64,000 nucleotides of DNA from an uncultured Lentisphaerota bacterium (GCA_900320225.1 ONRL01000003.1:48509-112508); one strand, 5' to 3'. Shown: positions 1 through 64,000, counted from the stretch's first letter. A program made the numbers and translations. The notes: generated from the sequence alone by a model not told the origin.

Positions 1-1193
1 GGCGTCCGTCGTTCGAGTTGAAGAAGTGGAAGAGCCGCGCCGAAGCCGAGGAAGTCGTGACGGCGAAGCTGGAGGAGACAATTGCGTTGCCGTTGGGGAA
101 TGACGAGGTGCCGTGTTCGTTCCTGAGCGGCGGCATCGACTCCAGCACGATTGTCGCGTTGCTCCGTCGGAAGCACGTGGGACGCATCCGCACGTTCTGC
201 GTGATCCACGAGGATCCGCGCACCGACGAACGGAAGTGGGCGAAGATGGTCGCGGAGCGGAACGAGACGGACCATACGGAGTTCATGCTGACGGATGCGA
301 TGATGCGCGATGGCATCGCGGATGCGCTTGCCGCGTACGACCAGCCGAGTCTGGACGGGCTCAATGTCTATTTCGCCTCCAAGTTTGCGGCGGAGGCGGG
401 TGCCAAGGTTGTCCATTCAGGCGAGGGCGGGGACGAACTGTTTGTCGGGTACAATCAGTTCGCGAAGCCGCGCATGGCGTACAAGTGGACGCCGTGGTTC
501 CGTTGGATCCCTGCGTTTCTGGGGAGTTGGCTTTCCGTTCACGGCGGCAGCGAGAAGGTGCGCAAGCTCGCGCAGATGTTCGGATGTCGGTATGATCCTT
601 ACTTCCTTACGCGGCGGCAGTTTAGTCCGGCGTGGATTGCGCGTCTTCTCGCGCGAGACATGCGGCCGGATCTTATGAAACTCTATGCGGACCAGATGGC
701 GGCCGTGGACACTGCAGGCATCGACTTCGGCTCGGATGTTATCAACCGGTCCTCGTGGATGGAAGTGCGGCACGACAACCTCTCGATGTACATGCGCGAC
801 GGCTTCCAGCTCGGCGAGGCCGTTGGCCTTGCGGGACGCTACCCGCTGATGGATGCCTCGCTCGCAGAATTGCTCTTCACGATCCCCGGCGCATGGAAGT
901 GCGATCCGCAGATCTCAAAGCCGTTACTCGTCAAGGCGGCAGGTTCCGGTCTCCCTGACGAGATCGTCCATCGCCCGAAGCAGGGGTTCTCCCTCCCATT
1001 CGACAAGTACTGCCGCGCAGGACTTAAGGATGAACTGGAAGCATTCGTGCGTACAGGCGGTACGGGCCTCTTCAAGCAACATGAAATCGCCTCCATTTGG
1101 CAGCGTTATCTGGCTGGCAAGGTGAGCTGGATGCGCATCTGGCATCTGTTCGTCGTAGACGACTGGTGCCGTCGGAATCAAGTGGGCGTCTGA
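1..1193 (+). CDS. asparagine synthase (glutamine-hydrolysing)-like amidotransferase, synthetase domain; 5' end outside window
   Basis: Frame is open from the window edge to TGA 1191-1193. PP-loop motif SGGIDSS is present. AsnB/WbpS-type enzymes are common in polysaccharide loci. Confidence 0.8.
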   Translation, partial: RPSFELKKWKSRAEAEEVVTAKLEETIALPLGNDEVPCSFLSGGIDSSTIVALLRRKHVGRIRTFCVIHEDPRTDERKWAKMVAERNETDHTEFMLTDAMMRDGIADALAAYDQPSLDGLNVYFASKFAAEAGAKVVHSGEGGDELFVGYNQFAKPRMAYKWTPWFRWIPAFLGSWLSVHGGSEKVRKLAQMFGCRYDPYFLTRRQFSPAWIARLLARDMRPDLMKLYADQMAAVDTAGIDFGSDVINRSSWMEVRHDNLSMYMRDGFQLGEAVGLAGRYPLMDASLAELLFTIPGAWKCDPQISKPLLVKAAGSGLPDEIVHRPKQGFSLPFDKYCRAGLKDELEAFVRTGGTGLFKQHEIASIWQRYLAGKVSWMRIWHLFVVDDWCRRNQVGV

Positions 1194-1217
1194 GAATGTT
1201 ATGCCAAAAGACAATTT

Positions 1218-1949
1218 ATGAAAAAATTAATCGTTCGAATTTTGAAGAGCAACGCTTTCGGGCGTTGTCTCTATAAACCTCTACACGCGCTGTATCGGTT
1301 GTATTCCGTTCCTCACCGAAGACGGTTGCTTAAGCGCTATGGTCCAGAGGTGTTATCGGATCTTGCAAAAATATTCAAGAGACACCAGATTCCGGCCTTT
1401 GCGGCGTATGGAACCATGTTAGGCTTTGTGCGTGACCATGGATTCATTCCGCATGATGATGATATGGATATCGGCATCATGCCGAACACGATGACACCGC
1501 AACAACTATTGCGTATCTTGTTGGAGAAAGAGAAGGGGTTTAAAATTCTCTTTATTTTTAGGTTTAGGAAACAAGTTGTTGAGTTTAAAGTTGAATACAA
1601 GCACGTTCCTGTTGACTTCTTCTTCTTTGAAGGAGACGAAAACGAAGTTCGGTGTCCTCTCTTTTTCTTCAAGGAAGAGGTTAATTACCCAAGTCCGAAT
1701 GCAAATTCGATGAAGATACTCCATCTCCCTCCCTTTAAAGGCATTACAACTGTACCTGTCTACGGGTGTGATTTCCCTGTCCTTGAAGATACAGAGAATG
1801 CATTGGCGGCATTATACGGGGAGGGTTGGAGGATTCCCGATAAAAAGTGGAATGACGACAAGCGGCCACATATCGATGACATCTCCGAGTTCGGGTATTC
1901 CATCTCGTTGGAAGAGGCGTTTCAACTTGAGCCACAAAGCAATACTTGA
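1218..1949 (+). CDS. LicD-family phosphotransferase (choline/ribitol-phosphate transferase type)
   Basis: Motif YGTMLGFVRDHGFIPHDDDMDIG is typical of LicD (DxD nucleotidyltransferase fold). The gene is AT-rich relative to its neighbours. Confidence 0.7.
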   Translation: MKKLIVRILKSNAFGRCLYKPLHALYRLYSVPHRRRLLKRYGPEVLSDLAKIFKRHQIPAFAAYGTMLGFVRDHGFIPHDDDMDIGIMPNTMTPQQLLRILLEKEKGFKILFIFRFRKQVVEFKVEYKHVPVDFFFFEGDENEVRCPLFFFKEEVNYPSPNANSMKILHLPPFKGITTVPVYGCDFPVLEDTENALAALYGEGWRIPDKKWNDDKRPHIDDISEFGYSISLEEAFQLEPQSNT

Positions 1950-1980
1950 TAATGTTAATATTTATCCTTGATCTTTCCGT

Positions 1981-3138
1981 ATGAAGGTTATTCTGACAGT
2001 TTCTGGCATAGGGATGGAGGCGGCGGGGCCGTCGTACTCGGTCCCGGGGCTGTGTCGTGGCCTTCAGGCTGTGGGTGTTGACGTGTATCTCCATGCACGG
2101 ATGAGGGACGAAATGCAGGCGCTATCCTTTCCACATGAGGCCTATCCCTATCTGCGGAGTAGATTTCTTCCGGGGGCGAATGCGCCTATGAGGGATGGGT
2201 TGAAGCGGGCGTGCAGAGATGCGGATATACTTCACTCAAATGGCCTATGGAACATGCCGTCGGTCTATCCAGGCTGGGTCGTGAAGGGAACGCGATGTAA
2301 ATTGGTGGTGGCGCCGCGCGGCACGTTGGCGGCATGGGCGCTGAGAAAGGGGTACTGGAAGAAGAAAATATTTGGCTGGCTGTTCCAGAATCAAGTCTTG
2401 CGCCGCGCGGACATGTTTCATGCGACGAGCGAGAAGGAGTATGAGGAGATTAGGGCTGCTGGGTACCTGCAGCCGGTGGCGATTGTGCCGATTGGGATGG
2501 ATGTGCCGGAGTTGGGAGTTTCTGGTTCCGAGTTTCTGGTTTCTGGTTCAGGGGCGAGGAAACGAATGAAGAAGGTGGTGTTCTTTGGACGATTGCATAA
2601 GGTCAAGGGCGTGGATCGGCTGTTGCTGGCGTGGGAGAAGATCGCGCGGGACGGCTGGGAGGTTGTAATCGCTGGACCGGACTGTGGGATGCTGGAGGAA
2701 TTGCAGGGGATCGTGGCGGCGAGGAAGTTGTCGCGCGTGTCGTTTGTGGGGGAGATCAACGGTCCCGCGAAGTATGAATTTCTGGCGGGGGGCGATGTGT
2801 ATGTGTTGCCGAGCGACACGGAGAACTTCGGCGTGACGGTGGCGGAGGCGCTGGCGAGTGGTACGCCCGTGATTGCGAGCCAGGGTACGCCGTGGCGGGG
2901 GCTGGAGCGCGAGCGGTGCGGAAAGTGGGTGCCGATCGGCGTGGAACCGCTGGCGGCGGCGTTGAAGGAGATGATGGCGATGAGTGACGAGGAGCGCGCT
3001 GCGATGGGCGCGCGGGGACGCGAGTGGATTCGCAGGGATTTCTCGTGGAAGGGCATCGGTGCGAAGATGAAGGCGGCGTATGAGTGGCTTCTAAGCTCAG
3101 GAAAGAAGGATAGACCAAATATGGTACGAGTGGATTAA
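1981..3138 (+). CDS. glycosyltransferase family 4 (GT-B)
   Basis: C-terminal motif SDTENFGVTVAEALASGTPVIAS is the E-x7-E region of GT4 enzymes. The interdomain linker contains simple-word repeat 2516-2549. Confidence 0.8.
   Translation: MKVILTVSGIGMEAAGPSYSVPGLCRGLQAVGVDVYLHARMRDEMQALSFPHEAYPYLRSRFLPGANAPMRDGLKRACRDADILHSNGLWNMPSVYPGWVVKGTRCKLVVAPRGTLAAWALRKGYWKKKIFGWLFQNQVLRRADMFHATSEKEYEEIRAAGYLQPVAIVPIGMDVPELGVSGSEFLVSGSGARKRMKKVVFFGRLHKVKGVDRLLLAWEKIARDGWEVVIAGPDCGMLEELQGIVAARKLSRVSFVGEINGPAKYEFLAGGDVYVLPSDTENFGVTVAEALASGTPVIASQGTPWRGLERERCGKWVPIGVEPLAAALKEMMAMSDEERAAMGARGREWIRRDFSWKGIGAKMKAAYEWLLSSGKKDRPNMVRVD
2516..2549 (+). repeat. GTTTCTGG-word simple repeat inside the GT4 CDS
   Basis: GAGTTTCTGGTTCCGAGTTTCTGGTTTCTGGTTC encodes VSGSEFLVSGS in the interdomain linker. 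The same word family forms the intergenic hairpin at 4347-4426. Confidence 0.6.
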
Positions 3139-3281
3139 TAATCACGAGATACAATGAAATACTCGAAGAAGGCTTTTCATCAAAATGGGTTTCTTGAAAT
3201 TGAAATCTACATCTTCTCGCCTTCATACTTCCATCCTGAAAGAACCTTCAAATGCGTGCACCACAAGTGTAGGAGAATGTG

Positions 3282-4304
3282 ATGAACATGAATACCACTA
3301 TGTCAGAATCATACCGATTTACTGGGCAAACAGGAAGAATCCACGATTGCGGCATTGATTTCTTGATGTTTATTGCCGTTTTGCTTGTTGTCAATTCTCA
3401 TTTGGATATAATGTATCCTGGGCGATTAAAATTTCTGGCTACTGGTGGAATATTTGGGGACGCCTTGTTTTTCTTTTGTTCTGGCTACAAACTATTTTTG
3501 AAAAAGCCCGGTAGATTTGATAACTGGTATAAAAGGAGAGTTGTTCGTGTATACCCTTCAATAGTTGTATGGGATGTAATGGTTGCAATTATCTTTTCGT
3601 TACCTTTCTCAATCTTGAATCTTTTTGATGGGTGGAGACCAAACGGATATTGGTTTGTGAAATGTATTATGTTTCACTATATTGGAATCTATCTTATCCA
3701 AAAATATATGATCAACCAGCTTAAGCTGATGATTTTTGCCGTATTTGCAGGCGTTTTTGTATGGTGGTTGACGGCCTATTCTCCAGAATTCGCTAATGCG
3801 ATGTTAAGTGCACCGAAGTTTCAGTGGTACTATATGTTCATATTCACGCTAGCGGGTGCGATTCTTAGAAAACATTCGCATATTAAGTTTAGATTATGGA
3901 TGGCAATGCTCTTTTCTTTTTCGATGTTTTGCTATTATGGTTTCCTTAAATGCGTTGACTTGTTTCCCATCATTACACCATTGCGAGTGCTGGTTATTTT
4001 GCCAATGTTTGGGGTGATATATGGCTTCTTTCTGATTTCAAGAAGTGATGCGGTAACGAAATTGATGAATACTAAGGGGGGAGCGGTTTTGAAGTTTTGT
4101 GGTGCTCTTTGCCTTGAAGTATACATTAGTCATGATGTCCTCTTGACCGGCGAATATAATCATCTATTTCCTCTTAATATTATAGTATATTTTTTCTTAG
4201 TATTTCTTTTGGCATACATAGTTCGTTGTGTAACGAGGTGTTTAGTTCAGACCTTCAACTTAGATAAGCCTTATGATTATGGGGCGATTTTAGGGAGAGA
4301 ATGA
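3282..4304 (+). CDS. acyltransferase family 3 (membrane O-acyltransferase)
   Basis: Multi-pass hydrophobic protein with an N-terminal DxLxxxAxxxVVxxH-like segment (DFLMFIAVLLVVNSH). AGGAG lies 6 nt before ATG 3282. AT-rich. Confidence 0.65.
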   Translation: MNMNTTMSESYRFTGQTGRIHDCGIDFLMFIAVLLVVNSHLDIMYPGRLKFLATGGIFGDALFFFCSGYKLFLKKPGRFDNWYKRRVVRVYPSIVVWDVMVAIIFSLPFSILNLFDGWRPNGYWFVKCIMFHYIGIYLIQKYMINQLKLMIFAVFAGVFVWWLTAYSPEFANAMLSAPKFQWYYMFIFTLAGAILRKHSHIKFRLWMAMLFSFSMFCYYGFLKCVDLFPIITPLRVLVILPMFGVIYGFFLISRSDAVTKLMNTKGGAVLKFCGALCLEVYISHDVLLTGEYNHLFPLNIIVYFFLVFLLAYIVRCVTRCLVQTFNLDKPYDYGAILGRE

Positions 4305-4346
4305 GTGGGAGCGCTCGTGATAGCAAGTAGGGAGACACAATGGGAA

Positions 4347-4426
4347 GGTCTGGTTTCTTGTTTCGTATAGCAACCCTAAGCCCGAGCCTCGAATCCCTAA
4401 ACTAGAAACCAGAAACTAGAAACTAG
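4347..4426. repeat. GTTTCTGG/CCAGAAAC-word hairpin upstream of galE
   Basis: GGTCTGGTTTCTTGTTTCG ... CTAGAAACCAGAAACTAGAAACTAG; the core TCTGGTTTC pairs with GAAACCAGA. Confidence 0.5.
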
Positions 4427-4428
4427 AT

Positions 4429-5406
4429 ATGAAAGTATTTGTTACAGGTGGAAGCGGGTACATCGGTTCTGTTGTCGTGAAGCGGCTTCTCGAACGCGGT
4501 GACCAGGTGGTTGTGTTCGACAACCTCGAGCGCGGACATCGGTGTAATCTGGATTCGCGGGCGGAGTTTGTGGAAGGTGACTTGCGCGATGGTCAGTTGA
4601 TTGTGGAAACTCTGGCGAAGGTTAAGCCCGATGCCGTTCTGCATTTCGCCGCGTATGCGCTTGTGGGCGAATCCATGGGCGATCCGCTCAAGTATTTTGA
4701 CAACAACGTGACTGGCGGCGTGAACTTGTTGAAGGCGATGATGGCGGCGGGATGTACGCGGCTCGTGTTTTCCTCAAGTTGCGCGACGTACGGCGTGCCA
4801 GATGTGCTGCCGATCGAGGAGGTTATGCCGCAGCGGCCGACGAATCCCTACGGGCAGAGTAAGCTCATGTTTGAGCAGATGGCGAATTGGCTCGCCGAGA
4901 CGAAGGGTCTTCGTCCGACCTTCTTGCGTTATTTCAATGCGGCGGGGGCGCTTCCGGAGGAGAACCTCGGCGAGGATCATGACCCCGAAACGCATCTCAT
5001 CCCGAACGTGCTGAAGGTCGCCCTGGGGAAGATGGATGCCGTGGAGGTGTATGGCACTGACTATCCCACGCCCGATGGTACCTGCATCCGCGACTACATT
5101 CATCTTGAAGATCTGGCATCGGCGCATATTCTGGCGTTGGAAATGGAAGCTCTGGGCGCGTACAACCTCGGGACGGGACAGGGCGTGAGCGTGAAAGAGG
5201 TCGTCGAGACCTGTCGGCGCGTGACGGGGTGCCCCATTCCCGTGAAGGTGTGTCCGCGTCGTGCGGGTGATCCACCGGCACTGTATGCGAGTGGACGGAA
5301 AGCGCGGGCGGTGATGGGATGGAATCCAACCCATTCCGACATTGAGACGATTGTTCGCGATGCCTGGGCGTTTCATCAGGCACATCCAGATGGATTGGAG
5401 GCGTGA
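4429..5406 (+). CDS. galE: UDP-glucose 4-epimerase
   Basis: MKVFVTGGSGYIGS Rossmann motif, SSSCATYG, YGQSK catalytic YxxxK, and full-length SDR extended-family similarity. Confidence 0.9.
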   Translation: MKVFVTGGSGYIGSVVVKRLLERGDQVVVFDNLERGHRCNLDSRAEFVEGDLRDGQLIVETLAKVKPDAVLHFAAYALVGESMGDPLKYFDNNVTGGVNLLKAMMAAGCTRLVFSSSCATYGVPDVLPIEEVMPQRPTNPYGQSKLMFEQMANWLAETKGLRPTFLRYFNAAGALPEENLGEDHDPETHLIPNVLKVALGKMDAVEVYGTDYPTPDGTCIRDYIHLEDLASAHILALEMEALGAYNLGTGQGVSVKEVVETCRRVTGCPIPVKVCPRRAGDPPALYASGRKARAVMGWNPTHSDIETIVRDAWAFHQAHPDGLEA

Positions 5407-5407
5407 G

Positions 5408-6202
5408 ATGTTCTCAATTCTCATTCTTACCTATAACGAAGAGAAGAATCTCGCAGAGTGTCTGGATTCAATTGCGTGGTGCGACGACATTTGGGTGCTT
5501 GATTCGGGCAGTACGGATCGGACGGTTGAGATTGCCAAGGAGCGTGGTTGTCATCTCCTGACAAGGAAGTTCGACAACTTCGGTGACCAGCGTAACTACG
5601 CGATTGACACGGCCTCGTTCAAGTATCCGTGGGTGTTTGATCTCGATGCTGACGAGCGGTTTACGGACGCGTTGAAAGCTGAATGTGAGGAGAAGGTCCG
5701 CAAGGACGAGAAAAGTGCCTACTACTGCTCCTACAAGAATATCATGTGGGGCAAGTGGCTCAAGCACTCGACAGGGTTTCCCGTCTACCAGATGCGGTTT
5801 CACAAGTTGGGGGAGATCCGCTTCGTCGGGCACGGTCACGGCCAGCGCGAGGGCGCGGCGCAGCGGGGCATCGGGTATTTAAATGAGCCTTACATTCACT
5901 ACAACTTCTCCAAAGGCCTTGCCGAGTGGTTCGCGAAGCATGTCGATTATGCGCGCCGTGAGGCGGAACTCCTGGTGGCGGGAGAACAGGAGGAGGGGGT
6001 CGCCTCGGGGAAGATGGCGCGTCGTCGTCGGTTGATTCGCTTGGCGCGCCATTTGCCGTTCCGCCCTTTTCTGCGCTTCTGTTATGTTTATTTCTTCCAC
6101 TTCGGCTTTCTCGATGGACGTGCCGGCTGGCAATTCGCCCGTATGCAGATGTGGTACCAGTTCATGATCGACTCGCTCGTTCGCGATTTGCGTCATGAAT
6201 AG
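5408..6202 (+). CDS. glycosyltransferase family 2
   Basis: MFSILILTYNEEKNL...VLDSGSTDRT...DADE is a GT2 signature. The ATG follows the galE stop (5404-5406) by one nt. Confidence 0.8.
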   Translation: MFSILILTYNEEKNLAECLDSIAWCDDIWVLDSGSTDRTVEIAKERGCHLLTRKFDNFGDQRNYAIDTASFKYPWVFDLDADERFTDALKAECEEKVRKDEKSAYYCSYKNIMWGKWLKHSTGFPVYQMRFHKLGEIRFVGHGHGQREGAAQRGIGYLNEPYIHYNFSKGLAEWFAKHVDYARREAELLVAGEQEEGVASGKMARRRRLIRLARHLPFRPFLRFCYVYFFHFGFLDGRAGWQFARMQMWYQFMIDSLVRDLRHE

Positions 6203-6247
6203 CGCCGATAGCGTCCAATTTTACTTGTGTGCTTAACCTTAAGAATG

Positions 6248-6256
6248 TGATATACT
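6248..6256 (+). promoter_or_regulatory. extended -10 promoter (TGaTATACT), 10 nt before ATG 6267
   Basis: TG-n-TATACT match. Belongs to the recurrent pattern in this window. Confidence 0.4.
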
Positions 6257-6266
6257 ATCACCCCAT

Positions 6267-7862
6267 ATGAATCAGTTGAATTTTTATAAAGACTCTGACA
6301 TCTATAAGCTTACGGCCAAGATGTTGGTCTTTATTGTGTTTGTGATTGCAATATGTCGTGTGACGCGTGGGTATGTCATGCCTGCCGTTACGCTTGTTGG
6401 TGTTTGCATGGCCTGTGCGAATTATCTCGGCTGGTCTCTCGTATTTTTTGTTATGATGCCGTTTCTTGCCGTCACCAATCCTGCAATTACGGGTGCTACA
6501 TCATCGTTATGGGGCTTTTCCATTAGACTGGGCCCTCTTCTTATCGGGCTGGTATTGGCCTTACGAGGGGCGTCACGTCAGGGAACGCATAAGCTCCCTT
6601 TCATTGGGATGGTTCCATTTCTTATGGCGGCTGCCATTTCAGCGGTGGACGGGTGGGTTCCCAGCGTGAGTCTGGCGAAGCTTGTAAACTTTATCTTCTT
6701 TCTTTTTGGTATTTGGTTTGGCACTCAGAATCTCCAGGAACGTCCAAAGGACGTGCTTATCCTAAGAAGCTTCTTCCTTGCCATGTCTTGTTTCTTGGTG
6801 TTTGGCAGCCTCATTACAATTGCTGTGCCAAGTATTGGCTATGCTACAGGCCTCAGATGGGCAATGCAGCAGGGAGGCGCTGAATTTGCCAATGAGATTT
6901 TCAAGGAACGGCAGGCTGATAGCTTGATGACCCTCTTTTGTGGTGTCACGAACCACTCACAGACGCTTGCACCTCTTCTCGCGGTGACGGTAGGATGGGT
7001 GCTCTGCGACATGCTTCTTCTTGAGCGCCGTTTCCGTTGGTTACATTTGTGCATTGTTTTATTCGCCTTGCCAATGACTTATATGACTCGGTCCCGCGTG
7101 GGACTTGTTTCCGTGACGGTCGCGATGTTTATGAGTGCATTTTATGCAGCACGAAAGGTGCAGCTCCCTGCGCGTTTGCGCGCACGTCTCAATCAGGGAA
7201 TTATAGTGAGTAGCATCGTGATTGGGGGCGTGGCCCTCATTGTCCAGATTACGACAGGGGCAATGTCACGGTGGATGCGCAAGACGAGTGATGTTGAGGG
7301 TGATCGACGGACTTTGGGAGAGGCTTTGACGGAAAGCCGGTTGGGGGCCCTCGGCCAAAGTTTTTATGAGTTTCGGCGGAATCCAATGTTTGGGAGCGGA
7401 TTCCAAGTGGCCGAATATACACGAGATTTGGTGAGGATGAACAAGGGGTTCATCATTTCGGCCCCCATTGAGAAAGGTATTGCGCCGATCATGGTGCTCG
7501 GCGAGACGGGAATTGTGGGGGGGGTGTGTTTTGTCATTTTTCTTATGTCATTCTATGGTACATGCATACGGCGAAAGTATATCGTTACGCTTTCACTGTT
7601 TACAGTCTTGCTCGCAACGAACATGGGAGAGGCAACGATCTTCTCACCTGGCGGTACCGGTGGCATCCTTTGGATGGTGAGCGTGGTCGGAGGGTTCACC
7701 ATTGATACCTATCTCCTTTACCGTCGTCAACTTGAACAACGATGGGCGGCGATGGGCTTCCAAATGGTTGCGCCCACCTTTGCGATGGTGGAGGATCGCT
7801 CTGGTCGCAGGCGGATGGTGGAAGATGATCGTGGGGTTAAGCGCTATGGCGTGAGGGGGTGA
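6267..7862 (+). CDS. O-antigen polymerase/ligase-family membrane protein (Wzy-like)
   Basis: More than 10 predicted TM segments and a TRSRVGLVS motif typical of the O-antigen ligase/polymerase domain. The last ~27 codons and the stop are homologous to repeat module 11268-11340. Confidence 0.65.
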   Translation: MNQLNFYKDSDIYKLTAKMLVFIVFVIAICRVTRGYVMPAVTLVGVCMACANYLGWSLVFFVMMPFLAVTNPAITGATSSLWGFSIRLGPLLIGLVLALRGASRQGTHKLPFIGMVPFLMAAAISAVDGWVPSVSLAKLVNFIFFLFGIWFGTQNLQERPKDVLILRSFFLAMSCFLVFGSLITIAVPSIGYATGLRWAMQQGGAEFANEIFKERQADSLMTLFCGVTNHSQTLAPLLAVTVGWVLCDMLLLERRFRWLHLCIVLFALPMTYMTRSRVGLVSVTVAMFMSAFYAARKVQLPARLRARLNQGIIVSSIVIGGVALIVQITTGAMSRWMRKTSDVEGDRRTLGEALTESRLGALGQSFYEFRRNPMFGSGFQVAEYTRDLVRMNKGFIISAPIEKGIAPIMVLGETGIVGGVCFVIFLMSFYGTCIRRKYIVTLSLFTVLLATNMGEATIFSPGGTGGILWMVSVVGGFTIDTYLLYRRQLEQRWAAMGFQMVAPTFAMVEDRSGRRRMVEDDRGVKRYGVRG

Positions 7863-7940
7863 GGGGAGTGTTGCCAATGTGCAAGTGTTGCCAGTTTCCA
7901 GTGTTACCAATTTCCAATTGAGTGAGGGCTGTTGGGGCGC

Positions 7941-8130
7941 GGGCAGAAGCGGCAAGAGTGCCGCTTCTCCGAGGTGCGGCGCGTTGGTGTGCGCGGGCGA
8001 GGTCGCCCGCGCTTTTTTGTGGGGTGTGGGAGGACGTGGGACGGACGTAGGACGTAAGACGTAGGACTTTGGTTGCTTTGGGGGAGCCCGTAAGGCAGGA
8101 CAAAGTCTTACGTCCTACGTCTTACGTCCT
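7941..8130 (+). repeat. composite intergenic element, copy 1
   Basis: Same module order as copies 2 and 3: hairpin GAAGCGGCA-AGAG-TGCCGCTTC, a GC-stem/T-run terminator, then a long inverted repeat with GACGTAR-word arms around the conserved loop TTGCTTTGGGGGAGCCCGTAAGGCAGG. Confidence 0.85.
7991..8018 (+). terminator. intrinsic terminator within composite element copy 1
   Basis: GCGCGGGCG-loop-CGCCCGCGC followed by TTTTTT. Confidence 0.75.
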
Positions 8131-8420
8131 TTCTACAGCCGCCAAGATGGCGGCTCCCCATACTTTGGGGCGGGGTGCCCCGTCAAACAGATGTGGCCGC
8201 CTCGGCCTTGCACCGCCGCAAGCAGCAAGGGCGAGGGCGCCCTTGCCACATCGCGCGGCGAAATTGGCGGTCGCCTCGGCGAGGCGACCCTACCATGCGG
8301 CCGCGACGGAGCACGGCCCTCCCAGTGCGGTCGCAACAAGTTGCGACCCGCTGGTGGTCTCATTCTCAGGTCTGCCCGCTTTCCACCTCGCCAACGGCGG
8401 ATCAGCGCGCGGGTGGCTTT
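8131..8420. repeat. array of short GC-rich hairpin modules (REP/BIME-like)
   Basis: At least six consecutive 7-9 bp stems, e.g. AGCCGCC/GGCGGCT, CAAGGGCG/CGCCCTTG, GGTCGCCTC/GAGGCGACC and GGTCGCAAC/GTTGCGACC. Confidence 0.7.
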
Positions 8421-8479
8421 TCAACGCGATGTCCAAAACGGCACCGATTGTCGCTGCGTTGTTGGTGGCTGCTGGCGGC

Positions 8480-8509
8480 TTGACAAATGGGGGTATGATT
8501 TGGTATTCT
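8480..8509 (+). promoter_or_regulatory. sigma70-like promoter for the small-ORF/GNAT pair
   Basis: TTGACA-18 nt-TATTCT. Confidence 0.4.
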
Positions 8510-8563
8510 CCACGCCGAACCCTTACCGGGATTGCTTTTGCGATCAGTAGAAAGGAGAAAATC

Positions 8564-8752
8564 ATGAGGATAATAACGGATGAATATAGAGAGCAATTGC
8601 TGAAAAACAGGGTGTATCAGATGATTGTCAATACACCTAAGCCGGATTTTACTCAGTTGGACAAGGAAGTCGCTGAGTTTGAGGAGTGGATTGCGCAAGA
8701 ACATAAAAAGGAGCGCGAGGCGAGGTTGGCGCACGGAGCGAGTGCAAGATGA
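8564..8752 (+). CDS. small protein, candidate antitoxin of the downstream GNAT toxin
   Basis: 62 aa with a strong AAAGGAG SD before ATG 8564. Its stop overlaps the next ATG (ATGA at 8749-8752). No recognisable DUF1778 motif, so the role is inferred from context only. Confidence 0.45.
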   Translation: MRIITDEYREQLLKNRVYQMIVNTPKPDFTQLDKEVAEFEEWIAQEHKKEREARLAHGASAR

Positions 8753-9324
8753 AAATAGACGCTCTCAATTTGAATACTGAACATTTTACGGTCGAGCATT
8801 TGCAGAACACTCCTGCGAATCGCCGGTTGATTGAGAGCTTTTCCGCACCAAACAATGCTATGGGGCTTGAAGCGTACCTAAAGTTACAGGCCGAGAGCGA
8901 TGAGAACAGCAATGGAAGCAGGACTTTTCTCGTAAAGGACGCGGAGACGGGACGGTTGGCTTGTTATTTCTCGTTGCGGTCAGGTCTAATAGCGATACGG
9001 CGCGAAGATGATTTGTTTGACACTATCCCAGCCATAGAGCTAGCGAATTTCGCTGTTAACGATACCTATCGTTCGGAAAGCGGCAAGGTCGCAAAGGTCG
9101 GAGCTTATGCTTTTAGACGTTTTGTGCAACCTATAGTGAAGAATGTTTCAGACCTTGTGGGCGTTCAATGCCTGTATATCTATGCATTGCCAAAGGAAAG
9201 ACTGATTCAGTACTACGCTTCACTTGGTTTCATGCGCTTACCAAGTGAGGATGAGGCTTTTGTGCACAGCCATGTCAAGCCGGCTTATGATAGAGGGTGC
9301 ATTTTCATGTATCAGGGGATTTGA
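8749..9324 (+). CDS. GNAT-family acetyltransferase, TacT-like toxin candidate
   Basis: GNAT core pattern IELANFAV...G..GAYAF...LYIYALP..RLIQYYASLGF. Translationally coupled to a small upstream ORF. AT-richer than its surroundings. Confidence 0.6.
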   Translation: MKIDALNLNTEHFTVEHLQNTPANRRLIESFSAPNNAMGLEAYLKLQAESDENSNGSRTFLVKDAETGRLACYFSLRSGLIAIRREDDLFDTIPAIELANFAVNDTYRSESGKVAKVGAYAFRRFVQPIVKNVSDLVGVQCLYIYALPKERLIQYYASLGFMRLPSEDEAFVHSHVKPAYDRGCIFMYQGI

Positions 9325-9367
9325 GATAGTACCCGCTATAGGGATGGTGGAGGATGCGCGCGGGGGC

Positions 9368-9557
9368 GGGCAGAAGCGGCAAGAGTGCCGCTTCCCCGAG
9401 GTGCGGTGCGTTGGTGTGCGCGGGCGAGTTCGCCCGCGCTTTTTTTTTGTGGGAGTGGGAGGGCGTGGGAGGGACGTAGGACGTAAGACGTAGGACTTTG
9501 GTTGCTTTGGGGGAGCCCGTAAGGCAAGCCAAAGTCTTACGTCCTACGTCTTACGCC
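9368..9557 (+). repeat. composite intergenic element, copy 2
   Basis: Near-identical to 7941-8130 when aligned by eye. Lies after the GNAT toxin gene. Confidence 0.85.
9418..9448 (+). terminator. intrinsic terminator within composite element copy 2
   Basis: GCGCGGGCG-AGTT-CGCCCGCGC followed by nine T. Confidence 0.8.
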
Positions 9558-9570
9558 CTGAAAGGGGATG

Positions 9571-9630
9571 AGGACAAAGGACAGAGGACAAAAGACAAAG
9601 GATTTAGGACTTCGGACATTGGGACAGAAA
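9571..9630. repeat. GGACARAG-word tract
   Basis: AGGACAAAGGACAGAGGACAAAAGACAAAGG..., the same word family as 16521-17762. Confidence 0.6.
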
Positions 9631-9711
9631 ATAGAAAAGCTTAAGAGAAACATCGAGCTTTATGGCATTTAATCGCAGTTAATTGCATTAATAGCGACAG
9701 GCCGTCGTTTG

Positions 9712-9720
9712 TGCTATAAT
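9712..9720 (+). promoter_or_regulatory. extended -10 promoter (TGcTATAAT) upstream of the Fic gene
   Basis: Perfect TATAAT with TGn, 27 nt before ATG 9748. Confidence 0.5.
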
Positions 9721-9747
9721 ATTGGGCGCTCTAAAAAATAGAAAACC

Positions 9748-11259
9748 ATGGGCAAGAATGGCAGAGATCGACTAGCAGAAGCGCTTGAAGCGTTGAAAAC
9801 GCTTCAAGATCGTGAACCATGCTATGCCATAAAGGGAATGAAAACCCTTGGCGAGGTTAATTCCCGGATGTTGCTGGAAAACGGTTTTCTGGAAGAAGTC
9901 ATAAAAGGCTGGTACATTCCGTCCACGCCTTCGCATGTTGGAACGACAACGACATGGTATGCTTCGTTCTGGGGTTTTGTTGCGGCATATTGTGATTCAC
10001 GTTTTGGCAATGGTTGGACATTGACGCCGGAAGAGTCACTTAGCATATGGAGCGGGGCGAATGTAATCCCCAGCCAGGTAGTCGTTCAGGCGAAGAAAGG
10101 CTCCAACAGCATCCAGCAGCTCATACACGGGCATTCGATTTTCAACTTCACGACTCGAATCCCGGATTGCATTGTCCGTGATCCGACATACGGGCTCAAT
10201 CTGTATCCGCTTGAGATGGCGCTCCTGCGCTGCTCCCCCGATTTCTTTGCGACCCATGCCGAGGAAGTGCGTGCGTGCCTTCATGCGATTGAACCGGGAG
10301 ACGCGCTTTCTTCCGCGGTAGCCGATTATGGCGGCGAGCATGCCAACCGCCTGGTCGGCGCCTTGAGGGCGGTGGGACGGCACGAGGTCGCGGATTTTAT
10401 AGCTGCCGTACTGGAATCAACGGGCCGCCGTCTTGTCGCCGTCAATCCTTTCGTCCGCACATTTGAAACGGTCAGCCTCCCTGAGAGATCTCCACATTCA
10501 TCGCGAATCCGCTTGTTGTGGAGCAAGATGAGGGAAAGGGTCTTGGCGCTGTATCCCGCAGCCGAAAGTGATTTGCCGCGGCCGATTGAAGATGTCTTGA
10601 GGGAACTCGACGAGGGATATGTCGCCGACTCCTACCATTCGTTGTCCATCGAGGGGTATCGGGTGACAGAGGACTTGATACGGCGGATACGCGACGGCGT
10701 CTGGGATCCGGAAGCCCATGCGCAAGACGGCGACCAGCGCACTGCATTGGCGGCATCTGGCTACTATCGTGCCTACCGCAGGGTACGTGCGGACGTTGCA
10801 CGAATCATCTGCGGCGAACATGTCGGCGAAGTCATTTCTTCTTCGCTGGAAGACTGGCACCGCGAACTTTTCATGCCGTGCGTTGATGCCGGACTGATTC
10901 GAAGCGGAGAGCTTTCCGGATATCGACGGACACAGGTTTATATCGCGGGGTCACGTTACACCCCGCCATCTGCAGCCTTGGTCGTCGATTCAATGGAGGC
11001 CTTTCTCGACCTCGTGAAAACGGAGCCGGACCCTCGCGTGCGGGCGATTCTCGGACATTTCTTCTTTGTCCACATACATCCGTATGCAGACGGCAATGGG
11101 CGCACCGCCCGCTTTATCATGAACGTGTCGTTGATTACGTCTGGCTACAAGTGGAAAGTGATTCCAGTTGAACGGCGTGACGACTACATGTCGTCGCTGG
11201 AAAGGGCAAGCGTCACGGGCGAGATCGATGGCTTCGTGAATTTCATAAAAGATTGTTGA
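9748..11259 (+). CDS. Fic-domain protein (class II, with internal inhibitory helix)
   Basis: Canonical Fic motif HIHPYADGNGRTARF, plus an upstream SLSIEG matching the (S/T)xxxE(G/N) inhibitory motif. Confidence 0.85.
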   Translation: MGKNGRDRLAEALEALKTLQDREPCYAIKGMKTLGEVNSRMLLENGFLEEVIKGWYIPSTPSHVGTTTTWYASFWGFVAAYCDSRFGNGWTLTPEESLSIWSGANVIPSQVVVQAKKGSNSIQQLIHGHSIFNFTTRIPDCIVRDPTYGLNLYPLEMALLRCSPDFFATHAEEVRACLHAIEPGDALSSAVADYGGEHANRLVGALRAVGRHEVADFIAAVLESTGRRLVAVNPFVRTFETVSLPERSPHSSRIRLLWSKMRERVLALYPAAESDLPRPIEDVLRELDEGYVADSYHSLSIEGYRVTEDLIRRIRDGVWDPEAHAQDGDQRTALAASGYYRAYRRVRADVARIICGEHVGEVISSSLEDWHRELFMPCVDAGLIRSGELSGYRRTQVYIAGSRYTPPSAALVVDSMEAFLDLVKTEPDPRVRAILGHFFFVHIHPYADGNGRTARFIMNVSLITSGYKWKVIPVERRDDYMSSLERASVTGEIDGFVNFIKDC

Positions 11260-11339
11260 GTTGGTCGGACGGTGGAGGATCGATCCGGTTGCAAGCGGGT
11301 GGTTGAGGAGTCGCGCGAGGTGAAGCGCTACGGCGTGTG

Positions 11340-11483
11340 AGGGGGCGGCGGCGGTCGCAACAAGTTGCGACCCTCCCGGCGCGAGGGGCGGCGCGCTCGG
11401 CGAGCGCGCACTACCATTCGGGGAAGCGGCAAGAGTGCCGCTTCACGGTCGCGCAGGCGCGCGACCCTCCCGGCGCGAGGGGC
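11340..11483. repeat. array of short GC-rich hairpin modules (REP/BIME-like)
   Basis: GGTCGCAAC-AAG-TTGCGACC-CTCCC, GGCGCGCTC/GAGCGCGC, GAAGCGGCA/TGCCGCTTC and GGTCGCGC-AGGC-GCGCGACC-CTCCC. Same module types as at 8131-8420 and as inside CDSs. Confidence 0.7.
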
Positions 11484-11667
11484 GGGCAGAAGCGGCAAGA
11501 GTGCCGCTTCCCCGAGGTGCGGCGCGTTGGTGTGCGCGGGCGGGTTCGCCCGCGCTTTTTTGTGGGGTGTGGGAGGACGTGGACGGACGTAGGACGTAAG
11601 ACGTAGGACTTTGGTTGCTTTGGGGGAGCCCGTAAGGCAAGCCAAAGTCTTACGTCCTACGTCTTAC
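11484..11667 (+). repeat. composite intergenic element, copy 3
   Basis: Near-identical to copies 1 and 2. Lies after the Fic gene. Confidence 0.85.
11534..11561 (+). terminator. intrinsic terminator within composite element copy 3
   Basis: GCGCGGGCG-GGTT-CGCCCGCGC followed by TTTTTT. Confidence 0.75.
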
Positions 11668-11688
11668 CTCCTTTGTTGAATCTGCCAG

Positions 11689-11718
11689 TTGCGCGGCGCG
11701 CGCTGAATATGGTATACT
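11689..11718 (+). promoter_or_regulatory. promoter TTGCGC-18-TGgTATACT
   Basis: -35 TTGCGC at 11689-94, extended -10 at 11710-18. Confidence 0.5.
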
Positions 11719-11767
11719 GTGCACAGCCGAGAAATTTTTAAGGCAAATGAAAAGGAGGAAGATTGGG

Positions 11768-13612
11768 ATGAGACGAGTTTGTTCGCTGTGCGCGTCGGTG
11801 TCTTTTGCATTCCTGTCTGCCGTCGCCGCAGGCCCGACGATTCAGACCGCCGATTTCACGGGTGCGGAGCCGCCTGCCGGGTGGACGGTGGCGAACGGCG
11901 AGTACCGTTCGCCCGAATACGCGGGCGCCGTTGATAAAATCGTCCTTTGTTATGCCGGCTCAGGCGCTTCCGCCTCCGCCACGGTACACGCATTTCCGGC
12001 GAATGAAGAGGGGGTGAACGTTGCAACGTTCACGGCAGCATCCTCTGGCGCGTCGTTCGACTTCCCCGAGTCCACCGCGTTCCGTTCGTTTCGCATCGCC
12101 GCTGCAAACGGCCTTGCGCTCTCGTCTTTCACGGCGTACGTCGCGTCGGATTCGCTGGATGTTCCGTCGGGGGTCTTGATATCGAACAACGTCACGGGCA
12201 CTTCGTTCGACGCCGCGTGGAACGCCGTCGAAGGCGCGACGGGATACCGTGTCTACGTGTGGACGAACGCCGTCACCGGCGCATCGGCGGGAACGACGGT
12301 TTGGCAAGAGACGTTTGCGAACTCCCCCGCGAAGACCACGACGGTCAACTTCAAGGACGAATTCACGGACTACGGTACTTCAGGTTGGGAATACAGCAAA
12401 GCCTACGCCTCGATTTCCTACGGGGCCGTCAGAATCGGCACGACATCCGACAAGGGTTACCTCGTTTCGCCGCCGTTAACGCATGTTTCTGGATCGGGAC
12501 TCGCTCTCCGCATCACGGCGTGGCGGCAGACCACGGGTGATGGAACGGACATGCCTGTCGGCGTGGTGTCCGGCGGGGTGACGAACATCGCGGGTGTCGT
12601 TGCGCTGGGCGATGAGCCCGCCACGATCCATGTGGCCTTGCCGACGTTCAATTCCGGAGACAGAATTGCGATCTTCTCTCCGACGAACAAATCGTCCGCT
12701 CGCGTGATCGTCGATGACGTCGCGGTTCTGTCCGGTTATTCCGCCGGACATCCCGAGCCGTTGTACATCGTCAACGGCCTTGATGTCGGCGCGGCGACCG
12801 CGCATTCGTTCAGCGGACTGCCGCCCGTTCCGGTTTCCTTCGCGGTCGAGGCGTACGGTCGCCGCGGCGTGTCGTCGGAAACGACGGAGGCCGTGGTTGT
12901 CGATCTTGCGAATCCGGACCCGGTTCCCGTCCTGAACGCCTGTCCGATGTCGTCCCTTGCGGGTAACATTTATCACCAGAACTTCAATGGCACCGCGGCG
13001 TTGACGTCCTCGTCGGGCGACAAGGATCTGCTGAACGGCACGACGGTTCTGTACTGGCAGTGGTTCAAGAACGCCTTGGCGGCCGGCACATTCAAGTGGA
13101 ATGCCGGATCGGGCACGACGGGTGGAATCTATGCGCTGGCCACGAATCAGAGCGAGACGGTGCGTTCAATCGGCGCTTATTCGACGAAGGACAACGAGTT
13201 CTCCTTTGGCATTGCGTTTACCAACGACACAGGCAAGGCAATGAAGTTGGTCTCGCTTGCCTATCTCTCGCAGCAGTGGGGATTCAAGAACTCCACCAAC
13301 CAGACGCTTTCGGTCGCCGTCAAGGTTGTGGACAACCTTGACTGGATTTCTGCCTACGTGGATGGTTGGACGGAACTGGCTTCGAAGGAATCCGACGTGT
13401 ATGGCACAGGGGATCCCCACGATACGCCGGTCTCCACGTCCGTCCCGGTCAATCCGGAAGGGGGCATTCCCATCGCCCCCGGTCAGGTGTTGATGCTCAA
13501 GTGGACGATCCATTCGCTGAAGGGCGGTACGCCCGGCATGATGGGCATCGACGACGTGACCGTGACGTTTCAGGGGTCGGTCGGGTTGTCCATCAGGATC
13601 GCCGGTTGGTGA
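11768..13612 (+). CDS. secreted protein with fibronectin type III-like domain, function unknown
   Basis: AAGGAGG SD 9 nt before ATG 11768 and signal-like N-terminus MRRVCSLCASVSFAFLSAVAA. FN3-like segment NVTGTSFDAAWNAVEGATGYRVYVW. The stop codon lies within the hairpin-element flank. Confidence 0.6.
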   Translation: MRRVCSLCASVSFAFLSAVAAGPTIQTADFTGAEPPAGWTVANGEYRSPEYAGAVDKIVLCYAGSGASASATVHAFPANEEGVNVATFTAASSGASFDFPESTAFRSFRIAAANGLALSSFTAYVASDSLDVPSGVLISNNVTGTSFDAAWNAVEGATGYRVYVWTNAVTGASAGTTVWQETFANSPAKTTTVNFKDEFTDYGTSGWEYSKAYASISYGAVRIGTTSDKGYLVSPPLTHVSGSGLALRITAWRQTTGDGTDMPVGVVSGGVTNIAGVVALGDEPATIHVALPTFNSGDRIAIFSPTNKSSARVIVDDVAVLSGYSAGHPEPLYIVNGLDVGAATAHSFSGLPPVPVSFAVEAYGRRGVSSETTEAVVVDLANPDPVPVLNACPMSSLAGNIYHQNFNGTAALTSSSGDKDLLNGTTVLYWQWFKNALAAGTFKWNAGSGTTGGIYALATNQSETVRSIGAYSTKDNEFSFGIAFTNDTGKAMKLVSLAYLSQQWGFKNSTNQTLSVAVKVVDNLDWISAYVDGWTELASKESDVYGTGDPHDTPVSTSVPVNPEGGIPIAPGQVLMLKWTIHSLKGGTPGMMGIDDVTVTFQGSVGLSIRIAGW

Positions 13613-13700
13613 GGACGTAGGACGCAAGACGTAGGACTTTGGTTGCTTTGGGGGAGCCCGTAAGGCAGGCCAAAGTCTTACGTCCTACGTCTTACGTCCT
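13601..13700. repeat. GACGTAR-arm long hairpin, copy 4 (between convergent genes)
   Basis: GGTTGGTGAGGACGTAGGACGCAAGACGTAGGACTTTGG - loop - CCAAAGTCTTACGTCCTACGTCTTACGTCC. Contains the stop codons of both flanking genes. Confidence 0.85.
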
Positions 13701-14868
13701 TTCCAGGACCGTCGCGTAGCGCGGCAATGAGGCGCGTACGGTCGAACAGCTCTTCGGAGAGCTGGCGGGCACGGGCACCGCACGCGGGGCCCGCGCCGCG
13801 TTTGATGAGCTCCGCCATGCGGCGGAAGGCGTCCGCGATGGCGTCGAGGTCGTCCGGAGGCGCCGTCACGCCGAGCTGGTGTTCCTCGATGAGCTCGCGC
13901 GCGTCGCCGAGGAGGATGCCGAGGATCGGCTTGCCGGTCTTGATGTAGCTCTGGAACTTCCCCGGCAGGGTGAGCTGGTATTCCGGCGTGAGGGAGATGA
14001 TGAGCGCGTCCGCCTGCGCGAACCAGCGCGGCATGTCCGCCTTCGGCTGGCGTCCGTGGAACACGGCGCGCGCGCCGGAGGCGGCTGCCTTTTCCTTGAG
14101 GTGCTCGAGCTGCACGCCGCCGCCCACGAAGTGGAGTTCCGCGTCGGGGATGTCCGCGCGGGTGAAGCCCTCGAGGACGTTGTCGAGGTCCTGCGGCACG
14201 CCGAGGTTTCCCGCGAACATGAAGACGAGCCCCGCGTGCGGCGGCGCGGGGGGGAGTTCCATCGGCGCGGGGTCCCACTGCGGCACGAATTCGGCCTCGC
14301 GCCTGCAAAGCTCGCGGATGCGCGGCACGAACCCGCGGCAGCTCACGCAGATGCGGTCGCAGCGCTTGTAGATGCGGCGCACGAACCAGTTGAGGAGCGC
14401 CTCGCGGAAGCGCGTGCGCCGGAAGCCGAACCCCCATACGGCGTCCGGCCAGAGGTCCTGGGTCCAGATCGCGGTGGGCTTGCGCCAGACGGTCTTGAGC
14501 GCGAAGAGGGCGCTCGCCATCGTGAGGGCGGCCGTGTGGTACACGAACACGCGGTCGTACTTGCGCCCGTTCCAGAGCGCCCACCAGAACGTCATCCAGC
14601 CGAAGTGGAGGTAGTTGAGCACCTTGCGCTTCACGCTCGTGTTGTAGCCGAAGATGGTGCTCACGCGGTGGACGGGGATGTCGAGGTACTCGCGCGTGGT
14701 CTGGTAGGCCTTGTTCTTGTAGCCGTCGTAGACGCGGTCGAAGGGGTAGCTGGGCACCTGGGTGAGCACCTCCACCTCGTCGCCGAGTCGTTTCCACTCC
14801 GCGACGAGGTCGTTCACGAGGAAGTCCTCGGGGTAGAACCGCTCGACGATGACCAAGATTTTGCTCAT
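13678..14868 (-). CDS. glycosyltransferase family 4, WcaI-like
   Basis: N-terminus MSKILVIVERFYPEDFLVNDL...QVPSYP is typical of WcaI-type GT4 enzymes. The C-terminal codons and stop lie in the arm of hairpin element 13601-13700. Confidence 0.75.
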   Translation of the reverse strand: MSKILVIVERFYPEDFLVNDLVAEWKRLGDEVEVLTQVPSYPFDRVYDGYKNKAYQTTREYLDIPVHRVSTIFGYNTSVKRKVLNYLHFGWMTFWWALWNGRKYDRVFVYHTAALTMASALFALKTVWRKPTAIWTQDLWPDAVWGFGFRRTRFREALLNWFVRRIYKRCDRICVSCRGFVPRIRELCRREAEFVPQWDPAPMELPPAPPHAGLVFMFAGNLGVPQDLDNVLEGFTRADIPDAELHFVGGGVQLEHLKEKAAASGARAVFHGRQPKADMPRWFAQADALIISLTPEYQLTLPGKFQSYIKTGKPILGILLGDARELIEEHQLGVTAPPDDLDAIADAFRRMAELIKRGAGPACGARARQLSEELFDRTRLIAALRDGPGKDVRRRT

Positions 14869-14878
14869 GGGAGCAAAT

Positions 14879-14887
14879 AGTATAGCA
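14879..14887 (-). promoter_or_regulatory. extended -10 promoter (TGcTATACT on minus strand), 10 nt before ATG 14868
   Basis: Reverse complement of AGTATAGCA. Confidence 0.45.
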
Positions 14888-14902
14888 TATTTCGGGGGGA
14901 TG

Positions 14903-14968
14903 GAGGACGTGGGACGTAAGACGTAGGACTTTGGCTGCTTTGGGTGAGCCCGTAAGGCGGGCCAAAGG
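14903..14968. repeat. GACGTAR-arm hairpin, copy 5a (left arm plus loop only)
   Basis: Left arm and conserved loop are present; the right arm is replaced by GGCTAAGCGG leading into copy 5b. Confidence 0.7.
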
Positions 14969-14970
14969 CT

Positions 14971-15070
14971 AAGCGGTTGGTGAGGACGTGGGACGTAGGA
15001 CGTAGGACTTTGGCTGCTTTGGGGGAGCCCGTAAGGCGAGCCAAAGTCTTACGTCTTACGTCCTACGTCC
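14971..15070. repeat. GACGTAR-arm long hairpin, copy 5b
   Basis: Shares the GGTTGGTGAGGACGT left flank with copy 4, and has full arms and loop. Confidence 0.85.
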
Positions 15071-15108
15071 TTGTCCCACGGTCCCACGCCTTTCCTAAAA
15101 GTTACCCC

Positions 15109-15137
15109 TTGCGCATGCCAATGGGGTGTGATAAACT
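15109..15137 (+). promoter_or_regulatory. promoter TTGCGC-17-TGaTAAACT driving the structured RNA and RNA ligase
   Basis: -35 at 15109-14, extended -10 at 15129-37. Confidence 0.45.
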
Positions 15138-15143
15138 AAGCCC

Positions 15144-15422
15144 ACCTGCCCGGAATTGATGCCGTCGATGCGGCTATACGGGGGCAGGCGTCCGGACGGG
15201 ACCCATGCCTGGCGTGCATGGGATCCTCTTGGGCCGGGTAGCGAGTTCATCCGCTGAAAAACGCGGATTGCCCGAAAGGGTTGGCGAGGCAGGGCCTATT
15301 CCTGACCATGCAGAGCTGTTTCTGCGTGGGGTTACTGCTGGTGCGGCGTCACTGTCGAGTGGCGAGGATGCCGCATGGCGGCCGCAAGGCCGTTTCAACA
15401 GAGTAACGACAGGAGTATCTCA
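15144..15422 (+). ncRNA. candidate structured leader or ncRNA upstream of RNA ligase
   Basis: Promoter 15109-15137 predicts a TSS near 15144. No credible ORF. Nested helices and two GNRA tetraloop hairpins are visible (CCC-GAAA-GGG 15271-15280; GGCC-GCAA-GGCC 15380-15391), along with a long-range pair GTTACT 15331-36/AGTAAC 15402-07. Confidence 0.35.
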
Positions 15423-16520
15423 ATGAGAAAACTGGCATCCCTGGTGGAGATCGCCTCGTGCGATCCCATCCCCGATACGGAACGGCTTTCCGTGGCAACA
15501 ATGAAAGGCAAGGGCTGGCGCGTAGTCACCGGCCGCGGCGAATTCGCGTCCGGCGACAAAGCGGTATACTTCGAAATCGACAGTTATCTTCCGCCGGACG
15601 ATGAACGCTTTGCGTTCCTCCGTGAACGGTGCCTTCGCAAGTTCGTGTCAAAGAGCGGCAGCGTGCTGCGCGAGGGGTTCCGTATCAAGACGGCGAAACT
15701 TCGCGGCGTCGTGTCGCAGGGGCTACTCATGCCTCTCGCGGCTTTCCCCGAGGCAAATGGGCTGGAGGTGGAGGCGGACCTGACCGATCTGCTGAAAGTC
15801 GACCACTACGACGAAGTGAAGGAACAGCTTCAGCCCGCCATGGGGAATCCGCTGAACTCCGACGCGATGGGGGCGTTCCCATCGTACATTCCAAAGAGCG
15901 ACGAGGAACGGCTTCAGGGGTTGACCGAGTACTTCACGTCGCTGAAGGGGCGCCGCTTTGAGATCACGGCGAAGGACGACGGTTCGTCCGCGACGATGTT
16001 CTTCTCGCCGACGATCGATCCCGAGGAACCGTTCGGTGTCTGTTCGCGGAACCTGCGTCTGAAGCGTCCGGTGGAAGGGGGCGTCGTCTCGGCGTTCTGG
16101 CAGACTGCCGTGAAATACGACATCGAGGCGAAGCTCAGGAAGTTCTTCGAGGAATCGCACCTTGAAATCGCCTTGCAGGGCGAATTGGTCGGCCCTGGGA
16201 TCAACGCCGACCGGGACCGTTATTCGGAATACGAATTCCACGTCTTCAGGATCTGGGACGTGTGCGCGCAGCGTTTCATGATGCCGCGCGACCGCGTGGC
16301 GTTCTGCGCGAAGTTCGCGATCCCGCATGTACAGGTGCTGCACGAGGATTTCCCGTTCTTTGACAAGGTCACGACGATGGACGCCGCGCTCAAGTTCGCC
16401 GAGGGCAAGACCCTGCGGGGCAACGAGCGCGAGGGGATCGTGCTGAAGGCTTCTGATGGGCTTGACGACACGCACTTCAAGGTCGTGTCGAACAGGTACT
16501 TGCTGAAGCAGCAGGATTGA
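15423..16520 (+). CDS. ATP-dependent RNA ligase, Rnl5/DRB0094 (DraRnl-like) family
   Basis: N-terminal OB-like module (VEIASCDPIPDTERLSVATMKGKGWRVVTGRGEFASGDKAVYFEIDS) followed by nucleotidyltransferase motif I AKDDGSS. AGGAG lies 7 nt before ATG 15423. Confidence 0.75.
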   Translation: MRKLASLVEIASCDPIPDTERLSVATMKGKGWRVVTGRGEFASGDKAVYFEIDSYLPPDDERFAFLRERCLRKFVSKSGSVLREGFRIKTAKLRGVVSQGLLMPLAAFPEANGLEVEADLTDLLKVDHYDEVKEQLQPAMGNPLNSDAMGAFPSYIPKSDEERLQGLTEYFTSLKGRRFEITAKDDGSSATMFFSPTIDPEEPFGVCSRNLRLKRPVEGGVVSAFWQTAVKYDIEAKLRKFFEESHLEIALQGELVGPGINADRDRYSEYEFHVFRIWDVCAQRFMMPRDRVAFCAKFAIPHVQVLHEDFPFFDKVTTMDAALKFAEGKTLRGNEREGIVLKASDGLDDTHFKVVSNRYLLKQQD

Positions 16521-16627
16521 GGACAGAGGACAGAAGACGGAGGACAGAGGATGACAGGACAAAGGACCTTGGACAATGGGACGCGCGAAGCGACGGGTCT
16601 TTGTCTTTTGTCTTTCGTCCTCTGTCC
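16521..16627. repeat. long imperfect hairpin with GGACARAG-word arms, 'empty' copy
   Basis: GA-rich left arm 16521-16568, loop TTGGACAATGGGACGCGCGAAGCGACGGG 16569-16597, CT-rich right arm 16598-16627. Confidence 0.75.
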
Positions 16628-16638
16628 TAAAACGAGAA

Positions 16639-16758
16639 AGGACAAAGGACAGAAGACGGAGGACAAAAGATGTTAGGACAAAGGACAGAAGACGGAGGAC
16701 AAAAGATGTTAGGACAAAGGACAGAAGACGGAGGACAAAGGATGTTAGGACAAAGGAC
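16639..16758 (+). repeat. 36-bp tandem repeat (3.3 copies) of GGACARAG words
   Basis: AGGACAAAGGACAGAAGACGGAGGACAAAAGATGTT at 16639, 16675 and 16711, with a partial fourth copy running into the loop motif at 16760. Confidence 0.85.
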
Positions 16759-17542
16759 TTTGGACAATGGGACGCGCGAAGCGACGGGATCATTCCGGAT
16801 CATTGGCCATTATGGCGGGTATCGGAAGATGTACTCCTTCGGGTTCACGTGTCTCGTGTACCACGCAACGACGTTATTCTGCAAGCGCAACTTCAACTAC
16901 AGGAACGACGCTCTCGGCAAGACCGTGGGACAGATGGTCGGTGCCGCTCGGAGTGCGCGCCAGAACATCGTCGAGGCGTCGAGCCGCGCTGCGACGTCCA
17001 AGGAGCAGGAGCTACGACAGCTAGATGTCGCGAAGGGCTCGCTTGACGAGTTGGCCGGCGACTACGAAGTGTTCCTCGTGGATGCGGGCGAGGCGCCGTG
17101 GTCGCAGTCCGACGAACGTTATCAGACGGTCAAGGCGCTGAAACTGGACGCCTTCGACGCAACGGACGATCTTGACCATGAGTTCGGGGAATACATTCTG
17201 GCGATGCGACGGCGCTGTGCCGAGTGGCTTGAGAACGAAGACCCTCTTGTCGCTGCGAATGCCATCCTGATCACGATCCGCAGGGCCGCCGCGTTTTTGA
17301 AGGGCCAGATGGACAAGACGGCCGATGCGTTTCTTGAAGAAGGCGGTTTCACCGAACGGATGAGCCGTGCGCGAATCGTGGCACGTGACGAGAAGACGCG
17401 CGCGAACCATGGCGACACGCCGAAATGTCCGCGCTGCGGACGCAATCTCCGCAAGATGGTGGCACGCAAGGGCCGCAACGCGGGGAACGAGTTCTGGGGA
17501 TGTTCCGGCTATCCAGAGTGCGACTTCACGCGGAACGTGTGA
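16742..17542 (+). CDS. four-helix-bundle protein (23S rRNA IVS-protein family, suffix-domain type) fused to a C-terminal topoisomerase-type C4 zinc ribbon
   Basis: GGYRKMYSF...GQMVGAARSARQNIVEASSRAATSKEQELRQLDVAKGSLDELAGDYEVFL matches the four-helix-bundle family pattern. The C-terminus CPRCGRNLRKMV...FWGCSGYPECDF is a Topo-type Zn ribbon. The start is uncertain because the N-terminal codons lie in 36-bp tandem repeats. Confidence 0.6.
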   Translation: MLGQRTLDNGTREATGSFRIIGHYGGYRKMYSFGFTCLVYHATTLFCKRNFNYRNDALGKTVGQMVGAARSARQNIVEASSRAATSKEQELRQLDVAKGSLDELAGDYEVFLVDAGEAPWSQSDERYQTVKALKLDAFDATDDLDHEFGEYILAMRRRCAEWLENEDPLVAANAILITIRRAAAFLKGQMDKTADAFLEEGGFTERMSRARIVARDEKTRANHGDTPKCPRCGRNLRKMVARKGRNAGNEFWGCSGYPECDFTRNV

Positions 17543-17568
17543 ACCGCGGCAAGGCGCTGGCTCTCCGG

Positions 17569-17762
17569 CCTTTGTCTTTTGTCCTTTGTCCTCCCGACTT
17601 TGTCTTTTGTCTTCTGTCTTCTGTCCTGAAGGGGAAAGAGGACAGAGGACAAAGGACAGAAGACAAAGGATGGGACAGAGAACAAAGGACAGAGGACAAA
17701 GGATGAGACGAGAGGACAGAGGACAGAAGACAAAGGACAGAGGACAAAGGACCTTGGACTTT
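17569..17762. repeat. CT-rich arm, short loop and extended GGACARAG-word tract after the four-helix-bundle gene
   Basis: CCTTTGTCTTTTGTCC... 17569-17626 is complementary in type to the GA arms. Local hairpin with 17640-17670. Ends in GGACAAAGGACCTTGGAC. Confidence 0.75.
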
Positions 17763-17775
17763 GGGCCCTAAAATG

Positions 17776-17784
17776 TGGTATACT
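17776..17784 (+). promoter_or_regulatory. extended -10 promoter (TGgTATACT), 7 nt before fnlA ATG 17792
   Basis: The spacing implies a leaderless or near-leaderless mRNA. Confidence 0.5.
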
Positions 17785-17791
17785 ATAACCC

Positions 17792-18811
17792 ATGTTTGAC
17801 GACAAAGTGCTTTTGATTACCGGCGGGACGGGTTCGTTCGGCCACGCCGTGCTGCAGCGGTTCATCAACGACTTCCGCGAGATCCGCATCTTCTCCCGCG
17901 ACGAGAAGAAGCAGGACGACATGCGCCACGAGCTGCAGAACGACAAGGTGAAGTTCTACATCGGCGACGTGCGCGACCGCGCGAGCGTGGACGGCGCGAT
18001 GCGCGGCGTCGACTTCGTGTTCGCCGCAGCCGCCCTCAAGCAGGTGCCGAGCTGTGAGTTCTTCCCTCTTGAGGCCGTGCGCACAAATGTGATTGGCACG
18101 AACAACGTGATTGAGAGTGCCGTCGCGAACGGCGTCTCCCGCGTGGTGGTGCTCTCCACCGACAAGGCCGCCTACCCCATCAACGCGATGGGGATGTCCA
18201 AGGCCCTCATGGAGAAGGTCGCCATCGCCAAGGGACGCGCCCTCGGCCCGAACGCCCGCACCACGATCTGCTGCACGCGCTACGGCAACGTGATGGCGAG
18301 CCGCGGGAGCGTGATCCCGCTCTTCATCGAGCAGATCAAGGCCGGCAAGGACATCACCGTGACCGATCCCGAGATGACGCGCTTCATGATGACCCTCGAG
18401 GAGGCCGTGGACCTCGTCCTCTTCGCCTTCGAACACGGCGTGAACGGCGACCTCTTCGTGCAGAAGTCCCCCGCGGCCACGATCGGCGTCCTCGCCCAGG
18501 CCATCCTCGAGCTGAGCGGGTCGAAGTCGAAGATGCAGGTGATCGGCACGCGCCACGGCGAAAAGAAGTTCGAGACGCTCGTGACGCGCGAGGAGATGGC
18601 CAAGGCGATCGACATGGGCGCCTACTACCGCATCCCCGCCGACACGCGCGACCTCAACTACGACAAGTACTTCGTCGAGGGCCGCACGATCGCGCCGACG
18701 GTCGAGGACTACGACTCGAACAACACCGAGCGCCTGGACGTGCCGGGGATGAAGAAGCTTCTCCTGAAGCTCGCGTGCGTGCGCGAGGCGTTCGGCCTTG
18801 ACAACGCATAA
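17792..18811 (+). CDS. fnlA: UDP-N-acetylglucosamine 4,6-dehydratase/5-epimerase (CapE/FnlA/WbjB)
   Basis: Near-colinear similarity to S. aureus CapE as recalled: MFDDK.LLITGGTGSFG...IFSRDEKKQDD...FYIGDVRD...AAALKQVPSCEFFP...STDKAAYPINAMG.SKA.MEK. Confidence 0.9.
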   Translation: MFDDKVLLITGGTGSFGHAVLQRFINDFREIRIFSRDEKKQDDMRHELQNDKVKFYIGDVRDRASVDGAMRGVDFVFAAAALKQVPSCEFFPLEAVRTNVIGTNNVIESAVANGVSRVVVLSTDKAAYPINAMGMSKALMEKVAIAKGRALGPNARTTICCTRYGNVMASRGSVIPLFIEQIKAGKDITVTDPEMTRFMMTLEEAVDLVLFAFEHGVNGDLFVQKSPAATIGVLAQAILELSGSKSKMQVIGTRHGEKKFETLVTREEMAKAIDMGAYYRIPADTRDLNYDKYFVEGRTIAPTVEDYDSNNTERLDVPGMKKLLLKLACVREAFGLDNA

Positions 18812-18826
18812 GGGAGGTCGGCCGTC

Positions 18827-19948
18827 ATGCGCGTGTTGGTGACCGGGGCGAAGGGGTTCGTGGGGAAGAACCTGTGTCTGGCGCTCGGGCGGATGGAGGG
18901 CGTGGAGGTCCTGCGCTACGACCTCGGCAACACGCGTGCGGAGCTGGAGGAATGGGCGGGGACGTGCGACTTCGTGTTCCACCTCGCGGGCGTGAACCGT
19001 CCGAAGGACCCCGCCGAGTTCGCGAAGGGCAACACCGGCTTCACCGAGGAGCTGTTGGCGCTTCTCGCGCGCCGTCCCGTGCCCGTGCTGCTGAGTTCGA
19101 GCATCCAGGCGGCGCTCGACAACGACTACGGGAAGAGCAAGGCGGCGGCCGAGGAGGCGGTGCGCGCGTACGGCGCGCGCACGGGCGCGCCCGTGTACGT
19201 GTACCGTCTCGCGAACGTGTTCGGCAAGTGGTGCCGCCCCAACTACAACAGCGCCGTCGCCACATGGTGCCACAACCGTGCGCGCGGACGCGACATCCAG
19301 GTGCGCGACCGTGCCGCGACCGTGACGCTTGTCTACATCGATGATGTGGTGAGCGCCTTTACCTCGCGTCTCACGTCTCACGTCTCTTGTCCCCCAGCGG
19401 AAGCATCCTCGATTCTCTCCGTCTCCCCCGCATATACCAAGACGCTGGGCGAGATCGTCGATTTGATCGAGACGTTCGTGGACGAGCCGCGCACGCTCGA
19501 CGTGCCGGACCAGCGGGACGGCTTCGCGAAGAAGCTCTACGCAACCTACCTCAGCTACCTGCCCGAGGACCAGTTCGCCTACCCGCTCACGATGCACTGC
19601 GACAACCGCGGCAGCTTCACGGAAATCCTGCACACGGCCGAACGCGGACAGGTGAGCGTGAACGTGTCGCGTCCCGGCATCACGAAGGGACAGCACTGGC
19701 ACCACACGAAGCACGAGAAGTTCCTCGTGGTGAGCGGCGAGGGGGCGATCCGGTTCCGCAAGATGGACGACCCGTCCGCGCAGGTGATCACGTACCGCGT
19801 GAGCGGCGCGAAGCTGGAGGTCGTGCGTATCCCGCCCGGGTACACGCACAACATTGAGAATCTGGGGACGACGGACATGGTGACGGTGATGTGGGCGAAC
19901 GAGGTGTTCGACCCGCAGCGTCCTGACACGTTCCGCGAGGAGGTGTAA
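18827..19948 (+). CDS. fnlB: CapF/FnlB-type reductase/epimerase (SDR N-domain plus cupin C-domain)
   Basis: Position between fnlA and fnlC. GAKGFVGKNL Rossmann motif, KKLYATYLSYLP and a cupin-like C-terminus, all typical of CapF. Confidence 0.8.
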   Translation: MRVLVTGAKGFVGKNLCLALGRMEGVEVLRYDLGNTRAELEEWAGTCDFVFHLAGVNRPKDPAEFAKGNTGFTEELLALLARRPVPVLLSSSIQAALDNDYGKSKAAAEEAVRAYGARTGAPVYVYRLANVFGKWCRPNYNSAVATWCHNRARGRDIQVRDRAATVTLVYIDDVVSAFTSRLTSHVSCPPAEASSILSVSPAYTKTLGEIVDLIETFVDEPRTLDVPDQRDGFAKKLYATYLSYLPEDQFAYPLTMHCDNRGSFTEILHTAERGQVSVNVSRPGITKGQHWHHTKHEKFLVVSGEGAIRFRKMDDPSAQVITYRVSGAKLEVVRIPPGYTHNIENLGTTDMVTVMWANEVFDPQRPDTFREEV

Positions 19949-19953
19949 AAGAG

Positions 19954-21081
19954 ATGGAGAAGCTGAAGGTCATGACGGTGGTGGGTACGCGCCCGGAGAT
20001 CATCCGCCTCGCGTGCACGCTCAAGGCGCTGGAGGCGAGTCCGGCGATCGACCATGTACTCGTGCACACGGGCCAGAACTACGACTACGAGCTGAACGAG
20101 GTGTTCTTCAAGGACCTTGGCCTGCGCAAGCCCGACCACTTCCTGCAGGCGGCGGGACGCAACGCCACGGAGACGGCGGGGAAGATCCTCGAGGCGATCG
20201 ACCCCGTCCTGGAGGCGGAGAAGCCGGACGCCTTTCTCGTCCTGGGCGACACGAACTCGTGCCTCTGCACGATCGCGGCGAAGAAGCGCCACATCCCGAT
20301 CTTCCACATGGAGGCGGGAAACCGCTGCTTCGACCAGCGCGTGCCGGAGGAGTCGAACCGCAAGATCGTGGACCACATCAGCGACATCAACCTCTGCTAC
20401 AGCGACATCGCCCGCGAGTATCTGCTGCGCGAGGGACTGCCGCCCGACCAGGTGATCAAGACGGGCAGCCCGATGTGCGAGGTGCTCGCCGCGCAGCTGC
20501 CGAAGGTGAAGCGCAGCGCCGCGAAGGTGCTGAAGGCGAACGGCGTCGCGAAGGGGAAGTACTTCGTGGTGAGCGCGCACCGCGAGGAGAACATCGCCGA
20601 GGAACGGCACTTCTTCGGACTCGTCGACGCGCTGAACGAGATTGCGGCGACGTACAAGCTGCCGCTCATCGTCAGCACGCACCCCCGCACGCGCAAGATG
20701 ATCGAGAAGAAGGGCGTGAAGTTCAATCCGCTCGTGCGCCTGATGAAGCCGATGGGCCTCACGGAGTACCTCGCCCTCCAGCTGAACGCGAAGGCGGTGC
20801 TGAGCGACTCGGGCACGATCAGCGAGGAGTCGAGCATCCTCGGGTTCCCGGCGCTCAACCTGCGCGAGGCGCATGAGCGTCCGGAGGCGATGGAGGAGGC
20901 GGCCGTGATCATGACAGGGCTCTCGAAGGAACGCATCCTGCAGGGCCTCGCGCAGCTGACGGTCTGCGGCAAGGTGCGCCAGGTGGCGGACTACTCGATG
21001 CCGAACGTGGGCGAGAAGGTGGTCAAGATCATCCTCTCCTACACCGACTACATCCGCCGTCGCGTGTGGATGGAGGGGTGA
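19954..21081 (+). CDS. fnlC: UDP-N-acetylglucosamine 2-epimerase (non-hydrolysing), CapG/FnlC type
   Basis: VVGTRPEIIRL...HTGQNYDYELN...GDTNS...EAGNRCFD is the WecB-family pattern. Third gene of the fnl operon. Confidence 0.9.
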   Translation: MEKLKVMTVVGTRPEIIRLACTLKALEASPAIDHVLVHTGQNYDYELNEVFFKDLGLRKPDHFLQAAGRNATETAGKILEAIDPVLEAEKPDAFLVLGDTNSCLCTIAAKKRHIPIFHMEAGNRCFDQRVPEESNRKIVDHISDINLCYSDIAREYLLREGLPPDQVIKTGSPMCEVLAAQLPKVKRSAAKVLKANGVAKGKYFVVSAHREENIAEERHFFGLVDALNEIAATYKLPLIVSTHPRTRKMIEKKGVKFNPLVRLMKPMGLTEYLALQLNAKAVLSDSGTISEESSILGFPALNLREAHERPEAMEEAAVIMTGLSKERILQGLAQLTVCGKVRQVADYSMPNVGEKVVKIILSYTDYIRRRVWMEG

Positions 21082-21116
21082 CGCATTTGAGAAAACACGG
21101 CACTAAAGGAGAACAC

Positions 21117-23195
21117 ATGACGGAGAGAATCAAGTCGCTGCTCGACCGCACGTTCGCGAAGGAGCAGAAGAAGTTCCGGCGGGACCATGACTGGAAACCG
21201 CTGCTGGACACGTTCATCGCCGCGAAGGCCAATGACTCCGCGCGCGCCCGCATGGGGCTCGTCGCGATGCTCAAGGCGGAGCAGCCCGCGTTCATGGAGG
21301 GCGAGACGATCGCGTTCCTCCGCACCGTGAAGCAGATCCCCGACCTCCACTCCGACGAGGAGATGGCCGCGTTCCGCGCGGCCGGCACGGCGTTCGGCGA
21401 GAAGGGCGTGGTGTTCAACCTCACGGCCGACTTCGGCCCCACGATCCGCGACGGCCTGCTTGCGCGCATCTCCGAGATGGAGGCTCGCATCGCGCGTTGC
21501 CGCGCCGAGGGCGACGCGGAGGGCGTCACGTTCCTTTCCGACGCGATCCTCTCCACGACGGCCGTCCTCGAGCTCGCGGACCGCTACCGCGCCGCGGCGG
21601 CCGAGCAAGGCTTCACGAAGGTCGCCGAGACGCTCGCCCAGGTGCCCGCGCGCGGCGCGCGCACGTTCCACGAGGCGCTGCAGAGCCTGCGCATCCTCCA
21701 CTACGCGATGTGGTGCGAGGGCGAGTACCACTGCGGCCTCGGGCGCATCGACCAGTACCTCTATCCCTATCTCGAAGCCGACCTCGCGGCGGGGCGTCTC
21801 ACCGAGGAGACCGCCCTTGAGGAGCTCGAGGAGTTCTTCATCGCCTGCAACCGCGACAGCGACCTCTACATTGGCGTGCAGCAGGGCGACAACGGCCAGA
21901 GCGTCATGCTCGGCGGCGTCACGCGCGACGGCAAGCCCGCGTTCAACCTGCTCTCGCGTCTCGCGCTGAAGGCCTGCGGCGAGCTGAAACTCGTGGATCC
22001 CAAGATCAACCTGCGCGTGGACAAGTCCACGCCGATGGAGATCTACGAGCTCGGCACCGAGCTCACGAAGGCGGGCCTCGGTTTCCCGCAGTACGCGAAC
22101 GACGACGTGGTGATCCCCGCGCTCCAGAAGTGGGGCTACGAGCTCGAGGACGCGCGCGACTACTCTGTGGCCGCGTGCTGGGAGTTCCTTATCCCCGGCT
22201 GCGGCATGGACATCAACAACATCGACGCCGTCTCGCTGCCGTCGTGCCTCGACACCGTGATGCGCGGGGAGGGCCGCGCTCCCGCGCGGCCGGAAACCTT
22301 CGACGCGCTGAAGGAATCCCTCCGGGCGGAGATCAACCGCCGCTGCGACGCGCTCCAGGAGAAGTACAAGCATGTGGAGATCTTCCCGGGGCCGTTCGTC
22401 TCCGTAATTTCCACCGGTTGCATCGAGCGGGCGCGCGACCTCTCGAAGGGCGGCAAGTACAACAACTTCGGCATCCACGGCACGGGCATCGCCGTGGCGG
22501 TGGACTCCCTCGCGGCGGTGCGCGAGCTCGTCTTCGAGAAGAAGCTCGTGACGATGGAGGAGCTCGTGCACCTCATGGACACCGATTTCGAGGGCCGTCC
22601 CGACATCCTCGCCGCCGCGCGCCACGCGCCGAAGATGGGCAACGCGGACGCCGCGGCGGACGACATCGCCGTGTGGCTCGTCGCCACGTGGGCGGACGCG
22701 CTCAAGGGCCGCCGCAACGACCGCGGCGGCATCTACCGTCCGGGAACCGGCAGCGCGATGTACTACATCTGGCACGCGAACGAGCTGCCCGCGTCGGCGG
22801 ACGGCCGCCTGAAGGGCCATCCGTTCAGCGCGAACTACGCGCCGTCGCTCGACGTGCCCGTGAAGGGTCCGCTCAGCGTGATCCGTTCCTTCACCGAGCC
22901 CGACCTCGGGCCGGTCTGCAACGGCGGACCGCTCACGATCGAGGTGCACGACAGCGCCTTCCGCGAGCCGGACGGCGTAGAGAAGGTGGCGCAGCTCGTG
23001 AAGTTCTTCGTGGACCGCGGCGGACACCAGCTGCAGATCAACTCCATCAACCGCGAGACGCTCGTGGACGCCCAGGCGCATCCCGAGCGCCACGCGCACC
23101 TCATCGTGCGCGTGTGGGGCTGGAGCGGCTACTTCATCGAGCTCGACAAGCCGTTCCAGGACCAGATCATCAAACGCGTGGAACTGGCGGTCTAA
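21117..23195 (+). CDS. glycyl radical enzyme, PFL2/dehydratase-like family, substrate unknown
   Basis: C-terminal glycyl-radical-like motif LIVRVWGWSGYF, candidate Cys loop AACWEF (Cys-x-Glu), and a PFL2-like N-terminus. AAGGAG SD before ATG 21117. Confidence 0.7.
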   Translation: MTERIKSLLDRTFAKEQKKFRRDHDWKPLLDTFIAAKANDSARARMGLVAMLKAEQPAFMEGETIAFLRTVKQIPDLHSDEEMAAFRAAGTAFGEKGVVFNLTADFGPTIRDGLLARISEMEARIARCRAEGDAEGVTFLSDAILSTTAVLELADRYRAAAAEQGFTKVAETLAQVPARGARTFHEALQSLRILHYAMWCEGEYHCGLGRIDQYLYPYLEADLAAGRLTEETALEELEEFFIACNRDSDLYIGVQQGDNGQSVMLGGVTRDGKPAFNLLSRLALKACGELKLVDPKINLRVDKSTPMEIYELGTELTKAGLGFPQYANDDVVIPALQKWGYELEDARDYSVAACWEFLIPGCGMDINNIDAVSLPSCLDTVMRGEGRAPARPETFDALKESLRAEINRRCDALQEKYKHVEIFPGPFVSVISTGCIERARDLSKGGKYNNFGIHGTGIAVAVDSLAAVRELVFEKKLVTMEELVHLMDTDFEGRPDILAAARHAPKMGNADAAADDIAVWLVATWADALKGRRNDRGGIYRPGTGSAMYYIWHANELPASADGRLKGHPFSANYAPSLDVPVKGPLSVIRSFTEPDLGPVCNGGPLTIEVHDSAFREPDGVEKVAQLVKFFVDRGGHQLQINSINRETLVDAQAHPERHAHLIVRVWGWSGYFIELDKPFQDQIIKRVELAV

Positions 23196-23199
23196 AACT

Positions 23200-23934
23200 A
23201 TGATCATTCTACCAGCAATCGATTTGAAGGGGGGCGTGTGCGTGCGCCTCCGCCAGGGGCGCGCCGACGACGTGACCACCTACAACGACGACCCCGCCGC
23301 GCAGGCGCGCGACTGGCGCGACCAGGGTGGCCGCGAACTGCACGTCGTGGACCTCGACGGCGCCTTCGCCGGCACGCCGCGCCATGCGGACGTGATCCGC
23401 ACGATCATCGCCGCGTTCGGCGGCCCCGTGGAAGTGGGCGGCGGCATCCGCACGCCCGAGACGCTCGCGTCCGTGCTCGCCGCCGGCGCCACGCGCGCGA
23501 TCATCGGCTCGGCGGCGCTCGAGGACTCCGCGTTCCTCACGCGCGCCGTGGATGAGTACGGCGACCGTGTGGCCGTGGGCATCGACGCGCGCGGCGGCTT
23601 CGTGCAGACGCGCGGGTGGGTGACCACCACGCAGGTGAAGGCCGTGGACCTTGCCCGGACCGTGGCCGAAATCGGCGTGAAGACGATCATCTACACCGAC
23701 ACCGCGACGGACGGCATGCTCGGCGGGCCGAACCTCGAGCAGATGGCGGCAATCTGCGACGCCGCGCCGTCCTGCCAGATCACCGCCTCCGGCGGCGTCT
23801 CCTCCCCGCGCGACGTCGCGAACCTCATCGCCCTCGCCCGCCCCAACCTGCGCGCCGCCATCGTCGGCAAGGCGCTCTACGACGGACGCACCACTTTGAA
23901 GGAAATGAACGATGCTGCCGGTTGCAACGCTTGA
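23200..23934 (+). CDS. hisA: ProFAR isomerase (histidine biosynthesis)
   Basis: MIILPAIDLKGGVCVRLRQG...HVVDLDGA...GGGIR...SGGVSS are hallmark HisA motifs. Confidence 0.9.
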   Translation: MIILPAIDLKGGVCVRLRQGRADDVTTYNDDPAAQARDWRDQGGRELHVVDLDGAFAGTPRHADVIRTIIAAFGGPVEVGGGIRTPETLASVLAAGATRAIIGSAALEDSAFLTRAVDEYGDRVAVGIDARGGFVQTRGWVTTTQVKAVDLARTVAEIGVKTIIYTDTATDGMLGGPNLEQMAAICDAAPSCQITASGGVSSPRDVANLIALARPNLRAAIVGKALYDGRTTLKEMNDAAGCNA

Positions 23935-25159
23935 GACGCTGGATAACGGGTTGAAGCTCGTCCTCGTGCCGGACGACCACGTGGAGAGCGCGTGCTTCGG
24001 GCTGTTCGTTGCGAGCGGAAGCCGCCACGAGGGACCGTCCGACGCCGGCATCTCGCACTTCATCGAGCACATGCTCTTCAAGGGTACGAAGAGGCGCACG
24101 GCGCTTGAGATCAGCCAGGCCATCGAGGGCCGCGGCGGGAACTTCAACGCCTACACGAGCGAGGAGGGGACGTGCTTCTACGCCTACCTCCCGTGCGATT
24201 ACCTTTCGACGGCGGTGGACATCATCTCCGACATGTACCTGCATGCGGCGATCCCCGACGCGGAGTTCGCGCGCGAGCGTCAGGTGATCCTCGAGGAGAT
24301 CAAGATGTACGCGGACGAGCCGGATTCGGTGGCGTCCGAGAACCTCTCCCGCGCCCTCTTCCCGAACAACCCGCTTGGTCTACCGATTGCGGGCTCCGCC
24401 ACGACGCTTGACAAGATGACGCCCAAAGGTCTGCGCGCCTACATCCGCAAGGCGTACGTGCCGTCCGCCACCACGGCCGTGGTGGCGGGGCGGTTCGACC
24501 CGGCCGTTGCGCGCGCCCTCGTGGCGGAGGCGCTGGGCGGGCTCGCGAAGGGTGATCCGCTTTCCGTCGTGCCCGTGAAGGCGCGTCCGCGTCCCGTGAA
24601 GGAGGTGCGGGCGGAGCGCGACATCCAACAGGTCCAGCTCGCGCTCGGCTTCCGTACGTTCGGCGTGCGCGCGCCGGCGCGGAAAAAGTACGCGGCGAAC
24701 GTGTTCGACGCCCTGATGGGACGTTCGATGAGTTCGCGCCTCTTCCAGAGCGTACGCGAGAGGCGCGGTCTCAGCTACGACATTCGCTCGCAGCTCCAGT
24801 TTTTCGAGGAGGTGGGCGGCTGGGCCGTGACGGCCGGCCTCGCGTCGGACCGCGTGCCGCAGGCCGTCGAGACGATCGAACGCGAGTTCGCGCGCATCCG
24901 CGCGAAGCGTCCGGGCGCGGCGGAGCTGAAGCGCACGAAGGAGTACCTGGTCGGCAACTTCCGTCTTGGCCTCGAGCAGGTGCGCGCGCGGCTCTTCTAT
25001 TTCGGCAACTGCGTGCAGACGTACGGGCGCATCCTGCCGCCGGACGAGGTCGTGGCCGGCATCGCCGCCGTCACGGCGGACGACGTCCTCGCCGTCGCGA
25101 ACGAAATCCTCGACGACGCGAAGAAGTCCGTTTCCTGGGTGACGCCGAAAGGCCCGTAA
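23912..25159 (+). CDS. M16-family (pitrilysin/insulinase-like) zinc peptidase
   Basis: Inverted zinc motif HFIEH in SHFIEHMLFKGT, and length typical of M16B. Confidence 0.85.
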   Translation: MLPVATLETLDNGLKLVLVPDDHVESACFGLFVASGSRHEGPSDAGISHFIEHMLFKGTKRRTALEISQAIEGRGGNFNAYTSEEGTCFYAYLPCDYLSTAVDIISDMYLHAAIPDAEFARERQVILEEIKMYADEPDSVASENLSRALFPNNPLGLPIAGSATTLDKMTPKGLRAYIRKAYVPSATTAVVAGRFDPAVARALVAEALGGLAKGDPLSVVPVKARPRPVKEVRAERDIQQVQLALGFRTFGVRAPARKKYAANVFDALMGRSMSSRLFQSVRERRGLSYDIRSQLQFFEEVGGWAVTAGLASDRVPQAVETIEREFARIRAKRPGAAELKRTKEYLVGNFRLGLEQVRARLFYFGNCVQTYGRILPPDEVVAGIAAVTADDVLAVANEILDDAKKSVSWVTPKGP

Positions 25160-25217
25160 CGGATGCCCCATGTCCGGTCTGCGGTGAAGCGTGGCTCTCC
25201 CGCACGGGTGGGATTTG

Positions 25218-25226
25218 TGATATACT
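25218..25226 (+). promoter_or_regulatory. extended -10 promoter (TGaTATACT), 6 nt before mlaE ATG 25233
   Basis: Same architecture as at 17776 and 46651. Confidence 0.5.
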
Positions 25227-25232
25227 ACGCGC

Positions 25233-26057
25233 ATGACCATCACCAGAGAGCCTCTGTATGAAGACGCGCCAGCGGGGCGTTTGGCCGCGCTGGGCCGGCA
25301 TGTGGTCGCGTGGTTCGCGAGCATCGGGCAGGCCGTGCGTCTGATGGCGGAGTCGTTCGGCTACCTGCCGGGCACGATTTTCCGCCGCCGCGGACGCGGC
25401 GAGTTCATGAAGCAGCTCTACTCCACGGGCATCCGCACCCTGCCCGTGATCACGGTGGTGGGCCTGTTCGCCGGAATGATCCTCGGCCTGCAGGTGGGCC
25501 TCGCCCTGCGTCGGTTCAACCAGGAGGTGTACCTCGGCGCGGCGGTGATGATTTCGCTCATCCGCGAGATGGGTCCGTTCGTGACGGGCATCTGCCTCTC
25601 GGCGTGCGTGGGCAGCGCGATGGCGGCCGAGCTCGGCACGATGACGGTGAACGACGAGGTGGCCGCTCTTGAGATCATGTCGATCCCGCCGGTCCGCTTC
25701 CTCGCGGCGCCGCGCATGGGCGGGCTTCTCGTGATGTCGCCCCTGCTTGCGTTCTACGCCTGCGTGCTCGGCGTGGTGGGCGGCGGCGTGGTGGGCTACA
25801 CGCAGTTCAACGTGTCGTTCAGCCAGTACATGTCGAGCGCGATGTCGATGGCGGAGCTGAAGGACCTCTTCGTGGGGCTCCTGAAGGCGACGGTGTTCGG
25901 CGTGGTGATCTGCACGGTCTCGTGTCATCAGGGCTTCACCACGCGGATGGGCGCGGTGGGCGTGGGACGCGCCACGCAGCGCAGCGTGATCATCTCCTTC
26001 CTGCTGATCCTCATGTTCGGCTACATGATCACGCGGATGTTCTATTTGGAGTTCTGA
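25233..26057 (+). CDS. mlaE: MlaE-family ABC transporter permease
   Basis: Multi-TM protein with MlaE-like segments (LPVITVVGLFAGMILGLQ..., AAELGTMTVNDEVAALEIMSI). No mlaF or mlaD adjacent. Confidence 0.75.
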   Translation: MTITREPLYEDAPAGRLAALGRHVVAWFASIGQAVRLMAESFGYLPGTIFRRRGRGEFMKQLYSTGIRTLPVITVVGLFAGMILGLQVGLALRRFNQEVYLGAAVMISLIREMGPFVTGICLSACVGSAMAAELGTMTVNDEVAALEIMSIPPVRFLAAPRMGGLLVMSPLLAFYACVLGVVGGGVVGYTQFNVSFSQYMSSAMSMAELKDLFVGLLKATVFGVVICTVSCHQGFTTRMGAVGVGRATQRSVIISFLLILMFGYMITRMFYLEF

Positions 26058-26071
26058 TCCGGAGAAAAAAC

Positions 26072-27816
26072 ATGATGAAGAAATTTGGCATTCTTTCCGT
26101 GGCGGCGTTGGCCGCGCTGGCGGCGGGGGCGATGGAGACGGTCGACCTGAACGGTCTCTGGGACTTCCGCTTCGAGCGCGGGAAGTCGCTGGAGGAGGTG
26201 GCGTTGCCGGCATTCGAGGCGAACGACAAGATGACCGTGCCCGGCTGCTGGAACGCCTACTCGCACTACTTCAACCAGCACGGCACGGGCTGCTACCGGC
26301 GCACGTTCGAGCTCGCCGAGGCGGCGGTCGACGCCTTCCTCGTGGTGGACGGCGTGGGCCTCCGCTCGCGCTTCTGGGTGGACGGACGCGAGATCGGCTT
26401 CAGCAAGCTGCCGTGGAGCAAGTTCGAGTTCCGCACGGGGCCGCTCGCGGCCGGACGCCACGAGCTCGTGGCCGCCGTCGACTCCGTGGTGGACAACAAG
26501 AAGGTGAAGCTCTTCTGGGACTTCTACGACTTCTACCCCTACGGCGGCTTCCACCACGGTGTGAAGCTCGACGTGCAGGTGAAGCCCGTGGAGCTGCGCC
26601 GCGTGGTGGTGCGCACGCGCGACTACAAGACGGGCCGCGTGGAGCTGGAGGCGCAGTTCGTCGGAAAAGATGCGCCGCAGGACTTCACGGCGTCCGTCGC
26701 GTTCGATGGCGGCGCGCCGCGCGAGGTCGCCTTCGCGAACCGGCGCGCGACGCTGAACGTGCCCGACTTCAAGCTCTGGAGCCACGACGCGCCGAACCTC
26801 CACATCGTTTCTGTTCGCGTACGAGGCACGAACCACGAAGCACGAAGCACGCGCTTCGGCATCCGTCAGGTGGGCACGGCGAAGGGGCGCATCACGCTCA
26901 ACGGACGCCCCGTCTACCTCAAGGGCGTGAACCGCCACGAGTCGCACTACGAGTTCGGCGTGTCCACGCCCGTGCAGCTCATGTACGAGGACGTGCGCAA
27001 CCTGAAGGACCTCGGCGGCAACTTCATCCGCGGTAGCCACTACGCGCAGTGCGAGGCGTTCCTCGACCTCTGCGACGAGCTGGGCGTGCTCGTGTGGGAG
27101 GAGTCCCTTGGCTGGGGCAACAAGGCGAAGCAGGCGACCTCCAGGAGGAGGAGACGCGCCTCATGGCGCGCAACTCGATCAACCACCCGTGCGTGATCGT
27201 GAGCGCGTTCCTGAACGAGCCGGACTCCGACACGAAGGCCTGCAAGGCGCTCGTCGACCGTCTCCTCGCCGCGCTCCGCGCCGAGGACACCGGCCATCTC
27301 GTGACCTTCGCGTGCCACCGCAACCTGAAGGACATCTGCCATGCGAACACGGACATCATCGCCTACAACACCTACCCCTGCTGGTACTCCTGGGAGATGG
27401 AGACCGGCTCCTCCGAGGAGATGCGCCGCAACATCCGCGCGTGCCACGAGGAGATCGTGGCCTACTTCCGCAACCGCTACAAGGACCGCTACAAGGACGA
27501 CCGCCCGATCATCGTGAGCGAGACGGGCGTGAAGGCCGACTACGGCGTGCGCGACCCGCGCGGCCGCGCGCAGTACACGGAGGACCACCAGGCCGAGTAC
27601 GAGCGCATCATGCTCGAGGAGATGTTCGCGATGAAGGACATCGCCGGCGTCGCCATCTGGCAGTTCACCGACTGCAAGACCTACACGCGCACGCGCGGCG
27701 CGCGCAACCGCTCGTACGGCGTGAACACGGGCGGGCTCTACGACCTCTACCGCCGTCCGAAGCTCGTCGTCGACGAGGTGCGGAGGCTCTTCACCGCCAA
27801 GAGCGAGAGCGACTGA
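26072..27816 (+). pseudogene. glycoside hydrolase family 2 (beta-glucuronidase/galactosidase-like), frameshifted
   Basis: Signal peptide plus GH2 N-terminus run in one frame to 27196. The continuation (NHPCVIVSAFLNE..., IVSETG) is in another frame from about 27136. Alignment to the paralog at 40929-42797 places the frame change between 27120 and 27136, with about 17 codons missing. Confidence 0.6.
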
Positions 27817-27916
27817 CCAGTAACCCTTTACCGAGTTGAGTGTAGCCAAGGCGGAAAGGAACGGATGTCATGAGCGGCATAAACTCTTTGAGCGGACTCA
27901 TGTTGCCGGTTTCCAA

Positions 27917-27960
27917 TGTTGCCAATTTCCAATTGGTATTGGGTATTGGAATTGGCAACA
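27917..27960. repeat. TTGCCAAT/TTCCAAT-word hairpin
   Basis: TGTTGCCAATTTCCAAT ... ATTGGAATTGGCAACA (one bulge). A related one-armed tract lies at 7866-7920, and related words lie inside the DUF89 CDS around 40170-40200. Confidence 0.6.
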
Positions 27961-28013
27961 TTTCCACATTGGCAACATTCATCAGCCTAGAAGCATAAGG
28001 AGCAGCAAAGACA

Positions 28014-30824
28014 ATGGCAGTTGAACTGATCAACGCGACATTCGATGCGTTTGTGCAATTCGCGCAGACGCAGGAGGCGGCCGGCAAGCAAAAGGCGGTC
28101 GCCCGCCTCGATGCGGGCAAATTGGGCGGAATCGCCAACCGCACCATCAAGCCCGGGACCGGCGACTGGGTCGGCATCGGGGTGGGGCGTCTCGCCAGTC
28201 TGAAGAGGGCCAACAACATTACCCGCGACGCCTTCATGAAGGCGGTTGTCGACATGTTCGGAGGGGTGACCTACGTCCCTGACAGCGTGAAGGATGCCAT
28301 GAAGCTGGAGGACTACGGGAAGGGCAAGCCGCTCACTGCGCGGCGCATCCTTGCCGTCAAGGCAGCCATCGAAAACAGCGGCTTGCGGGAGCAGAAGGCG
28401 TTAGAGGTGAGCTTGGAGAAGACGGCGCTCGGGAAGGGCTACACGAAGGGTGAACTCCCCAGACTCGCAAAGGCCGTGAATTTCTACATGCGAACCGTGA
28501 ACTGCTCCGAAGCGGAAGCCCTCGAGGCCGTAACGACGCCCGGTTCGAAGGCAAACCGCCTCATGAACTACGGCGGAAGATTCCTGCAGAGCGCGGACAA
28601 CTTCAAGAACGGCCTGCGTCTCATGGATTCTTTCAAAAGCTGGTTTTCCGAAAACCATGCGAAGTTCGAAAGCATGAAGGACGGCAGGAACCTCAAATAC
28701 GAGGATGGCATGTCCATGACGCTCCTCAACACCTCCCAGACGGCGTTCAGCGAAACGAATCTGCTTGCGACGGAGAAGTTCGTTTTCGAGGAATTCGCGG
28801 TAAACGATTCAATCGACCTTGCCGAGACCGACACGAACAAGAACTTCGGCATCGAGAACAACACGGCGGCGAGCTGCATCCTGCGAGGCTTCAGTTCGGC
28901 CCGTACCCAGACGTTTGCGCAGATTCCGCCTGAGAAGCGCTCGCTCTTCCTGAAGGCGCTGACCGTTATGGTGCCGCCATCCGCCTCCAACGCGGCGGAG
29001 GCGGGCGTCTCCCACAGCAAGCGCAATACCTTGCTGACACGGCAGATTGGCATCTTGACGGCTCGCGTGCTTAAAAACTTCGACCAAATCGCCAACCTGC
29101 AAGACTCTGGCAAGTTCACGCAGGCGAATCTCGTGAAAACGTGCTTCCCGGAGATTCCAAAGCCTGGCGAAGATCCGATGGCGAAACTGAAGGTTCTGTA
29201 TGGCCAGTGGGAAGACTGCACCGCCGAAGAGCCGTTGGAGGAGCCGCCTCACAGGTATCCGCCGGATCTCTCCACGCCAATCCAGGACACGATGGAGGCG
29301 ACCGGCTGCTCGATCGAGGACGCCTACGAGATGGCCATGGGCAGGAAGCAACTGCCGACATTGCAGTACTACTCGTCGGGAACGCTGTCGCTCGCCTCGT
29401 TCGGCGGATCGCTCGACGAGGCGCGCAACCAGCTCGCCGGCGACCTGCACCGCGCGGAAGGCTACTTTTACGATACCGACGGGAAGCAGCTTCTGGGCGA
29501 CAAGGACGGCGTCTTCAGATTCAACCTGCCGGGCGGCAAATGCCTCGTCGCGACCAAATCCGGGCAGGTCAACGACAGCGGCAAGGCGGTCGTGGCCGGC
29601 CTCGAGGAGCTCTGCGGCAAGGTCCACCCGCGCCAGACCTCCAGCCTGCTGATGATGACAAGCCAGTCCGGTCTCGGCCCGCTCCGTGGCGCGCTCTCCG
29701 CATACGGAATCAGGTCCAGCGAACACTCGGCGGTGGACTTCACCATCACCAAGGACGACAAGACGGGCGACATCACGGTCCGCTACACCAGCCCCAAGGC
29801 GCTGCCGTTCTCGTTCGAGTGGACTGCCACGGTCAGCCCCGACGGTTACGTCAGCACCACGCCATTGAAGTTCCTCTCGGAGCAGCAGTTGGCGGATGCC
29901 CACAAGGCCGACGTCGAAGAGGTGAAAAACGCCATTGGAGGAGGCAATTCCAACCCGGTGCGGAACGAGGCCGCGGAAAAGGCCGCCGAATTGATCGTTG
30001 CGTCAGCGGCGGACGACCGCGATCTGATGGATTTGCTGAAAATGGACAATTACCAGGTCGTCAAAGGCTTCGCGCGGGATTTCAGAAACGAAGTCCGCTC
30101 GCCTGACGAGATCGCCGTGCGGCTTCAGCGGGTAAAGGAAAATCTGGACGAGCTTCGCACGGCGACCAAGGGCGATCCGCGCCTTTTCCAGACCGGATTG
30201 AAGCATTTGGTGCTGTTCAACGGCGGTGCGCTGAAGAGCGGAACGATCACGCGGCTGTGCGAAATGGCGGCCAGGGAGGACGTAAGCGGATTCCAGGGCC
30301 TTTCGGAATCGTCTTCTCCAGAGGATATCTTCGAAGCGATGTGCAAGCTGGACCGCACCGTGAACAAACTGTGCCGGGAGTCGCAGATCCTGGAAAACTT
30401 CCACGAGGGCGGCGGGGACGAGGCCGCCGGCGTGAACAGCTTTATCGCGGGACTCGTCTTTGCGCGCTGCGACGACAAGGCGCTCGCCGGATTCAAGGCG
30501 GCGATGAAATCCGACAATGGGCAGCAGATGTATTCTGCAATGATACAGCTGAGCGACGGCGACTTCCCCAAGGGGTACACGATTGCGCCACAGACCTGCA
30601 ATGTGATACAGCATCGTGTTGCCCGTTCGCTCGGCCTATCGTTCCACGAGGCCACGTGGACCACGCTCCACACGGTGCTCGGACAGCCACCGGGGTACGA
30701 CTCGACCAGTTTCTCGGAGCGTCCGGTCGAGGACGCGAGCTTCAGAAAGATAACGGATATCATCGTGAAGCACGTCGAAGAGGTGTACGGGTCCGAGCTT
30801 TATGACGCCCAGATCAATCCGTAG
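28014..30824 (+). CDS. large protein of unknown function, candidate type III secretion substrate
   Basis: 936 aa with no signal peptide, no TM segments and no catalytic motif I recognise. AAGGAG SD upstream. Immediately followed by a CesT-like chaperone gene. Confidence 0.4.
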   Translation: MAVELINATFDAFVQFAQTQEAAGKQKAVARLDAGKLGGIANRTIKPGTGDWVGIGVGRLASLKRANNITRDAFMKAVVDMFGGVTYVPDSVKDAMKLEDYGKGKPLTARRILAVKAAIENSGLREQKALEVSLEKTALGKGYTKGELPRLAKAVNFYMRTVNCSEAEALEAVTTPGSKANRLMNYGGRFLQSADNFKNGLRLMDSFKSWFSENHAKFESMKDGRNLKYEDGMSMTLLNTSQTAFSETNLLATEKFVFEEFAVNDSIDLAETDTNKNFGIENNTAASCILRGFSSARTQTFAQIPPEKRSLFLKALTVMVPPSASNAAEAGVSHSKRNTLLTRQIGILTARVLKNFDQIANLQDSGKFTQANLVKTCFPEIPKPGEDPMAKLKVLYGQWEDCTAEEPLEEPPHRYPPDLSTPIQDTMEATGCSIEDAYEMAMGRKQLPTLQYYSSGTLSLASFGGSLDEARNQLAGDLHRAEGYFYDTDGKQLLGDKDGVFRFNLPGGKCLVATKSGQVNDSGKAVVAGLEELCGKVHPRQTSSLLMMTSQSGLGPLRGALSAYGIRSSEHSAVDFTITKDDKTGDITVRYTSPKALPFSFEWTATVSPDGYVSTTPLKFLSEQQLADAHKADVEEVKNAIGGGNSNPVRNEAAEKAAELIVASAADDRDLMDLLKMDNYQVVKGFARDFRNEVRSPDEIAVRLQRVKENLDELRTATKGDPRLFQTGLKHLVLFNGGALKSGTITRLCEMAAREDVSGFQGLSESSSPEDIFEAMCKLDRTVNKLCRESQILENFHEGGGDEAAGVNSFIAGLVFARCDDKALAGFKAAMKSDNGQQMYSAMIQLSDGDFPKGYTIAPQTCNVIQHRVARSLGLSFHEATWTTLHTVLGQPPGYDSTSFSERPVEDASFRKITDIIVKHVEEVYGSELYDAQINP

Positions 30825-30860
30825 GCAATCTGATGAATGTAGCAATATGAGGAAACAACC

Positions 30861-31337
30861 ATGGAACTGAAAGAACTGATGTCCGCATTTGCGGAAAGAC
30901 TCGGAATCGAGGGGATCGAAGTCAAGGACGGCATCTGCTCCATGACGATCGACGACATCCCGATGGAATTCACGGAGTCGCCGGACGGTCTTGCCGTGGT
31001 GGGCGTCGCCGTCATCGGCGAACCGCCGCCTGAGAAGCGCGAGGCCTTCTATGAGATGCTTCTCGAGGCGAATACGCAGGTGTACGGGACGCTGGGCGTC
31101 GCCTTGTCGAAGCTGCCGGACACTGGCGAGATCGCCCTGATCGGCGGCCTCCCGTTCAAGGACCTGGAGATAAAGGAGTTCTGCAAGAGCCTGGACGAGT
31201 TCGTCAGCAAGGCCGAGGAATGGCGTGAGACGGTGGAGAATTTCCGCCCCGCCGCAGAAGAAGCCGCCGTCCGCGACGAGGAAGCGTCCCAGTTCCGCCG
31301 ATTCGGCATGAACGGCCCCGGCTTCATGAGTGTCTAG
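30861..31337 (+). CDS. CesT/SycE-like type III secretion chaperone
   Basis: 158-aa acidic protein. Its pattern (MELKELMSAFAERLGIEGIEVKDGICSMTIDDIPMEFTESPDGLAVVGVAVIG...AFYEMLLEANTQ...LGVALSKLPDTGEIALIGGLPFKDLEIKEFCKSLDEFVSKAEEWRE) follows the class I T3S chaperone layout. Confidence 0.6.
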   Translation: MELKELMSAFAERLGIEGIEVKDGICSMTIDDIPMEFTESPDGLAVVGVAVIGEPPPEKREAFYEMLLEANTQVYGTLGVALSKLPDTGEIALIGGLPFKDLEIKEFCKSLDEFVSKAEEWRETVENFRPAAEEAAVRDEEASQFRRFGMNGPGFMSV

Positions 31338-31401
31338 GCAAGTTTGTGTGCTACTATCGATGAAATAGTAGACATGAACCCGGACGTCACTGAAACGAGA
31401 C

Positions 31402-31430
31402 TTGCGCGGAGAGCAGATTTTTGGCATAAT
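31402..31430 (+). promoter_or_regulatory. promoter TTGCGC-17-TGgCATAAT
   Basis: -35 at 31402-07, extended -10 at 31422-30. ATG at 31459. Confidence 0.45.
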
Positions 31431-31458
31431 TGAGCGCGTCAAACCGAAAGGAATCCGT

Positions 31459-32769
31459 ATGAAGAAAGCCTCAATCGTCCGCCTCGCCGGCCTCGCCGCG
31501 CTGGGCCTCTGCTTCTGCCTCCAGGCCGAAGAGCTCGCACCATTCCCGAAATGGGGCGAGCCCCGCGCCATCACGAAGGGACCGCACGAGCATCTGTTCG
31601 CGAGCTACTTCGCGATCAACTCGTGGAGTCCCAACAACCGCTACGTGACCGTGCTCGAGACCGACCTCAACGGACGCCTCCCCGAGCCGAACGAGCGCTG
31701 CACGCTGGGCGTCGTGGACCTGCAGGACAACAACAAGTTCATCCCCGTGACCACCACGGCGTGCTGGAACTTCCAGGAGGCCGCAATGGCCCACTGGATC
31801 GACGACGACACCTTCCTCTTCAACGACGTGCGCAACGGCAAGTTCGTGACGGTGGTGATGAACTGGAAGACGAAGAAGGAAGTGCGCATCCTGCCGCTGC
31901 CCGTGAGCGCCGTGAGCGAGGACCGCACGTGGGCCGTGTCGATCAACTACGCGCGCCTCTCCCTCACGCGTCCCGACTACGGCTACGCCGGCCCCGGACA
32001 GGACGCCCGCGAGGACGTCGAGTGGCCCGAGGACGACGGCCTCTGGGTGATGGACCTCCGGACGGGCGAGCACAAGCTCATCCTCTCCGTCGCGCAGGGC
32101 CGCAGCCTCATGCCCGCCACGAAGGCGGATCCGAAGAAGCCCGGCCATCCCCTCGCCTACTACTGCCACACGATCATCCAGAAGGACAAGGCGGGCTCGC
32201 ACATCTTCTTCCTCGCGCGTTCGGTCGACTGGTTCGACAAGAAGATCCACAAGGCCTCGCGCTGGCACACGACGTCCTTCACCGTCCGCAAGGACGGCAC
32301 GGAGCTGCGCCGCTGCTTCAAGGACGGCTGGGCGGGCTCGCACTTCAACTGGGCGCCCGACGGCAGTCCGAAGCTGCTCGTCACGGCGGCGTGGGACGGC
32401 CACATCAAGGGCGAGTGGGCGCGCACGGCGTGGAGCCCCGTGGAGTTCACCGTGGGCGAGGAGGAGAAGGTGCGCCGCATCGGCGCGGGCGTGCTCGACT
32501 GGGACTGGCACTGCATCTACTCGCCCGACGGCAAGTTCATGAGCGGCGACACGTATTGGACCGCGAACAACGAGCGCCCGTTCGTGCTCGTTCGCCTCGC
32601 CGACGGCATGACGATGCCGATGGGCGCGTTCTTCGTGCCGGAGCCGTACCGCCAGACGTACTGGCGCTGCGACCTGCACGCGCGCTACCGCCCCGACGGC
32701 AAGCAGATCGGCTTCAACTCCGTGCACGAGGGTTCCCGCCAGGTCTACGTGCGCGACATCACGCCCTGA
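31459..32769 (+). CDS. secreted beta-propeller protein (TolB-like; distant oligogalacturonate-lyase-like)
   Basis: Signal peptide MKKASIVRLAGLAALGLCFCLQA. The C-terminal motif RYRPDGKQIGFNSVHEGSRQVYVRDI resembles the terminal blade of TolB/PL22 proteins. Function is tentative. Confidence 0.4.
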   Translation: MKKASIVRLAGLAALGLCFCLQAEELAPFPKWGEPRAITKGPHEHLFASYFAINSWSPNNRYVTVLETDLNGRLPEPNERCTLGVVDLQDNNKFIPVTTTACWNFQEAAMAHWIDDDTFLFNDVRNGKFVTVVMNWKTKKEVRILPLPVSAVSEDRTWAVSINYARLSLTRPDYGYAGPGQDAREDVEWPEDDGLWVMDLRTGEHKLILSVAQGRSLMPATKADPKKPGHPLAYYCHTIIQKDKAGSHIFFLARSVDWFDKKIHKASRWHTTSFTVRKDGTELRRCFKDGWAGSHFNWAPDGSPKLLVTAAWDGHIKGEWARTAWSPVEFTVGEEEKVRRIGAGVLDWDWHCIYSPDGKFMSGDTYWTANNERPFVLVRLADGMTMPMGAFFVPEPYRQTYWRCDLHARYRPDGKQIGFNSVHEGSRQVYVRDITP

Positions 32770-32772
32770 CGC

Positions 32773-35700
32773 ATGAAACGGCTCTCGTTGGTCACGGCGC
32801 TCGCGGCCGCCGCCCTCGCGGGCACGGCCGCCGTGCGTCCGTATGAATTCGACTGGGCGAACCGCACGGCCGACGACCGGCCGGTGCTGCTGCCCCTCGT
32901 GGACGCGGCGGGCTGGACCGTCTCGGCCACGAACGCCGTCGCCACCTTCGCGCGCGCCGACGCGCACTGCCTCTTCGGCGACGCCGTGCCGCGTCTCGTC
33001 TACCGCGGTACGGGTCCGAGCCCGCGCATCACGCTGCGTCCGCCCGCGCCCGTGCCCGTGAAGGGGCCGGTCGACACGGTGAGCGTGTGGGTGTACGGCA
33101 ACAACGTCTCATACGCGCGCGATCCGAGCACGCCGCCCGTGCACATCGAGGCGCTGTTCACGGACGCCGACGGCAAGCCGTTCTCCGTTTCGCTCTACAC
33201 CGTGCACCACCTCGAATGGTTTCTCGTGCAGCGCCGTCTCACGCCTGACCAGGCGGCGCGCCTCGCGCGCGGCGGCGCGTTCACGGGGTTCACCGTCACG
33301 GGCGGCACGAACGAGAAGGACCGTTGGATCGAGCTGACGAGCCTCGCCGTCTACCGCGAGGAGCTGAAGCCCCTCGCGTTCAAGCCGCGCCCGAAACGCC
33401 CGAACCGCGTGTTCCCGGACTGTCCGCCCGGCGTGAACACGGGCGACGGCGAACTTTCCTTCCCCAACCGCGCGCTCACCGTGGTGCCGCCCGCGGGCGA
33501 GCCGGCTGTGCAGTGGCGTCTGCCCGCGCGGGCGGGACGCTGGGATGACCTTGCGCTCATCGGCGCGGACGGCGTGGCGCGCCCGATCGCGCGCGGCGGC
33601 GGCGTGTTTTTCGCCGATGAGCGGTCGCGCGGGAGCGCGACCCTCCCGGCTGGGGAGTCGTTCAGCGTCACGACGAACGCGGTTTCGCCGCTGGACGTTG
33701 TCTACGCGGGCGCGTTCACGGATGCGGCGGGGGGCGTGCTCTCCCGTGCGCGCCTGCGCTTCCACGAGGAAGGGCAGTCGCTCGTCCTCGACCTGCAGGC
33801 GGACGGCGGGCGCGTGGCGGAGGTGCGGTTCGGGTCGTTCACGGAGGACGACCTCCCCGAGGCGTGGCTCTTCACGGTGCCGTACTGGTCGTACAGCATG
33901 ACGGGCGCCGAGAACCGTCCGCACGTCGCGTGCTTCACGCTCGACGGCCGCACGCACTTCCTCTCCGCGTTCATGGACTGGACGCAGTCGAACGCGTCCG
34001 AGCCGTACTGCACGCCCTACCTGTTCGACGGGTCGATGAGCGTGCACGGCGGCGTGCGCTACCGCGCGAAGACGGACGGCGCGCGCAACCCGTGCTACGA
34101 GCGGTTCGTGTGGAGCGCGTCCCGCGAGTTCGCCGACGTGCTGCCGTCCATCCCCAACCCGCCCTCGCCGCACCGCGCGCTGACGGCGGAGTACGAGTGG
34201 TGCCACTGCTTCGCGGGGGACCGCGAGAAGGACAAGGCGTACTGGCGCGACCGCCGCCGGCGCGGCCTCGCGAAGGTGTTCATCGGCGACCACGAGGTGT
34301 GCATGCGCGACGGCAACGAGAGCTTCACGTTCCGCACGCGCACGGCGCCGAAGAAGGGCGGCGACGAGGGGACGCGCGACTTCACGCGCTACATGATCGA
34401 CACGCTTGGCTACCTCTACGGGCCCTACAACAACTACACCGACTTCGCCCCCGTCAACGGCCTCTGGCACGCCGACCGCATGACGCGCCAGCCGGACGGC
34501 AACCTGCTCCCCGCATGGAACCGCTGCTACGCGCCAAAGCCCACGTTCGCCGTGGAGGCGTGCGAGTGGATCGTGCCCGAGCTCCAGCGCAAGTTCAACT
34601 TCAACTCCGGCTACTGCGACGTGCATACGTGCGTTTCGCCTTGGAGCCGTTGCGACTACGACGCGCGCGTGCCGGGCGCGGGCACGTTCGCCGGCACGTT
34701 CTACGCGTACGGCGAGCTGCTCGGGATGCAGCGGAAGTTCTGGACGGGTCCCGTCTACTCCGAGGGTGGCGTGCACTTCATGTACTGCGGCCTCGACGAC
34801 GGCAACTTCGCGCAGGACCAGGGCGCGCGGCTCGACGTCAACCCCTGGCTCGTCGACTTCGACCTCCTGCGGATGCATCCCCTCGCCAACAACTTCGGCA
34901 TGGGGTACCCGCGCATGTTCTACGGACGCGACGCCGTGCCGAAGGACCATGCGCTCTACATGGACCGTTTCCTCGCCGCGACGATCGCCTTCGGCCACGT
35001 GGGCTACTTCTTCACGGGCAAGCCCGACGAGGAGGAGCAGGGCTACTGGATGGTGCAGCCCCTCGCCGCGCGCTACGCGAAGGCGAACGCGGAGGAGATC
35101 CGCTACGCGGCCTTCTGCGGCAAGTTCGTGGACACGACCGACGCGCTCCTCTCCGGCGAATACCGCCGCTCGCAGGTGGCCGTGCGCTACGACGACGGCA
35201 CGCGCGTGGTCGTGAACGGCAGCCCGGACGGCGAGTGGCTGGTGCTGCCGCAGGCGGCCGCAAACCTCGCCGTTCCGCCGAACGGCTGGTTCGCGCTCTC
35301 CGGCGACGGGCAGGTCGCCTCCATCAGCGCGTTCCGCGCCGGCGGACGCGCGGACGCCTGCGCCGCGCCGGAATCCTTCTACATGGACGGCCGCGGCACG
35401 TGGTTCGACAGCGGCCGCGGCGCGACGGACGGCCGCCTCATCCGCCTCTTCGCCCCGGGAGGGTCGCGCTCCTGCGCGACCGAGACGGCTCCCCATACGG
35501 GAGGGTCGCGCTCCTGCGCGACCGAAGAAATCTTCATCCGCCATGCGAAGGAGGTCGAGCTGCCCTATGCGGCCGTTTCCGTGACGCGCCTTGACGCGGC
35601 GGGCGCGGAAATCGGCCCCGCCTCGTTCGCCGTCACGAACGGCCGCACGCGCCTCGTCGCCGACAAGGCCGCGTACTCGTACCGCGCCGTGAAGCCGGCG

Positions 35701-36279
35701 GGCTGGACGGAGCCGCCCGCCGCCGCGCTCGCGCAGGCATTCACGTTGCCGAAGGACTGGACGCCGCCGCCCGTTGCGAAACCAGCGCGTGCATTCACCT
35801 TGCCGTCTAACTTCGCGGCGGGCATGGCGCTGCGCGGGAAGGGCGAGGTGCCGCTGGACACCGCGACGGGCGCGAACGTACACCGCGCCACCGCCGTGGT
35901 GGGTGGCGTCGCGAAAGATGGCTACTACATGCACCCGCCGTACAAGCGCGGCACCGGCTACACGTTCATGCGCTGGCGTCTCAACCTGCCGGAGAAGCCG
36001 CTCACGTTCCACGCCTCCATCGGGAAGATCGACCGCAGTTCCACAGGCGACGGCACGCTCTACCGCGTCGTGGTGGAGGACGCGGCGGGCGTGCGCCATG
36101 TGGTCGCCGAGAAGCAGACGTGCGAGCACAGGTGGCAGGATCTCGTGGCGGACCTCTCGCCGTGGAAGGGCCAACGCGTGAAGTTCATGCTCGTTTCGGA
36201 CCCGGGCCCCGCCAACAACAACTACGGAGACCACTCGTCCTGGTGCGACCTCCGCTTCGACTGTATTGAAAACCAGTGA
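32773..36279 (+). CDS. large secreted protein, function unknown (possible glycan-active enzyme)
   Basis: Signal peptide MKRLSLVTALAAAALAGTAA and an uninterrupted 1168 codons. Contains in-frame palindromic modules at 33623-33647 and 35457-35522. Confidence 0.5.
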   Translation: MKRLSLVTALAAAALAGTAAVRPYEFDWANRTADDRPVLLPLVDAAGWTVSATNAVATFARADAHCLFGDAVPRLVYRGTGPSPRITLRPPAPVPVKGPVDTVSVWVYGNNVSYARDPSTPPVHIEALFTDADGKPFSVSLYTVHHLEWFLVQRRLTPDQAARLARGGAFTGFTVTGGTNEKDRWIELTSLAVYREELKPLAFKPRPKRPNRVFPDCPPGVNTGDGELSFPNRALTVVPPAGEPAVQWRLPARAGRWDDLALIGADGVARPIARGGGVFFADERSRGSATLPAGESFSVTTNAVSPLDVVYAGAFTDAAGGVLSRARLRFHEEGQSLVLDLQADGGRVAEVRFGSFTEDDLPEAWLFTVPYWSYSMTGAENRPHVACFTLDGRTHFLSAFMDWTQSNASEPYCTPYLFDGSMSVHGGVRYRAKTDGARNPCYERFVWSASREFADVLPSIPNPPSPHRALTAEYEWCHCFAGDREKDKAYWRDRRRRGLAKVFIGDHEVCMRDGNESFTFRTRTAPKKGGDEGTRDFTRYMIDTLGYLYGPYNNYTDFAPVNGLWHADRMTRQPDGNLLPAWNRCYAPKPTFAVEACEWIVPELQRKFNFNSGYCDVHTCVSPWSRCDYDARVPGAGTFAGTFYAYGELLGMQRKFWTGPVYSEGGVHFMYCGLDDGNFAQDQGARLDVNPWLVDFDLLRMHPLANNFGMGYPRMFYGRDAVPKDHALYMDRFLAATIAFGHVGYFFTGKPDEEEQGYWMVQPLAARYAKANAEEIRYAAFCGKFVDTTDALLSGEYRRSQVAVRYDDGTRVVVNGSPDGEWLVLPQAAANLAVPPNGWFALSGDGQVASISAFRAGGRADACAAPESFYMDGRGTWFDSGRGATDGRLIRLFAPGGSRSCATETAPHTGGSRSCATEEIFIRHAKEVELPYAAVSVTRLDAAGAEIGPASFAVTNGRTRLVADKAAYSYRAVKPAGWTEPPAAALAQAFTLPKDWTPPPVAKPARAFTLPSNFAAGMALRGKGEVPLDTATGANVHRATAVVGGVAKDGYYMHPPYKRGTGYTFMRWRLNLPEKPLTFHASIGKIDRSSTGDGTLYRVVVEDAAGVRHVVAEKQTCEHRWQDLVADLSPWKGQRVKFMLVSDPGPANNNYGDHSSWCDLRFDCIENQ
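33623..33647. repeat. GGTCGCGC..GCGCGACC-CTCCC palindromic module inside CDS
   Basis: GGTCGCGCGGGAGCGCGACCCTCCC, in frame within ORF 32773-36279. Confidence 0.6.
35457..35522. repeat. two direct copies of palindromic module GGGAGGGTCGCGCTCCTGCGCGACC inside CDS
   Basis: Copies at 35457-35481 and 35498-35522 with spacer GAGACGGCTCCCCATAC. Encodes GGSRSCATETAPHTGGSRSCAT; the reading frame is preserved. Confidence 0.8.
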
Positions 36280-36298
36280 CCCTGATTCGTTCGATTTT

Positions 36299-36385
36299 AG
36301 CCACAAAGAGACACAAAGAAACACAAAAGGTCAAATAAGCAAAAAGAATTATCTAATCTTTGTGGTCTTTGTGTTCTTTGTGGCT
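36299..36385. repeat. CACAAAG-word long hairpin after gene 32773-36279
   Basis: AGCCACAAAGAGACACAAAGAAACACAAAAG - AT-rich loop - CTTTGTGGTCTTTGTGTTCTTTGTGGCT. Confidence 0.75.
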
Positions 36386-36412
36386 AAAAAGAGCACCCAC
36401 TCATCGAGGAAA

Positions 36413-37552
36413 ATGGAGAGAGTAATGGAAGAGGGATTGATTCGCAATACCCCTGACTTGAAGGAGGCCTGCGACGCGCTCGTTGCGGGCGGCGTGGCCG
36501 CGCTCGACACGGAGTTCGTCTGGCGCGCTTCCTTCCGTCCGCACCTCGCCATCGTGCAGATGGCCGGCGCGGACGGCGTGTGCCGCGCGCTCGACTGCCA
36601 GCTCGGCACCGATCCGGCACCGTTCGCGGCGGTGCTGTCGAACCCTTCGGTGGTGAAGATCCTCCATGCCGCGCATCAGGACCTGGAGCTCCTGTACCAC
36701 TACACCGCGGCCTCGCCCGTGAACGTGTTCGACACGCAGCTCGCGGCGGGGTTCTGCGGCCATCCGGCGAACATCGGCCTGCAGAAGCTCCTCTACGAGG
36801 TGCTGGACGTGGGGCTGCCGAAGACGGAGACGTGCACGGACTGGAGCCAGCGTCCGCTCACGGACGCGCAGGTGCGCTACGCGCTCGACGACGTGCGCTA
36901 CCTCGTGGCGCTCCGCACCGCCCTGCTCGCGCAGTGCGATTCCTTCGGCACGCGCGAATGGCTGGAGGAGGACTTGCTGAAATTCGAAGCGCCCGAGGCG
37001 TATGGCGAGATGGAGCCTGACGAGGCGTGGAAACGCGTCAAAAACGCCTCGCGGTATCTGCGTCCATTCGGCCTCGCGGGCCTGCGCGCGGTCGCGGCGT
37101 TGCGTGAGGTGCGTGCGCGCGAGTGGAACCTGCCGCGCGCGTGGTTGGGCGAGGACGGTTCGCTCATTGCCCTTGCGGAACGCCTGCAACGCGGCGAGAC
37201 GTCCTTCCCGAACGTGCGTTTTCGTCACCGTCTGAAGAACAATGCCCAGCGCGACCGTTTGGCGGCGGACTATGCCGCGGCCCTGACGGAGGCGGCGCGT
37301 CTGCCGGAAGAGGAATGGCCGCTGCCCGTACAGCCGGATTATCCCTCCGAGGTGCGCGACGCGGCGGACAAGGCGCACGACTATCTCGTCGCGCGCGGCG
37401 AGGAATTGCACGTCGATCCCGCGCTCTTCGCGAACCGCGCGCAGCTTCTCGCGTTCGTGGACGATCCCGAGGTGGAGGACAACCCGCTTGCGGAGGGCTG
37501 GCGTTTCGAGGTGGCCGGACGCACGATCATCGAACGCTTCTACGTGCCATGA
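36413..37552 (+). CDS. rnd: ribonuclease D (DEDD 3'-5' exonuclease plus HRDC)
   Basis: ALDTEF (ExoI), ILHAAHQDLELL (ExoII) and YALDDVRYL (ExoIII) motifs. The start was chosen after hairpin 36299-36385, with a GAGGA SD. Confidence 0.8.
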   Translation: MERVMEEGLIRNTPDLKEACDALVAGGVAALDTEFVWRASFRPHLAIVQMAGADGVCRALDCQLGTDPAPFAAVLSNPSVVKILHAAHQDLELLYHYTAASPVNVFDTQLAAGFCGHPANIGLQKLLYEVLDVGLPKTETCTDWSQRPLTDAQVRYALDDVRYLVALRTALLAQCDSFGTREWLEEDLLKFEAPEAYGEMEPDEAWKRVKNASRYLRPFGLAGLRAVAALREVRAREWNLPRAWLGEDGSLIALAERLQRGETSFPNVRFRHRLKNNAQRDRLAADYAAALTEAARLPEEEWPLPVQPDYPSEVRDAADKAHDYLVARGEELHVDPALFANRAQLLAFVDDPEVEDNPLAEGWRFEVAGRTIIERFYVP

Positions 37553-38919
37553 CTGAACAAACGAGAAAGGCGTTCCTGCGCGGGCAGCGGCGGATGCTGG
37601 TGATGACGATCATCGGCTACACGCTGTTCTATTTCTTGCGCAAGAACCTGTCGCTCGCCATGCCGGGGCTCGCGCAGGACTACGGCATCACCAAGACCAC
37701 GCTCGGCATCTTCCTCACGCTGCATGGCGTGGTGTACGGTTTGGGAAAGTTCGTGTGCGGGCCGCTTTCGGACAGGAGCCGTCCGCGCTGGTTTCTGATG
37801 GGCGGCCTCGCGCTCGCGACGCTGGCGAACGTGATGTTCGGGTTCGGGCCGGTTCTCGCCGCGCTTGTCTCCGGCGGCGCGGATGGCGCGGCGTTCACGA
37901 CGACGCTCGTGACGGTGCTGGGAATCGCGTGGGTCGCGAACGGCCTCTGCCAGGCGACGGGCAATCCGCCGTGCCTCAAGTTGCTCTCCCACTGGGTGCC
38001 GCCGAACGAGCTGGCCACGAAACTCGCCATCTGGAATTCGTCGCACTCCATCGGCGCGGGAATCATCACGATCCTCTGCGGCTACATCATGGGGCTGGGC
38101 GCTCTCGGGGCCGATGGCGTGGGCATAGGGATGTGGAAGTGGTGCTTCTGGGCGCCGGCGATTATTGCGGCGGTGGGATTGGTGGCGCTGTGGGTGTGGC
38201 TGCCGGGCACGCCGGAGGAGGAGGGGATGGGAGGGTCGCGCTCCTGCGCGACCGCCGCCGAGACGGCGGCTCCCCATGCGGACGCGCAGCAGCGCGTTCC
38301 TCCCGCCGACACCGCCCTGCGGCGCGTGTACCTGAACCCGGTGATCTGGATGGTGGGGCTTTGTTGTTTCATGGTTTATCTCACGCGTTTCGCGATTCTC
38401 GACTGGGGGCCGATGCTCATGAAGGAGGCGAAGGGCGTGTCCCTTGCGGGCGCGGGCTGGACAGTGGCCTGCTTTGAGGTTGCCGGAATCCTCGGCACGC
38501 TTTTCTCTGGCTGGGCGACGGATCGCCTGGCAGGCGGCCGCGCGCCGCGCGTGTGTCTCTTCATGATGCTCGGCGCGGCGGCTTTCATGGGAGCGTTCTG
38601 GCTGATTCCTGCGGGGAGCTCCGCGATCCTCTACGTCGCGGCGTTGTCGGGCGCGGGGTTCTGCATCTACGGTCCGCAGGCCATGACCGGCACGACGGCC
38701 GTCAACATCGCGACTCGCCGCTTTGCGGGGACGGCCGTGGGATTCACGTCGCTCTTCTCTTACGGGAGCGTCCTCTTCAGCGGATGGGGCATGGGTTTTC
38801 TCGCGGAGCGGACGGGCGGCTGGGCCGTGCCTTTCCTTTCCGTTGTCGTGGCAACGGTTGTGGGCGCGGGGCTGTTCGCGCTCTTATGGAAAACAAAACC
38901 GAACGGATACGATGTATGA
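37549..38919 (+). CDS. MFS organophosphate:phosphate antiporter (GlpT/UhpC family)
   Basis: N-terminus FYFLRKNLSLAMP...GKFVCGPLSDR is typical of GlpT/UhpC, with 12 TM-like segments. ATGA overlap with the rnd stop. The central loop carries a palindromic insert at 38229-38304. Confidence 0.75.
   Translation: MTEQTRKAFLRGQRRMLVMTIIGYTLFYFLRKNLSLAMPGLAQDYGITKTTLGIFLTLHGVVYGLGKFVCGPLSDRSRPRWFLMGGLALATLANVMFGFGPVLAALVSGGADGAAFTTTLVTVLGIAWVANGLCQATGNPPCLKLLSHWVPPNELATKLAIWNSSHSIGAGIITILCGYIMGLGALGADGVGIGMWKWCFWAPAIIAAVGLVALWVWLPGTPEEEGMGGSRSCATAAETAAPHADAQQRVPPADTALRRVYLNPVIWMVGLCCFMVYLTRFAILDWGPMLMKEAKGVSLAGAGWTVACFEVAGILGTLFSGWATDRLAGGRAPRVCLFMMLGAAAFMGAFWLIPAGSSAILYVAALSGAGFCIYGPQAMTGTTAVNIATRRFAGTAVGFTSLFSYGSVLFSGWGMGFLAERTGGWAVPFLSVVVATVVGAGLFALLWKTKPNGYDV
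38229..38304. repeat. palindromic module pair inside the MFS transporter central loop
   Basis: GGGAGGGTCGCGCTCCTGCGCGACC ... GGCGGCTCCCCAT GCGGACGCGCAGCAGCGCGTTCCTCCC. Encodes GGSRSCATAAETAAPHADAQQRVPP. Confidence 0.8.
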
Positions 38920-38956
38920 TTGATACTACCAACAACCACCTAAAAGGAATCTGCAA

Positions 38957-39829
38957 ATGAAATACGGAATCTACTACGCCTACTGGGAGGACCAGTGGAA
39001 GGCCGACTACTTCACGTACATCGAGAAGGTCGCGAAGCTCGGCTTCGACTTCCTCGAGATCGCCTGCACGCCGATCAACGGCTACAGTCGGCAGGTTCTT
39101 AAGGATCTCCGTCAGGCGGCGAAGGACAACGGCATCTTCCTCACGGCGGGGCACGGTCCGAGTGCCGACCAGAACCTCGCTTCGCCCGACGCGGCGGTGC
39201 GCCGCAACGCGAAGAAGTTCTTCACGAAGCTACTGAAGAACTTGGAAGTTCTCGGCATCCATTCGATTGGCGGCGGTATCTACAGCTACTGGCCGGTGGA
39301 CTACTCGAAGCCCATCGACAAGCCGGGCGACTGGGCGCGCGCCGTCAAGGGCGTGCGCGAGGTCGGCAAGGTGGCGCAGGACTGCGGCGTGGACTACTGC
39401 CTTGAGGTGCTGAATCGCTTCGAGGGCTACTTGCTCAACACGGCGGCGGAGGGCGTGAAGTTCGTGAAGGAGGTGGACGTGCCGTCCGTGAAGGTGATGC
39501 TCGACACGTTCCACATGAACATCGAGGAGGACTCCATCGGCGGCGCGATCCGCTCGACGAAAGGGCTTCTCGGACACTTCCACACGGGCGAGTGCAACCG
39601 CCGCGTGCCGGGGCGCGGACGCACCCCGTGGCACGAGATCGCCTGCGCGCTCAAGGACATCCGCTACAACGGGACTGTCTGCATGGAACCGTTCGTGCGC
39701 ATGGGCGGCAAGGTGGGCGAGGACATCAAGATCTGGCGCGAGCTGGAGCCGGGGATCACGGAGGCGAAGATGGACGCCGACGCGAAGGCCGCGCTCGACT
39801 TCGAGCGGATCGTGTTCGAGGGAGTTTGA
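38957..39829 (+). CDS. D-psicose (D-allulose)/D-tagatose 3-epimerase
   Basis: Strong colinear similarity to Agrobacterium D-psicose 3-epimerase as recalled: MK.GIYY.YWE...YIEKVAKLGFD..E...LEVLNRFE..LNTAAEGV.FVK.V....VKVMLDTFHMNIEEDS.G.AIR....LLGHFHTGE.NRRVPG.GR.PWHEI. Confidence 0.85.
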   Translation: MKYGIYYAYWEDQWKADYFTYIEKVAKLGFDFLEIACTPINGYSRQVLKDLRQAAKDNGIFLTAGHGPSADQNLASPDAAVRRNAKKFFTKLLKNLEVLGIHSIGGGIYSYWPVDYSKPIDKPGDWARAVKGVREVGKVAQDCGVDYCLEVLNRFEGYLLNTAAEGVKFVKEVDVPSVKVMLDTFHMNIEEDSIGGAIRSTKGLLGHFHTGECNRRVPGRGRTPWHEIACALKDIRYNGTVCMEPFVRMGGKVGEDIKIWRELEPGITEAKMDADAKAALDFERIVFEGV

Positions 39830-39905
39830 TGGTTTGATAGTTTGATGGTTTGATGGTTTGATAGTTTGAAAGGTTTGAGAGTTTGAAGGCTTGTTTAGAT
39901 TGTTT
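39824..39905 (+). repeat. GTTTGAT-word tract spanning the epimerase stop and the DUF89 start
   Basis: GTTTGATGGTTTGATAGTTTGATGGTTTGATGGTTTGATAGTTTGAAAGGTTTGAGAGTTTGAAGGCTTGTTTAGATTGTTTG. Confidence 0.8.
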
Positions 39906-40914
39906 GCCGTGCCTCGCGCGGAACGCGACGGAGCTGGCGCGCCGGTCGGCGCGCGGCGACGCGGCGCTGGAAGGGCGCATCGCAGCCGAGGGGATGCGCA
40001 TCCTCGGGCGCGCGGCGGAGGAGGGCTACACGCTCCCGCCGCCGTGCTACGCGCGCCAGCTCATCGACAACGCGCTTGCGATGTGCGACGGCGCGGTACC
40101 CGATCCGTGGGCGGAGGAGAAGAGGAAGTCCACGGAGCTGGCGCTGAAGCTGGTGGAGAGGATGGGATTGTTCACAAATGACAATTGCCACAATTGTTCA
40201 CCAATCGCAAATATAAATCTCAGTACGGGAGGGACGCGCTCCTGCGCGTCCGTTGCGGTCGCGCAGGAGCGCGACCCTCCCGACATGTCCGAATTCGAGA
40301 AGCGGCTGCGGCTTGCCATCGCCGGGAACATCCTCGACTTCTCCATCTACGCCGACCTCGACATCGCGGCCGCGATGGAGACGATGAAGGAGGCGTTCAC
40401 GAAGCCGATTTGCGGCACTCTTGCCGCTTCATCCGCTGACGCGCAGGAGCGCGTCCCTCCCAGTGACATTGTCGTCGAGCTGAAACGGCGCATGGACGCG
40501 GCGAAGTCGATTCTGTGGATCTTCGACAACTGCGGCGAGGCGGTGTTCGACCGTCTGCTGATCGAGCCGTACCGCGAGAAGATCACGCTTGCCGTACGCG
40601 GCAAGCCCGCGTTCAACGACCTTACACGCGCCGAACTTGCCGAAAGCGGCTATCCTGAGGGATTCGCCGCAGGAGGCGTCGTCTCAAATGACGATGGCGT
40701 GCCGGGGGTGGTGGACGCCACGTGCGGCGATGCGTTCCGCGCGGCATTCTCGCGGGCGGATCTGATTGTCGCGAAGGGGCAGGCGAACTTCGAGACGATG
40801 AGCGATCGTACGGACAAGCCGATTGCGTTCCTCTTCCTCGCCAAGTGCCCCGTCGTATGCCGCGAAGTGGGCGCGCACCCCCAGACGATTCAAGTCATTC
40901 TCCGTAATTTCTGA
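39883..40914 (+). CDS. DUF89/ARMT1-like damage-control phosphatase family protein
   Basis: N-terminal CLDCLPCLARNA and C-terminal KGQANFETMSD motifs of DUF89. TTG start lies inside the GTTTGAT word repeat. Two in-frame repeat insertions are present (about 40170-40281 and 40412-40461). Confidence 0.6.
   Translation: MKACLDCLPCLARNATELARRSARGDAALEGRIAAEGMRILGRAAEEGYTLPPPCYARQLIDNALAMCDGAVPDPWAEEKRKSTELALKLVERMGLFTNDNCHNCSPIANINLSTGGTRSCASVAVAQERDPPDMSEFEKRLRLAIAGNILDFSIYADLDIAAAMETMKEAFTKPICGTLAASSADAQERVPPSDIVVELKRRMDAAKSILWIFDNCGEAVFDRLLIEPYREKITLAVRGKPAFNDLTRAELAESGYPEGFAAGGVVSNDDGVPGVVDATCGDAFRAAFSRADLIVAKGQANFETMSDRTDKPIAFLFLAKCPVVCREVGAHPQTIQVILRNF
40227..40281. repeat. inverted pair of palindromic modules inside the DUF89 CDS
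   Basis: GGGAGGGACGCGCTCCTGCGCGTCC-GTTGC-GGTCGCGCAGGAGCGCGACCCTCCC. The two halves are near-perfect reverse complements. Confidence 0.8.
40412..40461. repeat. second repeat insertion in the DUF89 CDS
   Basis: GCGGCACTCTTGCCGCTTC is the reverse complement of the intergenic GAAGCGGCAAGAGTGCCGC module. It is followed by GACGCGCAGGAGCGCGTCCCTCCC. Confidence 0.75.
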
Positions 40915-40928
40915 AAGGACATAAAAAG

Positions 40929-42797
40929 ATGAACATGAAGCAGATGATTGTTGCGGCCGCTGCAGGTGTCGTATGTGGCGCCATGGCGCTTGATCTCAAC
41001 GGGACGTGGGAGTTCCGCTTCGACGAGGGGCGCGCCGTCACGGCGGTCGCCGGGCCGGCGTTCGAGCCGACCGGACGAATGGTCGTGCCGGGGTGCTTCG
41101 ACGCGATGCCCGAAACGTTCATGAAGCGCGGCACCGCGATGTATCGGCGCACGTTCACACTCGAGAAGGGCGTGGACAACGCGTGGCTCGTCATCGACGG
41201 CATGGGCCTTTATGGGAAGTTCTGGGTGGACGGACGCGCAATCGGCATCGACGACCTCCCGTACAGCCGTGTGGAGCTCGCGACGGGTCCGCTCGCGGCG
41301 GGCGCGCACACGCTCGTCGCCGCCGTCGACAACCGCTTCGACTGGAGTTACCAGAAGCTTGCGCAGTCATTCTACGACTTCCACTTCTGGGGCGGGTTCT
41401 ACCACGGCGTGTCGCTCGTCTTCGACAACCGTAAGCTGTTCGTGCGCACGCGCGACTACAAGACGGGCACGGTGGAGATCGAGGCGGTCAACTTCCAGAA
41501 TCGCGACTTTGACGCGACGCTCGTTTTTGACGGTAAGAGCGAGGTGAAGGCGACCTTCAAGAACGGCCGCGCCACGGTGAAGGTGCCAAACTTCAAGCTC
41601 TGGTCGCCGGACGCGCCCAACCTGCACACCGTCTCGCTGGGAGGGTCGCGCTCCCGCGCGACCGTAGCGGACGCGCAGGAGCGCGTCCCTCCCCATGCGG
41701 ACGCGCAGGAGCGCGTCCCTCCCCATGCGGACGCGCAGGAGCGCGTCCCTCCCCATGCGGACGCGCAGGAGCGCGTCCCTCCCGTCGTGGCGCGCTTCGG
41801 CATCCGCACGATCGAAGCGCGCAACGGCGGGTTCTACCTCAACGGGGCGCGCATCTTCCTCAAGGGCGCGAACCGGCACGACCAGCAGATGCAGCTCGGC
41901 GCATCCACGCCGGAGGGCTTCATGCTCACCGACATCCAGAACCTGAAGAGGATGGGCGGCAACTTCTTCCGCGGCGCGCACTATCCGCAAGCGCAGCGTT
42001 TCCTCGACCTCTGCGACGAGATGGGCGTCTTGGTGTGGGAGGAGTCGCTCGGCTGGGGCAACGGGCAGCGCTACACGCAGAGCGGCAAGCAGAACGACCT
42101 CGTGGATCCGGGGTTCGTCGCCAAGCAGCTCGAGCAGACGAAGCTCATGGTGCGCAACAGCTTCAACCACCCCTCGGTGATCATCTTCGCGTTCCTCAAC
42201 GAGTGCGACTCCACGAAGCCGGAGTGCAAGACGCTCGTCGACCAGCTGATCGAGACGATCCGCGAGGAGGACTCCGGCCGGCTCGTCTCGTTCGCCTGCA
42301 ACCGCACGCGCGGCGACCTCTGCCACGCGAACACCGACTTCGTGGCGTTCAACACCTACCCCGGCACGATCAACGGCTACCCGGGAACGCATGACGAGCT
42401 CAAGCAGAAGATCCACGACATGGAGGGCTACGGCGTGGACTGGCTGGCGAAGTACCTGGGCGAGCGCTATCCCGGCAAGACGCTCTTCATCTCCGAGATG
42501 GGCGGTGCGGGGCAGTACGGTAGCCGCGACCCGTCGTGTCCCGTCGACACCGAGGATTTCCAGGCCGAGCACAACGCGCTTGTGGCGGAGGCGGCCTGGG
42601 GCAATCCGGCCATCGCCGGCATCGCGTTCTGGCAGTTCTTCGACACGCGCACGTGCGGACGTGAGTGCCTGAACAACGGGAAGAAGCACCAGGCGACGAG
42701 TTGGGCGGGGCAGTTCAGCGCGGACCGCAAGCCAAAGCTCGCCGTGGGCGTGTTGACGGACTGGTTCACGAACCACGTCCCGGCGAACCTGCGCTAG
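40929..42797 (+). CDS. glycoside hydrolase family 2, paralog of 26072-27816, with in-frame repeat insertion
   Basis: GH2 layout (LNGTWEFRFDEG..., NHPSVIIFAFLNE acid/base, ISEMGG nucleophile region). Carries a 145-nt palindromic/tandem insert at 41639-41783. Confidence 0.8.
   Translation: MNMKQMIVAAAAGVVCGAMALDLNGTWEFRFDEGRAVTAVAGPAFEPTGRMVVPGCFDAMPETFMKRGTAMYRRTFTLEKGVDNAWLVIDGMGLYGKFWVDGRAIGIDDLPYSRVELATGPLAAGAHTLVAAVDNRFDWSYQKLAQSFYDFHFWGGFYHGVSLVFDNRKLFVRTRDYKTGTVEIEAVNFQNRDFDATLVFDGKSEVKATFKNGRATVKVPNFKLWSPDAPNLHTVSLGGSRSRATVADAQERVPPHADAQERVPPHADAQERVPPHADAQERVPPVVARFGIRTIEARNGGFYLNGARIFLKGANRHDQQMQLGASTPEGFMLTDIQNLKRMGGNFFRGAHYPQAQRFLDLCDEMGVLVWEESLGWGNGQRYTQSGKQNDLVDPGFVAKQLEQTKLMVRNSFNHPSVIIFAFLNECDSTKPECKTLVDQLIETIREEDSGRLVSFACNRTRGDLCHANTDFVAFNTYPGTINGYPGTHDELKQKIHDMEGYGVDWLAKYLGERYPGKTLFISEMGGAGQYGSRDPSCPVDTEDFQAEHNALVAEAAWGNPAIAGIAFWQFFDTRTCGRECLNNGKKHQATSWAGQFSADRKPKLAVGVLTDWFTNHVPANLR
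41639..41783. repeat. palindromic module plus 30-bp tandem array (3.9 copies) inside the GH2 CDS
   Basis: GGGAGGGTCGCGCTCCCGCGCGACC, then GCGGACGCGCAGGAGCGCGTCCCTCCCCAT at 41667, 41697, 41727 and 41757 (last copy partial). Encodes HADAQERVPP repeats. Confidence 0.9.
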
Positions 42798-42807
42798 TCG
42801 GCGGCGG

Positions 42808-45800
42808 TTATTTTGTGATGACCGCTTTGATGAACTTGGCGCCTTCGGCTGTGACCGTGACGGTCGCCGTGCCGTTGGCGAAGGTGGGCGTGTAGGTGGC
42901 GTCAGTCCAGGAACCCGTCGCCAGGTCGGCGGCGTACCGCACCTTCAGCGTGCCGTTGATGGCGCTTGAGAGCGGCACGGCCGACTCGCCCGCCGACGCG
43001 CTCACCGTGATCTTCCAGCCGGTCTCGGTCTGTTCGATCGCGTCGATGTGCAGCACGGGATCGACGGCCAGCACGCTCGTGCAGCCGAGCAGGTAGGACT
43101 CGAGGCCAAGCTTGCCGTTCGGGTCGACGATGTTGTTCGTCGTGGCCCAGGACTCGATCTTCGTCAGCTCTTCCGCCGTCGGCGCGGTCGTGCCCCAGAT
43201 CAAGGACGCGTCCGTGTCCGTGTCCCAGTCCACGCTGAACGCCGACTCGTAGAAGTAGGTAGTGAGTCCGTCCGCCGTGGATGTGCTGTTATAGCCGCCG
43301 GCGATGTTATTGGTAATGCCCGGCGCATACTCGCTCGGTGCAATACCGTAGGTGAGGATGGCGGTCTGCGGGGAGTTGAGGTCGTTGCCCACGAACGCCC
43401 CTATGTAGTGCGTCACTCCCTCCTTCACCGTGGCCGAAAGCGCCGTGCCCGCCGCCACCGTCACGTTGTCCATCGACAGCGACACGCCTTTCACCATGCG
43501 GCCGATGAAGCCACCCACCTCCGCCTTCTCGTTCGCGTTCGTCACGTTCACGGTGATTGCGCCGGAACTGACGCCGTTCGTGATCGCGAGCGAGATGCCG
43601 CTCGTTTGTGCGCGGCCAACGAAGCCGCCGACCGTCGCGACGTCCACGGAGCCGGACGTGTAGGTCGCATTGAGCGCGCCCTCGTTCACGCAGTCGACGA
43701 AGATCATCTTGCCGGGATTCTGCTGGTATCCCACGAACCCGCCCACGGCCGCGGTGGCATCCGTCGAGTTGCCGCGCTGCACCTTGTCGAACGTCAGCGT
43801 GCCCTTGTTGCAGCAGTTCGAGCAGAACAGCGTCATCGTGTTGCCGTAGTAGGAGTGGAAACCGCCGAGCTTCGTGAACGTGGTGCCGACGTTCGCGAGG
43901 TTCGTGCAGGAGAGCATCGTGACGTTGCCCTCGCACCAGGACGAGAATCCGCCGATGTTGTGGTTGCCCCACACGGTGCCGCTCACGGTGACGTTCTCGA
44001 AGTGGCCCCCCTCGATGTCGCCGCAGAATGCGGCGCCCGAGGCGAGGTTGAGCGGGTGAGTGCCCGCCACGTAGGGATCCGGCGAGGCTACGTCCAGAAG
44101 CTGGAGGTTCTTCACCGTACCGTCCTTGATCGTGCCGAAGAATCCGCAGTAGCTACGCCCGGAGAGGACGAAGTTGCTCACGACGTGTCCGCCGCCGTCG
44201 TAGACGCCCTTGAAGGCCGGGGAGGCCACGAAGTAGGCTGCGCTGTCGTTGATGTTGCCGATGTCGATCCACCGGTCGCCGCCGAGGTCGATGTCCGCCA
44301 GCTGCAAGAAGTGCTGTCCGGGCGTGCCGAGCGCGTTCGCATTGTTCACCTGGTCGCGGAAGAACTCGAGGTCGTCGCGGTCGGCGATCTGGAACGGATC
44401 CTGCGCCGTGCCCGAGCCGAGGAGCCAGCGGTAGACCGTGTAGTAGCCTGCCGGGTCGGATACTGTCTTCGTGAAGTGCTTCGGTGCGAGAAGCGCGGCC
44501 GCAGGCTCGCTCGAGTACAGGCCGCCCGAAACGAAGTTCGTGAGCGCCACGGCGCCGGAACAATTCGGATCCACGTATGCCGCGATGCCCGCACCATTCG
44601 CGGAGGTGAACGTACCGCCCGCGATGTTCGCCTCGACCTGGTCCACACCCACGCCTTCCGGCAGGGTGACCTTGTACTGCGAACGCGGGTAGCGCGTGCC
44701 CGTGGCGGCGAGGTAGAGGGCGTCTCCCGTGTAACAATTGTCATAGTACACATACGCGCCCGCGGGACCTGTCGCGGTCACCGTCACTGTGGAATCGGCC
44801 GGGACGTTGACCTTGCCGCCAAGAACGAGGATGCCGCCGCCCGCAGAGGTGAGCGTGCCGCCGTAGAGGTTGAGGTCGTTCGACGGCAGCCACATCATCG
44901 GGCGTGTCGTGTCCGCGAAGGTGTAGACGGATCCGTCGTAGAAGTTGATCTCGGCGAGTGTCGCGTTGCCGCCGTTGCCGGTGATGCCGTACTGGCCCGG
45001 CGTGGTGGCGGCGTCCACGAGCGTACCGTAGACGTCCAGGATTGCCCATGCGCCCCAGAACTGGCGCGCGCCTTCGCTGCCGCGCACGAAGACGGCGACG
45101 TCGTCGCCGTTGCCGTGCGTGACCGTGGCACCCGCGTCGATGATGCAGACCGTCGGCATGTTGGTGTTGCCGTCCACGCCCACGATGTTGAGCACGCGGC
45201 AGTCCGACGTGAGCGAGGTGTCGGCGAGCAGCTCCAGCCCGCCGTGCACGAAGGCACCGCGGCCGGTGGTGGTGAGCGTGCCGTTCGTGATGGTGAGCCA
45301 GTTGTCTGGATCGACCGTGATCAGGTAGTCGCTGGACGTTCCGGTCGGATAGGACAGCGTGTGCCCGCCGAGGTCGAGCGTGAGGTTAAGCGCAACATTG
45401 GAATCGAAAACGAGGCCCTGCGTCAACGTGATGTCCTGGAGGAGAGTGATCGTGTCGCCATCCAAGGCCTCGCCCAGCGCGTCTTCGAGCGAACCGTAGC
45501 TGACGGAATCGATCGACACGGCCGCGAAGGGATTTTCCGCGGTCATCACGAGGTCGTCGACGGCGCCTTCGCCCTGGAAGCCGATGGCCTGGATGGTGGC
45601 GTCGGCGGTCGCCCCCAGCAGGCTGGGAAACACCTTGCCGCTCTGGAGGTATGCGATGAGGTCCGCATCTCCGTCCGCGTCCAGCCATCCTTGTTCATCC
45701 GTTGCATAAGCCATGTACCCAGTACCGAAGGTCGGCGTCGTCGCCGCCAGCAGCACGCCGTCCAGGTAGATCTCAAAACCCGTGAAGCCCATGGGATCCG

Positions 45801-46476
45801 CGCTCCTCTCCTGGCACTGCGTCACGTCGGCGACTGCCTTCACCGTGAGGCGGTACCACTGGCCCGGCACGATGGGCGACGCGGTGTTCAGCGTGTAGTT
45901 CGTGGCGTCCCAGCTGGTCTCAGAGCCGTCATCATCCACGTAGGCCGCGCGGACGATGAGATTCGTCACGGGCGTGCCGCCGCTCGTATCGATCTGGAGG
46001 CGGAGGGCCAGCTTGTCCTCCTCGCCCGTCGCGAACGGGACGGATGCCGGAACGGGAAAGAACTGCATGAGCGTGTCGATGTAGGTACCGTCTTCGGCGA
46101 TGCCCTGCGCCTCGCCCATCTCTTCGCTGGACGCCGCGTCGAACGAACGCCACAGGGTGCCGGACGCGGTGTCGACCTCGAGGTAGTTGTCGTTCGGCAT
46201 GGCGTTGGCGAAGAAGGACGGTCGCCGGATTGTGGGCGCGGCGAGGTTGTCGCCGCCGAATGTCTTCACAGTCGAGGTGTCCGCGTCGCCCTCGAAAAAG
46301 AAATATGGGAATGATTTCGGGGTACCATCCTCGTTGTACTCGTTCACTCCGTTCACGAGTTGCAGGGTCGTGGCGGACGTGTAACCTTCGAAACTGATCG
46401 CGTTGGCCTCGACGGCACCGGCGCCAAAGGCCGCACATGAGGCTGAGAGAACTATTGCACACAGGAGCTTTTTCAT
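42808..46476 (-). CDS. large surface protein with GLUG-motif repeats and beta-helix-like regions
   Basis: Signal peptide MKKLLCAIVLSASCAAFGAGA. Recurrent GG(F)xG motifs (IGGFSSW, VGGFVGYQQ, VGGFVGRAQ, VGGFIGRMV, IGAFVGN) are typical of GLUG repeats. Confidence 0.6.
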   Translation of the reverse strand: MKKLLCAIVLSASCAAFGAGAVEANAISFEGYTSATTLQLVNGVNEYNEDGTPKSFPYFFFEGDADTSTVKTFGGDNLAAPTIRRPSFFANAMPNDNYLEVDTASGTLWRSFDAASSEEMGEAQGIAEDGTYIDTLMQFFPVPASVPFATGEEDKLALRLQIDTSGGTPVTNLIVRAAYVDDDGSETSWDATNYTLNTASPIVPGQWYRLTVKAVADVTQCQERSADPMGFTGFEIYLDGVLLAATTPTFGTGYMAYATDEQGWLDADGDADLIAYLQSGKVFPSLLGATADATIQAIGFQGEGAVDDLVMTAENPFAAVSIDSVSYGSLEDALGEALDGDTITLLQDITLTQGLVFDSNVALNLTLDLGGHTLSYPTGTSSDYLITVDPDNWLTITNGTLTTTGRGAFVHGGLELLADTSLTSDCRVLNIVGVDGNTNMPTVCIIDAGATVTHGNGDDVAVFVRGSEGARQFWGAWAILDVYGTLVDAATTPGQYGITGNGGNATLAEINFYDGSVYTFADTTRPMMWLPSNDLNLYGGTLTSAGGGILVLGGKVNVPADSTVTVTATGPAGAYVYYDNCYTGDALYLAATGTRYPRSQYKVTLPEGVGVDQVEANIAGGTFTSANGAGIAAYVDPNCSGAVALTNFVSGGLYSSEPAAALLAPKHFTKTVSDPAGYYTVYRWLLGSGTAQDPFQIADRDDLEFFRDQVNNANALGTPGQHFLQLADIDLGGDRWIDIGNINDSAAYFVASPAFKGVYDGGGHVVSNFVLSGRSYCGFFGTIKDGTVKNLQLLDVASPDPYVAGTHPLNLASGAAFCGDIEGGHFENVTVSGTVWGNHNIGGFSSWCEGNVTMLSCTNLANVGTTFTKLGGFHSYYGNTMTLFCSNCCNKGTLTFDKVQRGNSTDATAAVGGFVGYQQNPGKMIFVDCVNEGALNATYTSGSVDVATVGGFVGRAQTSGISLAITNGVSSGAITVNVTNANEKAEVGGFIGRMVKGVSLSMDNVTVAAGTALSATVKEGVTHYIGAFVGNDLNSPQTAILTYGIAPSEYAPGITNNIAGGYNSTSTADGLTTYFYESAFSVDWDTDTDASLIWGTTAPTAEELTKIESWATTNNIVDPNGKLGLESYLLGCTSVLAVDPVLHIDAIEQTETGWKITVSASAGESAVPLSSAINGTLKVRYAADLATGSWTDATYTPTFANGTATVTVTAEGAKFIKAVITK

Positions 46477-46630
46477 GATTTTTCCTTTTCTAACGGGCTT
46501 CACGGCAGAGAGTTGAGCCATTTTAGAAAAACCCAACTCGGTGTCAACGTTTGCAAGTGTAACAAATCCTCTTGATAAGTGCAAAGCAATCTTGATTGTA
46601 AAGATTTAAATTACATCCATATTTTCATCA

Positions 46631-46659
46631 TTGACTTCTGAGACAAAAACTGATATACT
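46631..46659 (+). promoter_or_regulatory. promoter TTGACT-17-TGaTATACT, 6 nt before ATG 46666
   Basis: Best full sigma70-type match in the window. Confidence 0.6.
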
Positions 46660-46665
46660 GTCACA

Positions 46666-48084
46666 ATGTTTCTTTCACCAAAAAAGGACAATTGCATGAA
46701 GAAGCTGTGTTGGACGGCCGCGAGTGTGGCGTTGACAGGGTTTTCCGCGTTCGGCGCGGGGTTCGCCCTTTACGAGGGCTCCGCTTCGGGTACGGCGCTC
46801 GGTGGCGCGGTGATGGGCAAGGCGGTGGACGCCTCTGCCCTTTTTTACAACCCGGCGACGATGTCTGACTTCACGAACGTGGTGGTGACGGTCGGTTTCG
46901 TGACCGAACACCCCACGGCGGACACGGCCATCAACGGGCACCACGGGCGCAAGATGGATCCGGGCGCGTTCATGCTCCCGCACACCTATGCGGTCGTGCC
47001 GCTTCCATACGACTTTTCCTTCGGCCTCGGCTTCGCGCCGGAGTTCGGTCTCGGCACGCACTACAACCCAGATTGGGAAATGGCCTGGAACACGCGCAGT
47101 ACGTTCGTGGAGGGTCTCACGCTCAACCCGAACATCTCCTACCGCATCACGGACAAGTGGAGCGTGGCGGCGGGCATTCGCCTCCTTTACTTCAAGTTCG
47201 ACCAGTACTCGAGCCCGCAGGCCGTGAGCGACGGCAACTACTACGGCTCCATGCGCAACCACCTGAAGGGCGACAACGGCTTCACCGACTGGGGCTGGGA
47301 ACTTTCCACGCGCTATCGGTTCACGGATACGATTTCTGCTGGCGTTCTTTACAAGTCTTACATCGATACGAAGGTGAAGGGGTACAACCACACGCGCGTG
47401 AGATCACGCGATTACTCTGCCGCCGAGGCACAGGCGGCCGCCGCTGCGCGCAAGCAGCTGACTGACATGGGGCTTGTTCCAGGCGTGCAGCCATGGGACG
47501 TCTACTACGCCCAGGCCATACAGCGGGCCAACGCGCAGGCGCATCAGATGGTCGATTCGTCACTCGATTCGGCCGCAAGGGGAAATACGGGCGACGCGCA
47601 TGCGGACATCCGCCTTCCGCAGTCGCTCACCATCGGCGGCAACTGGGACGTGACGGACACCGTTCACCTGGGGTCCGCGCTCACCTGGACGGAATGGTCT
47701 TCCATGCCGGAGATCAACTTCCACCTTCCTTCTGGCGTCAAGACCACGAAACTCAACTGGCACGACGTCTACCGCATCGGTTTCGGCGGCGCGTGGGACT
47801 TCCACGAGAACTTCACGCTACTCGGCTCCTACGTGTATGACATGGATCCCTGCAGCCACCGCCGCAACGACGGATCCACGATGCTGCCGCCCGGCGACCG
47901 CCACATCGGCACGATCGGCCTTCAGTGGCACTACGGCAACCTGGACGTGACGGTCTGCTACGGCCTCGTCTTCATGATGTCGCACGACGCCCACTTCATC
48001 GACGCGCAGGGCACCGACTGGAAGTTCGACACGCACAACGGCCTCTCCCAGTCGGCCGGCGTCACGATGAGCTACCAGTTCTGA
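46666..48084 (+). CDS. FadL/OmpP1/TodX-family outer membrane channel
   Basis: Signal peptide followed by GFALYEGSASGTALGGA, alternating beta-strand pattern and a terminal aromatic residue (...MSYQF). The promoter 6 nt upstream of ATG 46666 favours this start; an alternative ATG is at 46696. Confidence 0.7.
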   Translation: MFLSPKKDNCMKKLCWTAASVALTGFSAFGAGFALYEGSASGTALGGAVMGKAVDASALFYNPATMSDFTNVVVTVGFVTEHPTADTAINGHHGRKMDPGAFMLPHTYAVVPLPYDFSFGLGFAPEFGLGTHYNPDWEMAWNTRSTFVEGLTLNPNISYRITDKWSVAAGIRLLYFKFDQYSSPQAVSDGNYYGSMRNHLKGDNGFTDWGWELSTRYRFTDTISAGVLYKSYIDTKVKGYNHTRVRSRDYSAAEAQAAAAARKQLTDMGLVPGVQPWDVYYAQAIQRANAQAHQMVDSSLDSAARGNTGDAHADIRLPQSLTIGGNWDVTDTVHLGSALTWTEWSSMPEINFHLPSGVKTTKLNWHDVYRIGFGGAWDFHENFTLLGSYVYDMDPCSHRRNDGSTMLPPGDRHIGTIGLQWHYGNLDVTVCYGLVFMMSHDAHFIDAQGTDWKFDTHNGLSQSAGVTMSYQF

Positions 48085-48100
48085 CGTGCCGCCGTCAGAA
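48079..48100. terminator. hairpin between convergent OMP genes, containing both stop codons
   Basis: TTCTGACG-TGCCGC-CGTCAGAA (8-bp stem). TGA at 48082-84 on the plus strand; the minus-strand stop (TCA on the plus strand) is at 48095-97. Confidence 0.5.
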
Positions 48101-50248
48101 CGTGGCGCGGAGGCCGATCTCAAACGTGCGCGGCTCGCCCACGAGGCACTCGTAATAGTGGCGGGCGGACTCGAAGTACTTCTCGCCAAAGAGGTTGCGC
48201 ACGCCGAAGGTGAGGATCCAGTCCTTGCTGCCGCCGAACTTGGAAAGGGGCATTGAGACGTTGACGTCGAAGAGGTGCGACGGATCGAAGCGCAGGTCCT
48301 TGTCCACGTAGCTGCCGCGCATGGTGGCGTAGCTCATCGAGCGGAACCGGTAGTTGCCGCCGATCACGACGTCCTCCATGAATCCCCAGTCGAAACGGTA
48401 GGAAGTGGCAAACGAGAACGTGTGCGCCGGGTAGCGCTCGAAGTCGCGTCCCTTCTCGTGGGGGGCGACGTTGCGGTCGGTGTACTGGTTGAATCCATAC
48501 ATGCCCATGACGGTCCAGTTGTCGGTGACGTCGCCCGAAATGGAAAGCTCCGCGCCACGCGAGGTGTTGCGCCCGTCATAGCTCTCGATGAGACCCGCGT
48601 TGTCGAATTCCGGTACGTTCTCCTGTTCGATGCGGTACGTGGAGAGCGTCACCCACAGCTTCTCGGCCGGACTCACGCGTACGCCGCCCTCGTACTGCGT
48701 GGCGTACCAGGGCTTGGTTGGCGTGGCGCCGCTTTCCGTGTGCAGGCCGAGCATGGGCGTACGCGTCTGGGAGATGTTGCCGAAGAACACGAGCCAGTCA
48801 AGCGGACGGACCGTCAGGCCGCCGCGCGGCGAAACGGCGTCTGCCGAGGTCGCACGGTAGCGCGTACGCGTGGTCGCGCCGTTGGCCGTAGTCGTGCTCG
48901 TGTACGCCTCCTGTTCGAAGTGGTCGTAGCGCAGGCCGCCAAGGAGCGTGAACCAGCGCCAGTTGATCGCGTCCTGGAGCAACAGCCCGTAGCGCGACGT
49001 GGGCGTACCGAAGCCACCGGACGATTCGCGATAGTTGTAGTCGGGCTGGATGACGAGCGAATTCTTGAATTCCAGCGGCAGTTCCTTCGTCCAGACCGAG
49101 CGGGTATAGAGGTTGTAGTTCCGGCTGACGGAATCGGCCTCGCTGAAACCCGAAGTCATGTATTTTTCGCCGGAAAGCCAGCGCCCGGTCTCGTAGTAGT
49201 TCAGCAGCTCTTCGCCGCTGCCGTTGTACGGCTCCTGCATGGAGAAATCCCATGACGAGAACATCATGCCCGCGCCGAACTTGAGGAGCCATTCGTCGGT
49301 GACCTGCCAGTCGAGCCACGGGTTCACCATGAAGCTCTCGTAGGTGGCGCGGTCACCGCGTCGGCAGGAGGATTCATACCAGTGGTAGCCGGCGCCAGGA
49401 TGTCCGCGGTAGACCGGCACGCCGATGTAGCCCGGCTGGTCGGTGTACTGGAACATTGACTTCACGCCCATCGTCACGTCATCCCCCGCCTGTGCGATCA
49501 CGGACGGCGCCACGGTGAATGACTCGCGCGGACGCGCGCCTTTCTGGATGCCCTGGTGGATGTAGGTCGGCTCGTAGTAGTCGGCCGTGCCGATCACGCG
49601 CACCGCGGTCTTCCCCTCCAGGGCCGTCTCGTTCACGTCCACCATGCCGCGTTGGCGAAAGGTGTGCTTGCCCACGGAGGTGTTGGCCTGCAGGCCGATT
49701 TCGTCCTTGTCGAGGCGGGCGCTCTTCATGTAGAGGTTCACCGCACCGCCGCCGCCTGAGGCGTTCTGCGAACTGCCCGCGCCGCCGGCGAGCGATCCGA
49801 TGGGCCCCTTGACGATCTCGATGCGCTCCATCAGGAACGGGTCCATGAAGAGGCCGGCGCCGCGTCCGATCGGCAGCACGCCGTCGAACGCTGGCTCCGT
49901 GCCGCCCATGCCGCGTATCGTGAACTGTCCGGGGTTGCGCACGAGGAGGGACTTGCCGCCCGTCTCGATGCCCGGCACGTAGCGCATGAGGTCGTGGAGG
50001 TCGGTGGGATTGTGCTCGCGGATGTAGTCCTCCGTGAGGGTGTCCACCACGGTGGGAAGCTCTTCGGGCGGCGCGTCGGTGAACGTGGCGCCGTTGACGG
50101 TGGCGGGACGGTACCGCGAGAGGGCTGAAGCCTCCACGAGAATCTCGTCGAGTTCCATTACGGCATTCGTGGTGGTGGTCTCGGCGCCGCAAAGGTGCGC
50201 GGTGGGAATAAGTACGGCCGTACAAGTGACAACGGGTATTAATTTCAT
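48095..50248 (-). CDS. TonB-dependent outer membrane receptor
   Basis: Signal peptide, TonB-box/plug region (ELDEILVEAS..., IEIVKGP) and a terminal ...GLRATF beta-barrel signature. Confidence 0.85.
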   Translation of the reverse strand: MKLIPVVTCTAVLIPTAHLCGAETTTTNAVMELDEILVEASALSRYRPATVNGATFTDAPPEELPTVVDTLTEDYIREHNPTDLHDLMRYVPGIETGGKSLLVRNPGQFTIRGMGGTEPAFDGVLPIGRGAGLFMDPFLMERIEIVKGPIGSLAGGAGSSQNASGGGGAVNLYMKSARLDKDEIGLQANTSVGKHTFRQRGMVDVNETALEGKTAVRVIGTADYYEPTYIHQGIQKGARPRESFTVAPSVIAQAGDDVTMGVKSMFQYTDQPGYIGVPVYRGHPGAGYHWYESSCRRGDRATYESFMVNPWLDWQVTDEWLLKFGAGMMFSSWDFSMQEPYNGSGEELLNYYETGRWLSGEKYMTSGFSEADSVSRNYNLYTRSVWTKELPLEFKNSLVIQPDYNYRESSGGFGTPTSRYGLLLQDAINWRWFTLLGGLRYDHFEQEAYTSTTTANGATTRTRYRATSADAVSPRGGLTVRPLDWLVFFGNISQTRTPMLGLHTESGATPTKPWYATQYEGGVRVSPAEKLWVTLSTYRIEQENVPEFDNAGLIESYDGRNTSRGAELSISGDVTDNWTVMGMYGFNQYTDRNVAPHEKGRDFERYPAHTFSFATSYRFDWGFMEDVVIGGNYRFRSMSYATMRGSYVDKDLRFDPSHLFDVNVSMPLSKFGGSKDWILTFGVRNLFGEKYFESARHYYECLVGEPRTFEIGLRATF

Positions 50249-50283
50249 GGCAACTTAGTAAACGCCGATCGTCCGGCGGCGGT

Positions 50284-51069
50284 TCAGTCCTTCAGTCGAA
50301 ATCTGATGGGGATGCGGATCGTGTAAGGCACATGAACGGAACCGCGTCGGGCGGGGACGAAGCAGGCGCGCTTGGCGGTTTGAACGGCGGCCTGGTCGAG
50401 TTCCGCGAAACCGCAGGAGGCGACGATCCGCACGCCGTCCACCGTGCCGTTTGCCGATATGTCCAGTTCAAGTTTGACGACGCCCTCCTCGCCGCGCTGG
50501 CGCGCGCCTTCGGGATATTCGGGCTTGATGCGGCTGCGGGGCGAGGGTTTTTTGTCCACGTCGACACGCGCCTGGGAAGGTGCGGGCGCGGGCGGGACTG
50601 CGGCAGATGGAGGTTGCTGTGGTTGGGGTGGTGGGGTTTCTTCGGGAATTGGGGGATGCGTGTTTTTTTGATCAGGGTTCGGTTCTGGTTCCTGTTCTGT
50701 GACAGGTGGAGGCGGCGGTTCGATAACGGGCGGTGGGAGTTCGACGGTTGGTGGTGGCGGCGGTGGTGGTTCAACGGCTGGCGGGGGTGGAAACTCGACG
50801 GCTGGCGGTGGCGGCAAGGGGTCGATGAAGGCTTGTGGCGGCGTGGGGGGCGAAGATTCAACGGCGGGAGAAGGCAGCCGGGCCGCTGGGGGGGCTGTCT
50901 CTTCGGGCGTTTCGGAGAAGGAGAGGTCGACCGAGGTCATGTCGAGTTCGGGAAGGGTGGCGTTGTCGGAAGAGAACCAGCCGAGGTATGCGGCACCGGT
51001 GATCAGTGCGGCGTGGGCAGCGAGCGCGCAGGCGAGGGCGCAAGTCGCACGGATGAGGGCCTCTCGCAT
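50284..51069 (-). CDS. tonB: energy transducer TonB
   Basis: N-terminal anchor, long Pro-rich spacer (PPPPAVE repeats) and a C-terminal TonB domain (YPEGARQRGEEGVVKLELDISANG). Confidence 0.85.
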   Translation of the reverse strand: MREALIRATCALACALAAHAALITGAAYLGWFSSDNATLPELDMTSVDLSFSETPEETAPPAARLPSPAVESSPPTPPQAFIDPLPPPPAVEFPPPPAVEPPPPPPPTVELPPPVIEPPPPPVTEQEPEPNPDQKNTHPPIPEETPPPQPQQPPSAAVPPAPAPSQARVDVDKKPSPRSRIKPEYPEGARQRGEEGVVKLELDISANGTVDGVRIVASCGFAELDQAAVQTAKRACFVPARRGSVHVPYTIRIPIRFRLKD

Positions 51070-51578
51070 CAGTTGCCTCCGGGCGACCCGTGATCGCCGG
51101 TACTGTCGGGCATCCTGTGATCGTCGGTACGATCGGCGATTCCCCCCGCCTTCCCACTTACCTGGAAACTGGCCTTCTCCACGCCGGCGGCCTTGAGACG
51201 GGCGAGCAGCTCGATACCGGTACCGAGGCTGGCCTTGCGGTCGGCGGAGATGAGGACGGGCGTCTCCTTGCGGACATCGACGAGTCGTTTGACCGTCTCG
51301 ACCAAATCATCCTGCGCGAGGGGGCGTCCGTTGAGCTGGAGCGCATCTTGCGCGTCGATCGTCACGACGATGCGCTCGCCTTTCTCCAGCACGCCTGCGG
51401 CGGCGGGGAGATCCACCTTGAGACCATGGTGCACCGCCATGTTGAAGACCGAATAGACGAAGAACACGAGCACGAGGAACATGACGTCCATGAGCGACAC
51501 CATCTCCACGCGCGCCTCGCGCTTCAGGAAGGGGCTTTTAAGCTTCTTCTTTGTCGTCTTCTTTGTCTTCATCTTCAT
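51069..51578 (-). CDS. exbD: biopolymer transport protein ExbD/TolR
   Basis: Basic N-terminus followed by the TM segment MVSLMDVMFLVLVFFV, typical of ExbD. The start (51578 or 51572) is uncertain and overlaps the exbB end. Confidence 0.75.
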   Translation of the reverse strand: MKMKTKKTTKKKLKSPFLKREARVEMVSLMDVMFLVLVFFVYSVFNMAVHHGLKVDLPAAAGVLEKGERIVVTIDAQDALQLNGRPLAQDDLVETVKRLVDVRKETPVLISADRKASLGTGIELLARLKAAGVEKASFQVSGKAGGIADRTDDHRMPDSTGDHGSPGGN

Positions 51579-52029
51579 CTTCTTCGCCTTCACCTTCGAG
51601 GCGGGCGGTCGCCTTGGCAAGCAGGCCGAGCAGGAAATTGTAGGGGAACACGAGGATCAGCGTGACGATGAGGCCCGCCGCCGTGGTGATGAGCGCCTCG
51701 CCGATGCCGGCCGTCGCTGCAAGGGGGGATGCGGCATCCGACACCTTGAGCGCACCGAAGGTCTGGATGATGCCGGTCACCGTGCCGAGGATGCCGAGCA
51801 TCGGTTCGGCGGTGATGATCGTGGAGAGCAGCCCGAAACCGCGCTGGAGGCGGTTGAGCGTCGCCTGCGGGTCGGCCGCGCGTTCGCGTGCGTGGAAGAA
51901 TACGTAGAAGGCGTAGAGCCGGTCGAAGACGATGGCCACGCCTACGATGGAGAGGATGAGGATGGGCCACATCACGGGCCCGCCCTCGTTGAATGACTGA
52001 AGAATCTGCTGGAATGTCGGCATATTCAT
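51538..52029 (-). CDS. exbB: MotA/TolQ/ExbB proton channel protein
   Basis: GGPVMWPILILSIVGVAIV and GILGTVTGII...ALITTAAGL motifs. Confidence 0.85.
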   Translation of the reverse strand: MNMPTFQQILQSFNEGGPVMWPILILSIVGVAIVFDRLYAFYVFFHARERAADPQATLNRLQRGFGLLSTIITAEPMLGILGTVTGIIQTFGALKVSDAASPLAATAGIGEALITTAAGLIVTLILVFPYNFLLGLLAKATARLEGEGEEDEDEDKEDDKEEA

Positions 52030-52114
52030 TTAAACGAATGCAGAGGGCTATTCGTTCATCGTGATGGAATATACGGCAATTCGTGCAAACGCCATTCCAT
52101 AAGACGGCTTTTTG

Positions 52115-52123
52115 TGCTATAAT
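52115..52123 (+). promoter_or_regulatory. extended -10 promoter (TGcTATAAT) upstream of hisS
   Basis: 36 nt before ATG 52160, with GGAG in the leader. Confidence 0.5.
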
Positions 52124-52159
52124 ACACACATCCATTTGGAGAAATTAAGAAGAAAGAAG

Positions 52160-53422
52160 ATGGCAGGACAAATTTCATTTGAGCCGCCACGCGGAATGCG
52201 GGATTTCTATCCCGAGGACATGGCGTGGCGCAACCGCGTGTTCGACGCGTTCAGGGCCGCGGCGGACGCCGCGGGCTTCGAGCCGTACGACGCCTGCGTC
52301 GTGGAGAACTATGACCTGCTCGCGCGCAAGGCGGGCGAGGAGGTGGGGAACCAGATTTACCATTTCTTCGACAAGAGCGAGCGCCACATCGCGCTGCGAC
52401 CGGAGATGACGCCCACGCTCGCGCGCATGGTCGCGCAGCGGCAGGGGGCGCTTTCCTTCCCCCTCAAGTGGACGGCCATCGCGCAGTGCTTCCGCTACGA
52501 GCGCATGACGAAGGGACGCAAGCGCGAGCACTACCAGTGGAACATGGACATCATCGGCGAGGAGAGCGTCCTCGCCGAGGTCGAGGTGCTCGGCGCGGCG
52601 TGCGACGCCCTGCGCCGGATGGGGCTTTCGGACGCCGACTGGCGCATCCACGTGTCCTCCCGCGCGCTCCTCGCGGAGCTCCTCGCGGCGAGCGGCATCC
52701 CGGAGGAGCGCCATGCGAGCGTGTTCCTCGCCCTCGACAAGCGCGGCAAGATCCCCGACGAGGAGATCAAGTACATCCTCCAGCAGGGCGGGCTCGACGA
52801 CGCGGGCATCGCGAAGACGTTCGAGCTCCTGGACGTGAAGGGCCTCGACGGCGCGGCGGCGCTCGTGGCGCCCGATTCGCCCGCCGTGGCCCGCTTGCGC
52901 GAACTGTTCCGCCTCGCGGGGATCGCGGGGTTCGCGGACCAGCTGCAGTTCGACATCGCGGTGATCCGCGGGCTCAGCTACTACACGGGCATCGTGTTCG
53001 AGTGCTTCGACACGGCCGGCGAGTTCCGCGCGATCTTCGGCGGCGGACGCTACGACAGCCTGCTCACGACGATCGGCGGCGCGCCGACGCCGGCGGTGGG
53101 CCTCGGGTTCGGCGACGTGGTGGTGACGGAACTCCTGAAGGCGCGCCTCGGCGCGGACGCCGCGCAGGCGAAGAAGGGCGTGTACGTGGGGTTCATGTTC
53201 CCCGAGCAGCGCGACGCCGCGCTGGCGCTCGCGGCGAAGCTGCGCGCGGCGGGGGAGTGCGTGAACCTGGCGCTCCGGAAGCAGAAGCCCAAGCAGTTCT
53301 TCGCGCACGCCGGCGCGTCGAGCTGCGCGAAGGCGGTGTTCATCGGCCCCGACGACGTGGCGGCCGGACAGGCGAAGATGAAGGATCTTGCCACGCGGGA
53401 GGAAACGACCATTGGCCTCTAG
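52160..53422 (+). CDS. hisS: histidine--tRNA ligase
   Basis: PRGMRDFYPED, LRPEMTP and FRYERMTKGRKREHYQWN (class II motif 2) plus GGGRYD motif 3. Confidence 0.9.
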   Translation: MAGQISFEPPRGMRDFYPEDMAWRNRVFDAFRAAADAAGFEPYDACVVENYDLLARKAGEEVGNQIYHFFDKSERHIALRPEMTPTLARMVAQRQGALSFPLKWTAIAQCFRYERMTKGRKREHYQWNMDIIGEESVLAEVEVLGAACDALRRMGLSDADWRIHVSSRALLAELLAASGIPEERHASVFLALDKRGKIPDEEIKYILQQGGLDDAGIAKTFELLDVKGLDGAAALVAPDSPAVARLRELFRLAGIAGFADQLQFDIAVIRGLSYYTGIVFECFDTAGEFRAIFGGGRYDSLLTTIGGAPTPAVGLGFGDVVVTELLKARLGADAAQAKKGVYVGFMFPEQRDAALALAAKLRAAGECVNLALRKQKPKQFFAHAGASSCAKAVFIGPDDVAAGQAKMKDLATREETTIGL

Positions 53423-54026
53423 TCTGGACAGATGCGCGGCGGCCGCATGCGCCGAGCTCGCGGCGCGCTTTACGCGCGTGCGCGCGGGCGTGGACGCCGG
53501 CTTCGGCGACGCGGCCGTGTCGCAGGCGTTGCGCGCGGCGTGTCCCGGAGTGTGGATGACCGTGGAGGACGGCGTGGCCGCGAGGGAGCGCGTGGCGGGG
53601 ACGCTGGACCCGAAAACCGTGCTGCAACTCGGCGTGGGAGGCGAAATGCCGTTCGACGACCACCAGTTCGAGGTGGTCGTGCTGTCGGCCGCGCTTCTCG
53701 TCGGCGCGCGTGCGCGCGCCGAGGCTGTCGTGCGCGAGACGCATCGGATCCTGCAGGGGGGAGGGTGCCTCGTCTTCTCCGTGGACGAGTCGGGCGCCGT
53801 CTCGGGGTTCGGCCAGCGTGGCATCTATGATTTGCTGAAAGACGGTTTCGACGTGGTGGGGCTGAAACGCCCGCCGTGGTGGAAGTTTGGCGTGGCGGGC
53901 CGTACGCTGACGGTCTGTGCCCGCCGCAAGACATGGCGTCGTCGTTCGGCGCCGATCGTGGGCGAGGCGATGCCCGTGTCGTCCGCGATGTTGTCACCCC
54001 GGGAACGAAAGGGAGGTCTGAGATGA
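53388..54026 (+). CDS. class I SAM-dependent methyltransferase-like protein
   Basis: Degenerate motif I VDAGFGD, plus MPFDDHQFEVVV...RILQGGGCLVF resembling Methyltransf_11. The start is uncertain: ATG 53388 overlaps hisS by 35 nt. Confidence 0.45.
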   Translation: MPRGRKRPLASSLDRCAAAACAELAARFTRVRAGVDAGFGDAAVSQALRAACPGVWMTVEDGVAARERVAGTLDPKTVLQLGVGGEMPFDDHQFEVVVLSAALLVGARARAEAVVRETHRILQGGGCLVFSVDESGAVSGFGQRGIYDLLKDGFDVVGLKRPPWWKFGVAGRTLTVCARRKTWRRRSAPIVGEAMPVSSAMLSPRERKGGLR

Positions 54027-55132
54027 AGCGACTGGTCCGTATTCTGTGTGCAACTGCCGTCGCGCTGATGGTTTCCTGCGCGAACGCCGATCCGGCGAAC
54101 GCGATCATGCGTTTGCTGAACTCGCAGGCGTCGGGTTCGGTGCGCGGCTTCGAGCAGGCCGCCGAGGAGGTGGCGGAACAGGCGAAGCAGGGCCGCCCCG
54201 TCTACGCCTACGTGCTTGCACTTGTCTCGCGCATGCCGTCCCCGCCTCCCGCCGCCCGCCTCGACGACGCGACGCGCACGAAGTACCTGGACGGCTGCCG
54301 CGACAAGATCAAGAAGCTCGCGAACGAGAAGAACAACTCGATGGCGTGGTATCTTCTCTCGCTGGAAAACAACGACCGCGACCTTCTCCACCGCGCGGCC
54401 GACGCCGGCAACGTGCAGGCGATGAACGCCTGGGGCACCTACCTCGTCACGCGCGCCGTCGGCGAGACCGCGGACACGAACGAGGTCAACCGCATTCTCG
54501 GCGTGGCGCACGACTACTTCAAGTCGGCGGCGGGCCAGGGCGACGCGAACGGTCTCTACAACCTCGGCATGTGCCACCTGCGCGGCCTCGGCACGCCGCA
54601 GGACGACAAGAGCGCGTTCAACTGCTTCCGGTCCGCGGCGGAGAAGGAACATCCCGAAGCCATCAACAACATCGGGCTCTTCTTCCGCGAGGGGCGCGTG
54701 GTTGAGAAGGATCTCGAAATGAGCGCGAAGTGGTTCGAGAAGTCCGCGAGTTACGACAACGCCTACGGCCAGTTCAACTTCGCCCTCGCGCTCCAGAACG
54801 GCGAGGGCGTGGCGCAGGACGAGGCCCGCGCGGCCGCGTTGCTGGCCAAGTCGGCGGGCGGCGGGTGCGTGGAGGCCATCGACGCCTACGGCGTGGCGCT
54901 CTGGAAGGGCCGCGGCGTGAAGGAAAATCCGCAGGCGGCGTTCCAGCATTTCCTCCGCGCGGCCGAGGCGGGGTACCCGCCCGCGATGGAGAACCTTTCG
55001 ACATGCTACCGGTACGGGAAAGGGGTGAAGCCGGACGAACGGCAGTCCATGGAGTGGAAAATCCGGTCGCGCGCCGCGCGCGGCGACCGCAACGCGCAGG
55101 CATGGCTGCAGCAGAACGCAAAGAGAAAATGA
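54023..55132 (+). CDS. Sel1-repeat (TPR-like) lipoprotein
   Basis: Lipobox LMVSC after MKRLVRILCATAVA. Multiple Sel1 repeats (GNVQAMNAWG, GDANGLYNLGMCHLRGLG, HPEAINNIGLFFREG...). ATGA overlap with the upstream stop. Confidence 0.8.
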   Translation: MKRLVRILCATAVALMVSCANADPANAIMRLLNSQASGSVRGFEQAAEEVAEQAKQGRPVYAYVLALVSRMPSPPPAARLDDATRTKYLDGCRDKIKKLANEKNNSMAWYLLSLENNDRDLLHRAADAGNVQAMNAWGTYLVTRAVGETADTNEVNRILGVAHDYFKSAAGQGDANGLYNLGMCHLRGLGTPQDDKSAFNCFRSAAEKEHPEAINNIGLFFREGRVVEKDLEMSAKWFEKSASYDNAYGQFNFALALQNGEGVAQDEARAAALLAKSAGGGCVEAIDAYGVALWKGRGVKENPQAAFQHFLRAAEAGYPPAMENLSTCYRYGKGVKPDERQSMEWKIRSRAARGDRNAQAWLQQNAKRK

Positions 55133-56868
55133 AGAAGCAGACGACACAACAGGCGACGGGCGCGCAGACGCTCGTGGATTCGCTCGCGAAGGCGGGCACG
55201 GAGGTGCTGTTCGGATATCCCGGCGGCTCCGTCCTCGACATCTTCAACTGCCTCCCGGAGGCGCCGTTCCAGTTCATTCTCGGCCGGCACGAGCAGGGAT
55301 GCGTGCACATGGCCGACGGCTACGCCCGCGCGAAGGGCAAGCCCGGCGTGTGCCTCGTCACCTCCGGCCCCGGCGCCACGAACACGATCACCGGCCTCGC
55401 CACCGCCCACATGGACGGCGTGCCGATCGTGTGCATCACGGGACAGGTTCCAATGGACCAGATCGGCACGGACGCCTTTCAGGAGGCTGACATGACCGGC
55501 ATCTGCCGCGCCGTCACGAAGCACAGCTTCCTCGTGCAGAGCGCGGACGAGATTCCCGAAACCGTGGCCGAGGCGTTCTACATCGCCACGCATGGCAAGC
55601 CCGGCCCGGTCGTGATCGACATCCCGAAAAACGTCCAGCGCGCGTTCACGTCGGCGCAGTACCCCGAACGCGTGTCGCTCCGAGCCTACCATCCCGAGTC
55701 CACGGCCTCCTCTTCGCAGATGGCGCGTTTCGCGAAGCTCGTCAACGAGGCGAAGCGCCCCGTGATCTACGCGGGCGGCGGCGTGATCGCCAGCGGCGCC
55801 GCGAAGGACGTCGCGAACCTCGCGCACCGCGCGCAGATCCCCGTCGCGACCACGCTCATGGGCCTCGGCGCGTTCGACGAGAACGACCCGCTCGCCCTCC
55901 GTCTCGCCGGCATGCACGGCTCGGCGGCCGCGAACTACGCGATCAACGAATCCGACCTCATCATCGCCCTCGGCGTGCGGTTCTCCGACCGCGTGACGGG
56001 CAAGCTCGCCGCCTACGCGAAACGGGCGAAGATCATCCACGTGGACTGCGATCCGGCGAGCATCGGCAAGAACGTGCCCGTGAACCTCGGCATCGTCGCC
56101 GACGTGAAGGACGTGCTCACCACGGTCAACTCGCGCATCAAATCCGCCGAGCACGCCGCCTGGCTCGCGAAGATCGCGGAGTGGATGAAGAGACGCCCCG
56201 TCACCTACAAGCCGATGCACCCGAACGTGATCATGCCGCAGGCCGTCATCGAGGCCGTCGACAAGGTCACGAAGGGGCGGGCTGTGATCGTGACGGACGT
56301 GGGACAACACCAGATGTGGTCGGCCCAGTTCTTCCGCCACAACCTGCCGCGCCACTTCCTCTCGTCGGGCGGCATGGGCACGATGGGCTTCGGCATTCCC
56401 GCCGCCATCGGCGCGGCGATCGCGCGGCCCGACCACACCACCGTGGCAATCTGCGGTGACGGCGGCGCGCAGATGACGTTCGAGGAGCTGGTTGTGGCCG
56501 TCGAGCACAAGCTGCCGGTCACGTTCATCGTGATCAACAACGCCTGTCTTGGCATGGTTCGCCAGTGGCAGGAGCTGTTCTACGGCAAGCGCTACTCGGG
56601 GTCCATCCTCTCCGTGCGCGGCCGCATGGCCAACGAGCGCCTGGAGCAGGACCTCAAATACGATTACCTTCCGGACCTCACGAAACTTGCCGAGGCGCAC
56701 GGGGCGGACGCCTACCGCGTGATCGACCCCGCGAAGCTCGACGCGACGATCCGCAAGGCGATCAACTCCGGCCGCACCTCCTTCGTGGAGGTGATCGTGG
56801 AGCCGCGCGCGAACGTGTATCCGATGCAGCCGGGCGGACAGCCGGTGGAAGGGATGATTTTCGAATGA
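55129..56868 (+). CDS. ilvB: acetolactate synthase large subunit
   Basis: GAQTLVDSLAKAGTEVLFGYPGG, the ThDP motif GGMGTMGFGIPAAIGA...GDGG, and typical length. ATGA overlap with the Sel1 stop. Confidence 0.9.
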   Translation: MKKQTTQQATGAQTLVDSLAKAGTEVLFGYPGGSVLDIFNCLPEAPFQFILGRHEQGCVHMADGYARAKGKPGVCLVTSGPGATNTITGLATAHMDGVPIVCITGQVPMDQIGTDAFQEADMTGICRAVTKHSFLVQSADEIPETVAEAFYIATHGKPGPVVIDIPKNVQRAFTSAQYPERVSLRAYHPESTASSSQMARFAKLVNEAKRPVIYAGGGVIASGAAKDVANLAHRAQIPVATTLMGLGAFDENDPLALRLAGMHGSAAANYAINESDLIIALGVRFSDRVTGKLAAYAKRAKIIHVDCDPASIGKNVPVNLGIVADVKDVLTTVNSRIKSAEHAAWLAKIAEWMKRRPVTYKPMHPNVIMPQAVIEAVDKVTKGRAVIVTDVGQHQMWSAQFFRHNLPRHFLSSGGMGTMGFGIPAAIGAAIARPDHTTVAICGDGGAQMTFEELVVAVEHKLPVTFIVINNACLGMVRQWQELFYGKRYSGSILSVRGRMANERLEQDLKYDYLPDLTKLAEAHGADAYRVIDPAKLDATIRKAINSGRTSFVEVIVEPRANVYPMQPGGQPVEGMIFE

Positions 56869-57113
56869 AAGAAGAAATCCATAGGCTGAATTGCTACGTC
56901 GAGAACAAGCCGGGCGTCCTCGCCCGGATCGTGGGCCTCATCTCCGGCCGCGGCTACAATATCCAGACGCTGAGCGTCGGCCCGACCGAGGACGGCACCG
57001 TCTCGCGCATGAAGATCGATGTCGTCGGCGACGACAAGGTCATCCGCCAGATCATCCTGCAGCTCAACAACCAGGTGAACGTGATCGAGGTCACCTCCCG
57101 CCGCCGCGCCTAA
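56865..57113 (+). CDS. ilvN: acetolactate synthase small (regulatory) subunit, ACT domain only
   Basis: VENKPGVLARIVGLISGRGYNIQTLSVGPTED ACT-domain signature. ATGA overlap with the ilvB stop. Confidence 0.8.
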   Translation: MKEEIHRLNCYVENKPGVLARIVGLISGRGYNIQTLSVGPTEDGTVSRMKIDVVGDDKVIRQIILQLNNQVNVIEVTSRRRA

Positions 57114-57149
57114 CGCGTTTCGCCGGGATTGCGGAGCGGCGAGGGGCTG

Positions 57150-57158
57150 TGGTATAAT
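57150..57158 (+). promoter_or_regulatory. extended -10 promoter (TGgTATAAT), 7 nt before ATG 57166
   Basis: Leaderless-type spacing. Confidence 0.5.
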
Positions 57159-57165
57159 AGGTGAC

Positions 57166-57876
57166 ATGAAAACACTCATCACAACCTGTTTCATCGCCGT
57201 TTCACTGGCGATTTCCGCCGCCAACATCGTTTTGATTGGCGACTCCACCCTCGCTCCGCGCGATGCCAAGACGAAGCTCGGCAGCTGGGGCGACGCGCTC
57301 AAGCCGTCGCTCGCGCCGGGCAACGGCATCATCAACCGATCCGTCGGCGGACGTACCGTGCGCACGACGAAGCCCAGCTGGGCGAAGAGCCTGGAAATGA
57401 TCTCGAAGGGTGACTTCGTGATCATCCAGTTCGGCATCAACGACGCCAACAAGAAGAAGCTCGTCGAAGAGGCCGAGTTCAAGAAGACGATCGCCGAGTT
57501 CGCCGACGACGTGATCGCCAAGGGAGCGACGCCCATCATCTGCAGCCCCGTGTCCAATGCCGGCTACGGCAAGGCCGGCAAGGCGGACGATCCGTTCAAG
57601 CTCACGGCCTCGCGCCGCACCTACGGCGACTACGCGAAGGCGTTGGCCGCGGAGAAGAAGCTCGCGTACGTGGACATGACGGCGCTCACCGCCGCCGAGC
57701 TTGCCAAGATTGGCAAGGACAAGGCGCTCGCGCTCTATACGGGCGAGACGATGCGGAAGGGGAAGCCGGCGTTTGACACGACGCATCCTTCAAAGGCTGG
57801 TGCAAAGCGCTTCGCCGAGCTGTTCATCGCCGACGTCAAGGCGCAGAAGCTCCCCGTCGCCGAACTATTCAAGTGA
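57166..57876 (+). CDS. SGNH/GDSL hydrolase (rhamnogalacturonan acetylesterase-like)
   Basis: Signal peptide. Block I IVLIGDSTLA, block II GGRT, block III GINDAN and block V DTTHPS. Confidence 0.8.
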   Translation: MKTLITTCFIAVSLAISAANIVLIGDSTLAPRDAKTKLGSWGDALKPSLAPGNGIINRSVGGRTVRTTKPSWAKSLEMISKGDFVIIQFGINDANKKKLVEEAEFKKTIAEFADDVIAKGATPIICSPVSNAGYGKAGKADDPFKLTASRRTYGDYAKALAAEKKLAYVDMTALTAAELAKIGKDKALALYTGETMRKGKPAFDTTHPSKAGAKRFAELFIADVKAQKLPVAELFK

Positions 57877-57886
57877 AGCGGCGAAA

Positions 57887-59935
57887 GTGGCAAGGCCTGT
57901 CTTTGTTTTGCTTCTTCTCGCCGTCGTGTCCGCGTGGGGCGAGGAATACATGCGCGTGGACGACGCGCCGGACGCGCCGTTGCCCGGCGTCGTCGTGCGC
58001 ACGGACATGTTCGCCGACGCGACGATCTGGAAGAAGCCCGGAATCTACCGCAACGCCCTCGTGTTCACGCAGGCGTGCGGACGCGTGAGCGTCGTCGGCA
58101 AGGTCGTCGCATCCGGAACCTACGACACCGCCTGGGGACTCGCGATGAAACCGCAGCCGCTGACGGCGAAGGGGCCGTGGTACGCGCTCTCGTTCGGCAT
58201 CGCGTCGAAGCCGCGCCTGCACAAGACGCGCGGCGGGCCGACCTACTCCACGGCCGTCGTCTGGTACGACGCCGCCGGAAAGGAAATCGCCCGCGAGCCG
58301 ATCTCGCTGCGCTCGCGCCTGGACGAACGGCGCCGCGCGGTGCACCTGGGCCGCATCCCGGAAGCCGCCGCGCGCTTTGCGGTCAACGTCGGGTTCGACT
58401 GGCCCAATCTCCTGAAGGGCGATTCCGTGACGCTTGATTCGCTGGACCTGCGCGTCCTCGCGCAGGAGCCGGGGGCGGAGTGGGTGAAGATGCCCGATTT
58501 CGAGGCGCCGCGCGTGCGGCTGGTGAGCGCCTCGCCGTTCACGGACCCCGCCGCCGAGCTGCGCGTGTCGGTGACGGCGCGACGTCCGCTCGACTGGTCC
58601 ACGCTCCGCGTGAGCGTGGACGGATCCGACGTGACGGCAAAGGTCCGCCGCGACGGGAACGTCGTCGCCTATACGCCGTCCGCGCCGTGGACGCCCGGCC
58701 TTCACCGGGCGGACGTGAAGATCGCCGATCCCGAGGCGGGCGGCATGTTCCTTGCGAAGAAGACGTTCTTCCGCGGCGAACCGCCGCAGGGCGTGCCGCA
58801 CGTGACGCTGCGCGACGACGGGGTCACGCTCGTGGACGGCAAGCCGTTCTTCCCCGTCGGCATCTACGGCGTGATGAAGCGCGAGTACAACGGCTTCGAC
58901 TTCGACCGCGGCCTCCGGGAACTGGCGGCCGGCGGCTTCAATCTCGTGCACTCCTACACGGCGGGGCGCACGAAGGAGTTCCTCGACGCCGCCCACAAGT
59001 ACGGACTGAAGACGTGGACGGCGGAGTACAGTCCGGGCAAAGAGTTTGTGGAGACGCTCCGCCACCATCCAGCCCCGATCGCCTGGTATGTGGGCGACGA
59101 CACGGCCATGCACTTCACGCCCTCAGACATCTACGACCGCGTGGACGCCATCAAGGCCATCGACCCTTATCGCATCACGGTGCAGGCGGACGGGATGGGC
59201 AGCACCGAACCCGTCACGAACTACAGGCCCTTCGTGAAGACGACCGACGGCTTCCTCCCCGAGATCTATCCCGTCCGCGGCACGAACGCCCCGCCAGACC
59301 CGCAGTGCGTGGCGAAGACAATCCGCGACATGGAACGCCTGCGGCAGGACGTGGCGGAGTCGGGCGACGGCGCGCCGCGCACCGCCTGGGCGATCATCCA
59401 GTACTTCCGCGGGTGGACTGCCTGGAAGCGCTTCCCCACGCGCGACGAGTTGTACGCGATGAGCTTCGCCGCGCTCGCTCACGGCGCGCACGGCATCACG
59501 TGGTACACGTACGGCGGCACGGTGGAGCCTGAGAAGGGCAAGGACAACCACGGCATCACCGATACGCCGGAGATCTGGTGCAACATGACGAACCTTGCCA
59601 CGCGCATCCGTTCGCTTTCGCCCGCACTGCTCGAGCGCACGCCGCCTCAGCCGCCGCCCGCGAAGATCCTGAAGGGACCGGCGGCGGACGCGCTTGGCTA
59701 TCCGTCGATCTCGCTCCTTGTCAAGCGCCACGCAGGATTTGCCTACGTCATCACGGTCAACGGCACGCTGGAGGATATCACGGCCGAACTGGACCTGGGC
59801 ATGCCCGGCCCGGAGGCGGAGGTGCTGTGGGAGAACCGGCGCGTCCCGCTCGCGGGCGGGCGATTGAAAGACGCCTTCGCGCCGTATGCGGTGCATGTCT
59901 ACCGCATAGAGTTGAAAGGGGCATCTGGAAGCTAA
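57887..59935 (+). CDS. secreted TIM-barrel glycoside-hydrolase-like protein, family unknown
   Basis: GTG 57887 gives a signal-like N-terminus VARPVFVLLLLAVVSAWG. The central FFPVGIYGV...FNLVHSY...WYVGDD region resembles GH5/GH42-type barrels. The longer ORF from 57701 overlaps the preceding gene. Confidence 0.45.
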   Translation: MARPVFVLLLLAVVSAWGEEYMRVDDAPDAPLPGVVVRTDMFADATIWKKPGIYRNALVFTQACGRVSVVGKVVASGTYDTAWGLAMKPQPLTAKGPWYALSFGIASKPRLHKTRGGPTYSTAVVWYDAAGKEIAREPISLRSRLDERRRAVHLGRIPEAAARFAVNVGFDWPNLLKGDSVTLDSLDLRVLAQEPGAEWVKMPDFEAPRVRLVSASPFTDPAAELRVSVTARRPLDWSTLRVSVDGSDVTAKVRRDGNVVAYTPSAPWTPGLHRADVKIADPEAGGMFLAKKTFFRGEPPQGVPHVTLRDDGVTLVDGKPFFPVGIYGVMKREYNGFDFDRGLRELAAGGFNLVHSYTAGRTKEFLDAAHKYGLKTWTAEYSPGKEFVETLRHHPAPIAWYVGDDTAMHFTPSDIYDRVDAIKAIDPYRITVQADGMGSTEPVTNYRPFVKTTDGFLPEIYPVRGTNAPPDPQCVAKTIRDMERLRQDVAESGDGAPRTAWAIIQYFRGWTAWKRFPTRDELYAMSFAALAHGAHGITWYTYGGTVEPEKGKDNHGITDTPEIWCNMTNLATRIRSLSPALLERTPPQPPPAKILKGPAADALGYPSISLLVKRHAGFAYVITVNGTLEDITAELDLGMPGPEAEVLWENRRVPLAGGRLKDAFAPYAVHVYRIELKGASGS

Positions 59936-60003
59936 TTGAAGGGGACGTGTGTTATGACAGAAATAGGTTTTTTGATGGCGGCACGCTGATACTCTTCAGG
60001 TGA

Positions 60004-60924
60004 TCACCATCGCGTGCCCATTCCGGTTCGGCAGGTGCCGTGTGCGCCGAGGGGATTGGCGGCGGCGGCCGCGAGGGCGCGGAAGTCGCAGTTGAAATCT
60101 CGGATGTTGCCGCACGGCACGTCGATGAAGCCGCATGTCTGGAGATCGCCGACGTGCGAGAGGAACGCGAAGCCGCGTCCCCCCAGGCACCCGCACGGAC
60201 GCGGCCCGCACGCGCTCTCGCCGCCCCGCGCGGTCCAGTAGGCCGGCGCGGACGGGCAGCATGTCTCCTTTATGGCGAGGGGACCCGCCTTCGCCTTCGC
60301 AAATGCCCAGTCGAGCACTTGGCGCGTCTGGGCGTCCGACAGGGCGTAGTCGGCGATGCCCTTACCGCGCCCGATGGGCACGAGAAAAAACAAGTCGAGC
60401 TTTGACGCGCCGAGTTCGACGGCGCGGTCGTAGATGGCGTCGAGCCTGTCCACGTTGAGCGTGGACACGGTCACGTTCACCTGGAAGGGCATGCCGATCG
60501 CGTGTGCGATGCGCATGGCGCGCGTCACGTTGTCGTAGGCACCGGCCACGCCGCGGAAGGCGTCGTGCGACGCGGCGTCGGGTCCGTCGAGCGAGAACGA
60601 GCACGCCATCACGCCGGCGGCCTTGAGCGCGGCGAGGCGTTCCTCGGTGACGAACATCCCGCAGGGGGCCATCACGCTGCGCAGCTGGCGGGACGTGGCG
60701 TAGGAGACGAGCTCGAGGATGTCGGGGCGCAGCATCGGCTCGCCGCCCGTCCAGATGATCATCGTCCGTTCGAGGGAGTCGATCACGCGGCGGCATTCCT
60801 CCGTGGTGAGCTCATGCTCGTAGCGGATGTTCGCGGCCCCCGCGCGGCAGTGCTTGCAGGCGAGCGGACAGCGGCGCGTCACTTCCCAGGCGAGGACGCG
60901 CGGCGGCTGGAAGGGGACGCTCAT
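60004..60924 (-). CDS. radical SAM protein, NirJ/AhbD-like
   Basis: CPLACKHCRAG (CxxxCxxC) and GGEPMLRPD, with a Cys-rich C-terminal auxiliary-cluster region. ATGA overlap with the upstream gene. Confidence 0.65.
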   Translation of the reverse strand: MSVPFQPPRVLAWEVTRRCPLACKHCRAGAANIRYEHELTTEECRRVIDSLERTMIIWTGGEPMLRPDILELVSYATSRQLRSVMAPCGMFVTEERLAALKAAGVMACSFSLDGPDAASHDAFRGVAGAYDNVTRAMRIAHAIGMPFQVNVTVSTLNVDRLDAIYDRAVELGASKLDLFFLVPIGRGKGIADYALSDAQTRQVLDWAFAKAKAGPLAIKETCCPSAPAYWTARGGESACGPRPCGCLGGRGFAFLSHVGDLQTCGFIDVPCGNIRDFNCDFRALAAAAANPLGAHGTCRTGMGTRW

Positions 60925-62069
60925 CCGGGCATCCTGATTTCGTCGTCCGTCAGGTAGCATGTGGGGTCCTCGCCCCAGATGTCGCCCGTCACCGCCTCGC
61001 CGCGTGCGCGGAAGTTGCCGCCGCAGAGGTCGAGCCAGCGGCAGGCGCGGCAACGTCCCTTGACGTGTTCCTTCTTGTGGCGGAGGAGGTCGAGGAGCGA
61101 GCCGGGGGGCGGGTTGCCCCAGATTTCGGAAAAGGGCGTTTCAAGGACGTTGCCGACGGGGTGGTTGCGCCAGAACTGGTCGGGGTAGACGGTGCCGTCC
61201 CACGAGATGCAGGCGATGCCTTCGCCGGAGGAGTTGCCGCCGTTGAGCGCGAGCAGATCGTATGCGCGGCCGGCGTGGGGGAGGCCTTCGGCCTTCATGC
61301 GGAGGTAGAGGGCGATGCCGTCGCAGGGGTTGTCCACGGTGAGCACCTCCACGGGGAAGCCGGCGTCGAAGCAGGCCTTCGTCTCGACGACGATCATGTC
61401 GAGCGCGGCACGCGCCTCGGCATGGTCGAGGTCGGTGGCGGCGATCTCTTTGCCACGTCCCGTGTAGACGAGATGGTAGAGGCAGATGCGTGGCACGCGT
61501 TCGGCGCGCATGAGGTTGAAGATGTCGGGGATGGCGCGCACGTTGTCGCGCGTCATGGTCACGCGCAGGCCCACCTTCACGCCGCGCGCGCGGAGACGGC
61601 GGATGGCGTCGAGGGCGAGCTGGTAGGCGCCGGGGCGGCGGCGGAAGGCGTCGTGGATCGCCTCGGTGCCGTCGATGGAGATGCCCACGTAGGCGACGCC
61701 GAGGTCTCGGAGCCAATCGGCTGTGGCGTTGTCGATGAGCGTGCCGTTCGTGGAGAAGGTGACGCGGAGTCCCTTCTCCTTCGCGTACGCGGCGAGCGTG
61801 CGGATGTCGGACCGGGCGAAGGGTTCGCCGCCGGAGAAGAGCAGCACGGGCGCGCCGAAGGCGGCGAGGTCGTCAATGACGGCGAGGGCCTGCTCCGTTG
61901 AAAGCACCTTCTGCTCGCCTGCGTACGCGGCGTAGCAGTGGCTGCATGAAAGGTTGCACGCGGGCGTGCAGTTCCACACCACGATGGGCTTGCGGTGCGC
62001 GCCCGGACGATACCGCAGACGATCGCTTTCCTCGATCGTCCCGAAATACAGTTTTGATATCCCTACCAT
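60921..62069 (-). CDS. radical SAM/SPASM protein, NirJ/AhbC-like
   Basis: PIVVWNCTPACNLSCSHCYA resembles the NirJ N-terminus. GGEPF is present, and the C-terminal GRCRACRWLDLCGGNFRA is a SPASM-like motif. Confidence 0.65.
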   Translation of the reverse strand: MVGISKLYFGTIEESDRLRYRPGAHRKPIVVWNCTPACNLSCSHCYAAYAGEQKVLSTEQALAVIDDLAAFGAPVLLFSGGEPFARSDIRTLAAYAKEKGLRVTFSTNGTLIDNATADWLRDLGVAYVGISIDGTEAIHDAFRRRPGAYQLALDAIRRLRARGVKVGLRVTMTRDNVRAIPDIFNLMRAERVPRICLYHLVYTGRGKEIAATDLDHAEARAALDMIVVETKACFDAGFPVEVLTVDNPCDGIALYLRMKAEGLPHAGRAYDLLALNGGNSSGEGIACISWDGTVYPDQFWRNHPVGNVLETPFSEIWGNPPPGSLLDLLRHKKEHVKGRCRACRWLDLCGGNFRARGEAVTGDIWGEDPTCYLTDDEIRMPG

Positions 62070-62079
62070 TATCTTTCGT

Positions 62080-62117
62080 ACTAATCACTAATCACCAAGC
62101 ACTAAGCACCAAGCACC
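62080..62117. repeat. CACTAA/GCACCAA-word tract between nifS and the radical SAM genes
   Basis: ACTAATCACTAATCACCAAGCACTAAGCACCAAGCACC. Confidence 0.6.
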
Positions 62118-62119
62118 TC

Positions 62120-63304
62120 TCACTGATACGTCGTCGGGCCCTTGTCGGGACCGAACGGCGAGAGGTCGCGGAGGTTCTTGATGATGGGCGGGAGCTTCTC
62201 GAGCACGTAGTCGACCTCCTCCATCGTGTTGTAGCGCGAGAGGGAGAAGCGGATGGAGCCGTGGACGGCGATGAAGGGGACGCCCATGGCGCGGATCACG
62301 TGGGACGGGTCGAGCGAGCCGGAGGCGCACGCCGAGCCGGTGGAGATGCAGATGCCCTCGTCGGAGAGGTGGTAGGCGATGGCCTCGCCCTCGATGTACT
62401 CGAAGCTGACGTTGAGGGTGTTTGGCAGGCGGTGGTCGAGGTCGCCGTTCACGCGCACGTTCGGGCAGGTGGCGAGGATGCCGGCCTGGAGCTTGTCGCG
62501 GAGGGCGGCAATCTGGCGGGCCTCGGCCTCGTAGTTCTGCATGGCGAGCTCGCAGGCCTTGGCGAGACCCACGATGTAGGGCACGTTCTCGGTGCCGGCG
62601 CGGCGTCCGCTTTCCTGGTGTCCGCCGAGCAGGAAGGGCTTGATCTTCGTGCCGCGACGGACGAAGAGGGCGCCGATGCCCTTCGGGGCGTGGAACTTGT
62701 GTCCGCTCACGGCGAGGAGGTCCGCGGGCACGGTCTGCATGTCGATGGGGACCTTGCCGGCCACCTGCACGGCGTCGGTGTGGAAGGTGGCGCCGCATTC
62801 CTTGGCGATTTCGGCTGCCTCGCGCACGGGGAACACGGTGCCGGTCTCGTTGTTGGCCCACATGACGGAGACGAGGGCGTTCTTCGTACCTTTCAGCTCG
62901 GCGCGGAGCTGGTCGAGGTCGAACTGGCCCACGTGGTTGACGGGCAGCTCCACGACCGTGTGGCCGAGCGCCTTCAGCCGGCGGGCGGGCTGGAGCACGG
63001 CGGGGTGTTCCACGGCGGTGGTGACCATCTTCATGTCCTTGCCGAACCAGTCGGCGGCGCCGCGGATGGCGGTGTTGTCGGACTCCGTGGCGCACGAGGT
63101 GAAGTAGACCTCGTCCGGCTGGCAGTTGAAGAAGGCGGCCACCTGCTCGCGTGCCTTCTCCACGTGCTTGGCGACCTGTCCGCCGAAGGCGTGCATTGAC
63201 GACGGGTTGCCGTAGAGCTCGCCGAAGAAGGGCATCATGGCCTCTCGCACCTCCGGCGCGACCTGCGTGGTGGCGTTGTTGTCGAAATAGACGGTTTTGT
63301 TCAT
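62120..63304 (-). CDS. nifS: cysteine desulfurase (NifS/IscS class)
   Basis: MNKTVYFDNNATT...GNPSSMH, PLP lysine region SGHKFHAPKG, and active-site loop STGSACASGS. Confidence 0.9.
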   Translation of the reverse strand: MNKTVYFDNNATTQVAPEVREAMMPFFGELYGNPSSMHAFGGQVAKHVEKAREQVAAFFNCQPDEVYFTSCATESDNTAIRGAADWFGKDMKMVTTAVEHPAVLQPARRLKALGHTVVELPVNHVGQFDLDQLRAELKGTKNALVSVMWANNETGTVFPVREAAEIAKECGATFHTDAVQVAGKVPIDMQTVPADLLAVSGHKFHAPKGIGALFVRRGTKIKPFLLGGHQESGRRAGTENVPYIVGLAKACELAMQNYEAEARQIAALRDKLQAGILATCPNVRVNGDLDHRLPNTLNVSFEYIEGEAIAYHLSDEGICISTGSACASGSLDPSHVIRAMGVPFIAVHGSIRFSLSRYNTMEEVDYVLEKLPPIIKNLRDLSPFGPDKGPTTYQ

Positions 63305-63329
63305 TGTGCCTGATTCCTCAAGGGCGAAT

Positions 63330-63338
63330 ATTCTACCA
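63330..63338 (-). promoter_or_regulatory. extended -10 promoter (TGgTAGAAT on minus strand) for nifS
   Basis: Reverse complement of ATTCTACCA. The leader of about 19 nt contains GAGGA. Confidence 0.45.
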
Positions 63339-63380
63339 CATCCGGGCCGTTTTGTCCCTTGCGTTTTGCGTGGTTCCCGC

Positions 63381-63409
63381 TTGTTCCGCGCGAAATGTTT
63401 TGGTAGAAT
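63381..63409 (+). promoter_or_regulatory. promoter TTGTTC-17-TGgTAGAAT for the downstream lipoprotein gene
   Basis: Divergent from the nifS promoter and shares the same TGGTAGAAT box. Confidence 0.4.
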
Positions 63410-63510
63410 TCGTGCGTTTTCGGGCGGTTCCGGCGTCGGCGGGTAGTCGGCGAGGGTTCGTCCGGGGGGCGCGTGCGCGCGCTTTCAACATAGCGAATAA
63501 GGAAACGAAA

Positions 63511-64000
63511 ATGCGAAAGTTATTGTTCGTGCCGTCTGTTGTCTTGCTCGGCCTGGCCGCCGGATGCACGTCGCAGATGGTCGATTCACGAGGTAATCCC
63601 GTTTTCACGCCGAACGGCGATCCCGTGATGGTGTCGAGTTCCACGCAGGAGAAGGTCGATAAGGCCGCTCACTCGGTGAGCGCCGCCGTGCAGGCCATCG
63701 TCGATCGCGAATCAAGCGCGGGGAAGCTGAGCTCCGCTTCGACGACGCTGCCCGAGGGAAAAATCAAGGGCCTGCTCGGTCCTGAAGCGTCGGAGGACGA
63801 TGTTGCCGCGGTCAAGGCGTTCGCGGAGGCGGAGGCCCTCCGGTACAAGAAGGAGGTCGTCTATCCCGCCCGGGTGGCCATGGCCAAGAAGGCCCTTGCC
63901 GCAGCCGTGGACGGCTTCCTGACGCAGGGACAGTACAAAGAGGCGACCGCTTACCTGAATGGCTACAAGAAGACTGGAATCGCCGAGATCGACGGCCCCG
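63511..64000 (+). CDS. lipoprotein of unknown function, 3' end outside window
   Basis: ATG 63511 with MRKLLFVPSVVLLGLAAGC lipobox. The frame is open to the window end. Not in the ORF track because no stop is reached. Confidence 0.6.
   Translation, partial: MRKLLFVPSVVLLGLAAGCTSQMVDSRGNPVFTPNGDPVMVSSSTQEKVDKAAHSVSAAVQAIVDRESSAGKLSSASTTLPEGKIKGLLGPEASEDDVAAVKAFAEAEALRYKKEVVYPARVAMAKKALAAAVDGFLTQGQYKEATAYLNGYKKTGIAEIDGP

Follow-up and report, generated by a model that had tools for sequence, protein, structure and literature searches.

In-frame REP/REPIN-type repeats with a GGAG tag in genes of a Kiritimatiellae-like bacterium

In-frame intragenic REPs with GTAG or CGTC tags were catalogued by Di Nocera et al. 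2013 (BMC Genomics 14:522; PMC3733652). They are most abundant in the PVC bacterium Opitutus terrae and in R. conorii, and they include dimers encoding 20–30 aa and genes that are hit twice. The same study equated RPE-4 and RPE-6 of R. conorii with CGTC-tagged REPs and accepted GYAG, GYRG, GTRG, GTMG and GTGG as degenerate GTAG tags (PMC3733652). These tagged REPs with intragenic copies, especially the O. terrae families GTAG-17 to GTAG-20, are the known system closest to the repeats described here. Here we analyse a 64-kb stretch of DNA (the window) from a Kiritimatiellae-like bacterium, in which short hairpin modules occur within protein-coding genes.

A tagged hairpin module and its copies in the window

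The 20-mer core of the module, GGWCGCGCAGGAGCGCGWCC, has 14 matches with up to two mismatches in the 64-kb window (Table 1), far above the 0.01 expected from 100 dinucleotide shuffles. The matches coincide with the positions given in a first-pass annotation of this DNA, and thirteen of them lie within four ORFs; all four host frames are open and the peptides GGSRSCAT and ADAQERVPP are correct, as that annotation had it. It missed a variant copy in a fifth gene, which encodes a glycyl-radical enzyme.

In each module, a perfect 8-bp GC-rich stem with a 4-nt loop follows an unpaired GGGAGG(G) tag; the fold energy is -16 kcal/mol per unit. The tag is invariant and lies outside the stem, and the combination of GGAG tag, 8-bp stem and 4-nt loop was present in 195 of 357 tag-plus-hairpin matches. 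The collection scan, which permitted all four W/W combinations at the variable stem position (W..W), gave 59 T..A, 58 A..T and 1 A..A among the matches listed. The stem variants keep pairing and show strict compensatory variation. Codons read off the module contained no stop in any of the six frames, so that an open frame requires only that the added length be divisible by three. All forward genic copies read GG(S/T)RSCA(T/S) and most reverse genic copies read DAQERVPP; frame use within genes is strongly biased.

The first-pass annotation also placed the same module in the intergenic arrays. This holds for the tag-plus-hairpin architecture but not for the stems, which are mostly others (GGTCGCAACAAGTTGCGACC, GAAGCGGCAAGAGTGCCGCTTC and AGCCGCCAAGATGGCGGCT, for example, plus GTAG-tagged variants); positions 11447–11470 form the sole near-exact copy of the genic family in the two arrays. 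GTAG-tagged hairpins are located at 8269 and 11391, and the array at 8137..8348 lies downstream of an intrinsic-terminator-like hairpin. An Rfam scan of the whole window at the gathering threshold returned no match, and a literature search on Kiritimatiellae repeats found no paper on the present repeat family.

Table 1 Module copies, arrays, host genes and intragenic inserts in the window.
Feature	Position	Strand	Description
20-mer core matches, first seven	11447, 33623, 35462, 35504, 38234, 38280, 40232		
20-mer core matches, last seven	40257, 40437, 41644, 41669, 41699, 41729, 41759		
Intergenic array	8137..8348	.	Tag-plus-hairpin modules, other stems
Intergenic array	11353..11470	-	Four hairpin modules
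Extra intragenic module, glycyl-radical enzyme gene	22266..22291	+	Stem variant GGCCGCGC; read GEGRAPARP
Host gene 1	32773..36279	+	1168-aa protein, no Pfam match
Single REP module in 1168-aa gene	33621..33648	-	Hairpin GGTCGCGCGGGAGCGCGACC then CTCCC; read SRGSATLP
Two direct REP modules in 1168-aa gene	35456..35523	+	GGGAGGGTCGCGCTCCTGCGCGACC, 42 nt apart
Host gene 2	37552..38919	+	MFS transporter (MFS_1)
Three-module cluster, MFS central loop	38228..38304	.	Components given in the text
Host gene 3	39883..40914	+	ARMT1-like/DUF89 protein
AT-rich 64-nt segment in DUF89 gene	40162..40225	+	Directly 5' of site-1 doublet
DUF89 site 1, inverted doublet	40226..40281	.	REPIN-like, tags outward, 5-nt spacer; read GGTRSCASVAVAQERDPP
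DUF89 site 2	40412..40461	-	Small hairpin GCGGCACTCTTGCCGC plus one reverse REP module; read ICGTLAASSADAQERVPP
Host gene 4	40929..42797	+	GH2 glycoside hydrolase
GH2 insert	41638..41783	.	Forward module 41638-41663; four reverse modules 41667-41783

Insertions in loops and linkers of host proteins

Comparison with orthologues shows that the genic segments are insertions, as every host gene examined has orthologues that are insert-free or differently filled. At the single-module point of the 1168-aa gene, SRQVATLP or an insert of two modules is found in close orthologues, and no insert in more distant ones. The spacer between the two direct modules of the same gene is the remnant GAGACGGCTCCCCATAC and the segment is read as GGSRSCATETAPHTGGSRSCAT; orthologues at 92–96% identity have one to four modules with different stems at this site, which is empty (…DADG-TEE…) in orthologues at about 60% identity. 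Among the orthologues at 92–96% identity, internal indels occur only at the two module sites. In relatives, a 1002-aa gene separates the MFS gene from the isomerase gene; it was checked as a paralogue of the 1168-aa protein, which it is not.

The MFS gene probably starts at an ATG near 37612. Its insert, located between predicted transmembrane segments, has three components: a GGAG module in forward orientation, a hairpin (GCCGCCGAGACGGCGGC) tailed by CTCCCCAT, and a reverse module that is degenerate. The module array in this central loop is different in every syntenic orthologue. The site-1 doublet of the DUF89 gene has a fold energy of -55 kcal/mol; the site is empty in two orthologues (L088 and L091), and a third (L090) has a different 63-nt doublet there. 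In the DUF89 model, residues 98–133 are placed between two helices, with pLDDT values <50; the model has a mean pLDDT of 61, which is moderate, and was used solely to call the site-1 insert unstructured. The AT-rich segment beside this doublet is also missing from the insert-free orthologues (292–300 aa), and no second copy of it was found in any DNA retrieved for comparison. At site 2 the insert-free orthologues read FTKPVDTAAVAELK, and in other orthologues different modules fill the same two sites.

The GH2 insert spans 48 residues, compared with 11 in PDB 6ncw, and lies in the linker before the TIM barrel. Its reverse modules form a perfect 30-nt tandem. The site is empty in L090 (HTVASDGVVARF), holds a doublet only in L089, and holds the doublet plus three extra identical 30-nt units in the window. 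The inserts map to loops or linkers of the host proteins, as seen in the MFS loop, the GH2 linker and the unstructured DUF89 site 1, in line with the first-pass annotation. The dN/dS values of the host genes, 0.13–0.23 overall (0.17 against L090 for the 1168-aa gene, 0.18 for MFS, 0.19–0.23 for DUF89 and 0.13–0.15 for GH2), indicate purifying selection.

The perfectly identical GH2 tandem units fit replication slippage, and the near-identical orthologues with different modules at the same site, together with the strong frame bias inside genes, would also agree with a spread of the modules by homologous recombination, gene conversion or slippage, with no dedicated transposase at present and with hairpins kept because they are useful. 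Suggested uses are terminators, mRNA stabilisers, or binding sites for proteins or uptake signals, as DUS/USS are; a comparable frame bias inside genes is known for the uptake sequences of Haemophilus. However, neither slippage nor conversion can seed new, unrelated sites, such as those in the GH2 linker and at DUF89 site 1, where sister genomes have no insert.

Alignment to insert-free orthologues, as the first-pass annotation had proposed, revealed the insertions but left unclean junctions: no target site or target-site duplication was definable between the closest empty and filled alleles (GH2 and DUF89 site 1), because the 12 nt beside the insert also differ, and the same holds for a cleavage point. 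A rival reading takes the modules for MITE-like offshoots of an insertion sequence of the DDE type bearing terminal inverted repeats, which would make them true RPE or Correia analogues instead of REP/RAYT elements. The inverted doublets do resemble a very small MITE, and in-frame insertion is known from RPEs. Nevertheless, the units are only 25–30 nt long and are also found singly, no duplication is visible at the empty/filled junctions, and the sole gene found bracketed by modules encodes a REP-associated tyrosine transposase (RAYT), a Y1/HUH enzyme of the IS200/IS605 superfamily. We regard this candidate as highly improbable.

Spread in related DNA and association with a RAYT gene

The collection scan identified at least 87 loci with the exact 25-mer of the module. 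Identical copies recur in genes that are unrelated to each other, between genes, and across many independent ENA, JGI and NCBI assemblies, and the 25-mer is common to MAGs labelled as several phyla, the labels being the depositors' own; short contigs with the 25-mer that bear the labels Muribaculaceae or Clostridia were probably assigned to the wrong bin. The segments could alternatively be native, fast-evolving low-complexity linkers or assembly artefacts, and the loops concerned do vary in length in distant homologues too. The identity of the 25-mer across genes and independent assemblies, the existence of insert-free orthologues and the covariation that preserves the hairpin contradict this reading, to which we assign a negligible probability.

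Modules are present alone, as inverted doublets or in tandem arrays of about 30 nt, with 45 tags-outward inverted, 16 heads-facing and 58 tandem pairs counted, and a tag-plus-hairpin search gave 321 matches compared with 59 in reversed-sequence controls. The same loci also contain GTAG-tagged hairpins built in the same way, GTAGGGCGCGACGTCCCGTCGCGCC with 12 copies being one example. The genic-to-intergenic comparison envisaged in the first-pass annotation yielded 26 in-frame genic and 80 non-genic module clusters in the 87 listed loci plus the window; given that 52% of random positions were called genic by our home-made, codon-usage-based gene caller, which is crude and was applied only to this like-for-like comparison, the family is preferentially extragenic. 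The window is unlike the related loci in that 13 of its 14 near-exact copies are genic.

A phmmer search with E. coli RayT detected no RAYT within the 64-kb window. In five related contigs (L043, L094, L095, L096 and L022), copies of the exact module flank a RAYT gene; the copies are inverted around it in L043, L094/L095 and L096, and the RAYT copy in L022 is decayed. The L043 protein matched E. coli RayT (phmmer E = 5.5e-13), passed the NCBIfam equivalog REP_Tyr_transpos (91.3 bits, cut-off 80) and scored 25.1 against Pfam Y1_Tnp (cut-off 23). A metagenome scan covered 80 loci that encode a homologue of this RAYT: 50 have a GGAG-tagged perfect hairpin ≤250 nt from the gene and 37 have one on both sides, and GTAG- or CGTC-tagged hairpins were found beside the gene in none of the 80.

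Spread by recombination without a transposase would also suit the decayed RAYT in L022 and the same exact 25-mer in MAGs labelled by their depositors as several phyla. The module-flanked, inverted arrangement of RAYT genes in four contigs and the GGAG-tagged hairpins at 50 of 80 RAYT loci argue against it, and we consider it unlikely. Instead, the modules are very probably REP/REPIN-type repeats of a family with a cognate RAYT as its putative mobiliser, in which tolerated in-frame copies persist. To our knowledge, the demonstration of RAYT-driven REP mobility is limited to cleavage and rejoining by the E. coli enzyme in vitro. The RAYT would recognise the hairpin on single-stranded DNA, cut beside the tag and copy or move the unit in trans. 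Existing units may be preferred landing or recombination sites, so that clusters would grow, shrink and swap modules, and we infer that the RAYT mobilises the units and that landing beside existing ones explains the clustering. Gene conversion between copies, or their recombination, could equally account for module replacement at a fixed site, with no transposase. Because the module is stop-free, copies in tolerant surface loops or linkers whose length is divisible by three would survive as extra peptide, and selection may favour frames giving small, hydrophilic or turn-forming peptides (GGSRSCAT, DAQERVPP). The earlier suggestion of selfish palindromes colonising ORFs in frame is supported by the insert-free orthologues, the purifying selection on the host genes, the loop and linker positions and the module-flanked RAYT genes of relatives.

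A further reading would have one GGAG-tagged REP-RAYT lineage moved horizontally between phyla (Kiritimatiellota, Lentisphaerota, Verrucomicrobiota and Hydrogenedentota by the depositors' labels), with the in-frame clusters acting as rapidly changing, loop-diversifying peptide cassettes. If this rather improbable reading were true, the clusters would make the exposed loops of transporters and of proteins that degrade glycans differ from strain to strain, and would be a source of protein variation, not tolerated junk.

Comparison with known systems

Classic RPE-1 elements are 100–150 nt long, and we know of no transposase for them. The present modules resemble RPEs as palindromic repeats that lie in frame in functional genes and add peptide segments, but the RPE-like element type assumed in the first-pass annotation does not apply: the units are of REP/REPIN type and 25–30 nt long, with an identified cognate RAYT clade. 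An RPE-1-type element, that is, one long palindrome of 100–150 nt, was rejected, the longest array (146 nt) being a doublet plus tandem 30-nt units. With DUS/USS, motifs recognised in competence without a transposase, the sole shared point is the frame bias inside genes, and the RAYT genes flanked by modules argue against that reading.

The GGAG family accounts for odd peptides (GGSRSCAT, ADAQERVPP and others) in proteins predicted for Kiritimatiellae, Lentisphaerae and related MAGs, and connects them with a defined RAYT clade whose tag is GGAG. REP/REPIN biology is usually seen as confined to extragenic DNA and to single lineages; this family provides many natural cases of in-frame insertion and shows frame filtering, along with gain, loss and replacement of modules at fixed coding sites between strains. 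It should be useful for the study of protein insertion tolerance and of REP cluster growth.

The features shared with REP/REPIN-RAYT systems are short GC-rich stem-loops with an unpaired tag, compensatory stems, many mostly extragenic copies, a flanked cognate RAYT in related contigs, and filled and empty sites between close relatives that suggest mobility. As in the REPIN-RAYT systems typified by E. coli RayT/YafM, there are inverted REP doublets and a REP-flanked RAYT gene (Bertels and Rainey 2011, PMC3116915). Unlike REPINs, described as extragenic and largely lineage-specific (PMC3116915), about a quarter of the clusters here are in-frame genic, and the exact 25-mer is shared by MAGs that their depositors labelled as different phyla.

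In-frame intragenic REPs were catalogued in 2013, most abundantly in another bacterium of the same superphylum (PMC3733652), so that the novelty first claimed for the in-frame behaviour was overstated and this is not a new kind of system. The modules agree with GTAG/CGTC REPs in being 20–40-nt palindromes with an unpaired tag at one end, 6–9-bp stems and complementary stem variants, in occurring as singles, head-to-head or tail-to-tail dimers and clusters, and in being mostly intergenic, with some in-frame singles or dimers encoding roughly 8–30 aa and some genes hit twice; a PVC host and association with a RAYT gene are shared with the O. terrae REPs. In contrast, the tag here is GGAG (GGGAGGG), outside the listed GTAG variants and a string absent from the main text of PMC3733652, the stem sequences and encoded peptides differ, and the repeats are hosted by Kiritimatiellae-like and other MAGs. 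New features are the GGAG tag, the distribution over MAGs labelled by their depositors as several phyla, and the rapid strain-to-strain turnover of modules documented at fixed coding sites.

Architecture and placement of the tagged hairpin modules

Each module has a 4-nt loop closed by an 8-bp stem (GG[A/T]CGCGC), outside which lies the unpaired tag GGGAGG(G); the reverse-complement form ends in CCCTCCC. A search of the whole window for the core GGWCGCGCAGGAGCGCGWCC, with ≤2 mismatches permitted, returned 14 matches against 0.01 expected from dinucleotide shuffles, and the module coordinates given in the first-pass annotation all proved correct on reading the sequence. When W was accepted at both variable stem positions, the matches listed comprised 59 T..A, 58 A..T and one A..A combination, indicating that the base pair is kept. 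Read codon by codon, all six frames of the module are free of stops, so the reading frame stays open provided only that the length of an insert is divisible by three. Units stand alone or in pairs, of which 45 are inverted with their tags outward, 16 are heads-facing and 58 are in tandem; a tag-plus-hairpin search gave 321 matches compared to 59 in reversed-sequence controls. GTAG-tagged hairpins of like layout were found alongside the GGAG modules in the same loci.

The window has four module host ORFs and one further intragenic copy, which uses another frame (read as GEGRAPARP) and whose surrounding loop gave a gapped alignment to PDB 1r8w. The intergenic arrays at 8137–8348 and 11353–11470, previously described as the same module type, do share the tag-plus-hairpin architecture of the genic modules, but their stems are mostly different, and only 11447–11470 is a near-exact copy. 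This end of the window (1–17800) has further features: a GC content of 50–53% over the first 17 kb compared to ~65% elsewhere, a 144-nt unit repeated five times (7987, 9416, 11529, 13557 and 14928), an 83-nt unit repeated three times (7936, 9363 and 11479) with a terminator-like hairpin at its end, and simple-repeat runs of the GGACAAAGGACAGAGGAC type (9566, 16508–16790 and 17563–17771).

Positions of module host genes and associated elements in the window
Feature	Position	Remark
Extra intragenic module GGGGAGGGCCGCGCTCCCGCGCGGCC	22266–22291	inside glycyl-radical enzyme gene 20877–23195
1168-aa protein, no Pfam family	32773–36279	module host ORF
MFS transporter	37552–38919	module host ORF
ARMT1/DUF89 protein	39883–40914	module host ORF
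AT-rich 64-nt segment	40162–40225	in DUF89 reading frame, directly 5' of REP doublet
GH2 hydrolase	40929–42797	module host ORF

Exact copies of the 25-mer GGGAGGGWCGCGCTCCTGCGCGWCC are present in over 87 genome-collection stretches, from MAGs labelled as Kiritimatiellae, Lentisphaeria/Victivallales, Verrucomicrobiota and Hydrogenedentota, and from a few with other, possibly wrong, labels. In the related loci and the window, a simple codon-usage test placed 26 clusters in frame within genes and 80 outside genes; as this test classes 52% of random positions as genic, the family favours extragenic positions, and an appreciable minority of its clusters lies in frame. Few frames are in use among the genic copies: all forward copies encode GG(S/T)RSCA(T/S), and most reverse copies encode DAQERVPP, with SRRSATLP or GRAGARPSR in a few. 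This usage may reflect a filter favouring small, hydrophilic or turn-forming peptides.

Insertion sites in the host genes

The modules have been inserted into functional genes. Comparison of the window with its relatives gave dN/dS values of 0.13–0.23 for all four host genes, which contradict the possibility, raised in the first-pass annotation, that these are pseudogenes, and the orthologue alignment proposed there yielded insert-free forms of the DUF89, GH2 and 1168-aa proteins. The original observation of palindromic modules lying in frame within ORFs is confirmed, and its reading as colonisation by selfish elements is supported by these orthologues, the dN/dS values and the link to a transposase.

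A homologue search with the DUF89 protein found 1608 sequences. The aligned orthologues (294–366 aa) vary in length at only two sites, at which insert-free forms read …LDEIPGWDPNSFE… (site 1) and …FTKPVDTAAVAELK… (site 2), and the window and other orthologues carry differing modules at identical positions. At the DNA level, site 1 is empty in two syntenic relatives (L088 and L091), contains a 63-nt doublet in a third (L090), and in the window holds a doublet together with the AT-rich segment. The latter has an inverted repeat (ACAATTG…CAATTGT) and a TATAAAT box and is missing from insert-free DUF89 orthologues; the fetched DNA contained no further copies. Site 1 is unstructured (pLDDT < 50) and lies between two helices in a moderate-quality model of the protein.

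The syntenic GH2 orthologue in L090 is insert-free and reads HTVASDGVVARF, that in L089 has the doublet (SLGGSRSRATAADAQERVPP), and that in the window adds to the doublet three further perfect 30-nt units, which look like slippage products. The insert, of 48 residues compared to 11 in PDB 6ncw, is located between the β-sandwich and the TIM barrel. A GH2 paralogue in the window (~25200–27200) is without a REP insert; its equivalent loop has a small tandem repeat of its own, CACGAAGCACGAAGCACG. No target site was definable at GH2 or at DUF89 site 1, because the sequence adjacent to the insert also differs from the empty alleles.

Eleven orthologues of the 1168-aa protein, 92–96% identical, exhibit no indels apart from those at the C-terminus and at the two sites occupied by modules, and orthologues at ~60% identity are without the insert. 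Among the eleven, the number of modules at site 2 ranges from one to four and their stems vary, the encoded peptides being GGSRSCAT, GGSQLAAT, AAKMAAPH or SAAGTAAPH, and in L090 the alternative peptides are encoded by hairpin modules of the families that form the window's intergenic arrays. The MFS insert lies mid-protein, flanked by predicted transmembrane segments, and the array in this loop differs in every syntenic orthologue. Other hairpin families, such as GGGACAACGGGCGTCTCGCCCGTTG and GAAGCGGCAAGAGTGCCGCTTC, occupy the loop in L088 (5250–5410) and L090 (5339–5470), so several repeat families, not the GGAG family alone, invade coding loops there. Relatives L088–L092 additionally have, between the MFS and AP_endonuc_2 genes, a 1002-aa gene of no Pfam family that is missing from the window (38919–38957) and, on comparison, unrelated to the 1168-aa host protein.

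Association with a RAYT transposase clade

When E. coli RayT, a REP-associated tyrosine transposase (RAYT), was used as the query against every ORF in the fetched loci, there were two matches. The ORF in L043 scored 91.3 bits on NCBIfam REP_Tyr_transpos (cut-off 80), exceeded the Pfam Y1_Tnp cut-off, and is flanked by modules 5' (GGGAGGGTCGCGCTCCTGCGCGACC) and 3' (GGTCGCGCGGGAGCGCGACCCTCCC). The second, in a Lentisphaeraceae MAG (L022, 3064–3690), is a RAYT in a decayed state: it has a frameshift of 1 nt, an in-frame REP cluster inside and further clusters on its flanks. This gene is apparently in decay, its own repeats having invaded it. The same module likewise brackets RAYT homologues 57–69% identical, in L094/L095 and L096. 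When aligned members of this RAYT clade were used to scan metagenomes, 80 loci were returned, 50 of which have a GGAG-tagged perfect hairpin ≤250 nt from the RAYT gene (37 on both sides); a GTAG- or CGTC-tagged hairpin beside the gene was found in none of the 80. The stems vary among these loci, and the GG…CC stem ends and CTCC tail are constant. Modules bracketing a RAYT gene are the defining arrangement of REP–RAYT systems, and the modules described here belong to the REP/REPIN–RAYT type.

The evidence demonstrates hairpin units that bear a conserved tag, cluster and are polymorphic for insertion, together with a cognate RAYT clade. By analogy with IS200/IS605-type HUH enzymes and the E. coli RAYT, the transposase would bind the hairpin on single-stranded DNA, cut beside the tag and join the unit elsewhere. 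Units already in place might then draw in others or undergo recombination; this would account for the same loops carrying different modules in sister strains.

Comparison with known REP families

Two REP superfamilies, GTAG and CGTC, have been distinguished by tag (Di Nocera et al. 2013, PMC3733652). The same study lists in-frame intragenic REPs, which are commonest in the PVC bacterium Opitutus terrae and in R. conorii, where the palindromic elements RPE-4 and RPE-6 belong to the CGTC-tagged REPs. Dimers or groups encoding 20–30 aa make up over half of these intragenic inserts, and some genes have two hits; the supplementary list mentions O. terrae ~70 times, with peptides other than those found here. 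Since this catalogue includes O. terrae, the behaviour was already described in the same superphylum, and the earlier suggestion that in-frame colonisation was undescribed for a family of this kind is overstated. It is improbable that a single REP–RAYT lineage has spread horizontally between phyla with its in-frame clusters acting as loop-diversifying cassettes. In contrast to the catalogued REPs, the present family carries a GGAG tag, has a RAYT clade of its own, resides in other hosts, has an exact 25-mer common to MAGs labelled as several phyla, and exhibits documented strain-level turnover within coding loops.
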